A DNA stretch of 64,000 nucleotides, taken from the NCBI GenBank assembly GCA_002269645.1, contig NIVC01000023.1, positions 372,001 through 436,000 of the forward strand, read 5' to 3'. Origin of the DNA: Macrostomum lignano. Lineage: Eukaryota. The translations under genes and the position numbers were made by a program. Positions within the stretch are counted from its first letter, which is position 1. The number at the start of each line of letters is the position of its first letter. The notes beneath the pieces are model-generated. The model ran no database searches. It was given only the letters and a program-made list of their open reading frames with translations, and was not told where the DNA came from. Shown here one piece after another: positions 1-64,000 of this stretch.

Positions 1-329
1 ATAAATAATTTATACCAAAAGAGTTTTCTGTTCAGCCAGACGCTTATGAAGACTTAGTTCCCGCAGTTGTTATAATAGCTGGAATTTGCAGCTCACATTT
101 TCACACAGACGCATTCTGTGCGAAACTGCGATGCACTGCCTAAATGCAGCACAGAGATTTTTCTTTCTTCGTTCAAACTGCTTCTGTAGCACTCCTCGAG
201 CGTGTAGTTTTGTTATAACCAGCTGTTAGTTGTTGCATATACAGAGGCAATATTAAATTCTATAAGTCACAAAATTTCCAGTTCTCTATTGGCAATGAAA
301 TTTTCACTAGATTCAGAGGCTATTAGAGT

Positions 330-920
330 TCCAGATCCCATGAGATTCTGTGGCTATTAGAGTTCCAGGTCTTATGAGATCCAGTGGCTATTAGAGTTCC
401 AGATCCCAAGAGATCCTGTAGCTATTAGAGTTCCAGATCCCCAGAGATCCTGTAGCTATTAGAGTTCCAGATCCCAAGAGATCCTGTAGCTATTAGAGTT
501 CCAGATCCCCAGAGATCCTATAGCTATTAGAGTTCCAGATCCCAAGAGATCCTGTAGCTATTAGAGTTCCAGATCCCAAGAGATCCTGTAGCTATTAGAG
601 TTCCAGATCCCCAGAGATCCTGTAGCTATTAGAGTTCCAGATCCCAAGAGATCCTGTAGCTATTAGAGTTCCAGATCCCAAGAGATCCTGTAGCTATTAG
701 AGTTCCAGATCCCCAGAGATCCTGTAGCTATTAGAGTTCCAGATCCCAAGAGATTCTGTGGCTATTAGAGTTCCAGATCCCCAGAGATCCTGTAGCTATT
801 AGAGTTCCAGATCCCAAGAGATTCTGTGGCTATTAGAGTTCCAGATCCCAAGAGATCCTGTAGCTATTAGAGTTCCAGATCCCCAGAGATCCTGTAGCTA
901 TTAGAGTTCCAGATCCCATG
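330..920. repeat. Minisatellite, ~34-bp unit GCTATTAGAGTTCCAGATCCC(A/C)AGAGATCCTGTA
   Basis: About 17 near-identical head-to-tail copies, no unique spacers. Confidence 0.95.
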
Positions 921-1576
921 AAATCCTGATGAAATCCCATGAAATCATCAGTGCCAGTGCTATTGATTGGCATTCCATATCAGACGGAAAGGATGATTCA
1001 GGATAACAATTGAAGCTCAAGATTAAAACACGTAAGATTATGCTTCAAGAAATTTTTTTGAAAAAGAATGTTGGACAAAATCGACGACCATTCGTCGTGA
1101 AGCCAGTTTGCCAAGCGGATACAATGAGTCATCATTGGAGGGGATCTAAGGTACGCGTAAAGATATTCGCTTGTCAGTTGCAGGGGGATCCCTATTCACC
1201 ACTTTCCACCCAGCGCTCGCGTCCACTCCGCTCCAACACTAATCCCCACTCATGCAACCCAGCCGAGGTCATAAACGTTCACAACCTCGCACTGATAAGG
1301 GCCCAACCAATTCCTAAATAGCAGCAACTGTTATCAGCAACGGGGGGAGAAATTCCCACTAAACTGATCTTCTTGGCCCTATGCCCTGATGAAAGCTGGA
1401 TAGAATAATATTGAAATTTCCCTCAGTGACGACTGGACGTTGCCATAACTTGTAGAGTCGTAGATTCCAGAGTTGTTGCTAGTTGTCATAAACTAGGAGG
1501 CTATTATCTCAATTTTACTTTTATTAGAGCTTCTAGACAGAAATGCTTTAATGGTGCAGCTATCTGATAGTATCAA

Positions 1577-2266
1577 CTATACTACATATAAGCAAAACTC
1601 ACCTGTTGCTTTTGGACAGGAGCAGACATTGTCGCCGTCAGTGGCTCGGCACTCGCAGCCGACCGGGCAGTTATTGGACCTGCCAACGCAGTTGTCAAAA
1701 TAGGGCCAGTTGGCTCCTCCGACCAGCCGTTCGGGTGTGGCGTTGCAGCCAGAAGTTACGAAGGTGTTTCTAACCACAGTGCCAGTGTCATTTTTGCCTA
1801 GCAGCCAGGTGACTCTCAGCGGGCCGATTAGGAGAGGAGGAGTCGTTGATGGAGCCCGAGCGCTCGGCACTCCGTCCACCAGCAGCAGCCAGACGGTGTC
1901 GCTGCCATCCGAGTTGGTGGACAGCCGCACAGTCAGATTGACCCAGCGATGGCGCGGCAGTCTTCCAGTTGATGCGGCTATTTCAGCCTCCTCGTCCAGC
2001 GATGCCGACGACTTTAGGCCGAGCTTCGCGTCGCCGCTGGTTGTCAGGAGCAACTGGGCGGACTCTTCGTCAGACAGACCTAGCATGCTGCGCCTCGAAC
2101 CGGCCGCTGAGTCACCTTTAAACAGAACCTCTAGATCGAGCTGCCAGGGACTGGTGCAGCTAGTTGACAAGGCGTACGTTGGAACAAGCAGACTCTGCAC
2201 CATCAGCGTCAGCACCATCAGAGACGATGCTAACGGCGTCGCTGTTCTAGGACCTAAAAATCGCAT
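1577..2266 (-). CDS. Putative secreted protein with laminin-G/ConA-like domain and C-terminal EGF-like Cys module (~229 aa from ATG 2266)
   Basis: ATG at 2266 opens a signal-peptide-like stretch (MRFLGPRTATPLASSLMVLTLMVQSLLVPTYA); LamG-like strands (HRWVNLTVRL..WLLLVDG..WLLG..FVTSGC); then CVGRSNNCPVGCECRATDGDNVCSCPKATGEFC. A donor-like AG|GTGAGT at 1604/1603 means the C-terminus could instead be spliced. Family call is motif recognition only. Confidence 0.55.
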   Translation of the reverse strand: MRFLGPRTATPLASSLMVLTLMVQSLLVPTYALSTSCTSPWQLDLEVLFKGDSAAGSRRSMLGLSDEESAQLLLTTSGDAKLGLKSSASLDEEAEIAASTGRLPRHRWVNLTVRLSTNSDGSDTVWLLLVDGVPSARAPSTTPPLLIGPLRVTWLLGKNDTGTVVRNTFVTSGCNATPERLVGGANWPYFDNCVGRSNNCPVGCECRATDGDNVCSCPKATGEFCLYVV

Positions 2267-2737
2267 GACAACGAGACCTCGTTCGAATCTCGTAGACTTG
2301 AGTACCAACTCTGAGTCTTTAGCTTTGAGTGCGATGTACCAAAGAAATCGTATTTCTTTTTCAAATTCCAAATACTCCTTGCGAACAGTACGAACACGGA
2401 AGCAAAAATTCTATGGGACGTGACTTTTAAATCGTTTACCCCCGTCTCCCTTCGCAGCGATTCATCTCTAGACCTCTTCCGTCTCTTTCCTTTCCCCCTT
2501 CTGCGACGTCCTTCGCCGCATCCCATAAGCTGCTGCAAGTTTAACTCCCTAGACCCAAGTGTACATTCTAGCGAGCAAATTACATGCATTTTCTTCGATT
2601 GTGCAGGCGCAATGGATCACCATGGCGGTAACCTTGGCCCTTCAGCCCACGTAGATGCAGCATAGAAGGCATCCGCTGGCCATTCTAGGAAATATATTCT
2701 AACCCCCATGACTTTGCGCACATTTTTGACGGAACAC

Positions 2738-2745
<8 letters not shown>

Positions 2746-2799
<54 letters not shown>
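2746..2799. repeat. (GA)n microsatellite
   Basis: Perfect GA dinucleotide run. Confidence 0.98.
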
Positions 2800-2802
<3 letters not shown>

Positions 2803-5683
2803 AGCTGCATCAGGAATGAAGAAGCGAAAAATCGATTGTTAGTGCGTTCCCTATTCGGGTCAACCCCGTGCGCAGAAACTACCGAGTGTTCCTTCTGATG
2901 AAGGAAGGAATCTCCACTCTTCTATTCGTTGGTAAACGCTTCAGGCCGTATTTGCAATACGCTTTTCAAAGCTATATATGGGTTAGCTCGTATCTTCCCA
3001 TCGCTAAACAACTGACTGTGTGCCAGCACTGCACCAACGCCGCGATATTGGGTTGCCCACTGACAAGGCTTCAAGGAAAAAGCGCGCAGTGTGCAGCCAT
3101 CTTGCCATTTGCAGTAGTCGCCCCCCATTCACTTCACGGTGTGCTGTCGATGGAAAAGGCCCAAAGCCGCACAAAATGCTTTGGAGTGGTTGGAGGACGG
3201 GCTTATGCACAACAGCTGCTCCTACAATATTAGCTGCAGCATGCACTGCATGTAGATAGATGTGCATGAACCAAAAATGGCGATGCAACAGTTTATGTTA
3301 GTATCGGTATCAGTTGCGGATGTGTCTTGGAAGAAGGCTACGACGATCAGGCCTCGCGTTCATATCACCATGCGGCAGCTTATGCTTGTCCCAGTCAGGT
3401 ACATGTTGCATCGATTTTTCAGTTTTTTACATTCGTTTTCTTTTTTGCCGGCCGCGGCAAGAATCCAAAGCTAGTACACGCTCGTAAAAAACGAATAAAA
3501 ATAAAGTACATACTGCGTCTGCGTCGAAACACTTGATGGCTTCGTAAGGCAATGTACATGTATATATACTTCTATCGCAGTGTACATGTAATAGTAGCAT
3601 CACTATTTAGGAACTTCACTTTAATCTACATGCAAATGCACTGTATACCATAAAACCCTTGGCCTGCTGAAGCAATTCTACATGTACATGCATGGTTGTT
3701 TACATGTATGCGTTCGATTATCTACATATTCAAATATATGACTGTATTTTGCCCTTGGAGCAAAAAAAGTACACACAGCTTAAACTTGACTAACCGTCAA
3801 AAATACATGTATCTTTAGAAATTTCTCTGCCAAATATCCCATTAATTGATTGTTGCTTAATTTGTTACGCTGGGACAGCTTGTTGTGTACACATGTACGC
3901 GCAATTTGCATATGTACATCGATCCTGATACTAGGGACGGCTGAAACAGGTTTAAATTGTGTCTGTGTATAATAGCTATAACTCTTACTTAGTCCATGTA
4001 TTCGGTGCGTTTTTTAACTTTTCTTCCTATCAATTCTATATCGAATTCTGCCATCATTCATATTAACAAAAAGGGTTATAGGGGTCAGGAACCTTGCTAT
4101 CTGGACCAGTTATTACTTGGATTAAAGTAGGCTACGCGTAGGAAGATCAAGAGCATAAAAAGGAATGACTAATTGAGAAGAGGAATATTATTCTGCTGCA
4201 TATACTTAACATTTTTGGCCGTAAAAAGCAAATTCCAATGGGATAAATATTGTTTAGTAATCCAAGTATTAAAGTATGCCAAAGTTAAAATGATACTCCA
4301 TTGTACAATATGGTTAGTCACCCAAAAGCTAGTAAATACCGCGAGAGTCAAAATTGCAAGCCGTTTTGAGCGTGCGTGCGCACGCTTGCAAGAAAATAAA
4401 GCGGGCTGCGATAGCATCGATGACATCATAACTAACAATAGTATTTGACTATTTTCTATAACAAAGTTTACTGAAATACAGTTAAATTTGTCCAAAGTAA
4501 CTTTAAATCTACTATATCCGTTAATTATTTATAAGTCTAGTACAAAATTGTTTTAACGTTACTAGCAGCTTCATAGAAAATAGACACATATTTAATTTAA
4601 GACGGAGATTGTGTTTTATAAATTTTATCCTAAACAAATTTGGCATGAGTTATTTATTACACAATTGTCAATTTCTGAGTTAGATTGGATATTCATGTCA
4701 ATCTATTGAACATTTTCAACAATAACGGCATACACCTATAACCCTATTTTTTCTCAAAAAGCTGCCTAACTCACTAACTATGTACAAGCTGTTTTGCTTT
4801 AATTGTCTTCGTCTACTCAATCAGTCTAACAGTAAGCAAGTTACTTAGTTAGTAGGGGTAGTTACTACTGATGGTGCAATGTTGCATAAGCAGAAGCTAC
4901 GCATTACCTATGCATGTTAAGCCTATACAATGCTTTAAATTGGAAAAAAACTTAAAATGTAGTAGTAGTAGTAGTAGTAGTAAATTTGGCTCAGCCTAAG
5001 GAGCCTGTTATGCCAGTATGATTCGATTTATTTAGTATTTATTCAAAGGGTTAAATTTTACACGATCGCTGAAAACGAGTACTACACGATATTTGTATTA
5101 AGTAGGAAGGTATTTGAAAGGGCGTCAAGAATTTTTTACGGTTTTTTAGGGAAAAATAGAAAATCGATGTATATATATGACCTAATGCAAAACGATTCTT
5201 CTAAAATGCGATTCAGAAAAGGTAGTTAAATATTATTTTGTCAATATAACAAATATCTAGTATAATTAAGGATTGTTCTCAATAATAGGCAATTTTTGTA
5301 AAAAGATATAGTATTTTTGAAAGCGCATGATATTTCAAAGCGTGAAAAACGAGCATAAACACACTTCGAATGAACTTAACGTCTAATGATTAACGACGAA
5401 TTAAATAGGAGATTAAAAAAGACACTAAATGAAGAAACAACTGAAAAGCGGATTTATTGCTCTGCTGATATATCTGTTTCAGTTTGCATAACTGTTTTAG
5501 CTGATAGCTAAATGTATATAAACTGTATTTTAATGCAAATTAGAGGAATAAATTTGGCTTCCAGTTAATTCGGCGACAACCGATTCGGCGACAAGTCAGT
5601 TCGGCGACAGCCAATTCGGCGAATGTTGAAGGTTAAAGAAAGCTATATATATACAACACTCGTTGAAATTTAAAATATTTCAT

Positions 5684-5735
5684 TCAAGGACTTCTAGACT
5701 AGGCCTAATCAAGGACTTAGTCTAGAAGTCCTTGA
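5684..5735. repeat. Perfect 18-bp inverted repeat (hairpin) with 16-nt loop
   Basis: TCAAGGACTTCTAGACTA (5684-5701) is the exact reverse complement of TAGTCTAGAAGTCCTTGA (5718-5735). Confidence 0.9.
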
Positions 5736-6200
5736 TTTCATTATATAGTCATTATAGCCCTTGCCATTCAAGTAAGGTGTGATGGCATACAGTGTAGTTG
5801 TGTTGTGTGAGAGGGGTTGAGGGGAAGTGGGGTAGGAATGTTCTTTTGTCTCAATGTGTCACCCAGTGCTTGCTTGTTTGTTCCTTACTTTTCCCTTTGC
5901 CCCTTTTGCTTTGTGTACAGTGTATGAGACCCTTGAGGGTCTTTGTTGCTTGCTAAATATATAGAAGCAACGGGCTCTTTCAGAGCCTTTATCTTTCTTC
6001 CACAGTAGACACAATCTATAAAATAAGGTAATGTTTTAATCATGCCAAATAACACGTTTTCAAAGAGGTGCATGTATACGCCCCCTTAGGAGTCTCGGAC
6101 TTATCCAGACCAGGTACCTATGGATCCAGAAAATTTTTAATAGGGGGCGCAGATTACTAAAGGTAGTTATAAGTGTTTATTATGTACATGTATATGTACA

Positions 6201-7816
6201 TGTACTAGTCTGACGCTGCCGCCGGAGACGCCGCTGCCGGCAGAGGAGAGTTTCAGCGTAGCCCCAGTCAACGCAGCCGACGTTGTCAAGCTCGCCCAGC
6301 AGTCACCGGGCGGGAAAGCGCTGGGTCCGGACGAGGTGCCCATCGAGGCGCTGCGCATCCCCTGTGTGGCCGCTGAGGTCGCCAGAGTGATGAACCGCGT
6401 GCTCTTCGGTGAGGCGGCGCCCAACAAATGGACCACGGCGCACATCGTCGCTGTTCCAAAGAAGCCGGGCACCACTAGGCTTGAAGACCATCGAGGCATC
6501 TGCCTTCAGTCCTGTGCAGCGAAGCTGTTCAACCGGATGCTGCTTTCGCGGTTGCAGCCCGTGCTGGATCCGTACCTGCGCCCAGAGCAGAACGGGTTCC
6601 GGCCCCATCGCGGCACAGTGGCGCAGATCCTGGCTCTTCGCCGAGTCATCGAGGAGGCGCGGATTCGTCAGTCGATACTGATTTTAATCTTTATTGATTT
6701 CAAGAAGGCATTCGACTCGGTTGTCAGAGCCGTGCTTCCAATGGTGCTCCGCGCGTACAACGTGCCTGAGCAGCTGATCTCCGCCGTCATGGCGATGTAC
6801 CGTGATACGACAGCTGCTGTGACAACACCGGACGGCCTATCGGACTCCTTTGAGACATCCTCCGGAGTGCTTCAGGGAGATACGCTGGCGCCGTTTCTGT
6901 TCGTCCTGGTGCTTGACTGGGTGCTGCGGACTGCTCTTCCTACCGACGACGACGGTTTTCTGCTGCAGCGACGCGTGGGTCGACGTCAACCGGAGAAGCG
7001 GCTCAGCGTGCTTGGCTACGCCGACGACCTCGCCCTGCTGTCCTCGACCGTCGAGGGCGCCCAACGGCAGCTGGACAGGCTGGTTGCCGTTGCGGCGAGT
7101 GTCGGCCTGGTGGTCAACACGCAGAAGACCGTTGTGCTCTGCGTGCCGGACGACATCGAGGCTGCAATATTTTGCCGAGGCGCTGACGGGCAGGCGACCG
7201 AACTCCCGCGATGTCAGCAGTTCGTCTACCTCGGCGGTCTGGTTCCAGACGCTCGCGAGGACCTGCGACGCCGCCGCGGGCTTGCCTGGGCTGCCTTTCG
7301 TTCTGTGAGGGCAGTCCTGCAGTCCGAGGCCCTACCGGACCGCCAGAGGGCGGCGCTGTTCCAGGCGGTAATCGAGACCGTCCTGCTGTACAACGCCGAG
7401 ACCTGGACGCTGACGGACTCACTCGAACAGCAAGTCGATGCGGCGCACGCTGGTCTGCTGCGCGCCGCCTTCAACATCGGCGTCGAGCGAGTCACCAACG
7501 CGGCACTCTATCGCCGCGCTGGCCTGCCACGTCCAAGTGATCTACTGCGCCGTCGGCGACTCCAGCTCGCAGGCCATCTCATCCGCGCCGAGTCGTACTG
7601 CCCACAGCCGGTGCAGGAGGTGCTGCTGCTCACGCTGCAGGCACCCTACCGGCGAGGTCAAGCGCGAACTCGGCGTTATGTCGACTGTCTGCTGGCTGAC
7701 GCCGGCGCCCCGGACACTGCCGGTGGCGCGGCCTTTGTTCGCGCCCAAGCCATGAAGCGCGCCCTGTGACGCTGACTTTTACCATCATGACAGCGTATTT
7801 TGTTGTTGTTGTTGTT
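6201..7816 (+). mobile_element. 5'-truncated RTE-clade non-LTR retrotransposon with (TTG)n tail
   Basis: Uninterrupted RT ORF, ~30-nt 3'UTR, (TTG)n tail at ~7799-7816, 13-bp direct repeat ATGTATATGTACA at 6188-6200 and 7817-7829. Confidence 0.85.
6336..7769 (+). CDS. LINE reverse transcriptase (RT plus C-terminal region; frame open from ~6204, no true start)
   Basis: Motifs KALGPDEVP, VPKK, RGICL, EQNGFRP, FIDFKKAFDSV, GVLQGDTLAPFLF, YADD, FVYLG and RTE-like RRRRLQLAGHLIR; no RNase H. Confidence 0.92.
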   Translation: MPIEALRIPCVAAEVARVMNRVLFGEAAPNKWTTAHIVAVPKKPGTTRLEDHRGICLQSCAAKLFNRMLLSRLQPVLDPYLRPEQNGFRPHRGTVAQILALRRVIEEARIRQSILILIFIDFKKAFDSVVRAVLPMVLRAYNVPEQLISAVMAMYRDTTAAVTTPDGLSDSFETSSGVLQGDTLAPFLFVLVLDWVLRTALPTDDDGFLLQRRVGRRQPEKRLSVLGYADDLALLSSTVEGAQRQLDRLVAVAASVGLVVNTQKTVVLCVPDDIEAAIFCRGADGQATELPRCQQFVYLGGLVPDAREDLRRRRGLAWAAFRSVRAVLQSEALPDRQRAALFQAVIETVLLYNAETWTLTDSLEQQVDAAHAGLLRAAFNIGVERVTNAALYRRAGLPRPSDLLRRRRLQLAGHLIRAESYCPQPVQEVLLLTLQAPYRRGQARTRRYVDCLLADAGAPDTAGGAAFVRAQAMKRAL

Positions 7817-8339
7817 ATGTATATGTACACAATATTGTGTATTTTGCATATAAAAAAATAAATAAAATTAGACTCAATGCCCTGTGTACTTTCCCCCCCC
7901 CCCCTAAATCTACCACTGGTCCGGACGGCGTAGGGACAACCGTGTCAAAGGCAGTAGACCATATAAGTTAACATAGTTTACATGATTAGAGAAGTACACA
8001 TGCATATTTAATGCACAATCATTACAAAATACACAATTCAACCAAGATTTTCAATGTTTAGTCTGTTCAACAATTGTTCTTAGGGTCTCAACATTTGTTT
8101 TACTATAAGCATGTGTGACACACCGGGAAAAGCATAGTATATGTATATGTGTGGGATGTGAGGCTTACCACTTTGGCTTATTTTGAAATTGGAGTAAACA
8201 TGCAAACTCAACGCAATGGATGACAACTTAACCACCCCTTTGTTTTAACCACCCCCTGGTCATATGTTGCCGAACTGACTGTCGCTGAATTGACTTGTCG
8301 CTGAATTGCCTGTTGCCAAGTCAACCTTTCTGGTGTATA

Positions 8340-8610
8340 CATGCGCAACCCCCCTGATTTACACTGGCCATGCGACTTACTTTTTTTTACCAAAAATGCG
8401 ACTTACCTGTGAAAGAAACCCTAGAGCAACATTAACGCAATTTTGGGTAAATGGCAGGTGTAACTATGACTCTCTTATAAGGGCTAAATGCCTCGTCATC
8501 TAATTAGTACTACGCCTATATTCTTTGGGGTGGGCATTTTTGTGACTTACCCCTGGTCCACCATAATTTACAGTGGCCAGATCGGCCAGGTTGGCCAGCA
8601 GTTGCGCATG
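8340..8610. mobile_element. 271-bp MITE with CATGCGCAAC terminal inverted repeats flanked by TA
   Basis: ATACATGCGCAAC (8337-8349) is the exact reverse complement of GTTGCGCATGTAT (8601-8613); TA at 8338-8339 and 8611-8612 fits a Tc1/mariner-type TSD. Confidence 0.55.
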
Positions 8611-9360
8611 TATGTTTCTAGTTGATGTCAATATCCCTAAAACAAACTTTAAAAAGCTGTTTATAACTTATACTATCAATGTTATTCCTAGACTCAATCA
8701 CTTGCAATGGCTTTGTTTTCATTCAAATTGAATTAAACTTAAACCTAAACTTTGAGAAAACCTTCATGTTTATAATAAAATGAATAATTGTTGTAAAAGT
8801 TACTATAATTTAATTTTTTTACTATAATTTTGTTGTCAATATTAGGCCTATTTCTATACTGAATATGCCAAATATACCAAGTATGCTAGAAAAAAGCCTA
8901 TTTGTACCAGAAAATTCAATGAAATCTATTGCCTTCCTAGTTATATCATTTATAAACTATACTATATATTTTGATTTAGAATCATTTTAAATCAAGTTGA
9001 TTAAAGAAGTTATGATATAGTCAATTTCTTAGTTAGTCATAGAACTTAGTTAAAAATATACAATGAAAAAAAGGCTATAAAAGTAACTATTAATATTTAT
9101 GACTCAATTTGTTTTAGGTGCAAAGTAGTCTAGGAAAAGTCTAGGATAAAATGGTTTAAGGTAAACAACTAATTACTTTTGTTTTATAATATGATGCATT
9201 TACTAGGCTAGAGGCTTATGAACATTGCATAAAAGAAGGGTAGTAAAACAAATGCTTTTGTTTTAGCTTAGCTTTTATCTAAGAACTAAAGCTATAATGT
9301 CTATCTATTATAAAGTCTAATGAATATATTATTTTTTCTATTGATCAACTATATAATTTG

Positions 9361-9720
9361 ATGGCGACTGTAGGCCAGCAGTAGTGCAGCTGATCTGGTG
9401 TGCCAGCAACCCAGGCTCGATTCCAAGTGCAGTCACATTAATTTGGGGCTGAATTGGAATCTTGGCTTGGCTCTGCTTGTGCAATTATAACGGCCTTGAG
9501 AGCCAACCCCCTAAGGTGCAATGAAGTGTACATGCCTAATGATAATATAAAGTTAGGGCCACTATACACTCCTGTGTGGGTGTGTGCCTGCGTATCCGTG
9601 CGCTTGTATGCCTGCTCAGAGGAGTTGGCGGAATGGTCAGTAATGCCTCTCGCTGGTTGTGTGCCTATGTCTCTTAAAGTGTGCCAGGGTGCACACAACC
9701 CCCCTGCCTCTAATAAAAAA
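9361..9720 (+). mobile_element. tRNA-derived SINE, family A, copy 1
   Basis: A-box-like TAGGCCAGCAGTAG, B-box GGCTCGATTCC (9414-9424), A-rich end; collinear similarity to 38820-39090. Confidence 0.65.
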
Positions 9721-10912
9721 ATGTCTGTATTTGGTGCAGAAGTTAACATTTTCTATGTCACATAACATTTCTGAGCTACAATTTTAGACCCCAAGTTGTG
9801 TGTGAGCAGGTTTTCTACACTTTTTCCAACCGGGATCAACTATACAATTCTGATAATGATTAGGATAGTATTGAAGTTTTAAAGTGACAGATAAAAATTG
9901 GCATGCCAACCTATCAATGGCAATAAATCTATCCTTAATTTTATACTATAATATATATTATAATGAAAAACTTCACTTAGTATTATTTTGTATTTATTAG
10001 ACCTATATTTTGTGAGATTTTAAGATTTAGTTATAGGGCTTATTTAGAGATATCTATCAAATAGGGATAATTAACTTCAAATTAATAGTTATTGCTACTT
10101 TTTGACTTTATAGCCTTGGCTAAACAAAAATATCAATAAAAAAGTAGGCCTTTATAAGGTAAAAATTACTGTTTGAAGCTACAAATTATTGATATATTGA
10201 AATACATTTATTTGATACTATTTTCCATTTCTACCATTTCAAACTCAAGACAAGGGGTCGTACTATAAAGTTGCCGTAGTGTAAGTTTGATTGTATGTTG
10301 GAACTTTTACATGGTAGAGATAGGAGCTAAGAATGATCTTATCTTACAATGGCTTTATAGAATGGGCCCAAGATATTTATAGAGAAAAGATAAGACTTGA
10401 TTGATCCTTGCAAATAAACTCAATATTTTATTTGTTTAGGCCTTAGCTAATACAAATGCAAAATAATCTATAATAAATACCAATTTAATCAATAAGTTAT
10501 TTATGCAATTATTGATATTTAAGAAATTGAAATTTGAAACAAGACAAGATCTAAGTAGACCTGTAGTATTAATCTATTTAGAGTATAGAAATATATACAA
10601 GTAAGAAGGTTTCTATATCTAATTATGTTAGGCCTCATATGGCCGGGTGAATCCCTAGGTTGCACCCAAGCATGTTAGGCCTATGCCTAAAAGTACTTAT
10701 AATAAGTAATTAAAAAAACAAATCAAAAGAGAGCCTTATGATGAGGCTAATAGGAAATAAGCGTTAAATTGCATGCCAAGCAAAGCTATGTTGTCACGAA
10801 ATGTTGATTGATTGATTGTCATTGATCTATGAATCTATTTTTTAAAGAAACTTCATTTTACTTTACATTAATTCACATTCCAATGCTTATTATTGCATGC
10901 CAATCAGTTGCT

Positions 10913-13049
10913 ATGGTGAAGGCTATGTTTGAGTTTTTGTCCTCGCTGGACTTGACAGTAATTAACAAGATTTACAGCAATTCTTACACAGTTACAAGTT
11001 TGTTCAGGTATGGCAATTGTATTCATTTTTGTGAAAAAAATTGCAGTTTATAAAATATTGTTTATTAATTGGCATTTTTAGTGAGCTGCCAACGCTAGGC
11101 AAGCACCTGCTTGTCCGACTGCTTTTTATTCCATCTGTAATACCCAAGAAAGTGGTATTGGCCTGGTTTACTAAAGAGGCCCAAGAGTCTGAACTGCTGG
11201 AGGCTTTAAAAGTGCTTGAACGGCTTAGAATATTGGAATCAGTTGACGCTGCTGGTGGGATGGCCAGTTATCGGATAAAACCAGAATTTCAGGTCAGTTC
11301 TACTAAAGCTTACTTAGTTGCTTACTTACCAATTTTATAAAATTTAATGAATCGTCACAGGGATCTTTGTAGCTGGCGCCTCATCTGTAGCTGGCGCCTC
11401 ATCTGAAGCTGGCGCCTCATCTGTAGCTGGCGCCTCTTCTGTAGCTGGCGCCTCATCTGTAACTGGCGCCTTATCTGTAACTAGCACCTCCTTTCTGTAG
11501 CTGGCGCCTCCTTTCTGTAGCTGGCGCCTCCTTTCTGTAGCTGGCGCCTCATCTGTAGCTGGCGAGCTGGCGCCTCATCTGTAGCTGGCGCCTCATCTGT
11601 AGCTGGCGCCTCCTTTCTGTAGCTGGCGCCTCATCTGTAATTGGCGCCTCCTTTCTGTAGCTGGCGCCTCATCTGTAACTGGCGCCTCATCTGTAGCTGG
11701 CGCCTCATCTGTAGCTGGCGCCTCATCTGTAGCTGGCGCCTCCTTTCTGTAGCTGGCGCCTCATCTGTAATTGGCGCCTCCTTTCTGTAGCTGGCGCCTC
11801 CTTTCTGTAGCTGGCGCCTCCTTTCTGTAGCTGGCGCCTCATCTGTAGCTGGCGAGCTGGCGCCTCATCTGTAGCTGGCGCCTCATCTGTAGCTGGCGCC
11901 TCCTTTCTGTAGCTGGCGCCTCATCTGTAATTGGCGCCTCCTTTCTGTAGCTGGCGCCTCATCTGTAGCTGGCGCCTCATCTGTAGCTGGCGCCTCATCT
12001 GTAGCTGGCGCCTCATCTGTAGCTGGCGCCTCATCTGTAATTGGCGCCTCCTTTCTGTAGCTGGCGCCTCCTTTCTGTAGCTGGCGCCTCATCTGTAACT
12101 GGCGCCTCATCTGTAGCTGGCGCCTCATCTGTAGCTGGCGCCTCATCTGTAGATGGCGCCTCTTCTGTAGCTGGCGCCTCATCTGTAGCTGGCGCCTCAT
12201 CTGTAGCTGGCGCCTCCTTTCTGTAGCTGGCGCCTCATCTGTAACTGGCGCCTGCTTTCTGTAGCTGGCGCCTCCTTTCTGTAGCTGGCGCCTCTTCTGT
12301 AGCTGCCGCCTCCTCCGCCACCCCCTCTGTAGCTACCGCCCCCTCCGCCACCCCCTTTGTAGCTGCCGCCCCCTCCGCCACCCCCTCTGTAGCTACCGCC
12401 CCCTCCGCCACCCCCTCTGTAGCTGCCGCCTCCTCCGCCACCCCCTTTGTAGCTGGCACCCCCTCCGCCACCCTCTCTGTAACTGCCGCCCCCTCTCTGT
12501 AGCTGGCGCCTTATCTGTAGCAACATCTGTAGCATCTGTAGTTACTTTCTAATAAATGAATTATACGCCTCCGCCTGACAAAAAACAGGCTGTACTTTCT
12601 AAACAAATTCTCTCCAACTACCCCAGGAGAGCCTCCGTCGCGGACTGCAAGGCGGCGGCCAGGCCTGGTACGAAACCGGCTCAGTAGATTCGGCTGGCAG
12701 TGACAAAGGAGGTCGCAGCATCGAACAGTTGGACCAGTTCGCCAAAGAGCACTGGGACTCTCTGCTGCAGTTCATGGTGAACTCGCGCGAACTGGAACGG
12801 GGCAAAGTTAGCAAAGCTGTTGAACAGCTCCTAGTGGACTCCGGACTGTGCGTGCCCGGCGGTGGCGGCGGCGGCGGAGGTCGCGGCAGCGGCAGCGATG
12901 AAGATGACGACGAGGATGACGACGGCGAGGGCGGCGGCGGCGGCGGCGGCTTCACAGTTGGCGAAAGCGGCTTCCGGTTCCTGCTTTTGGATCAGGCCAC
13001 TCAGGTGGGTGTCTGTCTGTGTGCCTGTCTGCCTGCCTGCCTGCCTGCC

Positions 13050-13086
<37 letters not shown>

Positions 13087-15332
13087 GCCTGCCTGTCTGT
13101 CTGTCTGTCTGTCTGTCTGTTTCCCTCTATATCAGTCTGACATCTGCCTTATTTGTATGCTAATGCAGCTTTATGCCCTACCTGTCAATACCAGTGGCTT
13201 TCCTCGTCAGATAACCAGACGCTTCGAATGCGACTCGAACCCACCCCCTACCCTCGCTCGAACCGCAGGTGCAAACCATAGTAGTACATTATCTACGCGC
13301 AGTGCAAAAAGGCTCGGGCAAGATGGCCGGCATCGACCTGTCCGAGGCTATCAACCTGTTGTTCCAGCTGAGCTCGGCCACCCTGGGCCGCAGCTATCCC
13401 ACAGCCTGTCTGCCCAGTCCCAGCCAGCAGTCCTGCCTGCGGCACTGCCGCGCTCTCGGCCTGGTGTATTGGCGCAAACGCTATCCAGGCAGATTCTACC
13501 CGACTAGGCTGGCTACCAGAGCCACTTCCGGTCGGCTGGGACTGGCCGATTCTACCGGAAGTGCCGACGGTAGCGGCGGTGGTGACGGAGGCTATCTAAT
13601 TGTTGAGACAAACTTCCGAGTGTACGCATTTACTAATTCTCCGCTTCAGGTGTGTATAGGATTTGTGTAATGTTTTTCTAATATTAATAAACCAGTGCCA
13701 TTGTTATGGACAACAAAAAACAGATTGACGCTTAACTATCTGAGGATCTAGTGAATTATCTAGCTAATGATCTAGTAAATGATTTAGTGAATTATCTAGC
13801 TGATGATCTAGTGAATTATCTAGTTAATGATGTAGTGAATTATCTAGCTATTGATCTAGTGAATTATCTAGCTAATGATCCAGTGAATGATCTAGCTCAT
13901 GATCTAGCTCATGATCCAGCTGATGATCCAGTGAATTATCTAGTTAATGATCTAGTAAATGATTTAGTGAATTATCTAGTTAATGATCTAGTGAATTATC
14001 TAGCTATTGATCCAGTGAATGATCTAGCTCATGATCTAGCTCATGATCCAGCTGATGATCCAGTGAATTATCTAGTTAATGATCTAGTAAATGATTAAGT
14101 GAATTATCGAGCTAATGATCTAGCTAATGATCCAGCTATTGATCTAGTGAATTATCTAGCTAATGATCCAGTGAATGATCTAGCTCATGATCTAGCTCAT
14201 GATCCAGCTGATGATCCAGTGAATTATCTAGTTAATGATCTAGTAAATGATTAAGTGAATTATCGAGCTAATGATCTAGCTAATGATCCAGCTGATGATC
14301 TAGTGAATTATCTAGCTAATGATCCAGCTGATGATTTAGCTAATTATCTAGCTAATGATCCAGCTAATGATCCAGTGAATTATCTAGCTAATGATCTAGT
14401 GAATTATCTAGCTAATGATCTAGTGAATGATCTAGCTAATGATCCAGCTAATGATCCAGCTAATGGTCTAGCTAATGATATAGCTAATGATCTAGTGAAG
14501 GATCTAGTAAATGATCTAACTAATGATCTAGATAATGATTTAGTGAATTATCTAGCTAATGATCTAGTGAATGATCTAGCTAATGATCCAGCTAATGGTC
14601 TAGCTTATGATATAGCTAAAGATCCAGTTAATGATCTAGCTAATGATCTAGGGAATTATCTAGCTAATGATCTAGTGAATGATCTAGCTAATGATCTAGC
14701 TAATGATCCAGCTAATGATCTAGCTAATGATCCAGCTAATGGTCTAGCTAATGATCTAGCTAATGGTCTAGCTAAGGATCCAGCTTGAAAGTCGAAATCC
14801 ACTTGTTGACATGTCTGCAAAATTTGTCAAAGTTGCAGTTATTTAATTATTTAATTTTACGAGTACAATACGACGTAAAATGCCTCTGTCACTGCAGGTA
14901 GCTCTGGTTGCCCTATTCACCCAGCCGCTGTACCGATTTCCCAATCTATTCTGCGGCCACATCACCCGCCAGAGCGTGGCTGACGCCCTGTCTCACGGCA
15001 TCACGGCCAGGCAATTGCTGTCTTTTATGACCGCCAGCGCGCACCCACAGCTGCGGCAGAGACAGCTGCCAACCGTGCTACCGCCCACAGTGTGCGACCA
15101 GATGTTGCTATGGGAACGCGAGCGCAATCGGTTCACTTTCACTGACAGCGTTCTGTACGAAAAGTTTGCTAATAAACGCGATTATCAAGCGGTGAAGTCG
15201 TACGCGTCCGATTGCGGCGTGCTGTTGCATAGCGTTGATGATCGAATGATTCTGGTGGTTACCAATGCCGGCCACGACGATATCTGCCGATTCTATAAGC
15301 GCTACAAGCAGGAGTCCGCCAGGGGGAACTGA
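10913..15332 (+). CDS. GTF2H4: TFIIH subunit p52 / Tfb2; exons 10913-11007, 11082-11292, 12627-13004, 13269-13649, 14898-15332 (~499 aa)
   Basis: All introns GT-AG with matching phases. Family motifs ELPTLGKHLLVRLLF, SLRRGLQGGGQAW, GFRFLLLD, RFYPTRLA, GYLIVETNFRVYAFTNSPLQ, YRFPNL..ITRQSV..GITARQLL..AHP, PPTVCDQMLLWERERNR. Confidence 0.95.
11365..12530. repeat. Intronic minisatellite, 18/21-bp unit TCTGTAGCTGGCGCCTC(A/CTT)
   Basis: Fills GTF2H4 intron 2; source of ORF-track entries at 11883-12535. Confidence 0.95.
13010..13120. repeat. (CTGT)n/(CCTG)n microsatellite
   Basis: Starts just after the donor of GTF2H4 intron 3. Confidence 0.95.
13740..14785. repeat. Intronic 12-bp-period minisatellite (TAATGATCTAGC/GTGAATTATCTA variants) with higher-order duplications
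   Basis: Fills GTF2H4 intron 4; source of the NDLA-repeat ORFs. Confidence 0.95.
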
Positions 15333-15454
15333 AGCTTTGCCTTACTCTCTTTGTTTGGGATTTCTTCGAATCAGGAATGATTCCCGAAGAGTCTGGGATT
15401 GTTTTAGAAAATTTTAGAAAAATCGTTATGGATTTCCGACACGTTTTTAAACGG

Positions 15455-16200
15455 GATTCCCACGAATCCTAAGGGATTCCACAGAGTTCCCAATTATCCT
15501 AATAGATTGCCCTAAATCCTAAGGGATTCCCCAGAATTCCCAATTATCCTAATGGATTCCCCGAATCTTAAGAGATTATTCAGAATCCTAAGAAATTCCC
15601 TAGAATCCTAAAGGATTCCCCAGAATTCTAAGGGATTCCCTTGCTTGAATCCTAATAGATTGACACGAGTCCTAAGAGATTCCCTTGAATTTTAAGGGAT
15701 TCCCCAGAATCCAAATTTTTCAAGGCATTCTCCCAAATTTTAAGATTTTCCCCTCGAGTCCTAAGGAATTCCCCCCGAATTTTAAGGGATTCCCCCCGAA
15801 TCCTAAGGGATTCTCCCCGAATCCTAGGAGATTCTCCCCGAATCCTAGGAGATTCTTCCCGAATCCTAAGGGATTCCCCCGAATCCTAAGGGATTCCCCC
15901 CGAATCCTAAGGGATTCCCCCGAATCCTAAGGGATTCCCCCCGAATCCTAAGGGATTCCCCCGAATCCTAAGGGATTCCCCCGAATCCTAAGGGATTCCC
16001 CCCGAATCCTAAGGGATTCCCCCGAATCCTAAGGGATTCCCCCGAATCCTAAGGGATTCCCCCGAATCCTAAGGGATTCCCCCGAATCCTAAGGGATTCC
16101 CCCCGAATCCTAAGGGATTCCCCCCGAATCCTAAGGGATTCCCCCCGAATCCTAAGGGATTCCCCGAATCCTAAGGGATTCCCCCGAATCCTAAGGGTCT
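15455..16200. repeat. 21-22-bp minisatellite CCCGAATCCTAAGGGATTCCC(C) with internal dyad
   Basis: Homogeneous at 15860-16195, degenerate upstream; GAATCC and GGATTC are reverse complements. Confidence 0.95.
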
Positions 16201-17029
16201 CCCCAAAAAAAAGGAGTTAAATGTTTTTTCGTTTCCTGCGTCTAACTAATTAAATGCATTCAATAGATGAAAAAATTCAAGCATTTATTCAAAACACTAT
16301 TAGATTTCATGGTAAAATACGAGTCCTGTATAATCTTTCAATCAACAAACGAAAGCATTTTAACATTTGTAAAAAAACGGATAATATTACACAATTTATT
16401 ATCAGTAATACTGTACCAATAAATGTATTACTGCTTATAATACTATAACTGTTATTATAAAAATATATCATAAGTAGAGATCTTCGTCTGCATAATTTTA
16501 TGACTATTATACTTTTTTATAAAACCAATTATATTAGTTGAGGAATTTTTTTTCCAAGTAGTACTGTTTCCGAAAGTATAGTCTAAAAATAGTAATATCC
16601 TTAAATGGCAGTAGATATTTAGCGAGCGGCTGAGTTGCATATTTGAAGTTTTTCTATTCTTTATTAAGTCTTTTAGTGTGTGCGTTTGTGGTGGGTGTGC
16701 AGTTTTTTTGGCACTGGGCCAACAACACTAGATTGCATTAGAGTTTGCTTGTTGAGTGGACCAGTCGTTCTCACGCACTTTCTCTCTGTGTGTATGTGTT
16801 ATTCTCTCTCTAAAGGCCCTTTTTTCTCTCCTCTGGGTCATTAGGTATTACTCTGCTTTTGTATCATGCAAGCTCTTATTTGCACTCTTCTTTATCTGTT
16901 TAGCATTTGTACTCCAGATTGGTTGAGTTTAGTAATCGATATTGGAGCAATTAGTACTTGTTAGTCTTAGTGAGGGTAGGGTGTCTTATTCTGGATTTTT
17001 GCTCTTGTGTAATGACGTTTCTTTTACTG

Positions 17030-17910
17030 TAGTTGTGTAATATCAGTTTGTTAATGATTGTAGAATATCAGATTACTGTAGTTGTGTAATATCAGATTAC
17101 TGTAGTTGTGTAATATCAGGTTACTGTAGTTGTGTAATATCACATTACTGTAGTTGTGTAATATCAGTTTGTTAATGATTGTAGAATATCAGATTACTGT
17201 AGTTGTGTAATATCAGGTTACTGTAGTTGTGTAATATCAGGTTACTGTAGTTGTGTAATATCAGATTACTGTAGTTGTGTAATATCAGGTTACTGTAGTT
17301 GTGTAATATCACATTACTGTAGTTGTGTAATATCAGATTACTGTAGTTGTGTAATATCACATTACTGTAGTTGTGTAATATCACATTACTGTAGTTGTGT
17401 AATATCAGATTACTGTAGTTGTGTAATATCACATTACTGTAGTTGTGTAATATCAGATTACTGTAGTTGTGTAATATCACATTACTGTAGTTGTGTAATA
17501 TCAGATTACTGTAGTTGTGTAATATCACATTACTGTAGTTGTGTAATATCAGATTACTGTAGTTGTGTAATATCACATTACTGTAGTTGTGTAATATCAG
17601 ATTACTGTAGTTGTGTAATATCACATTACTGTAGTTGTGTAATATCACATTACTGTAGTTGTGTAATATCACATTACTGTAGTTGTGTAATATCAGATTA
17701 CTGTAGTTGTGTAATATCACATTACTGTAGTTGTGTAATATCAGATTACTGTAGTTGTGTAATATCACATTACTGTAGTTGTGTAATATCACATTACTGT
17801 AGTTGTGTAATATCACATTACTGTAGTTGTGTAATATCACATTACTGTAGTTGTGTAATATCACATTACTGTAGTTGTGTAATATCAGGTTACTGTAGTT
17901 GTGTAATATC
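17030..17910. repeat. 24-bp minisatellite TTACTGTAGTTGTGTAATATCA(C/G)A
   Basis: More than 30 near-perfect copies ending ~90 bp before the RNF168-like ATG. Confidence 0.97.
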
Positions 17911-18002
17911 AGGGCAGAACTGCCATCAGCTCTGGATGCAGATGCACCAGGGTAACTGCATCTCCACCTCCATCTGTTTCAGCTTCCGCAATAAAACAAA
18001 GC

Positions 18003-19888
18003 ATGAAAACTCGCAGAAAGAAGCAGCACCAGACTCCAATCGAATCGTCAAGCTCTTCATCATCGGCCTCGTCAGAATCATCGGATTTAGAATCGTTCAC
18101 CTGCCCAGTCTGCCTGTCGGTGATGGTGAAGCCGGTGCTGTTGCCATGCCAACACGAGCTGTGTCTGGGCTGCCTGATGCAGGCCTGCTCAGGCGACTGG
18201 TGCAGCCTGGCCTGCCCCCTGTGCCGCCGCCGGCTGTCCGTGTGGATGCGCCGAGCTCGCAATCCGGAGCTGCTGGTCAACCAGGACAAATGGCGGCGCA
18301 TTCAACAGCTGCACCCGCGGCTAGTTGAAGTTGTCGAGGCTGGCGGCAGCGCCGACAACGGGGCCGAGCGGCGTCAGCTGGCGCAGCCGGGCGAGCTGCA
18401 AGCTGAGTGGCAAGCCGCGGTGGACGCCTTGACTGCCGAGCGTCGGGCACAGCAGGCGACCGAGGAGGCGGCTTCGTTGGCGCTGATTCGCCGACTGCGC
18501 CTGGCCGAAGCTACGGCGACAGCGATGTCACCGGCGGAGCAGAGCATGGCTGAGGATATCGCTCTGGCTGACGGTGAGTGCTGTGGTGGCCTCTGAAAAA
18601 TCGCCACTTCTTTGAAAAGATTGCTCTAATCTATCACCATGAGAATTACTTTGTAAAAAATTCCCCTCCGTTAAAAACACCTCAAAATTCTCTTTTAAAA
18701 AACCGCCTTTAAAAATCGCCTCTAAAGAACCCCCCCCCCTAATTAAAACTCCTTTCTAAAAAATCGGCCATTAAAAATCGTCTCCTAATGAATCTCCACA
18801 TAAAAAATCTCCCCCCCTAAAGAATCTCCGCAATTAAAAATCGCCCCCTAAAGAATCTTCACATTAAAAATCGCCCATAAAATCTTCACATTAAAAATCG
18901 CCCCCTAAAAATCTCCGCAATTAAAAATTCCAGCCTTTGAGAATCACCCCATTAAAAATCGTCTTTAAAGAATCCCAATTAAAATCGTCCCCTAAAGAAT
19001 CGCCCAAATAAATTTCACCACTAAAAATCTCCCCAATTAAAAATCGCCCCCTAAAGAATCGCCCCATTAAAACTCGCCTCTTAAGAACCCCCGCATTAAA
19101 AATCGCCCCTAAAGAATCGCCCCAAAAAGAATCGCCCCAAAAAGAATCGCCCTTAAAATCGCCCTTGAAGAATCGTCCCTAAAGAATCGCTCTATTAAAA
19201 ATCACCCTTAAAGAATCGCTCCTAATAAATCTCCGCAATAAAAATCGTCATAAAAAATCACCCCCTCCCAGCGGCGATCCCAGACGAGCCCCAGTCCGAG
19301 CCAGGCGACCCGCTTGCCGCTCCGCCAATTCGCCGTCACGACTCCGACGAGTCTTCGGCAATTGTCGACAATCGTTGTCGCCTGTTCTCCGCCACCGCCG
19401 CCGCCTACCTGCGCTGCGACTCGGTTGACAGCATCGGGCCGGAGCTCAATCAGCATTTCCGGCCAATTCAAGCGATGCCGCTGACGCCAACTAAGCCGGC
19501 GAATTCTACGCCGGCATCCACAGCGTCAGGATCGGCGGCTACGCCAGGCTCCGTCAGGAAAGTCGTGCACCGCCCGAAGGCTACTAAACGCCAGAGTCGC
19601 AGAGCTGCCGCGGCCGCTGCAGCCGCCGCTTTGATATCTGGCGGCGGCCGGCCTCGACGGCTGCTCCGGTCGGCCAGCGTTCAAGAAACCGCCTCGACAT
19701 CGTCGACAACTTCAACGAAACCGTCGTCTCGTTGTCTGCGCAGCCAGATGTCTGTAGTGGTGGAATCGCCGGCCGCTACTGCTGGCTTAGAAGAGAGCCT
19801 GCTAGTTGAAGCCGAGAGCTGCTCTGCGGGTAGCGGCGGCTACAGCTTGCGAAAGCTTCATCAACAACAGCAGACAAAGTTTGAGTAA
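18003..19888 (+). CDS. RNF168: RNF168/RNF169-like RING E3 ubiquitin ligase; exons 18003-18573 and 19272-19888
   Basis: C3HC4 RING (CPVC..PVLLPCQHELCLGC..CPLCRRRLSVW), LVNQDKWRRIQQLHP, QPGELQAEW and MIU-like EEAASLALIRRL recall human RNF168; exon 2 has DSIGPELNQHFRPI (cf. RNF169) and a terminal YSLR. Phase-1 GT-AG intron 18574-19271. 3' end less certain (GTAAG overlaps the stop). Confidence 0.82.
18650..19260. repeat. Degenerate ~15/30-bp minisatellite (AAAAATCGCCCC / CTAAAGAATC)
   Basis: Fills the RNF168-like intron up to the acceptor at 19271. Confidence 0.85.
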
Positions 19889-19999
19889 GGCTTAAATACT
19901 GCAAGTGTCCTATTCTTTCTCATTTACCCTGTCTGCAATAATTTGTCTTGTGAATTACGGTTATACATTATCTTTTAATTTTTCCACCTTACTGTCCTT

Positions 20000-20400
20000 A
20001 CCCTCTTTACCCTCTTCCCTCTTTACCCTCTTCCCTCTTTACCCTCTTCCCTCTTTACCCTCTTCCCTCTTTACCCTCTTCCCTCTTTACCCTCTTCCCT
20101 CTTTACCCTCTTCCCTCTTTACCCTCTTTACCCTCTTCCCTCTTTACCCTCTTCCCTCTTCCCTCTTTACCCTCTTTACCCTCTTCCCTCTTTACCCTCT
20201 TTACCCTCTTCCCTCTTCCCTCTTTACCCTCTTCCCTCTTTACCCTCTTTACCCTCTTCCCTCTTTACCCTCTTCCCTCTTTACCCTCTTCCCTCTTTAC
20301 CCTCTTCCCTCTTTACCCTCCTACCCGCTCTTTTCCCTCTTCCCCTCTTTACCTTATTCCCCCTCGTCTCTCCCCTCTGCCCTCTTCCTTTTTTACCCCC
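20000..20400. repeat. Pyrimidine-rich repeat (CCCTCTTTACCCTCTT)n
   Basis: Explains the LPSSLFTLFP pseudo-ORF 19905-20507. Confidence 0.95.
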
Positions 20401-21329
20401 TTCCCCTCTTTGCCCTCTTCCCTTTCTTTAATCACCCACATTTCTATCCTCTGCTGGTCTCTAATTTTGTATTTCAAAAGTTCTCTAATCATTTCCCCTT
20501 CCACTGAGCCAACAGCAGTTAGTCTTATTTGCCAAAGGCTGCAGCACACTTCTAGTCCTCCAAAAATAATGGCTATTGTTATCGCTTTAACCGACGTGTA
20601 TTGCCGATTGCAGATATTTATTAATTGCAAAATATTTAATTTTTAATGTATTTTTTGTACCTGTGTATTGTGTATGCTATAATTTTTATACATTTGTAAC
20701 GCAATAAACAGCTTATCAATATAGTCAATATAGCTATTTAAAATTCTAATATTAATGAGCATTTTATAAGCTTATCAGTAGTATGTCAAGCGTGCTTTAT
20801 ATTTCTCTTATTTAATGAGTTTTTGAGTTTTTGTAATCTCCAGCGTTATGCTGATTTTTTCACTTGGCCATGTATGATTTATTTAATTTACCAATGACTT
20901 AGTTGCCATGGCATCTATTATAATTTATAAAGCATTTTATTACTAAGCTCCATAGTTTAAAAGCAGATTGTTGCTTTTAATTTTGCCGTCGTGTAAACTA
21001 ATTTATATATTGCTATTAGTAGTTGACTTTAAAATGTTTCTAGAACAGCTGTTTCTTTATTTAATGCTTGCTTATTTATTGATTTACTTAACTTTATTGT
21101 TTATTAATTACTTCGTAAATGATTTTGTTAGTGCTCTTTTAATTTTTTCAAGTTTTTTCTGAAAATTGCCAATTACTGAAGGAGCAGCAAGGATCTCCAA
21201 ATTGCCTGGCTATTGTGTAAGATTTGTTCCGGTCTCAGTTCTTTGATTTGGAAATTTAAAAAGCATTTACTTTGATATCTGGATTTTAGGGCTAAGTTGT
21301 CAGTTTTTTTCTTTTTTGAGGGTCAAGCA

Positions 21330-21820
21330 ACTCCGCTTTGAGCCATAGCATCTCAGCAACTCCGCTTTGAGCCATGGCGTCTCAGCAACTCCGCTTTGAG
21401 TCAATTGGCGTCTCAGCAACTTCACATTGAGTCAATTGGCATCTCAGCAACTCTCCATTGAGTCAATTGGCATCTCAGCAACTCCCCCATTGAGTCAATT
21501 GGCATCTCAGCAACTCTCCATTTAGTCAATTGGCATCTCAGCAACTCCCCCATTGAGTCAATTGGCATCTCAGCAACTCTCCATTTAGTCAATTGGCATC
21601 TCAGCAACTCCCCCATTGAGTCAATTGGCATCTCAGCAACTCCCCCAGAAAGCCATGGCATCTCAGCAACTCCCCCATTGAGTCAATTGGCATCTCAGCA
21701 ACTCCCCCAGAAAGCCATGGCATCTCAGCAACTCCCCCATTGAGTCAATTGGCATCTCAGCAACTCCCCCAGAAAGCCATGGCATCTCAGCAACTCCCCC
21801 ATTGAGTCAATTGGCATCTC
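21330..21820. repeat. 31-32-bp minisatellite GCAACTCCCCCATTGAGTCAATTGGCATCTCA
   Basis: About 14 copies ending ~130 bp upstream of the Rho ATG. Confidence 0.93.
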
Positions 21821-21949
21821 TAAATCCTAAATTATTAATTTGTTTCAATTATACAATTTATGCCAGATCAAACACCTCTCCACTATCAGAGACAGGAGTG
21901 TGCCAGACTTATCAAAGAAACTCACCGCTGTTAATTTGGCTGCCTCTTA

Positions 21950-22774
21950 ATGGACCAGCAGCAGCAGCAGCAACAGCAGGACTCTTCTGTTGTATCAGAT
22001 GGCGCCTCAGCCACCAGTCCTCAGCAGCCGCCAGTTACGGTGAAATGCGTCGCAGTTGGAGATTCCTGCGTAGGCAAAACAGCCAGCCTGATCAGCTACA
22101 CAACTAACGGCTTCCCCAATGCCTATACGCCAACTACGTATGACACTTATTCTATTGATGTTCGCGTTGATCACCGCTGGTGCCGGGTGGCTCTGTGCGA
22201 CACTCCCGGCTTGGACCATTTCGAGCAGATCCGCCCCTTAGCCTATCCGGACGCGCACGTCTTTCTGTTGTGCTTCGCAGTCGCCCAGCCGGAGTCGCTG
22301 GAGTCCTTGAAAGCCAAGTGGCTGCCGGAGTTGAATGAACACGCTCCCGCGCACGCCGCTCGACTGCTTATTGGTTTGAAATCCGATCAACGCGACGACG
22401 CGTCGATATTGTTAGACTTGTCGTTGAAGAATTCTGCACCGGTTAGTAAAGAGGAGGCCGAGAAGGCCTGCAGACAGCTTGGCGCACTGGAGTACATCGA
22501 GTGCAGCGCGCTGACTCAGAAATGTCTCAAAGAAGTGTTCGACACGGCCATCTGGGCCGGTTCGAGTGTTCAAGAAGCCCTGGCTACTGGGGCGGCGGCG
22601 TCCGGAAAGTCTGGCAAGTCGCGAGGCAAGAAATCCAAAAGCTCAAAGGTGAGCGACCAGAGTGGCTGCAAGTTGATGGCTAAAAGAGGCGCGGATGGCG
22701 CCAGGCAGCAGCAGCAGAAATCTTCCGGCTTGTTGCAACGACTTTTCTGCGTGGCTGATCACTCCGCGAACTGA
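21950..22774 (+). CDS. RHOU: Intronless RhoU/RhoV (Wrch-1/Chp)-like small GTPase, 274 aa
   Basis: G1 GDSCVGKT, subfamily-typical SYTTNGFP, G3 LCDTPG, G4 LKSD, G5 YIECSALTQKCLKEVFD, Lys-rich tail ending LFCVADHSAN with no CAAX. RhoU versus RhoV cannot be separated by eye. Confidence 0.85.
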   Translation: MDQQQQQQQQDSSVVSDGASATSPQQPPVTVKCVAVGDSCVGKTASLISYTTNGFPNAYTPTTYDTYSIDVRVDHRWCRVALCDTPGLDHFEQIRPLAYPDAHVFLLCFAVAQPESLESLKAKWLPELNEHAPAHAARLLIGLKSDQRDDASILLDLSLKNSAPVSKEEAEKACRQLGALEYIECSALTQKCLKEVFDTAIWAGSSVQEALATGAAASGKSGKSRGKKSKSSKVSDQSGCKLMAKRGADGARQQQQKSSGLLQRLFCVADHSAN

Positions 22775-23109
22775 GCGAATTAATAAATCAATTATCGATT
22801 TTTATTGCTTATCTATTTTCATTAATTAATAATAATTTATTTACTTCTAATTCTATTGTGCATTGTTTTTAACCTGGGTAAAAACTTGCTTTTTAAGGTT
22901 TTTTAGCACCTGCCTTGTTGCAGAGTAACATGTAGAATGTAAAGTACTGTGTGTACTCTGAATTTTTCTCCTGCTATATATTTACGAGTCCAGAGATTTC
23001 CATTTTCTGTCTGCCTGGATCGTTAAATAATCAAATATATCTGTTGATATAATGGGCCTCGTTCTTCTTATATTATTATTGAAGGAGTTATGAAACTTGT
23101 TGGTCAGTA

Positions 23110-24290
23110 AGTTACTCTTATTGCCCTTTTCCACTTTTACCCATTTTCTCTCCCGCCTTTCCCCCTCTTTCTCCTCTCCCCTCTTTTCCCCTCTCCCCTC
23201 TTTCATCCCCCTCTTTTCCCTCTTTCCCCTCTTTTTCACTCTCCCCTCTTTTCCCTCCCCCTCTTCCCCTCTTTCCGCTCTTCCCCTCTGTCCCCTCTTT
23301 CCCCCTGTTCCCTCTTCCCCCTTTTCCCCTCTTCCTCTTTTCCCCTGTTCCCCTGTTCCCCTCTTTCCCCTCTTCCCCTCTGTCCCCTCTTTCCCCCTTT
23401 TCCCCTCTTTCCCCTCTTCCCCTCTGTCCCCTCTTTTCCCCTGTTCCCCTGTTCCCCTCTTTCCCCTCTGTCCCCTCTTTCCCCCTTTTCCCCTCTTTCC
23501 GCTCTTCCCCTCTGTCCCCTCTTTTCCCCTGTTCCCCTCTTTCCCCTCTTCCCCTCTGTCCCCTCTTTCCCCCTTTTCCCCTCTTTCCCCTCTTCCCCTC
23601 TGTCCCCTCTTTCCCCCTGTTCCCTCTTCCCCCTTTTCCCCTCTTCCTCTTTTCCCCTGTTCCCCTCTTTCCCCTCTTCCCCTCTGTCCCCTCTTTCCCC
23701 CCTTTTTCCCTCTTTTCCCTCTTCCCCTCTGTCCCCTCTTTTCCCCTGTTCCCCTCTTCCCCTCTTCCCCTCTTCCCCCTTTTCCCCTCTTTCCGCTCTT
23801 CCCCTCTGTCCCCTCTTTTCCCCTGTTCCCCTGTTCCCCTCTTTCCCCTCTTCCCCTCTGTCCCCTCTTTCCCCCTTTTCCCCTCTTTCCCCTCTTCCCC
23901 TCTGTCCCCTCTTTTCCCCTGTTCCCCTGTTCCCCTCTTTCCCCTCTGTCCCCTCTTTCCCCCTTTTCCCCTCTTTCCGCTCTTCCCCTCTGTCCCCTCT
24001 TTTCCCCTGTTCCCCTGTTCCCCTCTTTCCCCTCTTCCCCTCTGTCCCCTTTTTCCCCCTTTTCCCCTCTTTCCCCTCTTCCCCTCTGTCCCCTCTTTCC
24101 CCCTTTTCCCCTCTTTCCGCTCTTCCCCTCTGTCCCCTCTTTCCCCCTTTTCCCCTCTTTCCGCTCTTCCCCTCTGTCCCCTCTTTTCCCCTGTTCCCCT
24201 GTTCCCCTCTTTCCCCTCTTCCCCTCTTCCCCTCTTCCCCCTTTTCCTCTCTTTCCGCTCTTCCCCTCTTTTCCTCCTTTCCTTTTTCCC
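23110..24290. repeat. ~1.2-kb polypyrimidine/polypurine repeat (TTCCCCTC/TGTCCCCTC variants)
   Basis: Almost only C/T on the + strand; source of the 438-aa and 414-aa artefact ORFs. Confidence 0.97.
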
Positions 24291-25074
24291 TTGATCATCC
24301 TTATTTCTAAAGGAATTCCTTTCTTCTCTCGTGGCTATTAAGATGATCGATTTTTATTATTGACTTTTTATAATAAAATCAATTTGTTTAGTATCTCTTG
24401 ATCATAAAACACTCAGTGATGCAATAATATAGCCCAACTTCGCGTGCTTGCATGTAAACGGAGGATGATTTGTGGCGTGTAAAATTTTTGACCTATCAAC
24501 TATATTTTATCATTTTTTTATTGTATTGAGATGCATACATTTGTGTAAGTATTATTGTAACAATATGCTTTTCAATGAGCTCAGTTTCACAATAAAATGT
24601 ATCAATAATGAGTTAACAGTACAAAGTTCTGTAACGGAAATTGTCTTGAAAAGTGCATTGCTAATGTTCTTTTCGTAAACCCAGCCGTCGTTAAAATCTA
24701 AAAAACATCGGATATCCTATGCGTCAGAAATAAATTAATAAACAAACACCTACACGTATTGTTTATTAGACAATTTTGTAATAATTTGAGTGTAATAATA
24801 CAGTTGGTTTCCTGAACTTTTTTTAGCTAATAGTTTGTAACTTTAATTAGTAAGTTTTATTATCTAAAAGTTTTGTTACTTCAGTTTTATTGCATGTTTT
24901 AATCTATGTTATATCCACTGTGCTCACAGCTGCTCCGTGTGCTGCAAATATTACAATATAACGACTTGTATTCGTTACAATTCTCTCTAATAATACTACT
25001 GGCGCCTTTCACTCAGTAGTATGATTAATAACCCACTACATTTTTGGGGAGTACAGCGAGCGGCAATATTGTGT

Positions 25075-25095
25075 CTGTCGGTCTGTCTGTCTGTC

Positions 25096-25130
<35 letters not shown>

Positions 25131-25177
25131 GACTGTGTGTCTGTCTGTCTGTCTGTCTGCCTGTCTGTCTGTCTGAC

Positions 25178-25212
<35 letters not shown>

Positions 25213-25275
25213 GTGTCTGTCTGTCTGTCTGTATGTCTGTCTGACTGTCTGCCTGTCTGTCTGTCTGCCTGCCTA

Positions 25276-25308
<33 letters not shown>

Positions 25309-25440
25309 GACTGTCTGTCTGCCTGTCTGTCTGTCTGTCTGTCTGTCTATCTGTCTGTCTGTCTTTCTGTTTATCTGTCTGTCTCTCTGCCTGCCTATGT
25401 CTGTCTGTCTTAGTGTCTGTTTGTTTTTCTGTCTGTGTGT
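25075..25440. repeat. (CTGT)n microsatellite
   Basis: Imperfect tetranucleotide run. Confidence 0.95.
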
Positions 25441-25924
25441 GTGTATGTTTCGTTGATCTTCCGAAAGAACCCCAGTTGATTCAGTTGAATGTTTATTTCA
25501 TCTACTATTCTCAACAGTTTTGGCTTACCAGCCGTATTCACATAGTAAAAAGATCTCCCCGAAAAATGCAGAGAAGGCATGCAGTGTTTATATATCAAAT
25601 AGTATTTTATATTACATTCTGCAATTTGCGTCTAATTCCATGCAAACCTGATGCTGTTAAGCTACTGTAAGTAGTAACAAAACCAGTTTTTTTAAATGAT
25701 TTTTTGTAAAACGAAATTGAATGCATGATTTTGCTTGTTTGTTTTTCAACTACCAATCTGTTTATTTATTAAATGTATATCATAAATAAAAGCTTGTTTC
25801 AGAATTTACCGCCACTATATGTTGGCTTTTGCCTGGTGTAGCTTAATTTTAACCTGACTTCTTCACGCTCAAGAACTTAATCAAGTTTTTTATTTACTTG
25901 TCTTTTCATTGAAATTACATTTCC

Positions 25925-26655
25925 AGATCTCAGTTGCTGGGTCACCAGCTGCCCAGATCCTCAGTTGCTGGGCCAGCCTCCCAGATCCTCAGTTGCTGGG
26001 CCAGCCTCCCAGATCCTCAGTTGCTGGGCCAGCCTCCCAGATCCTCAGTTGCTGGGCCAGCCTCCCAGATCTTCAGTTGCTGGGCCAGCCTCCCAGATCC
26101 TCAGTTGCTGGGCCACCAGCCTCTCAGATCCTCAGTTGCTGGGCCAGCCTCCCAGATCCTCAGTTGCTGGGCCAGCCTCCCAGATCCTCAGTTGCTGGGC
26201 CACCAACCTCTCAGATTCTCAGTTGCTGGGCCAGCCTCCCAGATCCTCAGTTGCTGGGCCACCAGCCTCTCAGATCCTCAGTTGCTGGGCCAGCCTCCAG
26301 ATCCTCAGTTGCTGGGCCAGCCTCCCATATCCTCAGTTGCTGGGCCAGCCTCCCAGATCCTCAGTTGCTGGGCCAGCCTCCCAGATCCTCAGTTGCTGGG
26401 CCACCAACCTCTCAGATCCTCAGTTGCTGGGCCACCAACCTCTCAGATCCTCAGTTGCTGAGCCAGCCTCCCAGATCCTCAGTTGCTGGGCCATCAGCCT
26501 CCCAGATCCTCAGTTGCTGGGCCAGCCTCCCAGATCCTCAGTTGCTGAGCCAGCCTCCCAGATCCTCAGTTGCTGGGCCATCAGCCTCCCAGATCCTCAG
26601 TTGCTGGGCCATCAGCCTCCCAGATCCTCAGTTTCTGGGCCACCAGCCTCCCTCT
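25925..26655. repeat. 28/31-bp minisatellite CCCAGATCCTCAGTTGCTGGGCCA(CCA)GCCT
   Basis: About 25 copies; open in all three + frames, so the ORFs are artefacts. Confidence 0.95.
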
Positions 26656-27647
26656 TAGCAGGCCAGAGCTCAGATAAAGAATTTGACGCGGAATTCCTTT
26701 TGGCACACAGCACAGTCGGAGCAGGTGAACCCAGCTCCAAATCTCTCTTATCTCTGTACTCGTACTTTATTCATCTGGAATAGCGAAATGAGCCGAGCCA
26801 GGAAGCCATATAAATTAATTAGTATTGATTGCTTAGCTGAATAAGGCCACGGCTTTGGGAGAAGGGAGAAGGGCGGATCAGGGTTTGTTGGGGGCCGATG
26901 GGGGTCTGATTGTAGCATCTGCAGAGACTAGTTGTTGTCTGCCCAGCAACTGCAGCCAGTATTTCATAGTTGGGAGTCTCAAATTCCCTGTCTCTCTCTC
27001 CACGCTATGCTCTAGCTTTGGGGGGGGGTGTACTCACTCACTCGCTCGCATGTACTCTTCTCAGTCTCTGCCCTCCTCTCTGCCGGCAAATTTTATGCTG
27101 GCTATTTAATATCAAATATAATCTATAGCTGGGATCTGTGTATTAGATATCTATAGCTGTAGCCGGGGTATAATTCAGCATCATCATATCTAAGACTCCG
27201 ATTGGCTAGTTGCTAGGGGGGGGGGTTGGTTGGGGACGAACTAGGGAGAAAAAAGAGCTCGTTCTTTGCAGCATCCCTGGAGTGCCATCCCAAATTTTCT
27301 TCTCTCCCTTCTACTGTAGGGGAGTAGAAGTACACTTCCCAGCTGCTCCCATCTCTCCCCAAGCCGCTATGCAGTGCATGAGACAGGCAGGCAGACATGC
27401 TGGGATAGCTGAGCTAGGGGAAGTCTGAAAGAGCTGATGAGGGGAACAGAGGGACCAGGGGTAGAGAACAGAGGAGGAGAAAGGACTGGTGGGTACGCGG
27501 ATGAAATAGGTCCAGTTTTTAAAAGCAGACTTCTCACACCCCCCCCCCCTCTTATGCTGTCGACGCATTTTGGCGATCCAAGCTGTTGCTTCTAAAGGCA
27601 GAGTTTTTGGCTTCTATAGCTGCTATTGAGCTTTGACTGATTAAAAA

Positions 27648-30600
27648 ATGCAGCCCTGGGCCGCCGTTGTGATCTCACTGCTCACTGTGATTGTGATTGC
27701 CCTGCTGGCCTACATCATCTTGAGGATATTTTTCCCTAACCAGCTGGAGACTCTGTTCGCTATAGGAGAGGAGCGCCTCTCCCTGACTAAATCCGACAGC
27801 CGGGCCAACTACTATGCTGCGGTGAGCTGGGGTCTGTGTAGCTGCCTCATCTGTCCATGTGCCGATCTGTCTTCATGGCTGCGCATCTATCCACCTCATC
27901 CAGCCATCCATCTACCCATCCACCCATCCATTCCCCCATCCACCCATCCATCCTTCCACCCACCCACCCATCCATCCATCCATCCATCCCCCACCCATCC
28001 ATTCCCCCATCCACCCATCCATCCTTCCACCCACCCACCCATCCATCCATCCATCCATCCCCCACCCATCCATCCACCCATCCATCCATCCATCCCCCAT
28101 CCATCCATCCACCCATCCATCCATCCACCCGCCCATCCATCCCCCACCCATCCACCCATCCATCCACCCGCCCATCCATCCACCCGCCCATCCATCCACC
28201 CGCCCATCCATCCCCCACCCATCCATCCACCCATCCATCCATCCACCCGCCCATCCATCCCCCACCCATCCATCCACCCATCCATCCATCCACCCGCCCA
28301 TCCATCCCCCACCCATCCATCCATCCACCCGCCCATCCATTCCCCACCCATCCATCCATCCATCCACCCGCCCATCCATCCATCCATCCATCCATCCACC
28401 CGCCCATCCATCCCCCACCCATCCATCCATCTATCCACCCGCCCATCCATCCATCCATCCATCCATCCATCCACCCGCCCATCCATCCATCCATCCATCC
28501 ATCCATCCCCACCCATCCATTCACCCATCCATCCATCCACCCGCCCATCCATCCCCCACCCATCCATCCACCCGCCCATCCATCCCCCACCCATCCATCC
28601 ACCCATCCATTCACCCGTCCACCCATCCCCCACCCATCCACCCATCCATTCAACCACCCATCCATTCAACCATCCATCCACCCGCCCATCCATCCCCCAC
28701 CCATCCATCCATCCTCCCATCCATCCACCCGTCCATCCATCCACCCGCCCATCCATCCCCCACCCATCCATCCACCCGCCCATCCATCCCCCACCCATCC
28801 ATCCACCCATCCATTCACCCGTCCACCCATCCCCCACCCATCCACCCATCCATTCAACCACCCATCCATTCAACCATCCATCCACCCGCCCATCCATCCC
28901 CCACCCATCCATCCATCCACCCATCCATTCACCCATCCACCCATCGATCCATCCATCCATACATGCATACGTTTAGCCGATCTACCGAACAATATTTTCA
29001 TCTAATAATCCTAATTAGCAAGTGCTATTATCCCCAGCATCCAAACTGCATCATACCGTAATCATATTTCCCAAGTGCCAATTCGAGCAGTGCAAATTCA
29101 GTGGAGTGCCGGCTTTAGCGACACTCCAGAGCCGCAGGGAGAGTGCAGAGGCAGCGACATTCACCCTCTCCCCCATCAGCTGTCACTGCTGTCAGGATGC
29201 CGTCTAGCCCTGGAGCCTCTGTAATTTGATTTCCAATCCCACTTCCCTCTCGCACTGCCTGCTGCTAGAGGCCTTGCATATGAGAGAAAGTGACAGCCAG
29301 TCCCGCATGGCTGAGTGACCCTCCTGACGGCTGGCATTCAGAGTCCTTGGGGCTGCACAACACGATGGGGCTCCTAGGCCTAGGGAGAGTTTCTGCGTGC
29401 GTGACTCTTCGCACTTTTTTGTGTCCCTTGACAGTCAGTGCAGTGCAACAACTCATAGCTGCCGCCTTAGTTCCTGTCTCTCCTCTTCATCTGACATCTC
29501 GCTGCGGGGGTTCTACATGTATTAGGGGGGAAAGTTGGCGCCCCCTTGAAGGCGCCATTTCATTCAAGTAGCGCCAGCACCGTGAGGCGCCAGCATTAGA
29601 GGCGCTAGCACCATGAGGCGCCAGCACCATGAGGCGCTGTATAGATGTACTTTTGTCTTGTTTACTGTCGCCATTTCAAGGATGGGAGTCGGGACGCCAA
29701 TGCTGCATATCAACATGGGTTTGGGCGGCCCCTGAACCCTTACCTGGATGCACCCCATGCGAGTAGTCTATCCGCGACTATTTAAACTCATGCAGTGGCC
29801 ATCAGTCAAGACCTATAGGTGATGGTGTCTGACAGGTTGGCTATAGCCCTTGTCAGTCAAATGGAGGAAAATCTTGATTCCAGAGCTATGTATAAGTCTA
29901 CTGAGAATAGACTGTGATTATGACGAACTTTGCTGAATGACTAATAATTATCAGCGCTTTGGATTTTTCAGCGTGTCATATGGAGACAGTATAGTAAAGT
30001 CGATATAGTATTAACTTTCATTTTTTTCAATCTAGAGTTATAAAATGACCAGATTACCAGACTAGAGTCATACAATGACCAGATTTTCACTTAAGAGTGA
30101 TACAATGAGCAGATTTTCAATCTAGATTCAAACAAAGAATAAATTTCTAATCTAGAGTCATGCATGCAGAATGACCAGAGGTTTCAAATTTAAAGTCATG
30201 CAATGACCAGATTTTCTATATCCAATCATTAAATGATGAGATTTCTAGTATTACCAAGTTTTTTAATTAGAAATCACTATCTAAAGTGAAACTCCTCATC
30301 TTTTAATCCTTGGAGCAGCAGCACCCGGAGACGGGCGCTCAGGTGGCGCAGACGGCGCCAATCGGGCGCCAGGGCGCCTCTGCCGGTGGCAGCTTCTCGC
30401 GGCGCGAATTCCGAGACGATGCCGTTGAGGACAGCGACACCGGGCCAGGGCGTCACAGCCCCGGAGACACCACCGGTAAGTCATTCGGGACCTGGGATGA
30501 GGGTCACATGCGGCAGAATTTAGTGTCAGCAATGGCGCCAAATTGAATTTCAAAAGTGGCGCCAAACTGGATGTCAGCTATGGTGTTAAATTAAATCTCA

Positions 30601-33600
30601 ACAATGGCGCCGAATTAAATGCCAAAAATGGCGCCAAAATGAATGTCAATAAAAGCGCCGTACTATCCAAACCGTTTTCTTTTGTTAGAGTGTCAGTAAG
30701 GGTTAAAGCGCCAAGGGAGGCAGAGACGCAGTAGAGAGATAATGAGGGATGCGCCAAAAATCGAGTGGCGCCAAAAGACGTGTGTCAGAGTGGCGCCAAA
30801 AGACGTCTGTCAGAGTGGCGCCAAAAGATGACTGTCAGAGTGGCGCCAAAAGACGATTGTCAGAGTGGCGCCAAAAGACGACAGTCAGAGTGGCGCCAAA
30901 AGACGACTGGCAGAGTGGGACAAAAGACGACTGTCAGAGTGGCGCCAAAAGACGTGTGTCAGAGTGGCGCCAAAAGACGTCTGTCAGAGTGGCGCCAAAA
31001 GATGACTGTCAGAGTGGCGCCAAAAGACGATTGTCAGAGTGGCGCCAAAAGACGACAGTCAGAGTGGCGCCAAAAGACGACTGGCAGAGTGGGACAAAAG
31101 ACGACTGTCAGAGTGGCGCCAAAAGACGTGTGTCAGAGTGGCGCCAAAAGAGGTGTGTCAGAGTGGGACAAAAGACGTGTGTCAGAGTGGCGCCAAAAGA
31201 CGTGTGTCAGAGTGGCGCCAAAAGACGTGTGTCAGAGTGGTGCCAAAAGACGATTGTCAGATTGGCGCCAAAAGACGACTGTCAGAGTGGGACAAAAAAG
31301 ACGACTGTCAGAGTGGCGCCAAAAGACGATTGTCAGAGTGGCGCCAAAAGACGTGTGTCAGAGTGGCGCCAAAAGACGTGTGTCAGAGTGGCGCCAAAAG
31401 ACGTGTGTCAGAGTGGCGCCAAAAGACGATTGTCAGAGTGGCGCCTAAAAGACGACTGTCAGAGTGGGACAAAAAAGACGACTGTCAGAGTGGCGCCAAA
31501 AGACGATTGTCAGAGTGGCGCCAAAAGACTTGTGTCAGAGTGGCGCCAAAAGACGACTGTCAGAGTGGCGCCAAAAGACGACTGTGATCAACTTATTAAA
31601 CAGCAATAAAAAGATTCGTTCGCCCTCCGTTCATGCGCCCGCAGGCTCCGAGTACGAGCCCGGACACAACCTTCCCCGCGTTGGCTCGGCCGAGTCGCTG
31701 GCCTCGGACACATCCGTGATGGACATGCAGCCGGACGTGTCGCCAATCGGTCAGGTGGAGATCGGGCTTGAGTACGACAGGGACGTCTCCGAGCTGGTGG
31801 TGTCGCTCATCCAGGGTCGGGATCTGGCCTCCAGCGACGCCACCGGAGTCTGCGACATGGACTTCTTCGCCAGCCTGGCCGTAGTGCCCGACGTGGCCAA
31901 CATGAAGTCCCAAACTAAGGTGAGCGGCTCTTGACGAAAACTACGAGCCGTAAATAGATCATTAGAATCTAGATCTATAAATCAGATAGATCATTAGATC
32001 ATTAGAGTCTAGATCTATAAACCAGATAGATCATTAGATCATTAGAATCTAGATCTATAAACCAGATAGATCATTAGAATCTAGATCTATAAACCAGATA
32101 GATCATTAGAATCTAGATCTATAAACCAGATAGATCATTAGATCATTAGAATCTAGATCTATAAACTAGATGGATCATTAGAATCTAGATCTATAAACCA
32201 GATAGATCATTAGAATCTAGATCTATAAACCAGATAGATCATTAGATCATTAGAATCTAGATCTATAAACCAGATAGATCATTAGATCATTAGAATCTAG
32301 ATCTATAAACCAGATAGATCATTAGATCATTAGAATCTAGATCTATAAACCAGATAGATCATTAGATCATTAGAATCTAGATCTATAAACCAGATAGATC
32401 ATTAGATCATTAGAATCTAGATCTATAAACTAGATAGATCATTAGAATCTAGATCTATAAACCAGATAAATCATTAGATCATTAGAATCTAGATCTATAA
32501 ACTAGATGGATCATTAGAATCTAGATCTATAAACCAGATAGATCATTAGATCATTAGAATCTAGATCTATAAACCAGATAGATCATTAGATCATTAGAAT
32601 CTAGATCTATAAACCAGATAGATCATTAGATCATTAGAATCTAGATCTATAAACCAGATAGATCATTAGATCATTAGAATCTAGATCTATAAACCAGATA
32701 GATCATTAGATCATTAGAATCTAGATCTATAAACCAGATAGATCATTAGATCATTAGAATCTAGATCTATAAACCAGATAGATCATTAGATCATTAGAAT
32801 CTAGATCTATAAACTAGATAGATCATTAGAATCTAGATCTATAAACCAGATAAATCATTAGATCATTAGAATCTAGATCTATAAACTAGACTATCTTCAG
32901 GAGATCGATCTTTGGGACCTAGGTCCATAGAAAACTAGACTAGACGGATTGTTAAAATCCAGTTCTACGAAAACGCATGAGGATTGATGGTGCTACAATC
33001 TGCATAGGACAGGTATAATGTTGTATGGGACAGGTTATAACCAATGTGTGAACATATCCTCAACATCGCAGGTTGTCAAGCGGAACCCCAATCCCGTATT
33101 CAAAGAGCGGTTCCTGTACAGCCTGGAGCCGCACCAGCTGGCCCAGAAGTCGCTGCAGCTGCAGATGTTCAGCGTTGACAAGTACGCCAGGCAGAAGCAC
33201 ATCGGCGAGACTGAAATCAGGCTCGCTGACGTGGATCTGCAGCGACCGCTTCGTCTATGGCTCAACCTGCGCGAACTCGACCAGGTGAGCAGCTGTTTCT
33301 TTAACTGCTACCCCAACCCCAACCCCAATGACCCAATAAAAATATCAAAACAGCCGCGTGCTTTCGATCTCAACATTGCAGAAACCGTCAGACTTTGGCG
33401 AGCTGATGTTCTCTCTCAGCTACCTGCCAACTGCCGAACGACTCACCGTGGTCATTGTGAAGGCAAAGAACTTGAAGTGGCCTCGCCAAGATCAGTCGGT
33501 TGGCGGTGAGTGTGTAACACGCGGTATTTGGCAGCACCACAAACACGAAGGCCCCGTGAGGCAGTGATCGCTTTATTTATGCAAGTTGAAGTTAAGCCTG

Positions 33601-34941
33601 CGATGTACATAGAGAGCGAACGTACATTAAATCAATACGATGATTCAGCTAATTATTTGTCACGATTGCTAACAGTTCAGACTGCCTCTAAGGCAAGGAA
33701 TAAAATATTACAAGTGGAGGGAGGCAGATTAACTCGATAAAATTTATTTCCAAAGATCGCAATCCCTTTGATGTGCCACGCCCTGCAGTGATTCCCCTCC
33801 AATTCCTTTGATGTACCGCCGCCCTCTAGAGATTCCCTCCAATCCTTTTGATGTACCGCCGCCCTCCAGAGATTCCCCTCCAATCCCTTTGATGTACCGC
33901 CGCCCTCCAGAGATTCCCCTCCAATCCCTTCGATATGCCACCGACCTCCAGAGATTCTCAACCCCCAATCCCTTTGATGTACCGCTGCCCTCCAGAGATT
34001 CCCCTCCAATCCCTTTGATGTACCGCTGCCCTCCAGAGATTCCCCTCCAATCCCTTTGATGTACCGCTGCCCTCCAGAGATTCCCCTCCAATCCCTTTGA
34101 TGTGCCGCCCTTAACCTCGTCAGGCGGACAAGCATTTGGCACTCAATACCCATTGCAGACGTGCTGGTAAAAGTGCATCTGCTGCAGGGCGGCAAGCGGG
34201 TAGCCAAAAAGAAGACATCGGTAAAGCGCAGCGAAAGCCAGCCCACCTACAACGAGGCGATGATATTTAGTGTGTCACAGGCCTCTCTGTCGGTGAGAAC
34301 TGTTTTACAATTACATGTTTATTTGCTCCAATTAGCCTTAAAATTACCATTTAAATAGCCAAATTATATACCATAATCAGCTCGATTACACTAGCTAAGC
34401 GGCTTTAGAGTTTATAAAATATAAATTGTCTGCAAATTGGACCAGACTTGAGACAGCGCACTGCACAATTGATTTATGGGTTATTATGCTGAAATAATTT
34501 TATAGGGAGACAGAGGGAGAGACAGAGGTAGAGACATGGAGAAACATAGGGAGAGACGGAGGGAGAGACGGAGGGAGAGACGGAGGGAGAGACGGAGGGA
34601 GAGACAATGAGAGACATGGAGAGACAGAGGGAGAGGCAATGCGAGACAGAGGGAGAGGCAGTGCGAGACAGAGGGAGAGACAGAGGGATAGACAGAGGGA
34701 GAGACAATGAGAGACGGAGGGAGAGACGGAGGGAGACAGTACCTTCTACTCTCTCTTTCATCTCCAGTCCGTCCAGCTCCGCCTAACCGTGGCCGAATTG
34801 CGCAGCGACGGCCGGCTCAGCAGCATCGGTCACGTGATAATCGGCTCGCAGGCTGGCGGAGCCGAGCTGACGCACTGGCAGCAGATGGTCACCTCGCTGC
34901 GCAAACCCGTTGCCATGTGGCATCATTTGCGGAAGAAATGA
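27648..34941 (+). CDS. SYT12: Synaptotagmin-12-like; exons 27648-27821, ~30319-30475, 31645-31919, 33072-33284, 33382-33505, 34159-34292, 34768-34941 (~416 aa)
   Basis: N-terminal TM helix ([21 protein letters not shown]); C2[17 protein letters not shown]; C2[67 protein letters not shown], recalling SYT12. All phases consistent; exon-2 acceptor ambiguous (tandem AGs at 30315/30318/30321). Confidence 0.85.
27890..28960. repeat. (CCAT)n/(CCAC)n compound microsatellite
   Basis: Fills SYT12-like intron 1; source of HPSI/MDGW pseudo-ORFs. Confidence 0.97.
30760..31585. repeat. 25-bp minisatellite GTCAGAGTGGCGCCAAAAGACG(A/T)(C/G/T)T
   Basis: More than 30 copies in SYT12-like intron 2. Confidence 0.96.
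31955..32890. repeat. 32/40-bp minisatellite TAGAATCTAGATCTATAAACCAGATAGATCAT(TAGATCAT)
   Basis: Fills SYT12-like intron 3. Confidence 0.96.
33770..34105. repeat. 41-bp minisatellite CCCTTTGATGTACCGCCGCCCTCCAGAGATTCCCCTCCAAT
   Basis: About 8 copies in SYT12-like intron 5. Confidence 0.93.
34505..34740. repeat. Purine-rich ~12-bp repeat (GAGGGAGAGAC(G/A))n
   Basis: SYT12-like intron 6, ends ~25 nt before the acceptor. Confidence 0.9.
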
Positions 34942-35254
34942 ATTCTAAGAAACAGCTATTTAGGCTGAGTGAGGATGGCTGGATTACCCCCATCTTATCG
35001 ATCTGAGTATGCGTGAGCACGAGCAGAAAAAAGCAGATAGTGAATTCGATTAAACATGAGTAAGCTCGTCTCTTGTCTTTTCTTACACGAATGTTTCTGT
35101 TCTGGTCTGTTAATATGCTGCTCGCGTGTGTTGTTATGACCTGATATTTATGATTCATGTTTATATACTGTTTGGATCTGTAATGTTCTGTTCTGATCTT
35201 TTATACACTTTTCTGTTTTCATTGTACTTATTTTGTATTTTTGTTGTGCTCCAG

Positions 35255-36295
35255 TCTGTAATGTACTGTTCCAGTCTGTAATGTACTGATCCAGTCTTTA
35301 ATGTGTACTGTTCCAGTCTGTAATGTACTGATCCAGTCTTTAATGTGTACTGTTCCAGTCTGTAATGTACTGATCCAATCTGTAATGTACTGATCCAGTC
35401 TGTAATGTACTGATCCGATCTGTAATGTGTACTGTTCCTGTCTGTAATGTCTACTGTTCCAGTCTGTAATGTGTACTGTTCCTGTCTGTAATGTACTGAT
35501 CCAGTCTTTAATGTGTACTGTTCCAGTCTGTAATGTACTGATCCAATCTGTAATGTACTGATCCAGTCTGTAATGTACTGATCCGATCTGTAATGTGTAC
35601 TGTTCCTGTCTGTTATGTCTACTGTTCCAGTCTGTAATGTGTACTGTTCCAGTCTGTAATGTACTGATCCAATCTGTAATGTACTGATCCAGTCTGTAAT
35701 GTACTGTTCCAGTCTGTAATGTGTACTGTTCCTGTCTGTAATGTCTACTGTTCCAGTCTGTAATGTGTACTGTTCCAGTCTGTAATGTACTGTTCCAGTC
35801 TGTAATGTGTACTATTTCAGTCTGTAATGTGCACTGTTCCAGTCTGTAATGTACTGTTTCAGTCTGTAATTTTTACTATTCCAGTCTGTAATGTGTACTG
35901 TTCCAGTCTGTAATGTGTACTGTTCCAGTCTGTAATGTTTACTGTTCCAGTCTGTAATGTGTACTGTTCCAGTCTGTAATGTGTACTGTTCCAGTCTGTA
36001 ATGTGTACTGTTCCAGTCTGTAATGTGTACTATTTCAGTCTGTAATGTGCACTGTTCCAGTCTGTAATGTACTGTTTCAGTCTGTAATTTGTACTATTCC
36101 AGTCTGTAATGTGTACTGTTTCAGTCTGTAATGTGTACTGTTCCAGTCTGTAATGTGTACTGTTCCAGTCTGTAATGTGTACTGTTCCAGTCTGTAATGT
36201 GTACTGTTCCAGTCTGTAATGTACTGTTCCAGTCTGTAATGTACTGATCCAATCTGTAATGTACTGATCCAGTCTGTAATGTACTGATCCAGCCT
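35255..36295. repeat. 20/22-bp minisatellite CTGTTCCAGTCTGTAATGT(GT)A
   Basis: About 48 copies downstream of the SYT12-like stop. Confidence 0.96.
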
Positions 36296-38819
36296 GTGTC
36301 TGCACTCTACTGCTCCTAACAGCATTCTTATGTCTAATCGAAAACATGAAATTGTTTAAATTTATACTCAGTTGACATATAAACACCCGACAGTTGACAT
36401 CTTGTCAAACACAAAGATACATTTAGTTGAAGACATTTATTATCTTTAGGATTAGTGATTGGCTACACAGTATAGCCGCACAGCTCAGCAAGGGGATTAT
36501 AATGAACGATGGGCAAATAGAGCTTGCAAGAGACCGCGGACGGGCTTCGGCTACTCATGAATAATCCATCGGTAGAAGCATCGAAGGCTTATACATGTAC
36601 ATGTAGGGTAGGCTTATAGCAATTGCCCCAGGGAATTGCGCCCGGCTCTTGGCTTAGCTAGCTATGGGAAATTAGATAGCAAAGGCAGGCGCGCCGAAAG
36701 CTCAACCAAAATGCCACTGGGCCACTGCACTGTGCCCTTCGGAATATTAAATGCAACAACGTGTCCTTCGGTCTCTTTGCTTCTTCTCTATAACGTTTCT
36801 TGTTTTTTGGGTTATTTTTTCTTAGTCTCATGTTACTAGTTTGTCTTAATATTTAAAAGCTATTTTTAATTCAAAATAGTCCGCTTTCTCATTAAAATGA
36901 CACACTCCTCTTACTTGTAGTAGTGTGATACATGCGTTAATTATTTTTGTTGTTTTAATCTAATTCTTGAATTGAATTGTTCTATAATTATTCAATATTA
37001 TTGACACCAGAAACAGATTATTAATTTCTTTAACTTTTAGCTTATTTTGTTGAGTCTAACCATATTAAATTTAATCTTCTGTCTATATTATATAATTGTT
37101 CTGTTTGTTGTTGGTCTCCGCGAACGCAGATTTAGAGTCTGTGTGCAAACCACACAAATGATATAATTGACTATGCTAATTAATAATTTATTCGATATGT
37201 ACTGCAAAAGTTATTATGCCATGGTACATGTGTGTGGTTTAGTTTAAAACATCAATTAAATTCTTAACTCATTTCAGCACTTATTAGTTTTCATCATTTA
37301 GACCTACAGATTAAGTTATAGTATTTTTGCAATTCTGAATTCTGATAATGTTATACCTTCTTTCGAAACATTTCTTATTGCATTGTTCAAGCATATTTGG
37401 ACCAAAGTATTTGTCCTTAATTTTAAATACATGTAATAATAGTATCTTTAATTGCTGTTGCACTGGTTTAAAATACATATTCGTTTAAAGATTGTCACTT
37501 TTTTGTTCCGGAAATTTTGTAAAGATTATAGCTATCCGAATAAAACGTAAAAGAAAAAAGAATTTGATTACTTACCAATATAGATAGTAGCTTTGGTTTT
37601 TTAACCAGTTACTGTTACTCTAATTATTTAAAACATACATTTTTATTTTTATTATCGCGTGCTTGGCATATACGAGCGTATTACGACTGAATAAATATAC
37701 TTTCCTTTGTCAGTTTTATTTTCTGTTCACTTTTCGCTAACATTTTATAGCTAATAGCTGAAAACTTTGTGCACACGTTAATATAAAGAAAGTACTATAG
37801 TATATTTTTGTTGCCAAATACATATACAGTATATATAGCTATAGCAATGTTGTCAATGAATATATGCAATTCAGATAAACGATCAAATTTTGATGGGTCA
37901 TAATTTGTTATAGCTGAACTCTTTCGTGTTTGTGCCTGTACTTAGCATGCGCATTTAATTTTTTTGGTTGAATTAGGCCCTGCATGGGGATGGTATATAA
38001 TTGCAAAGCATCGGAGAAATACGAGTACTAATATTAAAAGTACTATTAAAACTATTACTATTACAGTAATATTAAAATTTTCCCTATACATTTTTTTGTA
38101 TTGTCTAAGAATTAAAATTTGTCAAAAATCATTGCTATATTTGTGTTAATGTGTTACAGAAAAAATAAATTCCTACGTTATTCCGCTCGCTTTAATCAGT
38201 TTGATGTACGCTCGTACTCTCTACAATTTACCCAAGAAATCTGCGTTTTTATTTGTTACATTATCTGTACAAGCACTTCCAGCCATCTTGCTGTGTGATC
38301 ACGACCACTCAGTCCACAGTTTCTATATGTTTAGCTGCATGCATATGTACAAATCATAATGTATCGAACATTCCTAAATATGTCATATCAGACCATCAAA
38401 TTTAATCAATTAGCATATTCTGCTGGTACTTTAAATTTAAAACTAATTAGAAATTAGAAAAAATAGCACTCGACACCCAAGCTCCACACTTGTCTTTTGC
38501 CACTCTAGACATATATTTGGCACTTATTCAATACATGTACTTGGCACACGCTTTATAGATGTGATAATTGCTTGCGTTGTGGATTAGAACAGTAACATAG
38601 ATTCTAGTAACTCGAAAGCTAAGTTCATATTAACAAAGTACTTCAACAACAAAAAAAGATTAGCCATATTATAGCAATAACAGAACCTCATTAGTTAGAA
38701 AATTTATGCTTCAATCGATAGCCATTGAGAAGGTACGCAATAGAAAACAACTACCGCGGTCAGTAGGTGTTCAAACAGGACAATTTATTAATAAATTAAC
38801 AGTCAAATAATCAGTATAC

Positions 38820-39090
38820 TAGCGCGGCGCTCTCATGTACCAGCCGGCAGCGGCCCAGGCTCGATTCCAAGTGCAGTCACAGTATTTTTGGGGGCTAAAT
38901 TGGGATCTCGGCTTGGCTCTGCTTTCGCAATTAATGCCAATTAGCTTGAGGGGCGTACATGTACGTATCCGCGCGCCTGTGTGCCTCAGGGGAGTCGGCG
39001 GAATGGGCAGTAACAATGTCTCTCGCCGATTGTGTGACAATGTCGCTTTAAGTGTTCCAGGGTGCACGCAGCCCCGCAGTCTCTTTCATT
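38820..39090 (+). mobile_element. tRNA-derived SINE, family A, copy 2
   Basis: Shares CCCAGGCTCGATTCCAAGTGCAGTCACA, GGCTTGGCTCTGCTT, GGAGT(T/C)GGCGGAATGG and CCAGGGTGCAC with 9361-9720; lacks ~70 nt present in copy 1. Confidence 0.65.
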
Positions 39091-39629
39091 CTCATTCGTA
39101 ATCATTCTCAGTTGGGGTCGGAAGTGATCCTCATTTTTTCTACTGATTGAACGTGCCATCAAACATGGCATCTGAGAGTGCACTTGACTGAACATCGGCA
39201 GTCAGCACTCGCTAGAGTAAGTGAAATCGGAATAGCGTATTATCCCACAGAAGTATTTGTTTCAGCGTAATTCTTTTCAACGGCAACCCAAAATAGAACC
39301 ATAATTTTTTTTCAAACGATTTTTTATTGTAGAAAGTAGATACTGTCAGTATAAAACAGAGCACACACTCATGTTGCACTACAGCTTTTTCGTTTCGTCA
39401 TGAGTATAATTAATTTTTGGACACCCCTCGCTTGTACTAGCGTATACCAATTGCGCGACGAACTTTAAACACCCAGTGGCCTACTGCTACTACAATGGAG
39501 ACTTGCCTCAGTCTCAACTCTCTTTTTTCTTCTTTAATAAGCTTGCAGTAATGCTAGAGAAACACGGATTCATTACTAAACGAACTATTATTCTTAAAAA
39601 GAATAATTTTAAGAAGAAAAGCAAAGACG

Positions 39630-39800
39630 CCCAATTTGGCAACTCGGATACCCAATATGGCACTCAAACACTCACTTTGGCCCTCTGACAACCAATTTGG
39701 CACTCTAACACTCAGTTTGGCACTCTGACAACCAATTTGGCACTCTAACACTCACTTTGGCTCTCTGACAACCGCTTTGGCACTCTGACAAACATAATTT
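39630..39800. repeat. 20-bp minisatellite TTTGGCACTCT(G/A)ACA(ACCAA/CTCAG)
   Basis: About 7 copies; reverse complement shares TGTCAGAGTG..CCAAA with the 30760 array. Confidence 0.85.
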
Positions 39801-40584
39801 CGCACTCGTTTTGAACTTACCAAAATGTTGCGATTTCAGGGCCAGTTTTACTGGCTCTGTAATCGGTTTTAGCTGACCGGGGCCGGTGCCTCTGTCCGCT
39901 GGGTGGGGGTGTGGGTGCGGTGTGCGTGGTGTGGGGTGGTGGGGGTTGGGGTCGCGCTGGCCCTTTTATTCGCGTGCTCTGCCCCTCAGCGTTGGCATGC
40001 TTGGCAAATTTTTTTTTCGTGCGTGCTTGCCTTTACCCTCTGCATTTCCCTTCTGCTTTTATCCCTCTGCTTTTATCCCATTGCTTGTAAATACTTCAAT
40101 TCGCGTCAAATACACTCGCTCTCGCTGGGCTCGTTTCGCCCGCCTTTTCGCCGCCACCCCCTGCGTTTTTTCCTCGTTCCTTTCGGTCCGGTTGGCTAAT
40201 TGCCTATTTCAATATCGAACTAATGAATTTAAGTTAGTGAGATAGTTGCTGTTTGCTTCCCGATTTTTATCACTTAAGCTTTACCTTAAGTCTCGAGCCT
40301 CTTCTGTCGGAAGCCTTCTTAGCTCTTAGTAGAGTAGGTAGTACTGCCACCAGTTCCTTCAGGTCTCGGCCTTCGGTGAGGTGAGCTTCTCGTCGGAAAG
40401 AAAGAAACAATTCAACGAACTCAGCACCGTCTGCAGATTTGCAGCTCAACGGACAAGGAGTCTCGTCAGCAGATCCTACCGGGCTTGGTGGGTGGATGGA
40501 AAAGCTGTGTTAGCCTCTCGTAGGCTAGGAGTTGGTTTTAGATGGGTCCCAGACAGACCAATAACAGAGTTAAACGTACATGTA

Positions 40585-43500
40585 CACTGAGACACAGACT
40601 CAGACGAGATTCTTAGGGAACACAAGATTGAACTGGCGGTTGAAGAACCTTCTTGACTGAACCAAGGGTGAGGGGTCTGCATTTATAGTGGGATTCACCC
40701 CTGCCCCAACACACAAGACCTCGTGACTTTGTTCTATTTTTAGAACTGACGTCACTGGGGTCTCCGGGCAGAGTGCACAAGGCTGTGACTCAGTGTCTAT
40801 TTTTAGAAACATGAGTCACTCCTCTCCTTAGAGAAGGGAAGGGCCTTAGGCACGTGATTCTCCCGTAAACACAAACATTTTTACTGCACTTTAGGACTCC
40901 AAGAAAACAAGATCTGTCATGTGACTTGCTCACATGACAGGGGAAACAGGCCAACAGCTTGACCTCAAGACTGGAACGAAACAAGGGCCCAGACCACAGC
41001 AGAGAATCTTGTGGCTGCAAACGAGAGCGCAGAAAACGGGCAGAAAACAGGAAAGGGGGGACCGCATACAGGCAGACAAAGGGAAGGCGGGAAGCTGATC
41101 AGCGGCAGACAGCGACCCAGGGCGAGGGCGAGGGCTTGACTTACTTGACTTAGCTGCAGGGCTGTCCCGGGGGGACACAGAGGGAACCCGCGAGCGCCCA
41201 TTCCGCTAATCCCTGAACGGCCGACGCGTCGCTATGGACGAAGGGTTGGCGCCGCCCAAGGAGGTCCCCCAGTGTCGCCAGCAGCTATGTACTCTCTGCA
41301 GAAAAAAGAGTTCAGCCCTGTGTGTGGCCCGAGGTAAGTGAGTCTGGCTCGCGTAAAGGCGGGACAGATGCTGACGAAATGCTCAGCGGTTTCGTCACCT
41401 GAGTTACAGAAACTACAGATGGCGTTGGTGGCGTTGCCCTGCAGGTACTTGTGCCTAGAGAAGCAGCCGTGACTTGAGAGGGTCATGGTGGCAGCCCGGA
41501 TGTCTCTGCGCGACAGGCGCAAGAGGAGCTTCCGGGCTGGTGAGAGGGCTGAGGGACAGCGCCTCTGGATTGCCTGCAGGTAGTGCAGTTCGCCCAAGCC
41601 GAGCGGTGCTGGGTCCTGATCCACGCGTTGATGCGCGAGTCGATGACACAGCCAGGAATCGGGACAAGGGGTTCGGGACCGAGAGAGGAGCCGGAGGCGC
41701 CAACTTTTGCTAAGGCGTCAGCCAACTCATTCCCTCGGATCCCCACATGCCGCGGAACCCACTTAAGGGTGATTTTGTTGGTGGAGCTCAACATGTTGAG
41801 GAGTTGGATACGAGCACTGTAGCAGAACTGGGACTACAGCCACTGATGGCGTGCAAGGCAGCTTGGCTGTCCGAATGGAAAATGATGTTCTTACCGGATA
41901 CGCCAGTGGTGAGAAGCTCTGAAATGCAGGAGCTGATGGCGAGAACTTCACTTTGGAAGACACTGGAGTTGACCCCAGTGTACTGAGCGTGGGTTGCGAT
42001 GACCCTCCCGTTCAGGAAGATTCCAACACCAAAACCGGTTTTGGCTGACTTCTTAGAACCATCGGTGTAGCAGTGAAGCTCCCCATGGTTCCAGTGGTCA
42101 TTGATGGTATCGCGCGAGTCGAAAGCTACGGAGTAGCGTTGTCTCAGGTTGAGCGTTGTTGAGGCAATGCCATCGGTGAAGACGCGATTGGCCTGACACT
42201 CGTTGAGAATGTTGAGGCACAGGTCGCTATGCGGGACGAAGTTCCGCTTAGCAGGTGCCCTCATGTAAAGGAATTTGATACCGGCATCAAGTAAACGCCG
42301 CGTCGTTCTAGCCGCCTCACCCCTGACGAAGAGGTCGAGAGGCGGTAGATTAAGGAAGGCCCCCATGCCGGCAAAGGGCGTGGACCTGGTGGCGTTGCAG
42401 ATAAGCCTACACGCTCTGTCCTGGATCGTGTTGAGCAAATCTGCATGGCTTTTGACCTGGGTAGCGCAACCCAGACAACCGAGGCAGGTACGTAATGGCA
42501 GGTCTAACTACGGAAGTGTAGATCCACCAAAGCCGCTTTGGAGAAAGACCCCAAGAAGTGCCAAGTGCTCGTCGGAGCTGGGCCAGGATGACTGAGGCAT
42601 GCTTGGCTTTTGCTTTCACGTGGAAGGACCAGTTGAGCCGGTGGTCAAGTATGACCCCGAGACATCTGGTCTGGTGCGCGAAGGCAATATCTCTGCCGTA
42701 TAACTGCAGAGGTCGTATGTTCCAGCGTATTCTGCTGGTGAACATAATGGCAACAGTTTTGGGCTCAGAGAGTTCCAGACCGTTGTCATTGGCCCAGGAT
42801 TCTGCTTTGCGGATAAAGCTCTGCATCAGATCCCTGAGCGTGCTGGGGGACGGCTCTGCCACAATGGCAGTGACGTCGTCAGCATACCCGACTTTGAAGA
42901 CGGGATCAGGTCGGGAGTCGCCCAGAAGAGCGTCCATGACCAGGTTCCAGAGCGTCGGGGTGAGGACTTCACCTTGGGGTCCGCCCTTACAAACTCTGGC
43001 GGAGGCAGTTTGCCAAAGAAGTTGGGCAGTGACCGTAAGGTTAGAGATCATGTACATGATCCACCGTATGGGGGTAGCGTGAGCTTTGCGGTTTTTAAGG
43101 GCCCTCTGAAACCCTTCAAAGATAACGTTGTCGAAGGCGCCAAAAATTTCGAAAAAAAGAGCCAGGGCGTAACCGTCATCCATTACCGCCCGTTCAATGT
43201 TCTCGACTATCGCATGCAGGGCGCTGTCAGTCGACCTCCCGGTACGGAAGGCGTGCTGGTGATTGCTGAGGTGCATTGCTGTCAGCTCGCATGAAAGCAG
43301 CCGCCAGAGAATAAGCCTCTCAGTGAGCTTAAGTATTGCTGACGTTAAGCTAATTGGCCTAAAGGCCTTGACGCTCTGGTAGTCACCTTTCCCAGGTTTG
43401 GGAATGAAGACTACCCGAGCTTCGGTCCAGCACTTGGGAACGTATCCCATCTGGATAGAGGCCCACGTGAGATTGCGGGTAAGTCTCAAGAACGAGGGTA

Positions 43501-46500
43501 TCTTGGCTGCTTCACGAAGAAGAACAGGGTAGATACCATCAGGTCCAGGAGATTTGAAGGGTTTGAAGGTTCTGACCGCACGAGCGATTAAGTCTTCAGT
43601 GATAATGCCCGCCGCTAGGGTGGCTCCATCCATCGAATGGTTGGGTTCCGATCTAGCAGTGGGTACCCTCGGGAAGAATGTGCTGAGCATATGCTGAATC
43701 ACTTCTTCAGGGTCTTCTCTTCCGATCATGGCTAATTTGGATATTTTGTCCATTGTAAGGGCCTTGACAAGCCTAGAAGTAGGTCTGTCTTAATCCAACT
43801 CATTGCAGAATTGGCGCCATTTACATTCCTTGGCCTTGCGCACTTAGATTTGAAGTTGTGGGAGGCTTGTCGGAAAAGTTCCATGTCCTCCTGGTTTCCG
43901 GTCTTCATGGTACGCCGGTGAAGGCTTTTGGCCTTCCGTCTGAGTTTCCCCAGCTCCGGGTTCCACCACGGCGCCGAGGCACGGAGAGGGCTTTGTAGGC
44001 ACGGACAGGGCAGGCCGCTTCATAGGCTGCAATAATGCAACCTGTCAGCGTCTCAGCCACATAGTCCACATCCTCGCAGGTCTTAATCGGACGTAAGTCC
44101 GTGAGTTCCTGCAGGTGCAGATCAAGGGTAGCCTTATAGGCTGCCCAATCAGTGTTGCGGATGTTACGCCTCCAAGTGATCGAGGACTGGAGTTTAGTGT
44201 CCACGATTTTAAAGGCGATAAAGTAGTAGTCAGACAGGGAGGGCTCCTTAGACCAGACTTCACTTCTCAACTCTGTCAAAGAGTCTTGGGGTAGCGAGTG
44301 TGGCATCGAGGACCTCAGTCCATCTGCCATTGTTAAAGGTAGGAGTGCTACCGCGGTTGCAGAGCATGAGGTATGTGTTAGAGATAAGGGCCAGAAGCTC
44401 CTCCCCTCTAGTATTGGTGTCTTTGCTGCCCCAGTGCTTGTGGTGCGCGTTGAGGTCGCCCCCCTAAGCACAGCTCAGCGTTCTGGGACTCGCAGTACTG
44501 CGCAAGGCGCAGTAGACTTTCAGGTGCAGGGTCTCTGTCGCCTGAAATAATCGAAGCAACGAGACACGTCCGCGGAGAGAGATGATTAGATTGGATGACG
44601 CAGAGGTCTTCATCTGAGAGATCAGTTCTCAGCCAAGCCTGGAGATGGCTGGCAGCGAGGATAGCCGCTCTAGGGCGGCTGTTCCCCGGGCCACACACAT
44701 AAAAATCAGAGTAGCCAGAAGGAATGTTGGGCAACTTACCGTTGCGCATCCAGGGCTCCTGGATCAGAATGAGGCCTGGCCTTTACACCTCAGAAATCTT
44801 CATCAGATTTACTGACGCAATGCTTTAAATTTATTTGCAGACAGAGTGTCGCTCCTTTGGCAGCGTGGAGCTTAGTCAGCTGGCTAGAACCCCAGGCCAT
44901 CAAGGAGACTTGGACAGCAAATCGTCCTCGTCCCAGGCCGTTGGGGCTTGACTGGGAGATGGGAGTTGGTCGATGTCCATGGCATCCTGACCCCCACCAG
45001 CCCCCCAGCAGAGTCCTCGGGCTCCGATGACAGGATGGAGGAAGCTTCCTCATCTCATCTTTGCCTTCAGACCCCACCAGGGTGGCTGAGAGCTCGGATT
45101 CCGAAGACCCGGCCTCGTCCTCAACTCCTTCTCCGGCTGGCAGGTTCGGTTCCCGGGGCTTGGCCGGAGCCGTCACCGCGGTCGTCGAACTGCTGCTAGC
45201 AGAGGGGCGAGACGCAGCTCCGGCTTTGGGATCGGCTTGCGCCTTTCCTTGGGCCTTAGACTGCACCCCGCTCTTGCCGGAGATGCCGGGGTTGGCAGAA
45301 GCTTTCCCTTTGGCAGACTTTCCTCGGCGCATCTTGAGCTTGAGGGCACCCAGCTGGAAAGAGGATCCGTTAGGGTACCGACTCGCCCAAGCGTTGGAAA
45401 GGCCGAGGACGATTAATTTGCCCGTTTCCCCCCTGCGGACATTACGATGATACACCAGTCCACTAGCAGAGAGGTCGGGATTCAGGCGCAGTAGGACCCG
45501 GCGAAAAACGTCTGGTCCAGCTGCGGTGCTTTTTGCAGGGACAAAAACCACATAGGGTATTGTCTTTGGACGCTGGCCTTTGCGAAGAAAAAGGGCTCCG
45601 CCGTGGTCAACATCCAAGGAGACCGTTGGCAGCCGCTGGAGCAGCTGCTGAGCGTCCTCATCACTGCTAGGAGCGGTAAGAACGAATGTGCTTCGCAGCA
45701 CCATCCGCTCAATGCCGATGGAGATTCCCTCCTCGACAGTCAGCTCAATCAGATAGGAGTCAATAGCACCACACACTTTTTGAAGCTGATCAGTGGTCTA
45801 GTCCTGGTCGCGACCTTGAATGATCACTCCCGGGATTTTGGCCTTGGCCTTCGCCGCAAAGGTAGTTCCCGAAGAAACCTCCTTGTTGGCAGTGGCCATT
45901 TGTTGCGCCGTGGTTTCGGCCTCAGCAGCCGCAGCAGCATCTCCAGGGAGCGCCGCCGCCGAACTACCGGAGCTTCCACCGGCCGGCCCGTCTAGTTGCC
46001 TTGGGACGCCAGTCGCTTCAGCGTCCGTGGTGGACGCCGCCGCTTTGGTCCCCGCAGCTCCCTTCTTGGCCTGCCTTTTGGCGCGTCGCTTAGCGCGTTT
46101 GCGCTCGAGCCGAGCCCGCTGAGCTTTGTCGGATCTGCCAGATTTGGCCGGTCCTTTAGGCTCAGAGCCCGCGGTTCCCTTTGATCTACCAGCAGAGCTG
46201 GCAGGTCTTTGGGTGTTTTGGTTTTGGTAGCTCTGGTTGGATCTGGTTGGAAGGCCAGCCGGTCCTTCCTTTGCCACAGTTGAATCAGTCGGTTGGGATC
46301 TGCCAGCAGGGCCGGCCGGTCCTTCGGACTGAGGTTGGGGTTTAGAAGGGTCCCCGTCCCTAGAATTAGCTTGATTATCCATAGTCGGCTTGAAGGCCAT
46401 GATAAAGATTGGTGGGCTACCCTCGAAGGGGCGCGGTACCCACCCGGCCGCTCCACCTGACCGGGCAGTAGGCCGGCCCGACACCAGGAGAGGGACCGCT

Positions 46501-46955
46501 TGCGACCGGACAACTCCCCGGCCTTCCAGCCCATCGGCACGGTCGAACACCTTAGGCATTAGAGGGTGCGTTGAGCAGTACCACGGCCTGCGGACTGGCG
46601 AGCCAGACCCGCATACACAAGTTCGGCAAAGCCACTGGATGGGTCCCCAGCGCCGGAGCCCAGTCTGTCCGGCAGCCCTAGGGTCTGCCTTGAACACACG
46701 CGGGGACGAGTACCCTGGGTCGGCTTGCGAGACAGCGTGGGGGGGGGTCTGCGGCTGCCAGCGGCAAATAGAGGGTGCAGACCTCCCTCCAGCCTTTACC
46801 TGCTGAAGATAGGGGCAGGCGTGGAGCATCGCAGACCTTAGCCCATAGGCCTGGTCTGTCTCATACTTCACTGGCATGCTTAATATGCCCGTGCGAGCGA
46901 GGGCGAGGGCGAGGGAAACTGCTGACAAAGGGGGGCGCCTAACACCAAACTAGCG
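40585..46955 (-). mobile_element. Near full-length, inactivated non-LTR retrotransposon: ORF1 (basic, gag-like) - APE - RT - RNase H - CCHC (LOA/R1-like architecture)
   Basis: ORF1 pieces 45798-46928 and 44790-45776 (same frame, one TAG). APE: LQINLKH, LILIQEPW, GGDLNAHH.WGS. RT 42407-43753: KSPGPDG, FRPISLTS, QHAFRTGRST, GGPQG, YADD. RNase H: YTDGSK, VFQSEVLAI, HSDSQAAL, WVPRHVGIRGNELAD. Zinc knuckle CSFC..ETAEHFVSIC. Several frameshifts; exact ends and TSD not defined. Confidence 0.9.
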
Positions 46956-47679
46956 GATCACTACATTATTCTTGAACAGTAACATTCTACTATAACCCGA
47001 AAGCTAAGTTCGTATTGACAGAGTTCTCAGTCTTCATGAGTATAATTACTTTTTGGAGCCGGCCCTCGCAATTGTAGCACCGGCGAGACGAACTTTGAAC
47101 ACGTCGCAGTGGCCCGCTACAATCGAGACTTGTCTCAGTCTCAACTCTCTTTTCTTATTCTCTAATAATAGCGTACTACGACCAGGCTATGGAAACACGG
47201 ATCTAAGAGAACAATTTTAAGAAGCAGACAGAGACTGCAGACAGAGCACAGAGCAGAGGCTGAAGGATGTCTGTCATCTTGAGTTTTATTTATTTCTTAT
47301 CTGTGATGCTACTCTATTATAACTAAAACGTCGAGATCAAAAAAACTATCTTCGTCCTTTAAATATGAATAAAAAATTCTATTCTTAGAACTTCGTCATT
47401 TTTTCGATTCCGTAGCATCCGCATGCAGAATGGGTATAATTGCAAGACGAGGCGGCAGAAAAATGTGTGTAAAACTGCTGAGAAAGAAGCTGCGCTTTTA
47501 CCTTTGAGACATCGGACTTCGTGAGTTTTATTTCTGTTCAGATGAGCAATTACAGGGATCAAGCATATTATTCATCATTATAGGGCCTAAGTGTAACAAT
47601 CCCCCTATCCATTGATAGTGCCCTCCCCCCAGTATAGTGTGCCCCACTCGTGAACACGAGGACATTGCCCTCTTTAGTG

Positions 47680-48010
47680 TCTCCAGAAACAGTGCCCCAC
47701 TTGAGGACAGTGCCCCCAAGGACACCCCCGAGGACAGTGCCCCCCCGAGGACAGTGCCCCCCCAGAGGACAGTAGTCCCCAGAATAGTGCCCCCAGGATA
47801 GTGTCTCCAAAGACAGTGCCCCCGAAGACAGTGCCCCCGAGGACAGTGGCCCCCGAAGACAGTGCCCTCAGAATAGTTCCCCCCCCAAAATACTGTAGTA
47901 TTTCTAAAGACAGTGGCTCCCCCCAGGAACTGTGGCTCCAGGATTGTACCGCCCAGGACAGTGCCCCCCTTCGAGGACACCGCCCTTGAGGACAGCGCCC
48001 CCGATGACGG
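47680..48010. repeat. Degenerate ~16-bp minisatellite GACAGTGCCCCC(C)GA(G/A)
   Basis: Lies between a strong donor (GTGAGT, 47521) and the acceptor at 48252, i.e. in a probable 5'UTR intron. Confidence 0.85.
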
Positions 48011-48278
48011 TGCCTCAGAATAGTGCTGCCTAATTACACCTCGGAGATTGCATCGCGAAATTGGCGCTTTACTCGTACATGAGCCAAGCCATCTTGCTTG
48101 GATGGCCAGCTTCCTTTTAGAGCGTCTTTTAGAAGCAGACAAAAAAATAAAAATCCACTGAAGTCCAACACACTTGTCTTTTCTATAGAAAAATGTAATT
48201 TTCTCGTTTATCTACTAATAATAATCCCAAAATCACGCTTTCTCAATATCAGGTTAAAGAAGAATAAGAAGAGCAAAG

Positions 48279-51200
48279 ATGGTGCTGGTTTGGTAAGCAT
48301 TTTATTACATTTTTGAGCCTACAGGCAGTACAGATCTCCATTGAGAACAGTTTCCCATTGAGTACAGTTTCCCATTGAGTACAGTTCCCCGTTGAGTACA
48401 GTTCCCCATTGAGTACAGTTCCCCATTGAGTACAGTTTCCCGTTGAGGACAGTTCCCCATTGAGTACAGTTCTCCATTGAGTACAGTTCCCCATTGAGTA
48501 CAGTTCCCCGTTGAGTACAGTTCCCCGTTGAGTACAGTTCCCCGTTGAGTACAGTTCCCCGTTGAGGACAGTTCCCCATTGAGTACAGTCCCCATTGAGT
48601 ACAGTCCCCATTGAGGACAGTTCCCCATTAATTACCGTTCCCTGTTGAGTACAGTCCCCATTGTGGACAGTTCCCCATTGAGTACATGCAGTTTTCCAGG
48701 GAGAACAGTTCCTACATGTAATTTCTGATTTGTGAGCTGACTATGGCGCATCGGGATCAAACTTTCTTACAGGTTCCTGCTGGTTCTAATCCAAACATCT
48801 GGAAATCTTGCCGTTAACAGTTGCCAAAATGGAGGTACATTCGATTATAGCACTTTCAGATGCTTCTGCACCACTGAGTTCTATGGGGAGAGTTGTGAGT
48901 CATCCTACATTGACAACGATCCGTGCTCGGATCCCAGCATCCCGGAGATTGCCGATTCAACGGGCTCTCATGGACCAGCGAGAACTCAGTCCTGCACAGA
49001 AACGGGTACTTGCTTTGACTTCTCCAAAATTTCAACCGGATGGTATAGGATTAACTCTCCGGTCGGGAATGCACTGACAAGCAAGTGTCCTGACACAACA
49101 AGCACCTGTGGAAGCTCCGCGCCATTCATCGTCACAAACATTGTCCAAGAACAGAACGCCAACAGGCAACTCTATTCTGCTAAACTGTCTAAGATAGTTA
49201 GGTCCGGGCCCAACTGTTACGATTCCAGTGGCGACAACTATCCGGTGAAAATCCTGGAATGTGGATCGTACAAAATTTACTACCTAAGACCGACAAGCTA
49301 CGCTGAGCATCACTACTGCATTGGAGACAGGAAAGTGTGCGCAACTGGGTTCGTTTCAGCAGATGGCAGCGGCTACGAGCCGTGTCACGATGCCACTTCC
49401 TGCTTGGCGACGTTGAAACCTAAAGCTGCTACGTCTCCGATTCTACGACAAGTCAGAATCAATTTAAACCAATACAATTACCACAGTTACTTCAACTGCT
49501 CGTTTCAAAACGTATTTCAAGCTCCGAGCAACTTCACGCTGGGACTTCGATACAGAGTAACTTACCGGCTGACATTTCACAATGGTACAAAAATCGATAT
49601 CCCAGACTGCACGGCTGCCGATTTGAACATTGCATCGAATTCAAATGAAACAACCACAGTGTCCTGCAGGCACGACAAATTTCTTAGACCGCATTCTAAC
49701 ATCTACGGTGGAACGCTGGAATGCGTGCTGCAAGCGAAGTGCAACTCGGCAACCTCGAATTACATTTCCCAAGAGCTTAGCTCCGTACCGCACCGATTTG
49801 AGTTCCTATACAACCTGGTTGATCCCGACACCAATGCAACCACGTCCGTGATAACGCCTTTCAAGCCCATTCAAATATGCATTAATGTTTCGAAAGTGCC
49901 GACAGCCAGTGTAGGAAACGAGGGCGGCATTAAGTTTCGAATTACAACGCGCCGAAAAGCTCTAATTTTGAAGGACAAAATCACTATTAAGGTCAACTCG
50001 TCGATAGGAAACGAGACAGCAACTCCTTGTTCGGTAGAGTTTCCTCCTATGTTTATCGGTGCAACAAGAGCTTGCACAACGCTGACACTGATGAACGAGG
50101 ACGACGATGGCTTGATTGTTGCCGGTCTCACCGAATCCCAGTGGACTTCTCAGATCGAAGTGAATGTCAGTTACTCTTCAATGGCATTAAAAGGAGTTTA
50201 CACTGGAAATCGATGGGTGAAAATTCAGTCGCGCAAGCTAACCATTGATCTGAGTCCGCTATACGGGGTCGAACGCAAGGACTATTTGCACGTTTATTAT
50301 GACCCCTATATCAAGCCGGCGAACTTAGATTCAGCATATGGATCTTTCATTTCCGGCGACCAATGCAGAGTACTGTCTTTGCTGCGACACAGTACTCTGC
50401 CATACGAAGTACAAGCGAAGGAGTGCGTCCAGAATTCGAGAAATTCATTCGCGTCGTTTGTCACTCAGTTGGCTTTAAGATACGAGAATTACGTAATTCA
50501 AACGTACAGCGTAGGTGGTACATTTGCTTATACAACAAGGAAAGCAGCAGCAACTAGTGTACTGCCGCTGACTGATGACGATGTTCCCTGGGGAGTAACG
50601 ATTGAAAAAGCCAAAACTGGAGTGCGGCTGAAGCTTGACCTGTATGGCACAATAATTTACACCTGGGGCTTTCGCACCGGATCTCGAGGCTGCGCACACA
50701 CCTTTATTCAGAGTCGAAAATCAATGCTTGAATTTGATGCTACGCGGTGCTCTTCTTCACGTGCTACAACGGCTGGGTTCGATGCACTGGATACCATGGT
50801 AATCCCTGGGTTCTACGATACTCCTAGCAGAGTGGAGGGTCTCATGTACAAACCTAATGCAGCATCGTGGACAGTATCTGACACCATTGCCTTGGAAAGC
50901 ACTAGAGATATGTTCTCAAACAACTTTGTACCAGATTCAGTTCCAGAGAGTCTTTTGAAGCCAGTTCAGACGCTAAATTTTTGCTCCTGCTACGACAGTG
51001 ACGAATACAAACCGTTAGACCTGGCTGGTAGGTGTGTTATCAAACAAAATAAAACGTTGACACGCTACTCAAGAAAAAAGCGGTCAGTTCCTCCTCTTGG
51101 TCCCATCCTGTCGCAAATAATCGCAGGAGCAGCCAGACAGTCAGCTCAGAGCAGCAGTACCGATACAGTTACAGCGGACAAGGCAACGCAGCACTGCAAA

Positions 51201-51686
51201 GACTACGTCCAATCCGTATTAGACAAAAGAGGCAAGATCGTCACCGAGTGTTCAAAGGCAACCGGTATCATTGGAACTATGGATTTTATATCTAAATTCA
51301 AGACTGTTTGCAGTCAATACGCTATCCAGCTAAATTCATTCAACTTGACCGAGTCTCTGTTCAACTCTTTCGCTGGCGAATGCGTCAGGAGTCTCAGCTA
51401 CAACGTGTCGATTGTGCTAAACAGCAAAGCCAGCAGCATCATCCAAGACCTGGAGGCTGAGATCTGTCCCAATGGCTGCTCGGGCAATGGAATCTGCCTC
51501 TCTGGAGCTTGCCAGTGTACCGGAGGTTATTCAGGAGATGACTGCCGCGAACTTACAGTCCAGACTGGCGAAACTGGTGGAAATAATCCTACGGACGGCG
51601 CCGGGGCCATCATTACATCATTAGCGGCTTTGATTGTAGCGCTATTCTTCGTAGCCACAAGTTGCAAAATAACTCCGATTTATTAA
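48279..51686 (+). CDS. ~975-aa secreted/membrane-anchored protein: signal - EGF - uromodulin D8C-like - degenerate VWD - furin site - EGF - hydrophobic tail (VWDE-like); exons 48279-48292 and 48773-51686
   Basis: Micro-exon ATGGTGCTGGTTTG|GTAAGC joins in phase 2 to the acceptor at 48772, giving MVLVWFLLVLIQTSG. Frame is open from 48774 into track ORF 49245-51686: EGF (CQNGG..CFCTTEFYGESC), D8C-like (DPC..GWYRI..CGSSAP..ILECGSYKIYYL..YC), VWD-like YDPY.., RYSRKKR, CPNGCSGNGICLSGACQCTGGYSGDDC, hydrophobic C-terminus. Confidence 0.8.
48330..48700. repeat. 17-bp minisatellite TTGAGTACAGTTCCCC(A/G)
   Basis: Fills the coding intron of the VWDE-like gene. Confidence 0.95.
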
Positions 51687-52857
51687 GATTGCTATATATT
51701 AACAAATCATATCAAAATTACTCTGCCAAAGGATTTTTATTGACAATTTTTTATATTCATATCTACTTACTCGTCGAAACTTTACTCTCGAATTTGTTCA
51801 TCTATATTTTTTTTATTTTTGTTCATAGCTGCAACAGCTAACTTTAACTACGAGCATGTTTTTTTCACTATATAAGTCTTTGTATATTTGTATCAGAGTT
51901 AAGTTTATTGAATAGTTCAATCGATGCTTAGTTCAAATTTTAGCTCACTCCGTTAATTTTCGTTTTATTTTTGGTTTCTATAGCTTAGCTGTTGTTACGC
52001 GTCAGAAGTTGCTTAAAATATGTATTCAGCATTCAAATTCAAATTCAAATTTTGGCTATTGCCATATTTTGTATCTGCTTTTGTAGATATTCCGACCTTA
52101 GTCTGATGTTCAAGAGCGACGCTAAAATTTATCCCTGTTTATAACAAAAGTTTATAACTACTCACGATTTTTAACCGAATTTTTAAATGCGGTTTGTTAC
52201 ATTAACAAAATTTACTGATTAAAAAATATACACATTGACGAGCTCGTAAAAAGGTTTTCAATTTAGCCTATTTTAAATCTTATTGGCCTTGTGTATTCTT
52301 GTGCAAACCCTTCTAACGATTTATAATTGTGACTTTAAATTACAGTAATAGAAAATATTTCAGACATAAATCTTTATTATAGTTCACCCAGCAAGCGAAT
52401 TTATTTGTTTTAACAAGATAATCTTTGTTCACGGATGTTTCTAAGCACAGACCGCTCCTGCTGCCGCTTTTGCATTTGCTGCCGGCGGCACCTTGCAAGT
52501 AGGGGAGCTGCAGGTTGTTGAAGTTGCCGCCTGCGGCATAGTTGCACACCATGTGGTAGGGGTAATTGCCGCACCTGGCCACCCCGCAACCAATTAAGGT
52601 GGTCTTGTCCCATACCATCTGAGTGTAATGACCGCACACTTTTCTACAGCTCTTACTATTGTAGTTGTAGTCTTTGTACTCGTCAAACCACAACTGGACG
52701 TAGCTGAAATCGAATTGAATGCTTATTTTTTATACAACCATAATCGTTGTTGACGTTACAGAGAGGCTATGAGGGAATTTTTTAACACTAAAAGCAAAGC
52801 CCTGAAGGCCAGCAATCCAACCTATATTATCTAACCTATAACCTATAACCTACTAAC

Positions 52858-53149
52858 CAGGAGCGTCGCTATGGATTTAATGTTGAGGGGGACAAAGCTA
52901 GAGTTCTACATGTGCATGTACATTATTAAAATTCAACATGTACATTATTTTCAGAATCGGTGTTGTCAGCGATCATTTTAGCGCCGCATGCACCAATTTA
53001 GCGCCGCAGGCGCTGTTTTGTCGCCCTGAAGCAAAATTATTGATTTCCAGGTCAACAAAAGTGGGGTAGGGGACAAAGCCTTAGAATATGTCCCCTACCC
53101 ATAACGTTTCTAGGGGGATCCTGTCCCCCCCCCGGTGGCGACGCCCCTG
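52858..53149. mobile_element. 292-bp hAT-like MITE
   Basis: TIR CAGG(A/G)GCGTCGC (11/12); 8-bp flanks CTACTAAC and CTACTAAA (7/8). Confidence 0.75.
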
Positions 53150-53569
53150 CTACTAAACCTATAGCCTATCTAAGTTATAAGATATTCAGCAGATGTTAAC
53201 TTTGATACCAAATCCCTTTAAGCCATAGCATAACCCTAGTTAACTCTCCCTTTGATGCTTGGCCCGTGGATTTATATGTATAATAAGGTTTAGGAATTAG
53301 GGTTTAGCGCAATGCAACAAAATATTTACCTTGTAAAGTCGTCACTTCTTCCGCCAGCCCAGTTCTGTCCGACCCAGTTGAATGGGGGCAACTTTCTGTC
53401 CGCCGATGACTCGTGACCAGCCCGGCACTTCTGCACCCATTTGTTGGCGCTGGCCATGAGCCTGTCGTCCCAGACCCTTTTTGATTAATTGGAAATGAAA
53501 ACAGCAACAGTTTAATAAACTTGGGGGTTGGCGAACCATATCTAGAGAAGTGGCATTTGTGTGCATCGG

Positions 53570-53950
53570 TAGGAGTGGCAACCCATCTAGAGGAGTGACA
53601 GCCCATCTAGAAGAGTGACAACCCATCTGGAAGAGTGACAACCCATCTAGGATCGTGACAACCCATCTAGGATCGTGACAACCCATCTAGAAGAGTGACA
53701 ACTCATCTAGAAGAGTGACAACCCATCTAGAAGGTCGACAACCTATCTAGGATCTTGACAACCCATCTAAAGGAGTGATAACCCATCTAGAAAAGTGACA
53801 AGCCATCTAAAAGAGTGAAAACTTATCTAAAAGAGTGGCAGCCCATTTAGAAGAGTGGCAACTCATCTATAACAGTGGCAACCCATTGAAAGAAGTCAAA
53901 ACCAATCTAGAGGTGTGCAATCCATCTTAATGAGAGACAACCCATCTAGA
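53570..53950. repeat. 20-bp minisatellite ACCCATCTAGAAGAGTGACA (degenerate)
   Basis: CAP intron; sibling of the 54295 and 57000 arrays. Confidence 0.9.
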
Positions 53951-54294
53951 AGAAGCAGCCCATAGGGAGGGTTGCCACTATTCTTTCCTGGCTTGCTTCA
54001 TTTGCAATATAAAGAAGTTCAGAAAATGCAGTATTGTTAATATGATTTTGTGCTGAAAGAACTAATTTTGCAAATGCATTTTGCTGTAGCAAAAATTACC
54101 AGCTCCGCCATGTCTGCCGCATGTCATGTTTGCGATCTCAGCTTATTGTGAGCGTCCACAATGGCTTGCTTTTGATTCGGTGTCAGCGACACCAAGCTGG
54201 CTTCGCAGCATGTCGTTGTCATGACAACCAGTAGGAGCAATGCGACTAAGTCTGTTAATCATGGTTAAGAACGATTGATGGAGAAAGCTTAGGA

Positions 54295-54750
54295 TTGGCA
54301 ACCCATCGGAAGGAGTGGAAACCCATCGGAAGGAGTGGAAACCCATCGGAAGGAGTGGAAACCCATCGGAAGGAGTGGAAACCCATCGGAAGGAGTGGAA
54401 ACCCATCGGAAGGAGTGGAAACCCATCGGAAGGAGTGGAAACCCATCGGAAGGAGTGGAAACCCATCGGAAGGAGTGGAAACCCATCGGAAGGAGTGGAA
54501 ACCCATCGGAAGGAGTGGAAACCCATCAGAAGGAGTGGCAACCCATCCAGAAGAGTGGCAACCCATCCAGAAGAGTGGCAACCCATCCAGAAGAGTGGCA
54601 ACCCATCCAGAAGAGTGGCAACCCATCCAGAAGAGTGGCAACCCATCCAGAAGAGTGGAAACCCATCGGAAGGAGTGACGACCCATCCAGAAGAGTGGCA
54701 GCCAATCCAGAAGAGTGACAACCCATCCAGAAGAGTGGCAGCCCAACCCA
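54295..54750. repeat. 20-bp minisatellite ACCCATCGGAAGGAGTGGAA switching to ACCCATCCAGAAGAGTGGCA
   Basis: Two homogeneous blocks, switch near 54530. Confidence 0.96.
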
Positions 54751-56158
54751 TCGAGAGAGTCACCACTCCTTCCCCAAAAAATATTATCTGGGCTGTGTGG
54801 ATCTGAGAATCGACGCTGAGGATTTGTCGTGCCCAAAATCGCATACCTAATCTTTAACTTATTAATTGCATGAATCAAAGCACAAACCTTTCATTCTCGT
54901 TGCCTTTTTACGTCCTGCGCAGGTTTTGCTGAGTTAAATCTGCCAAGAACGAGCAGTTAAATTGAGTAGTTAAATTGATTTTTAACCGCGCATTAATATA
55001 GCCTCAAGGACAACTCATTATTATTACTCATTGTCATTATTTTAAACGTTTTTCCAAGTGACAGACCAATTTAACATGAAAAATCAATTAATGCGTCGTT
55101 ACAGCAGCATGTGAGGCACAAAATAGTGTGATTAGGACTTTCTCTGACACTGTTAAGAGACCCTATCACTGTTTTTTTGTGGAAAATCGTGAAATTTCCT
55201 ATCTCCGTAGTGTATTTTTCCGGTGAAACCTGCCTTTAAAACTATTTCTGAACAAAAAACTTTATGAATATCGATAGAGCAATAAGAAAGGCACAACATA
55301 TCAAAAGATGAACACTGGATCTGTCTCCTATCAAATGCAATAACAATTTTTGTGCTGAAAAGAATTAAAACCTCCTATCTCTGTAGTGTATTTTTCGGCA
55401 AAAAGTTGCCTTCAAAACATTTACCATAGATTTCGAGTGTTGCGTCCTGTATGTATGTTACTTAAGTAGTCTTTGTATAGCCTGCGATAGTGAGACGAAA
55501 AAAACAAGCTGTGGCCGTTTGAAGTTATCTAACGATTGGACACCGTAAAATATTACTGGGGGTTGTAATTAATGTTTAATGATTGAATTATGAGCATATG
55601 ACAATAAAACGGGCGGTTTGGCTGTGAGATATGATGTACACTAAAATAAACGCGTACGCACATGATAAAAATTTGCAAGAAGTCATATTTGATGAGCACG
55701 AGATGAATGTACATAGCTCAATGTACGTAGCTTTTCCTGCTTTCTACTGTATACAAATCCACAAAGTCTCTACCTAACCTCTAACTCTGATATTTCCCCC
55801 GGATTAAAGCTACTAACACTAGAGTGTAATATCGGCAAAACTGCTGTCGCAAATTTTCATATTGTGTAGTGGATAGATGCATAAAAATATCTTTATTGCA
55901 TTCATTGTCTATGGTTTGAACTTGAACTTTTCAAAAAAAGTACTCTACAAAAATACTATATAATGTTTTATGGTCTACCGAGCCTCACTGTTTATTTTGT
56001 CTATGGTCAAAAGTAGGCGCACAAATATAGGCCTATAGTTACGGCTGCTTGAGTCTGTGTAGCCACTAAAAGAGAAAGCAGCCATCTAGAAGCGAATTCG
56101 GCAATTTGACTCAGTTTTTTTTGCACAAGGAGCAGCCCGCCTTAAGCCTTCGCCGGAA

Positions 56159-56590
56159 ATGTTCAATAACGCTTGCAGCGCTGACTGGCAACAGCAGCAG
56201 CAGCAACAGGATCTGGTCAGCGTGAACTGGAAAGACTGCATCCACCGTTGGAAGCGAAGCCGCGAAAAGTGGCGCTCCGAGGCCCTGCGCCTGCAGAAGC
56301 AGCTCTGCGACATGACTCGCAGCGCCAACCATTGGCGCCAACAGACCGGCATAGTGCAGGCCGAATTAGCAAAAGCGAGAGGCGCCCTAATCGGCTGGCG
56401 CACAGAGGCGCTGAGAACGCGCGAACTGGTGCGCCAGTGGAAAGCGGAAGCCATCAGATGGCGGGAGCAGGCGCGCGAATGGAAACGACGCTGCTGCGAG
56501 CTGATGGATCAGCGAGACGATCAACAGATTGCGCAACTATGCCACGACAGGTACAGCTGCGGCTACAGCCGCTGCGGCGACTACTGCTGA
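56159..56590 (+). CDS. Orphan 143-aa Trp-heptad coiled-coil protein with polyQ and Cys/Tyr-rich tail
   Basis: True ATG, GC-rich non-repetitive DNA typical of this window's exons, acceptor-like TTTTTTTGCACAAG ~30 nt upstream, strict heptad pattern in this frame only. No homolog recognised. Confidence 0.65.
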   Translation: MFNNACSADWQQQQQQQDLVSVNWKDCIHRWKRSREKWRSEALRLQKQLCDMTRSANHWRQQTGIVQAELAKARGALIGWRTEALRTRELVRQWKAEAIRWREQAREWKRRCCELMDQRDDQQIAQLCHDRYSCGYSRCGDYC

Positions 56591-56999
56591 TGATGACTGA
56601 CGCTGCCATCTACCATGTACACATTTTTCACCAAACTGTACAGCCGCAGCGCAATTTGTTGGCGATGTAAAACACACACAGACGACGCTCATTCAACTGT
56701 CAGAAACCCGAAGTGTCGAGACATTTTTTCAATCCAATTTTTTTCTTCCTTGTAAAAATTTTCGAAATGAAGTTGCTGAGTTTTTTTCATTTTTCTATTT
56801 TGCTCAGCTGCATTCACTGCAGAATGTCATTTTTCCTGTTCATAACAGCAGCAGGAAGCAAAATACACACGCGCCAACTCAATGGATTGGTCCATTTTTT
56901 TCTGTACGAACGATGAAGTTTGATAGCATTTGTAGCCGTATTGCTTAATCTTAAGGATTTACCATATGACAAAAAAGTGCAACTACCCGATTTGAGAAG

Positions 57000-57465
57000 T
57001 GGCAACCCATCAGGAGGAGTAAAAATCCATCGAAAGGAGCGATAACCCATCGGGAGGAGAGATAACCCATCGGGAGAAGTGACAACCCATCGGGAGGAAC
57101 GATAACCCATCGGGAGGAGCGATAACCCATCGGGAGAAGTGACAACCCATCGGGAGGAACGATAACCCATCGGGAGGAGCGATAACCCATCGGGAGGAGT
57201 GACAACCCATCGGGAGAAGTGACAACCCATCGGGATGAGTGACAACCCATCGGGAGGAGTGACAACCCATCGGGAGGAGTGACAACCCATCGGGAGGAGT
57301 GACAACCCATCGGGAGGAGTGACAACCCATCGGGAGGAGTGACAACCAATCGGGAGGAGTGACAACCCATCGGGAGGAGTGACAACCCATCGGGAGGAGT
57401 GACAACCCATCGGGAGGAGCGATAACCCATCGGGAGGAGTAACAACCCATCGGGAGGAGTGGCAA
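57000..57465. repeat. 20-bp minisatellite ACCCATCGGGAGGAGTGACA
   Basis: About 22 copies. Confidence 0.95.
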
Positions 57466-57808
57466 ATGAAGTTTTACTCCATCAGGAGTGTCAAAATAAT
57501 ATAGGAATTGGTATAGTCTCACTTTTTAATTTATGCAGTGCTGAAGGGTCAGAGGTATATAATTTATCAGTAAAATAAACTGAACCGCTTGTACATGTAG
57601 CTTGAGTTATAACATTTCACAAAGCGTGTATGATTTTTAGTAGTTTGTCATATTTCCATTTTAAAGAACAATTACACGCACGAGGAAGACAGCCGAGTGC
57701 AGACATCGTCAAGGGCGATTTCACAGTACTGCTCTTTCTTTGCTAGCGTATATTTAATTTGTCCGATTAAAGTAATCTCAATACGTCGTAAGTAAAGGTA
57801 GGCAGATA

Positions 57809-58471
57809 CAGGGGTCGGCAAACACCCGACCCGCTAAAATTTGAAATTTCATCATGCGAGTTGCAAACCGGCTTGCTCAAGGTTTGTGATTCTTCTCAGC
57901 GCTCTCTCTCTAATCTCCTATCTTCTCTTAAATCTCCTCTCCTCTCCTCTCCCCTCCTCTCCTCTCCTCTGCTCTGCTCTCGTCTCCTCTCCTTTCCTCT
58001 CCTCTGCTCTCCTCTCATCTCTTCTCCTCTCCTCTCCTCTCCTCTCCTCTCCTCTCCTCTCCTCTCCTCTCCTCTCCTCTCCTCTCCTCTCCTCTCCTCT
58101 CCTCTCCTCTCCTCTCCTCTCCTCTCCTCTCCTCTCCTCTCCTCTCCTCTCCTCTCCTCTCCTCTCCTCTCCTCTTCTCTCCTCTCCTCTCCTCTCCTCT
58201 CCTCTCCTCTCCTCTCCTCTCCTCTCCTCTCCTCTCATCTGCTCTCCTCTCCTCTCCTCTCCTCTCTTCTCCTCTCCTCTCCTCTCCTCTCCTCTCATCT
58301 GCTCTCCTCTCTTCTCCTCTCCTCTCCTCTGCTCTCCTCTCCTCTCCTCTCCTCTGCTCTCCTCTGCTCTTCCCCCTCAACCTTTCCTCTCTCCCCTCTT
58401 CTGACCCGCACTCATGCTGCATTAGATTCCCTATTTTGGCCCACGAGATATAAAAGGTTTACCGACCCCTG
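57809..58471. mobile_element. MITE with hAT/Charlie-type TIRs whose interior is mostly (CTCCT)n
   Basis: CAGGGGTCGG(C/T)AAAC TIR (14/15) at 57809-57823 and 58457-58471; 5-bp direct repeat AGATA on both flanks. Confidence 0.75.
57930..58390. repeat. (CTCCT)n microsatellite
   Basis: Source of the SSPLL/RGEER pseudo-ORFs. Confidence 0.97.
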
Positions 58472-58529
58472 AGATAGACGGATACAAGCACATTCAAGTT
58501 TTTCTAAATTTCAGATATGTTTGTCTCGA

Positions 58530-59859
58530 TCAGCCACGGACAAAAAAATCGCCGCTGCTGGCACTGCTGAGAGCGAGCGGGACTACGGCATACTCCAGCA
58601 GGTGGCACTGGCCCTGCTGCTGGCTGAAGATCACCGCCTGACAGGCGGCGCCTTGGAGGACGCACATGAACACGCACTCGCTTCGATTAGGGGCGCTGAG
58701 GGTGGAGAATTCTGGCGCATTTGGTCTGTCGATGCTGACCAAGGTTCGGTTTCCAAGGACAAACAAGTTCTCATCTGCAATACGGGAGGGGGGCGTTGTG
58801 TTGAATGACTTCTGTGCGTTTCTAACCATGGACCACAGGCTTAAGCCCTCAGCTGCATGTAGATGCATCCAAAACCAACCTCTTTGCAATATTAATACAT
58901 ACCCTTAATTACCCCAGCTAATGCTGGCACCCATTTTACAGCTGGGTGAACTGAAGCAATGCAGAGTTGAGTGTCTCGCTCAATGGCACAAAATTGTTCC
59001 GAGTGGGATCGGGAATCGAACCTCCGACCTTTCAGTCGTGAGTCCGACGCTCGAATCACTAGCCTACAACCTCTACCTACTCGAAAGTGCTTGAAAATAA
59101 TTGAAAAATAGTTGCAAGTCTGATTTCCAACTCGTCATATCATCGGAGCTCTGCCTGTACACTAAAGCTCAATCTCTTAGCCTTTAACTAGCTTCCTGTA
59201 ATCACCATGAACAACTTGTTTAGTTGTTTGTGCTTAGTACGCTTAGTACCTAGTACGCCTTGTTTAGTACGCTCTAGAGCGGTGAATGGGCTTTCACCAT
59301 AGACAAAATTGGTCATGAGAAAATCCGATTTCTAGAGAGTATACGACATGCTCAGTTCTAAGAAACTAATCCTAATCCTGCTGTTAGGATTATTCTCGGT
59401 AGCTACCCAGAAATAAATTCCTGTAAACTTACTGCCAGCATATGTCAATTTTAGCACTCGATTTCGGTAAGGACCACCACAGTTTTGAGTCCTGTTACCG
59501 GTGCAGGTGTCCCAGCATTCCCAGTCAGGAGCCGCACCCTGCGAGCCGTAGGAGTTGCCGCAGCTGCACCAGTTTTCGCCTTGAAGCGTCATAAACTTGA
59601 AGCCGCCAAGTGAGCAGATGGTGCCGCACAGCTCGTGAGTCATTTGCCAACTCGACACGAAAACGTAACTTACATCAGTACCGTCAGGCCGTATGGTGTA
59701 ACGGCCAACCCGTGTCAGGCCCAGGTTTTTCAGTTTGCATATATCTCTCACACCATTCGTGTAGTCAACAAAGCAGCCGAGATCCGTGGTCTGAAACTGC
59801 CGACAAAGAGTGACGCAGATCAGGCTGCTCAGGATCGGGAAAATTCTATGGAGCGCCAT
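58530..59859 (-). CDS. Secreted WSC + PAN/apple-domain protein (~249 aa); exons 59859-59433 and 58852-58530
   Basis: Signal MALHRIFPILSSLICVTLC; WSC LGCFVD..MTHELCGTIC..LQGENWCSCGN..ECWDTCTGNRTQNCGGPYRNRV; phase-1 GTAAGT..CAG intron; PAN-like SECVFMCVLQGAACQAVIFSQQQGQCHL. Confidence 0.8.
58905..59072 (-). mobile_element. tRNA-headed CORE-SINE in the WSC-PAN intron
   Basis: Minus strand: A-box-like TAGGCTAGTG, perfect B-box GGTTCGATTCC (59022-59012), then GTGCCATTGAGCGAGACACTCAACTCTGCATTGCTTCAGTTCACCCAGCTGTAAAATGGG resembling the MIR/CORE consensus. Confidence 0.75.
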
Positions 59860-60169
59860 CAAGGCCAAAGCTTGAATCAGATCAGAATTCGAGAAATTTG
59901 CAGAGCCCGTTCGATTCTTAATGGATTTTTTATATTGCATTTTAAATTGAAATTGTCTTTTCGCCTGTCGTTTTGGTCCACACGGCTGGGTGGATACTGA
60001 TTGAAATCCATTATCAATCGAGAAACCTTTTTGACTCAAAGCTGTCGATTTTGCAAAAACGAAAAAAGCATTTTTCAATTTTCGCAAACCTCACTGAGTT
60101 GATTTAGACGGCTATGGTGAAAAGGATTTTTCATTCGTATCTAGGAAATATGATTTATAAAGTAAGTGC

Positions 60170-60743
60170 TGTAACCACGGCCTTGGCGTCTGAGTGCCTC
60201 GTCAATTAGACGGCTGCCTTGCCCCCCTGGGCTCTTGTTCTCTCTAGTACACAAGATATGTGACTTGCGACCCTTGGGTCGAGTGCGGCTTCTCCTGCCT
60301 CCTAGCACTGTCCATCATCACTACTATTATTCTATCACTCCCCTTCATCTCCATGTAAATCCCTTTATCCTCCCTATTTATTGCATCTGTCTCTCCCCTC
60401 GCTGTACTAGCTGTCTCATCTCTTTGCTGCGCCCTTTTGCCTCTGTTACATGTGTTGTGCATCCTAATACTCGTAATGCTATATCTTTTTACTCGAAGAA
60501 ATATATTCAATACATTTAACAACGTTTTCTCGATAGCCCGCCGCAACAATATGCATGCCTAACTTTGCCTAATTCTCACGTATCATCAAATCCAATGCGC
60601 AACTCTGACCCCCTATGTCCCCAAGCTTTTCCCACCTGTTAAGTAATCCCCTATCATAAATCATTTTCGCCGCTGTGCCCCACCCCAATTTCTCATCCAA
60701 TCACAGCGAGACGTCATCAGGTTTTTTTGGTAACAGAGGTAGG
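60170..60743 (+). mobile_element. Possible LTR remnant followed by a tRNAiMet-like primer-binding site
   Basis: TGTAAC at 60170, CATCA at 60715-60719, then TGGTAACAGAGG (60728-60739), 11/12 to the tRNAiMet PBS TGGTAGCAGAGG. No second LTR or gag ORF seen. Confidence 0.3.
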
Positions 60744-62734
60744 AGCCCGTTTTGAGTCCTGAGCATCATATCGTTCTTTCTTCACTTTCCTTCAATCGGG
60801 ACCTGTACGAGCTACTCGTTTTACTGTTTCCGCCCCTTGTGCTGTTTAGTTTGTTTTCCTGCGAGACCGGACTCCATACCCGAACCGCGGTGATCACCCC
60901 TAAGACTAATTTAATTTCCTCCGAATACTTTCATTATTGCTCCTAGATCCTCAGGAGCTTCCCAATAGACATTCGCTAACTGTCCTTCTTCCTCTTCCCT
61001 ATCTGTTGCCCACCAGATCTGGCTGATGCCCACCCCATTCCGAGACTTCCTGGATCATCCAGCGGCCACCGTGTGACCATATCTGACGACTACTGCTCCC
61101 AAGCAGCCCTGCCCGTCAGCCGTGTCTGTTCAGTTATTCCCCCCCTTGCGCTGTCTTTGAGTATCCTTAGCCAGGTCGTCTCCACCCCCATTGCTCTCAC
61201 CATTTTCTAATATTCCTCACAGTCTGCTTGACCGGGAGTCCCGTACGTCTCATCGTTAGTTTTTTTACCGCGCGGGTGTACATGTACTCCTGCACAGGTG
61301 ACTGGTGGCGGCCACGCTTCTGACGTGTACCATCAAAAAACTATGGGGCCCGCTGTCCAAATTAGGTATCTTGTTGGCCCGCTCAACGCCGTCAGCTACC
61401 GCACCATCCAGACATGGACAAAGTCTAGGGGACGAGGCCTGTTGGCTGTACTTTTCAGCGCCAAAGCCCAGGGATTTGCAGGTATTCTCATGCAGCTCGG
61501 GTTACGTCAGCTACATGTAGTATAATGACAGTAGTGAATCATAATTATGATTCAGAGTTTAACATGTACCACATGCTGAATGTAATATTGAAAAGAATCC
61601 GACACCTACAGACAAAAGACATACATCACGACAAAGCAGTCAATGCTGATGAATGATGATATAATAAGGGCCTGTAGCCAAGCTTAGACCAGAACACTTA
61701 GCTACTCAAGGCAGCTTCCGGTTAGATGGTAGGACGAGTAAAAGTAAAAGAGAATCAACTTATCATGCTTGTTCAAGTTTAGAGAAAAGTTTCCTGACTT
61801 TGATCAATATTCTCAGATAAGCTTGAAATGAAATGAATTCACCCAGTTGTGCTTACGTTAGACTATCTACGCGGCTTATTGAAGCGTATCGCTTCCTTAT
61901 ATCGAAGTTGATTCTTAGAATGATAGTTAGCTACTCGAAAAATAGTTAGTAGTTAGTTTTTCGAGCGAAAAATCGTTTTTTAATGAAGTCTGTGTCGGTA
62001 ATGTATTAGATAGATAATTGTGTTTGTATTGTATACAACAGTATTATATACAATTGTATTATTTTTATCGTATGATTCGTATTTATTGGCCTATTATGTA
62101 GTAGTGCCATTTTGCTATAGGCCTAGTGGTTTACATTTCAATTAGGTTTATGACTGTGTACGTGTAAGTGTAACATGTAGCTGCAGGCTAGGCCTACTTT
62201 ATTTTAGGCCTACAAGTACAACTGTGTATAGCTAGCCTAGACTAGAGGGCATACAGCATATTATAGGCATAGGTCTTCTTTGAATGTTACTGTGTAAATT
62301 TAATTAATTGTGCCTTTCTTGCTGCCTGTCTTTAGGGCCTATTTTAAGTTTTCAAGGGCCTTGAGTGCTAGAGTGACAGCAGCTAGACTAGGTCAGGATT
62401 GTGACAGGTCAGGTCAGGTCAGGCCCTATATACTCAGCAACATTGAAAGACACTTGTTATTTGCACTATACCATATACTATTGTTATTTACATGGTAGGC
62501 CTAACTAAAATAAATATTAGTTTTATATACTGTGACATTATGTATGTGTGTGTACTTGTCTTATAGGCCCTACTATAGGTATAGCTATGGTCCAGTTATA
62601 TTTGAATAAATTGCATTTTCATTTGTTTCTTTTGAAACACAGTTTCTTTTGTACTTAAAATTATTAATAGGCCCTAGTATTAAGCTAATAAAAGTGCTAA
62701 GCTATAAACATATAAATCATGCCTAAGCTCTGGC

Positions 62735-63988
62735 TAGGGCTTATCTGGGTTTTTAAGGTTGGAAATCCAGTTGCCAGCTGGCCTATAGGGCTCAAAATAC
62801 AGTTGCCAATGGCTATTTTTGGTTGCCTATTGGCAATTAGCTAAATTCTTGAAGATAGATATTTCTTGCTTATGTTTTAAACAAGAGAATATCTAAGAGA
62901 GAATATCTAAGAGAATAGATATTTAAACAATTAAACTTAACTAAATTATGAATAATATTTGTTGCTAATAACAATATTAGTCTAAACTAATAATGGTTAA
63001 TGCTATTATATTGATTCATATGGCATTCTTAATTTAATTATAAAATCATTTTTTGAAGTCAGCAACTAGCATGGAAAAAATGAAGTTGGGCAATTCCATA
63101 TAATTATGGTCGTAACATGACAGGCTTTTTTTACTTATAAAATGAAATCTAATAATAGAATACACTAAACCAATATTTTAAATGAAAGATTTTTTTGTCA
63201 AGAATATTTTTATAGAGTTTCATGTAGATATCATCATTAATATAGATGCTATTAAACCTTGAATGGCACTTCTGGTCGTAACGACAGGATTTTTGACAGA
63301 TAGAAACTAAAAGGTAAAAGTCTTATAACATTTTTCATTTTTGATATTTTGCAATAAATTTTTTAAAATTCGACTAAGAACATCTTCAGAAATCATACTC
63401 TTTTTGTAGAATATATAAACTCAAAAAGGCAACAAAGATACAAAAGAAAAGGCAGCCTTATGGTCGTAACATTCTGGTCGTAACATATTTTGTTCTGTCA
63501 ATTCAGTAACTTAGAGGTACCAATATATTAAAAATATAATTGATTATTTGTTCATCAATACTTTTATCTGATGATGCAAGTACTATACTTTTATCTATAG
63601 TTTGTTTCAACCTTCCAAAGCTTTCTATTTGTTTTTAAAAGGTTCACAAACTTAATGATGTCTTTTGCTTAAAAAACTGTCCAAATTTTTACAAAAATTA
63701 CTTTTTGCCACTTGATAACATACTAATCTAACATTTTATCATTCATTTATTCTTAGATTGTAGATGTTACACATAAAAACATTTGGTAAAAAAATTGGCT
63801 AATCAGGCAGTGGCAAGCAAAAATATTGACTTTTTTCTATTTTCCAAATATGTCCATCTTATATGGAATGAGCCAGTTGCCAGATTGGCCTCTTATAGTC
63901 TTATACCAAAAATCTAATTGTCAATAAAATTTTCAAAAGGCCAAAAACCCCATATCGGCATATAGCCCAAAAACCCAGTCTAAACTCA
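62735..63988. mobile_element. Possible AT-rich non-autonomous DNA transposon
   Basis: Inverted CTGGGTTTTT / AAAAACCCAG near the ends, subterminal CCAGTTGCCAG at both ends, internal TGGTCGTAAC x4; no TSD found. Confidence 0.3.
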
Positions 63989-64000
63989 ATTTATTGGCTT

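What the first reader, a model, noticed from the sequence alone, without database searches (positions are those of the whole stretch)
21950..22774. RhoU/V-like GTPase with natural G12S- and Q61L-equivalent substitutions
Seen: P-loop GDSCVGKT (Ser39, codon 22064-22066, at Cdc42 Gly12) and switch II DTPGL (Leu88, codon 22211-22213, at Gln61; Pro at Ala59). GKT, Thr35, KxD and SA are kept and the ORF is intact. Established: substitutions at 12 and 61 block GTP hydrolysis (Q61L is the standard constitutively active allele); RhoH and Rnd are GTPase-dead through such changes, whereas RhoU/V normally keep G12/Q61 and are fast-cycling. Inference: an independently evolved, constitutively GTP-bound Rho controlled by expression or localisation. 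The non-CAAX tail (LFCVADHSAN) suggests palmitoylation.
Basis: partly seen in the sequence, partly recalled or inferred. Interest (0 to 1): 0.7.

Follow-up and report, generated by a model that had tools for sequence, protein, structure and literature searches.

The report
Flatworm RhoU/V GTPase, probably GTP-locked
This is a real, conserved gene of the flatworm Macrostomum lignano encoding a divergent RhoU/V-type signalling switch whose "off" chemistry is probably disabled by natural changes at positions that cause permanent activation when mutated in Ras or Rho, which makes it a modestly interesting new example of a known kind of always-on Rho protein.

Summary
ORF 21950-22774(+) encodes an intact 274-aa Rho-family GTPase of Macrostomum lignano, deposited only as a "hypothetical protein". 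It has Ser at Gly12 (TCC, 22064-22066), Cys at Ala13, Pro at Ala59 and Leu at Gln61 (TTG, 22211-22213).

Three syntenic copies in the genome keep identical codons at these sites. They evolve under strong purifying selection (dS 0.04-0.10, dN 0-0.0016), so this is not a sequencing error or a dead retrocopy.

Placement in the RhoU/V subfamily has moderate support: the Cys56 signature, a non-CAAX tail whose Cys267 aligns with the conserved tail Cys, the tree, profile scores, and closest fit to human RhoU. The protein is the most divergent member seen, differing at 32 of 94 conserved columns. It also lacks the Tyr28 linked to RhoU/V fast cycling.

Among 207 RhoU/V-type domains, Gly12 is kept in 199, Ala59 in 197 and Gln61 in 194. 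None has the Ser12+Pro59+Leu61 combination.

The most likely mechanism is inferred, not tested: the protein binds GTP, hardly hydrolyses it, and is controlled by expression, turnover and membrane targeting, as RhoH and Rnd proteins are.

Precedents lower the novelty: C. elegans CHW-1 (Ala12), cnidarian RhoUV G3-box variants and locust Leu61 proteins.

The parts
21950..22774 (+). Complete intronless CDS (274 aa plus TGA) of a divergent RhoU/V-type Rho GTPase of Macrostomum lignano
   Evidence: Searches show the ORF. Pfam Ras scores 2e-36. The best solved structure by sequence is human RhoU, 1.8e-53. The protein is identical to the gene model on NIVC01000023.1.
21950..22036 (+). N-terminal extension (aa 1-29) with polyQ (aa 3-10, 21956-21979) and a single PxxP-like SPQQPPV (22016-22036); predicted disordered
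   Evidence: pLDDT is below 50 for residues 1-13 and low up to about residue 20. PolyQ length varies among the three copies, giving 274, 275 and 277 aa.
22058..22081 (+). P-loop GDSCVGKT: Ser39 (TCC, 22064-22066) at Gly12 and Cys40 (TGC, 22067-22069) at Ala13
   Evidence: Gly12 is present in 199 of 207 and Ala13 in 192 of 207 RhoU/V-type domains.
22112..22114 (+). Phe55 (TTC) at position 28, where RhoU/V normally have the Tyr linked to fast nucleotide exchange
   Evidence: Tyr is present in 184 of 207 and Phe in 22. The role of Tyr28 is taken from PMC13236570 and PMC10903452.
22124..22150 (+). Switch I / effector loop YTPTTYDTY; Tyr32, Pro34, Thr35 (Thr62), Asp38 and Tyr40 equivalents kept; Phe37 is Tyr
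22196..22249 (+). Cys83 (the Cys56 signature of RhoU/V) followed by switch II DTPGLDHFEQIRPLAYP: Pro86 (CCC, 22205-22207) at Ala59 and Leu88 (TTG, 22211-22213) at Gln61
   Evidence: Cys56 is present in 117 of 118 high-scoring RhoU/V proteins. Ala59 is present in 197 and Gln61 in 194 of 207.
22373..22387 (+). G4 motif G-L-K-S-D: Lys and Asp kept, Thr115 replaced by Leu143
   Evidence: Thr is present in 200 of 207.
22388..22441 (+). Rho insert region (aa 147-164), modelled as a helix at residues 151-159
   Evidence: Alignment to RhoU and Cdc42; AlphaFold model.
22499..22513 (+). G5 motif E-C-S-A-L
   Evidence: Ser158 is present in 118 of 118, Ala159 in 106 and Leu160 in 118.
22607..22648 (+). 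Polybasic stretch KSGKSRGKKSKSSK in the disordered C-terminal extension (inferred membrane-binding element)
   Evidence: pLDDT is below 50 for residues 234-274 and low from about residue 220.
22742..22771 (+). Non-CAAX tail LFCVADHSAN; Cys267 (22748-22750) is the candidate palmitoylation site
   Evidence: Cys267 falls in the near-invariant tail Cys column of the 53-sequence, mostly RhoU/V, alignment. Extended tails after the Cys also occur in other RhoU/V proteins.
22782..22787 (+). AATAAA polyadenylation-signal consensus 8 nt after the stop codon
   Evidence: This is a sequence match only.

Best explanation
The ORF is a functional gene of Macrostomum lignano, present in three syntenic copies, that encodes a highly divergent member of the RhoU/V (Wrch/Chp) branch of Rho GTPases. 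It keeps every residue needed to bind guanine nucleotide and Mg2+ and keeps the core effector loop. It carries Ser at position 12, Pro at 59 and Leu at 61. By established Ras/Rho biochemistry these changes remove the catalytic glutamine and obstruct the GAP arginine finger. The protein is therefore most likely loaded with GTP after synthesis and stays GTP-bound, so it acts as a constitutively 'on' Rho. Its output would be set by transcription, protein turnover and membrane targeting (polybasic stretch plus palmitoylation of Cys267) rather than by GEFs and GAPs, as in RhoH and Rnd proteins. Canonical RhoU/V are thought to stay GTP-loaded through fast exchange linked to Tyr28. This protein has Phe28, so it would reach the same end state by lost hydrolysis instead. 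Shown here: the gene is real, the residues are fixed, selection is purifying, and the protein has Rho fold and RhoU/V affinity. Inferred: GTP-locking, palmitoylation and CRIB/PAK-type effector use.
For: The ORF and codons are confirmed. It is a Ras/Rho domain, and the best PDB sequence hit is human RhoU. The AlphaFold model of the G domain is confident, and RhoU 2q3h gives the best superposition (TM 0.94, rmsd 1.5 A). Three copies lie on three contigs with the same neighbours. Pairwise dS is 0.043-0.10 against dN 0-0.0016, omega 0-0.04, with 18 synonymous and 0 non-synonymous differences between the window copy and L009. Flanks are only about 88-98% identical. All copies use the same TCC, CCC and TTG codons. 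For RhoU/V placement: a 33-member clade holding every named RhoU and RhoV has 61% bootstrap support; the sister group is entirely RhoU/V-type in 179 of 200 replicates; profile scores are 217 for RhoU/V, 207 for Cdc42-type and 202 for Rac-type; Cys56 is shared; and tail Cys267 aligns. Nucleotide-binding residues are kept. The literature attributes GTPase deficiency of RhoH and Rnd to loss of Gly12 and switch II changes, with control by expression and turnover (PMC13236570). Native CHW-1 with Ala at position 12 behaves as partly activated (PMC5982818). The gene models derive from RNA-seq-based assembly (PMC5730564).
Against: Ser at position 12 is among the milder substitutions. Pro59 and Leu115 are uncharacterised in Rho proteins and could alter nucleotide affinity rather than only hydrolysis. 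Some GTPases that lack Gln61 are still switched off by GAPs that supply the catalytic residue in trans (Rap and RapGAP; my own knowledge). RhoU/V placement has only moderate support: 61% clade bootstrap and a 6-10 bit profile margin. The sister group is unstable and consists of other long-branch sequences. No transcript-derived copy was found in the protein collection, and no expression values were found in supplements. No orthologue from another flatworm was found that could date the changes.
Confidence: 0.6

Rival explanations
1. The protein still cycles. Ser12 is tolerated, and a dedicated GAP (or residual intrinsic activity) hydrolyses GTP despite Leu61, for example by supplying a catalytic residue in trans as RapGAP does for Rap. 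On this view it is a regulated switch with unusual chemistry.
For: Strong purifying selection on the whole G domain, including the switch regions, is compatible with continued interaction with regulators. Phe28, the classical slow-exchange residue, would suit a GEF-dependent switch. GAPs that act in trans on GTPases without Gln61 are established for Rap (my own knowledge).
Against: Three hydrolysis-relevant positions (12, 59, 61) are changed together, the same pattern as in the GTPase-deficient RhoH and Rnd. Q61L is the standard hydrolysis-dead allele in Rho proteins. No such GAP is known for the Rho family.
Confidence: 0.15
2. It is a pseudoGTPase with weakened or lost nucleotide binding. The combination Cys13, Pro59 and Leu115 distorts the pocket, and the protein works as a nucleotide-independent scaffold.
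For: The protein differs from the RhoU/V consensus at 32 of 94 columns that are at least 90% conserved, against a median of 1.5 and a next-highest value of 17. These include pocket positions 13, 28, 59 and 115. Thr115 corresponds to Ras Asn116, where mutations lower nucleotide affinity (my own knowledge).
Against: All direct nucleotide and Mg2+ ligands are kept: Lys16, Thr17, Thr35, Asp57, Gly60, Lys116, Asp118 and Ser158-Ala159. A D-x-P-G-x G3 motif is normal in translation-factor GTPases that bind GTP well (my own knowledge). Leu at position 115 also occurs in other Rho proteins. The fold is predicted with high confidence.
Confidence: 0.12
3. It is not a RhoU/V orthologue. It is a fast-evolving Cdc42- or Rac-derived paralogue that acquired Cys56 and a non-CAAX tail by convergence. 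The mechanism could still be GTP-locking.
For: The profile margin over Cdc42-type is only 10 bits, or 6 with the odd positions masked. Clade bootstrap is 61%. PDB sequence scores for RhoU and Cdc42 are almost equal. Phe28 and Lys116 are Rac-like. No canonical flatworm RhoU/V was found for comparison.
Against: Cys56 occurs in 117 of 118 RhoU/V proteins, whereas the Cdc42-type and Rac-type hits have Phe or Trp there. The tail Cys aligns with the RhoU/V tail Cys. Both N- and C-terminal extensions are present. The sister group is RhoU/V-type in 89.5% of bootstrap replicates. RhoU gives the best structural fit.
Confidence: 0.12
4. It is a non-functional retrocopy or pseudogene, or the unusual residues are assembly errors.
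For: The gene is intronless. No transcript-derived protein copy was seen in the collection.
Against: Three loci share identical critical codons. Omega is 0-0.04, with roughly 22 synonymous changes against 1 non-synonymous change overall. The ORF is intact in all copies. The gene models come from a transcriptome-based annotation. Synteny is conserved, so the copies arose by segmental or whole-genome duplication and not by repeated retroposition.
Confidence: 0.02

Closest known systems
RhoU (Wrch-1) and RhoV (Chp), the vertebrate and invertebrate RhoUV subfamily
   Same: Rho G domain with a Rho insert. Cys at position 56. N- and C-terminal extensions. No CAAX box, and a tail Cys in the conserved position. 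Core effector-loop residues kept. Best sequence and structural match to human RhoU. Both are expected to be mostly GTP-bound and controlled by expression and localisation.
   Different: Only about 45-52% identical in the G domain, whereas the canonical-type RhoU/V protein P0004 is 59-65% identical to RhoU proteins of several phyla. It has Ser12, Cys13, Pro59 and Leu61 where the family has Gly, Ala, Ala and Gln. It has Phe instead of the fast-cycling Tyr28 and Leu instead of Thr115. The N-terminus has a polyQ run and only one weak PxxP. The tail continues for 7 residues after the Cys.
C. elegans CHW-1, the single nematode RhoU/V orthologue
   Same: An invertebrate RhoU/V-type protein with a natural non-Gly residue at position 12. 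It is described as partly constitutively active, and reverting to Gly changes its activity in vivo (PMC5982818). In the tree, nematode-type sequences are among the unstable sister candidates.
   Different: CHW-1 has Ala at position 12 and lacks the N-terminal extension. The related nematode-type sequence P0008 (Acrobeloides nanus) has Val12 and keeps Gln61. The flatworm protein also changes positions 59 and 61 and has both extensions.
RhoH and Rnd1-3, the GTPase-deficient atypical Rho proteins
   Same: A non-Gly residue at position 12 combined with switch II changes. This is the recognised signature of hydrolysis-deficient, GAP-insensitive Rho proteins that are regulated by expression and turnover (PMC13236570).
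   Different: It is not closely related to them: the 60 best PDB sequence matches are all RhoU, Cdc42 or Rac, and it groups with RhoU/V. Rnd proteins are farnesylated through a CAAX box (my own knowledge), whereas this protein has none. The resemblance is convergent.
Schistocerca (locust) RhoU/V-type proteins (P0039 cluster, auto-named 'cell division control protein 42 homolog')
   Same: Cys56-type Rho with a natural Leu at position 61 and Phe at position 28, conserved in four species. After the flatworm protein it is the second most divergent RhoU/V in the set.
   Different: The locust proteins keep Gly12, Ala13 and Ala59 and end in a Cys-rich tail, LLCCCRR.
Cnidarian RhoUV proteins with G3-box substitutions
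   Same: Reported in the literature as RhoUV members that lack GTPase activity because of G3-box changes (PMC7600811).
   Different: A different phylum, and their sequences were not examined here. The published alignment describes a CAAX box for that set.

Membership tests
Rho family of small GTPases | Ras-like G domain with G1-G5 motifs | tested here: met
   Pfam Ras scores 2e-36. GxxxxGKT, Thr35, DxxG, xKxD and SAL are all present. The AlphaFold G domain is confident, and Foldseek TM to Rho structures is 0.85-0.94.
Rho family of small GTPases | Rho insert helix between G4 and G5 | tested here: met
   Residues 147-164 align without gaps to the insert of RhoU and Cdc42 and are modelled as a helix at 151-159.
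RhoU/V (RhoUV) subfamily | Groups phylogenetically with RhoU/RhoV rather than with Cdc42, Rac or Rho | tested here: met
   The NJ clade holding every named RhoU and RhoV has 61% bootstrap support. The sister group is entirely RhoU/V-type in 179 of 200 replicates. Profile scores are 217.1 against 206.9 and 201.6 bits. Support is moderate, not strong.
RhoU/V (RhoUV) subfamily | Cys at position 56 (Phe in Cdc42, Trp in Rac); an empirical signature derived here | tested here: met
   Cys83 matches the Cys present in 117 of 118 high-scoring RhoU/V proteins. Cdc42-type and Rac-type hits have Phe or Trp.
RhoU/V (RhoUV) subfamily | No CAAX box; C-terminal extension with a palmitoylated Cys | tested here: met
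   The tail LFCVADHSAN has no Cys at position -4. Cys267 falls in the near-invariant tail Cys column. Palmitoylation itself cannot be tested with these tools.
RhoU/V (RhoUV) subfamily | N-terminal extension with proline-rich SH3-binding motifs | tested here: inconclusive
   A 29-residue extension is present, but it has only one PxxP (PQQP) and no flanking basic residue. CHW-1 lacks the extension altogether, so the feature is not universal.
RhoU/V (RhoUV) subfamily | Tyr at position 28, proposed basis of fast nucleotide exchange | tested here: not met
   The window protein has Phe55. Tyr is present in 184 of 207 RhoU/V-type domains and Phe in 22. The role of the feature is taken from PMC13236570 and PMC10903452. 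About 10% of accepted members also have Phe, so this weakens membership without excluding it.
GTPase-deficient atypical Rho proteins (a functional class: RhoH, Rnd1-3) | Non-Gly at position 12 and a non-catalytic residue at position 61 | tested here: met
   Ser39 and Leu88, plus Pro86 at position 59.
GTPase-deficient atypical Rho proteins (a functional class: RhoH, Rnd1-3) | Binds GTP but shows no intrinsic or GAP-stimulated hydrolysis | not testable with these tools
   This needs purified protein. Only the retention of the nucleotide ligands can be shown.
RhoH or Rnd subfamilies (by descent) | Closest sequence relatives are RhoH or Rnd | tested here: not met
   The 60 best PDB sequence matches are RhoU, Cdc42 and Rac only. 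The protein falls in the RhoU/V clade.

The most novel reading that the evidence does not exclude
Within RhoU/V, the GTP-loaded state may have been re-engineered more than once, replacing fast exchange (Tyr28) with dead hydrolysis (Leu61 or a non-Gly residue at 12) together with tight binding (Phe28). The flatworm protein would be the extreme case, and Cys13 in its P-loop might add redox or covalent control of the nucleotide pocket. The data give only a hint. In 5 of 9 lineages with a non-canonical residue at 12 or 61, Phe28 is present, against 10 of 47 canonical lineages (Fisher p = 0.048 at 80% collapsing, but p = 0.32 at 70%).
Probability: 0.15. Interest if true: 0.55.

Novelty: new member of a known kind. 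Interest (0 to 1): 0.33.

Why it matters
Naturally "always-on" small GTPases show how a molecular switch can turn into a dose-controlled signal. The textbook cases, RhoH and Rnd, are largely vertebrate-studied. This one is a convergent case inside the RhoU/V branch, and it carries exactly the residues (positions 12 and 61) that are used experimentally as activating alleles. It occurs in a flatworm that has transgenesis and a regeneration biology community. It gives a natural experiment on which features of a Rho protein stay under selection once the GTPase cycle is gone: here the whole G domain remains under strong constraint. It could also be used as a native constitutively active probe for PAK/CRIB-type pathways in flatworms. 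The advance is incremental, because related natural variants (CHW-1, cnidarian RhoUV) are already described.

Tried and rejected
1. A Biopython NJ bootstrap timed out. I replaced it with a numpy NJ.

2. The search for orthologues in other Macrostomum species or other flatworms found nothing. The word-indexed search found only the three M. lignano copies above 49% identity. The exhaustive representative search found nothing above 51%. The profile search and the P0004 search listed no named platyhelminth among the 120 hits each shows. The substitutions therefore cannot be dated, and a canonical M. lignano RhoU/V paralogue can be neither shown nor excluded. Those lists are capped: 8000 and 1503 candidates were scored, and 120 hits were shown.

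3. I considered that P0004 (identical GDSCVGKT P-loop, canonical DTAGQ) might be a flatworm intermediate. Its taxon could not be identified, since its best named relatives are 60-65% identical molluscs and chelicerates. It uses AGT for Ser where M. lignano uses TCC. I treat it as probably convergent, but this is unresolved.

4. Direct expression evidence was sought by searching the gene IDs Mlig003733 and Mlig009472 in the supplements of three M. lignano papers. There were no hits.

5. The association of Phe28 with non-canonical residues at 12 or 61 looked striking in raw counts but is not robust after collapsing lineages. I keep it only as a hint.

6. I asked whether divergence is concentrated in switch II, as loss of GAP/GEF contacts might predict. 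It is not: divergence is spread over all regions.

7. Foldseek does not separate Rho subfamilies by E-value. Only TM and rmsd favour RhoU.
Full report
**1. What is in the sequence**

The window carries an uninterrupted ORF at 21950-22774 on the + strand, 274 codons plus TGA. An in-frame TAA lies 18 nt upstream of the ATG, and an AATAAA lies at 22782-22787, 8 nt after the stop. The CDS is 56% G+C, against 40-46% in the flanks.

Ser39 is TCC at 22064-22066, Pro86 is CCC at 22205-22207 and Leu88 is TTG at 22211-22213. The protein matches Pfam Ras at 2e-36. Its best solved-structure relative by sequence is human RhoU (2q3h, 1.8e-53), followed closely by Cdc42 and Rac.

Those alignments are gap-free across the P-loop and switch II. 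They place Ser39 at Gly12, Cys40 at Ala13, Pro86 at Ala59 and Leu88 at Gln61. Lys16/Thr17, Tyr32, Thr35, Asp38, Tyr40, Asp57, Gly60, Lys116/Asp118 and Ser158-Ala159-Leu160 are all retained.

**2. Source, copies and selection**

The protein is identical to a gene model of the flatworm Macrostomum lignano, assembly GCA_002269645.1, contig NIVC01000023.1. The same assembly holds two further copies: PAA72496.1 on NIVC01001088.1 and PAA52428.1 on NIVC01003244.1, both named "hypothetical protein". All three sit between the same neighbours. A 401-aa gene lies upstream in two loci, with the RING-finger ORF at window 18003-18596 inside its span; the third locus begins within a gene that has a faint RING hit. 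A C2-domain gene lies downstream. The copies are therefore duplicated segments, which fits the known redundancy of this genome (PMC5730564).

The three coding sequences differ by a polyQ length change and a handful of substitutions. Pairwise dS is 0.043, 0.095 and 0.101. Pairwise dN is 0.0016, 0.0016 and 0, giving omega of 0-0.04. The window copy and L009 differ at 18 synonymous and 0 non-synonymous sites. Flanking DNA is only about 88-98% identical and has many indels. The P-loop and switch II codons are identical in all three copies.

This rules out a sequencing artefact and argues strongly against a decaying retrocopy. The Mlig_3_7 gene models were built from RNA-seq (StringTie/TACO plus a de novo transcriptome, with boundaries taken from trans-splice and poly(A) reads; PMC5730564). 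The existence of the models therefore implies transcription. I could not find expression values for these IDs.

**3. Which Rho is it?**

An exhaustive HMMER search of 1.84 billion representatives found nothing above about 51% identity other than the protein's own cluster. I built a neighbour-joining tree of 131 G domains taken from the top hits. The three M. lignano copies fall in a 33-member clade that contains every sequence named RhoU or RhoV, with 61% bootstrap support. In 179 of 200 replicates the trio's immediate sister group consists only of RhoU/V-type sequences. The identity of that sister is unstable: it is either locust or nematode long-branch proteins.

Profile HMMs give 217.1 bits for RhoU/V, 206.9 for Cdc42-type and 201.6 for Rac-type. 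With the unusual positions masked, the scores are 208.9, 203.0 and 197.3.

Other evidence points the same way:
- The residue before switch II is Cys (position 56). It is Cys in 117 of 118 high-scoring RhoU/V proteins, but Phe or Trp in Cdc42-type and Rac-type hits.
- The protein has a 29-residue N-terminal extension and a roughly 70-residue C-terminal extension.
- It has no CAAX box, and Cys267 aligns with the near-invariant Cys of the RhoU/V tail.
- An AlphaFold model (mean pLDDT 76.7; over 90 for most of the G domain; both tails disordered) superposes best on human RhoU, with TM 0.94 and rmsd 1.5 A. Foldseek E-values do not separate the Rho subfamilies.

I therefore file it as a divergent RhoU/V-type protein with moderate confidence.

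**4. How unusual are the substitutions?**

Position 12 is Gly in 199, position 13 is Ala in 192, position 59 is Ala in 197, position 61 is Gln in 194, position 28 is Tyr in 184 and position 115 is Thr in 200. None combines Ser12, Pro59 and Leu61.

The M. lignano protein departs from the consensus at 32 of 94 columns that are at least 90% conserved. The median is 1.5 and the next-highest value is 17. This divergence is spread over all regions and is not confined to switch II.

Deviations at these positions do recur in the subfamily:
- Four Schistocerca species share a RhoU/V-type protein with Leu61.
- A nematode protein (Acrobeloides) has Val12.
- An RNA-seq-derived protein of unknown taxon (P0004) has the identical GDSCVGKT P-loop but a canonical DTAGQ.
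- The literature records CHW-1 with Ala at position 12, behaving as partly activated (PMC5982818).
- The literature also records cnidarian RhoUV proteins with G3-box changes said to abolish GTPase activity (PMC7600811).

P0004 encodes its Ser with AGT, whereas M. lignano uses TCC. It is no closer to the flatworm protein (44%) than other RhoU/V proteins are. I regard the shared P-loop as probably convergent, but P0004's taxon could not be determined. Ser TCC is two nucleotide steps from any Gly codon, and Leu TTG is two steps from either Gln codon, so neither change is a fresh single-step mutation. That is an inference from the codons reported.

**5. Mechanism**

Established Ras/Rho biochemistry says that Gln61 positions the attacking water, and that any side chain at position 12 clashes with the GAP arginine finger. 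Q61L is the standard hydrolysis-dead allele. RhoH and Rnd proteins are GTPase-deficient through just such changes and are regulated by expression level and rapid turnover (PMC13236570).

The flatworm protein retains all nucleotide and Mg2+ ligands. The most likely outcome is therefore a protein that binds GTP and stays GTP-bound.

Canonical RhoU/V are thought to be largely GTP-loaded for a different reason, namely fast intrinsic exchange linked to Tyr28 (PMC13236570 and PMC10903452). The flatworm protein has Phe at that position. It would therefore reach the same signalling state by a different route.

The polybasic stretch (aa 220-233) and Cys267 would target it to membranes, by analogy with palmitoylated RhoU/V. 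Conserved Tyr32, Thr35, Asp38 and Tyr40 are compatible with CRIB/PAK-type effectors. All of this paragraph is inference.

The rival readings are set out in the Rival explanations section. They are: residual or trans-catalysed hydrolysis; impaired nucleotide binding through Cys13, Pro59 and Leu115; and a non-RhoU/V origin.

I also looked for an association between Phe28 and non-canonical residues at 12 or 61. It is suggestive in raw counts but marginal after collapsing lineages: p = 0.048 at an 80% threshold and 0.32 at 70%.

**6. Verdict**

The protein is best described as a new, convergent member of the known class of naturally GTPase-impaired atypical Rho proteins, arising within the RhoU/V branch. 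It is of moderate interest. The residues involved are the textbook activating ones, the gene is under strong constraint, and the host is experimentally tractable. Against that, precedents in the same subfamily already exist.

Noticed in passing
window 21348-21820: A 62-bp tandem repeat (7.6 copies, 94% matches; 32-bp sub-period) ends about 130 bp upstream of the Rho start codon. In the paralogous locus L001, BLAST matches to this unit run from about 1380 to 4780, so the array there appears to be about 3.4 kb against 0.47 kb here. Its copy number differs strongly between the duplicated loci. It also produces a spurious 79-aa ORF on the minus strand.
   Followed up: partly
window 23157-24282: A 1.1-kb CT-rich minisatellite (unit CTTTCCCCT, about 130 copies) lies about 380 bp downstream of the gene. 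It creates long artefactual ORFs on both strands: 22982-24298(-), 438 aa, rich in Gly, Lys, Arg and Glu, and 23097-24341(+), 414 aa.
   Followed up: partly
window 19000-19247, 20001-20423 and 25072-25448: Three more simple arrays flank the gene: a degenerate array of about 15/29-bp period, a (CCCTCTTTACCCTCTT)n array of about 27 copies, and a (TGTC)n array of about 94 copies. The intergenic DNA around this gene is unusually rich in tandem repeats.
   Followed up: no
window 6336-7769(+) and 42407-43753(-): Two long ORFs carry reverse-transcriptase domains (RVT_1, 1.5e-28 and 1e-25). They are probably retrotransposon copies. The adjacent ORFs at 44790-46928(-) have no Pfam match.
   Followed up: no
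window 49245-51686(+): An 813-aa ORF has only weak, sub-threshold tenascin/teneurin-type EGF matches near its C-terminus. It may be an exon of a larger extracellular-protein gene.
   Followed up: no
window up to about 15332, about 17985-19888, and from about 27648: The neighbouring gene models are a Tfb2 (TFIIH subunit) gene, a 401-aa gene whose span includes the RING-finger ORF at 18003-18596, and a C2-domain gene. The upstream RING-type gene and the downstream C2 gene recur at the other two loci. The name 'Mlig003733g2' suggests that the Rho gene is the second gene of a trans-spliced transcriptional unit.
   Followed up: partly
P0039 cluster (Schistocerca gregaria, americana, cancellata, nitens): Locust proteins auto-named 'cell division control protein 42 homolog' are RhoU/V-type (Cys56, Cys-rich non-CAAX tail) and carry a natural Leu at position 61 and Phe at position 28, conserved across four species. 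I found no mention of this in the papers read.
   Followed up: partly
L002-L007 (Logan RNA-seq contigs, SRR23434829-43 and SRR3984663): P0004 is a 241-aa RhoU/V protein from an unidentified organism, with Ser12 and Cys13 (GDSCVGKT, Ser = AGT) but a canonical DTAGQ, Tyr28 and a CCFF tail. It was assembled in 22 transcript contigs. Its closest named relatives are only 60-65% identical.
   Followed up: partly
P0009, P0012 and P0083 (clupeiform and engraulid fish RhoU-like proteins): These fish RhoU paralogues read CDVSGE followed by an insertion in switch II, in place of DTAGQ, and have tails that continue after the Cys (KKFSCIAETMTQ). They may be another naturally non-canonical RhoU lineage.
   Followed up: no

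What the first reader, a model, noticed from the sequence alone, without database searches (positions are those of the whole stretch)
56159..56590. Orphan protein with nine tryptophans in one heptad register (natural Trp-zipper coiled coil)
Seen: Trp at residues 10, 24, 31, 38, 59, 80, 94, 101 and 108, all 3 mod 7. The other positions in that register are mostly L/M/V/A; the +4 positions are mostly A/I/L/V/C; eight of nine Trp are followed by K/R or Q. The DNA is not a tandem repeat, so the periodicity looks selected at protein level. It ends in a Cys/Tyr/Gly tail (CHDRYSCGYSRCGDYC). Established: Trp is rare in natural coiled-coil cores, and engineered Trp-zippers based on E. coli Lpp form a five-helix bundle with an axial channel. 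Inference: a lineage-specific higher-order coiled coil, possibly structural or channel-like and cross-linked through the Cys tail.
Basis: partly seen in the sequence, partly recalled or inferred. Interest (0 to 1): 0.75.

Follow-up and report, generated by a model that had tools for sequence, protein, structure and literature searches.

The report
Flatworm-only tryptophan-core coiled-coil gene family
A small intronless gene of the flatworm Macrostomum lignano encodes one long alpha-helix with eight conserved tryptophans on a single heptad stripe; this is a real, selected, flatworm-restricted protein family with an unusual coiled-coil core, but its cellular job is still unknown.

Summary
The ORF at 56159-56590 (+) encodes 143 aa with Trp at residues 10, 24, 31, 38, 59, 80, 94, 101 and 108, all in one heptad register. 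The window is Macrostomum lignano (assembly Mlig_3_7).

The gene is real:
- Four copies in the assembly have identical CDS while their flanks differ by about 3-5%.
- There are three further paralogue groups. Between groups pN is about 0.26 and pS about 0.7 (saturated), giving dN/dS of about 0.17.
- The GenBank gene models of this assembly are built from RNA-seq.

No homologue appeared among 1.84 billion representative proteins outside this species.

Eight Trp (24-108) are invariant and keep their spacing in all paralogues. Trp10 is in register only by accident of a variable poly-Q. The Cys/Tyr/Gly tail occurs only in this paralogue.

AlphaFold2 predicts one unbroken helix (24-135). Trp sits at d, Ala/Leu/Ile at a, Lys/Arg at e and Glu/Gln at g. 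Periodicity is 3.50, not 3.60.

Best reading: a parallel homo-oligomeric coiled-coil rod with alternating Trp and small-residue core layers and a conserved basic N-terminal head. Oligomer number, partners and tissue are untested. A pentamer or channel is not supported. The local likeness to the cholinesterase WAT domain falls below family thresholds.

The parts
56159..56590 (+). Complete intronless CDS (143 codons plus TGA, followed by two more in-frame TGA) of the Trp-heptad protein, paralogue group A
   Evidence: identical CDS on four contigs of GCA_002269645.1; dN/dS 0.16-0.18 against groups B and C; GC3 0.75 against flanks at 0.42-0.48 GC
56094..56694 (+). Block with no variable site among the four genomic copies (about 65 nt upstream of the ATG to about 104 nt past the stop); probable mature transcript body (5' UTR, CDS, 3' UTR)
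   Evidence: 0 variable columns from -65 to +536 relative to the ATG, against about 3-5% variable columns in the adjoining flanks. The UTR limits are inferred.
56159..56227 (+). N-terminal residues 1-23, predicted disordered; holds conserved C6, W10 (groups A-C only) and a Q7 run (56189-56209) of variable length among paralogues
   Evidence: pLDDT below 50 for residues 1-19; alignments A1 and A2
56228..56563 (+). Residues 24-135: a single uninterrupted alpha-helix of about 112 residues carrying 15 heptads with Trp at 8 of the 15 d positions (W24, 31, 38, 59, 80, 94, 101, 108)
   Evidence: AF2 helix 24-135 with pLDDT above 90 over about residues 30-120; same result for paralogue B; register table and periodicity
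56225..56305 (+). Residues 23-49, NWKDCIHRWKRSREKWRsEAlrLQKQL: the most conserved segment of the family, invariant also at solvent-facing positions, strongly basic, with invariant Arg35 at a core 'a' position; candidate partner-binding head
   Evidence: invariant columns in A2. The binding role is inferred.
56423..56491 (+). Residues 89-111, ELVRQWKAEAIRWREQAREWKRR: second Trp triplet, with local likeness to the cholinesterase WAT (t-peptide) helix
   Evidence: Pfam AChE_tetra E = 0.24, 11.6 bits, cut-off 25; 11/23 identical ungapped to 1VZJ chain A; shuffles with Trp held fixed reach that score 2 times in 300
56492..56530 (+). Residues 112-124, conserved C-terminal box C-x-E/D-L-M/L-D/E-x-K/R-D-D-x-x-I, with invariant C112 at an 'a' position
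56540..56587 (+). Residues 128-143, the Cys/Tyr/Gly tail CHDRYSCGYSRCGDYC; specific to this paralogue, contains a 12-nt tandem duplication (56552-56575, YSCG/YSRC), predicted disordered at its end

Best explanation
This is a genuine, transcribed, protein-coding gene of Macrostomum lignano. It belongs to a small, old gene family seen only in this flatworm among the databases searched.

The product has no signal peptide or hydrophobic segment that I could see. It has a short disordered N-terminus and then one continuous helix of about 110 residues.

The helix is a canonical 3-4 heptad repeat with an unusual core:
- Trp at eight of fifteen d positions.
- Mostly Ala, Leu, Ile or Val at a.
- Lys/Arg at e, the residue right after each Trp.
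- Glu/Gln at g.

The most likely behaviour is self-association into a parallel, in-register homo-oligomeric coiled-coil rod of about 15-16 nm (about 110 residues at about 0.148 nm rise). Large Trp layers would alternate with small Ala layers. The neighbouring e-position Lys/Arg could cover the indoles and pair with g-position Glu of the next chain. Invariant Cys112 at an a position could bridge chains.

The nearly invariant basic N-terminal part of the helix (residues 23-49) is the likely site for binding something else, whether protein or nucleic acid.

Shown: coding reality, purifying selection, restricted distribution, conserved Trp register, helix prediction, heptad periodicity.
Inferred: oligomerisation, parallel orientation, the role of residues 23-49, intracellular location.
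Unknown: strand number, tissue, biological role.
For: Gene reality:
- Four genomic copies have identical CDS and near-UTRs, while flanks vary by about 3-5%.
- The group B copies differ only by two synonymous third-position changes.
- Between groups, pN is 0.25-0.28 against pS 0.69-0.77.
- The proteins are in GenBank, whose annotation for this assembly derives from RNA-seq transcript assemblies.

Restriction:
- A profile HMM against 1.84 billion representatives found only M. lignano paralogues plus one spurious coiled-coil protein.
- There is no Pfam or PDB sequence family.

Structure:
- AF2 predicts a single helix at 24-135 in A and 15-132 in B, with pLDDT mostly above 90 and no hairpin.
- Hydrophobicity power at period 3.50 is 7.4-10.9 against 0.4-1.6 at 3.60, with a 7/3 harmonic.
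- The d position is 87% hydrophobic with 8/8 Trp invariant. The a position is 73% hydrophobic. The e position is 65% basic and 0% acidic. The g position is E/Q-rich.
- Parallel g-e' pairs give 2-3 attractive and 0 repulsive contacts. Antiparallel e-e'/g-g' pairing is net repulsive at most offsets.
- Mean a/d volume is 152-160 A3, like an ordinary Leu/Ile core.
Against: - No oligomer was modelled or measured. AF2 on a monomer cannot show association.
- The charge-pair argument for parallel orientation is mild. Groups C and D have antiparallel offsets that are neutral.
- Trp-Trp d layers next to Ala-Ala a layers would be sterically uneven in a parallel dimer, so strand number is open.
- The net charge of +5 to +14 would oppose homo-association unless it is neutralised by a partner such as nucleic acid.
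- No expression site was found. The paralogue identifiers were absent from all held supplementary tables.
- Some copies are damaged: a premature stop in two group C copies and a frame shift in D. Not every copy is needed.
Confidence: 0.6

Rival explanations
1. WAT-like clamp. Several parallel helices form a left-handed superhelix whose Trp stripe lines a central groove and wraps around a proline-rich (polyproline II) segment of a partner protein. This is how the tryptophan amphiphilic tetramerisation domain of acetyl- and butyrylcholinesterase wraps around the PRAD of ColQ or PRiMA.
For: - The only known-family hint in Pfam is AChE_tetra.
- Residues 89-111 match the 1VZJ WAT peptide at 11/23 positions without gaps (E..RQWKAE..RW......WK). 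That is more than the Trp spacing alone explains: 2 of 300 shuffles with Trp fixed reach it for A, and 5 of 300 for B.
- WAT is described as parallel helices with equally spaced Trp around a PPII helix, with a nearby Cys (PMC1285061).
- Here too Trp is followed by K/R and has a hydrophobic residue at +4.
Against: - The score of 11.6 bits is far below the Pfam cut-off of 25, with E = 0.24.
- For paralogue C the extra similarity vanishes, with 30 of 300 shuffles reaching it.
- The +4 positions are Ala rather than the Phe/Met/Tyr of WAT.
- The protein is free-standing with no visible signal peptide, whereas WAT is the C-terminal tail of a secreted enzyme.
- The comparison was chosen after seeing the Trp pattern.
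- No proline-rich partner is known.
Confidence: 0.12
2. One reading: a natural Trp-zipper that forms a five-stranded (or larger) bundle with an axial channel, cross-linked by its Cys-rich tail.
For: - Eight conserved Trp lie in one core register.
- An engineered Trp-zipper is used as a pentamerisation domain (PMC4619341).
- Extra hydrophobic residues at b positions (L43, I78, L85, I99) widen the apolar face.
Against: - Trp occupies only one of the two core positions and the other is mostly Ala, so the average core volume equals that of a Leu/Ile zipper.
- The e positions are conserved K/R rather than the apolar e/g residues typical of barrels.
- The Cys/Tyr/Gly tail is absent from groups B, C and D and is partly a 12-nt duplication.
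- No signal peptide or membrane segment suggests a pore.
Confidence: 0.08
3. A basic coiled-coil nucleic-acid binder, bZIP-like in logic. The coiled coil pairs the chains and the invariant basic N-terminal part of the same helix (HRWKRSREKWR, also a possible nuclear localisation signal) grips DNA or RNA, with Trp stacking on bases.
For: - Net charge is +5 to +14.
- The most conserved segment is basic and sits at the N-terminal end of the helix, invariant even at exposed positions.
- Every core Trp is followed by K/R.
- There is no secretion signal.
Against: - No bZIP, HLH or other nucleic-acid-binding Pfam family appears even at E <= 10.
- The bZIP signature N-x2-AA-x2-(C/S)R is absent by eye.
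- Basic residues are spread along the whole helix at e and c positions rather than confined to a head.
Confidence: 0.12
4. A surface-active Trp/Arg amphipathic helix that lies on membranes as a monomer, with palmitoylation at the conserved N-terminal Cys6, rather than forming a coiled coil.
For: - The Trp plus Lys/Arg composition is typical of interfacial membrane binders.
- Cys6 is conserved in a disordered N-terminus.
Against: - The exact 3.50 periodicity is held over 12 heptads, with almost no power at 3.60. On a straight helix the stripe would drift by about 240 degrees.
- g, c and f positions are highly charged, and the helix is 110 residues long.
Confidence: 0.05
5. Not a functional gene: a chance ORF or decaying pseudogene in repeat-rich DNA.
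For: - The gene lies between minisatellites, with no other called gene within 10 kb.
- Two family copies carry a premature stop and one a frame shift.
Against: - dN/dS is about 0.17 with saturated dS.
- The CDS is identical in four copies with diverged flanks.
- Only synonymous differences separate the B copies.
- The gene models are RNA-seq-based.
Confidence: 0.03

Closest known systems
Cholinesterase t-peptide / WAT domain (Pfam PF08674 AChE_tetra; PDB 1VZJ)
   Same: An alpha-helix with Trp every seven residues, Trp often followed by Lys, a hydrophobic residue at +4 and a nearby Cys. Residues 89-111 share RQWKAE..RW......WK with it. WAT helices are parallel and supercoiled (PMC1285061).
   Different: WAT is about 40 residues with three Trp at seven-residue spacing (1VZJ chain), is appended to a secreted enzyme, has aromatic residues at +4, and needs a polyproline partner. 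Here there are 15 heptads with 8 Trp, Ala at +4, and a free-standing protein with no visible signal peptide. The score is below the family threshold.
Engineered Trp-zipper pentamer (from E. coli Lpp-56; used as a pentamerisation module in peptide nanoparticles)
   Same: Trp in heptad core positions of a parallel coiled coil (PMC4619341; the rest from my own knowledge of Liu et al. 2004).
   Different: As I recall it (not checked here), the engineered protein has Trp at both a and d. Here Trp is at d only, with small residues at a, so the steric drive to five strands is missing.
Phage T7 tail-fibre gp17 coiled-coil shaft (PDB 7BOZ and others)
   Same: Best profile hit among solved structures. 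It has natural heptads of the form aromatic-(R/K)-x-E-(A/T)-x-x (F/W at 171, 178, 185, 199, 206, 213), the same heptad grammar as WRxEAxR here.
   Different: E = 0.47, which is not significant. The aromatics are mostly Phe, not Trp. It is part of a large fibre protein that, from my own knowledge, is trimeric. No homology is implied.
Canonical leucine zippers / bZIP
   Same: A continuous helix with a 3-4 heptad, g = acidic and e = basic pairs, and a basic segment at the N-terminal end.
   Different: Trp replaces Leu at d. There is no bZIP basic-region signature and no Pfam hit. The helix is about twice as long.

Membership tests
Heptad coiled coil (structural class) | Continuous alpha-helix | tested here: met
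   AF2 predicts helix 24-135 in A and 15-132 in B, with pLDDT mostly above 90
Heptad coiled coil (structural class) | Hydrophobic periodicity of 7/2 = 3.50 rather than 3.6, with apolar a and d positions | tested here: met
   Power at 3.50 is 7.4-10.9 against 0.4-1.6 at 3.60; d is 87% and a is 73% hydrophobic in four paralogues
Heptad coiled coil (structural class) | Two or more helices actually wound around each other | not testable with these tools
   Only single-chain prediction was available; needs AlphaFold-Multimer, SEC-MALS or a structure
AChE_tetra / WAT domain (PF08674) | Score at or above the Pfam gathering threshold (25 bits) | tested here: not met
   11.6 bits, E = 0.24
AChE_tetra / WAT domain (PF08674) | C-terminal extension of a cholinesterase catalytic domain | tested here: not met
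   A 143-aa free-standing protein with no carboxylesterase domain
AChE_tetra / WAT domain (PF08674) | [quoted passage not shown] | tested here: inconclusive
   The equally spaced Trp are present. The +4 positions are Ala/Leu/Ile, not aromatic. The terminal Cys residues are not conserved among paralogues
AChE_tetra / WAT domain (PF08674) | Assembly of four helices around a proline-rich attachment domain | not testable with these tools
   No partner known; needs binding assays
Engineered Trp-zipper pentamer type | Trp at both a and d core positions | tested here: not met
   Trp at d only. The a positions are I, R, A, L, A, T, L, L, A, V, A, A, C, R, Q. That the engineered protein has Trp at both positions is recalled from memory, not checked here.
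bZIP transcription factors | Match to the bZIP_1 or bZIP_2 profiles / basic-region signature | tested here: not met
   No such family listed even at E <= 10
Phage T7 gp17-like fibre shaft | Significant sequence similarity | tested here: not met
   Profile against PDB gives E = 0.47
ER/K single alpha-helix (SAH) domain | Charged helix without a hydrophobic seam | tested here: not met
   A conserved apolar a/d seam is present

The most novel reading that the evidence does not exclude
An independently evolved, 12-heptad-long natural Trp-lined superhelix. It either forms an assembly of four or more strands, or uses its Trp stripe as the cholinesterase WAT domain does, to clamp a proline-rich (PPII) partner. 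That would make it the longest natural aromatic-core coiled coil and a new protein-protein docking module, possibly in flatworm reproductive or structural tissue.
Probability: 0.15. Interest if true: 0.75.

Novelty: new variant of a known kind. Interest (0 to 1): 0.45.

Why it matters
Trp is, to my knowledge, the rarest residue in natural coiled-coil cores. Trp-rich cores are known mainly from engineering and from the short cholinesterase WAT peptide. This family offers something different. Evolution has held eight Trp in one core register over 12 heptads through duplications old enough to saturate synonymous sites.

That gives structural biologists a natural test case for how alternating Trp and Ala layers pack and which oligomer they specify. 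It also supplies a built-in fluorescence reporter. For flatworm biology it is one more taxon-restricted gene family. In M. lignano such non-conserved genes make up about 48% of germline-enriched genes (PMC5816591), but no tissue assignment could be made here.

Tried and rejected
- Pfam, PDB sequence and PDB profile searches gave nothing significant.
- Foldseek of the AF2 model against PDB gave zero matches, as expected for a lone helix.
- The word-indexed search of 5.8 billion proteins and the full HMM search of 1.84 billion representatives found only M. lignano paralogues. One additional 1240-aa hit is a generic repetitive coiled coil and was rejected.
- An intramolecular helical hairpin (the Trp triplets are roughly symmetric about residue 66) was rejected, because AF2 gives an unbroken helix in two paralogues.
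- Internal duplication of the protein: hhalign of the two halves gave probability 4%, and self-comparison showed no shift signal beyond the heptad.
- A mobile-element cargo flanked by shared repeats was rejected. The minisatellites around each paralogue have unrelated units and are ubiquitous in this genome.
- A frame-shift origin for the Cys/Tyr/Gly tail: other frames of the 3' end do not align better to the paralogue tails.
- No conserved upstream motif among paralogues was seen by eye.
- No Rfam family lies in 50000-64000.
- Expression look-up: the identifiers Mlig013763, Mlig005078 and Mlig026474 occur nowhere in searchable full texts or in the held supplements of five M. lignano papers. 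One large table was truncated in storage.

Full report
**1. What is in the sequence**

The ORF at window 56159-56590 (+) encodes the 143-aa protein MFNNACSADWQQQQQQQDLVSVNWKDC...RCGDYC. Trp falls at 10, 24, 31, 38, 59, 80, 94, 101 and 108, all 3 mod 7. The ORF is 60% GC with GC3 at 0.75, inside flanks of 42-48% GC.

TRF reports no tandem array within the ORF. The only direct repeat is a 12-nt duplication in the tail (56552-56575, coding YSCG/YSRC), with a third copy in the 3' flank. So the periodicity is not a DNA repeat.

For the eight Trp inside the helix, the chance that all share one register is 1.6e-7.

**2. Source and gene reality**

The exact protein is encoded on four contigs of GCA_002269645.1, the Macrostomum lignano Mlig_3_7 assembly. 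The window is NIVC01000023.1.

- The four copies have identical CDS. No site varies from -65 to +536 relative to the ATG, while adjoining flanks vary at about 3-5% of columns.
- The gene calls are intronless. No other gene is called within 10 kb in any copy.
- The GenBank annotation of this assembly is derived from RNA-seq-based transcript assemblies, with novel transcripts required to reach RPKM >= 0.5 (PMC5730564). The protein is in NCBI and UniRef. That is indirect evidence of transcription.

**3. Relatives**

Three further paralogue groups exist in the same genome.

| Group | Protein | Length | Copies | State |
|---|---|---|---|---|
| B | P0002 | 136 aa | 3 | Copies differ only by two synonymous third-position changes |
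| C | P0004 | 150 aa | 2 intact, 2 truncated | P0003 (118 aa) is the same gene with a premature stop at codon 119 |
| D | L012 5001-5458 | two pieces | 1 | Split by a 1-nt frame shift after the fourth in-register Trp |

Between groups, nucleotide identity is 62-66%. pS is 0.69-0.77 (saturated) and pN is 0.25-0.28, giving dN/dS of 0.16-0.18. The frame is therefore under purifying selection and the duplications are old.

A profile HMM search of 1.84 billion representative proteins found nothing else except one generic repetitive coiled coil. Pfam and PDB give no significant match.

**4. What is conserved**

In the four-group alignment, the eight Trp from 24 to 108 are invariant and keep their spacing. 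That is 8/8, against 36/97 other helix positions (Fisher p = 6e-4).

W10 is conserved in groups A-C, but its distance to the next Trp is 14, 5 and 19 residues. It is missing in D. Its register in the window protein is therefore accidental, caused by the variable poly-Q.

The best conserved stretch is residues 23-49 (NWKDCIHRWKRSREKWR.EA..LQKQL), which is invariant even at exposed heptad positions. A second conserved box is C112-x-E/D-L-x-x-x-x-D-D-x-x-I124. The Cys/Tyr/Gly tail is unique to the window paralogue.

**5. Structure**

AlphaFold2 with the paralogue alignment predicts a disordered N-terminus and one uninterrupted helix. This runs 24-135 in A and 15-132 in B, with pLDDT mostly above 90. 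There is no hairpin.

Register analysis:
- Trp is at d (8 of 15 d positions; the others are L, M, V, A, T, L, Q).
- The a position is 73% hydrophobic, mostly Ala, with invariant Arg35 and Cys112.
- The e position is 65% Lys/Arg and never acidic.
- The g position is rich in Glu/Gln.
- Hydrophobicity power at period 3.50 is 5-25 times that at 3.60, with the 7/3 harmonic present. This is the signature of a supercoiled helix, not a straight amphipathic one.

Parallel in-register g-e' pairs give 2-3 attractive and no repulsive contacts. Antiparallel e-e'/g-g' pairing is repulsive at most offsets. Mean a/d side-chain volume is 152-160 A3, close to a Leu/Ile core.

**6. Interpretation**

The best-supported model is a parallel homo-oligomeric coiled-coil rod. 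Trp layers alternate with small-residue layers and are flanked by Lys/Arg. A conserved basic N-terminal head probably binds a partner. Oligomer number, partner and tissue are not established.

The Cys tail is not a family feature.

**7. Closest known things**

- The only Pfam hint is the cholinesterase WAT domain (E = 0.24, 11.6 bits, cut-off 25). Residues 89-111 match the 1VZJ WAT peptide at 11/23 positions. Shuffles with Trp fixed reach that score 2 in 300 times for A, 5 in 300 for B and 30 in 300 for C. WAT helices are parallel and wrap a polyproline II helix (PMC1285061). This is a mechanistic lead, not membership.
- The best PDB profile hit, also insignificant (E = 0.47), is the aromatic-heptad shaft of phage T7 gp17, with the same aromatic-(R/K)-x-E-A heptad grammar.

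**8. What could not be done**

No multimer modelling was possible. There was no access to RNA-seq or to other Macrostomum genomes or transcriptomes. Identifiers of the paralogues were not found in the held supplementary tables.

As a prior only, about 48% of germline-enriched M. lignano genes are non-conserved (PMC5816591).

**9. Verdict**

The feature is real and selected, and is a new, taxon-restricted variant of the coiled-coil theme. Interest is moderate: structurally unusual, function unknown.

Noticed in passing
window 53573-53953, 54291-54745 and 56994-57465; also 57933-58370: Arrays of one 20-bp minisatellite family (units containing ACCCATC) lie on both sides of the gene and are open in several reading frames on both strands, which produces long spurious ORFs. 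A (TCTCC)n microsatellite of about 88 units follows. The flanks of the other paralogues carry unrelated minisatellites.
   Followed up: partly
window 1-52000: At least 17 further minisatellite or microsatellite arrays, for example 11368-12312 (18 bp), 17024-17912 (24 bp), 23157-24282 (CT-rich 9 bp, explaining the extreme GC and AT skew there), 27884-28968 ((CATC)n) and 35250-36297 (22 bp). This fits a very repeat-rich genome.
   Followed up: no
window 6336-7769 (+) and 41788-46928 (-): ORFs with reverse-transcriptase domains (RVT_1, E = 1e-25 to 1e-28). These are probably retrotransposon copies. The neighbouring long ORFs at 43905-46928 have no Pfam hit.
   Followed up: partly
window 18003-18596 (+), 21950-22774 (+), 49245-51686 (+), 59332-60087 (-): Long uninterrupted ORFs with RING-finger, Ras-family GTPase, EGF (teneurin/tenascin type; 813-aa ORF) and WSC domains. 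These are likely exons or intronless genes near the Trp-heptad gene.
   Followed up: partly
L008 and L009, 10355-10357; compare L010 and L011, 10001-10453: Two of the four group C copies carry a premature stop at codon 119 that removes the conserved C-terminal box. The downstream sequence is otherwise intact apart from one His/Asn difference.
   Followed up: yes
L012 5001-5458 (NIVC01000342.1): A fourth paralogue (group D) is split by a 1-nt frame shift between the 4th and 5th in-register Trp, with 20 nt where the other paralogues have 21. This is either a pseudogene or a long-read assembly indel. It has a different N-terminus and no W10.
   Followed up: partly
window 56552-56575 and 56639-56650: A 12-nt unit (TACAGCYGCNGC) is duplicated in tandem inside the Cys/Tyr/Gly tail and occurs once more in the 3' UTR. 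The stop is a triple TGA.
   Followed up: partly
L005 3701-5510: A hAT-family transposase gene (Dimer_Tnp_hAT, ZBED1-like) lies about 4.5 kb upstream of one group B copy only. It is an insertion that distinguishes that copy from the other two.
   Followed up: no
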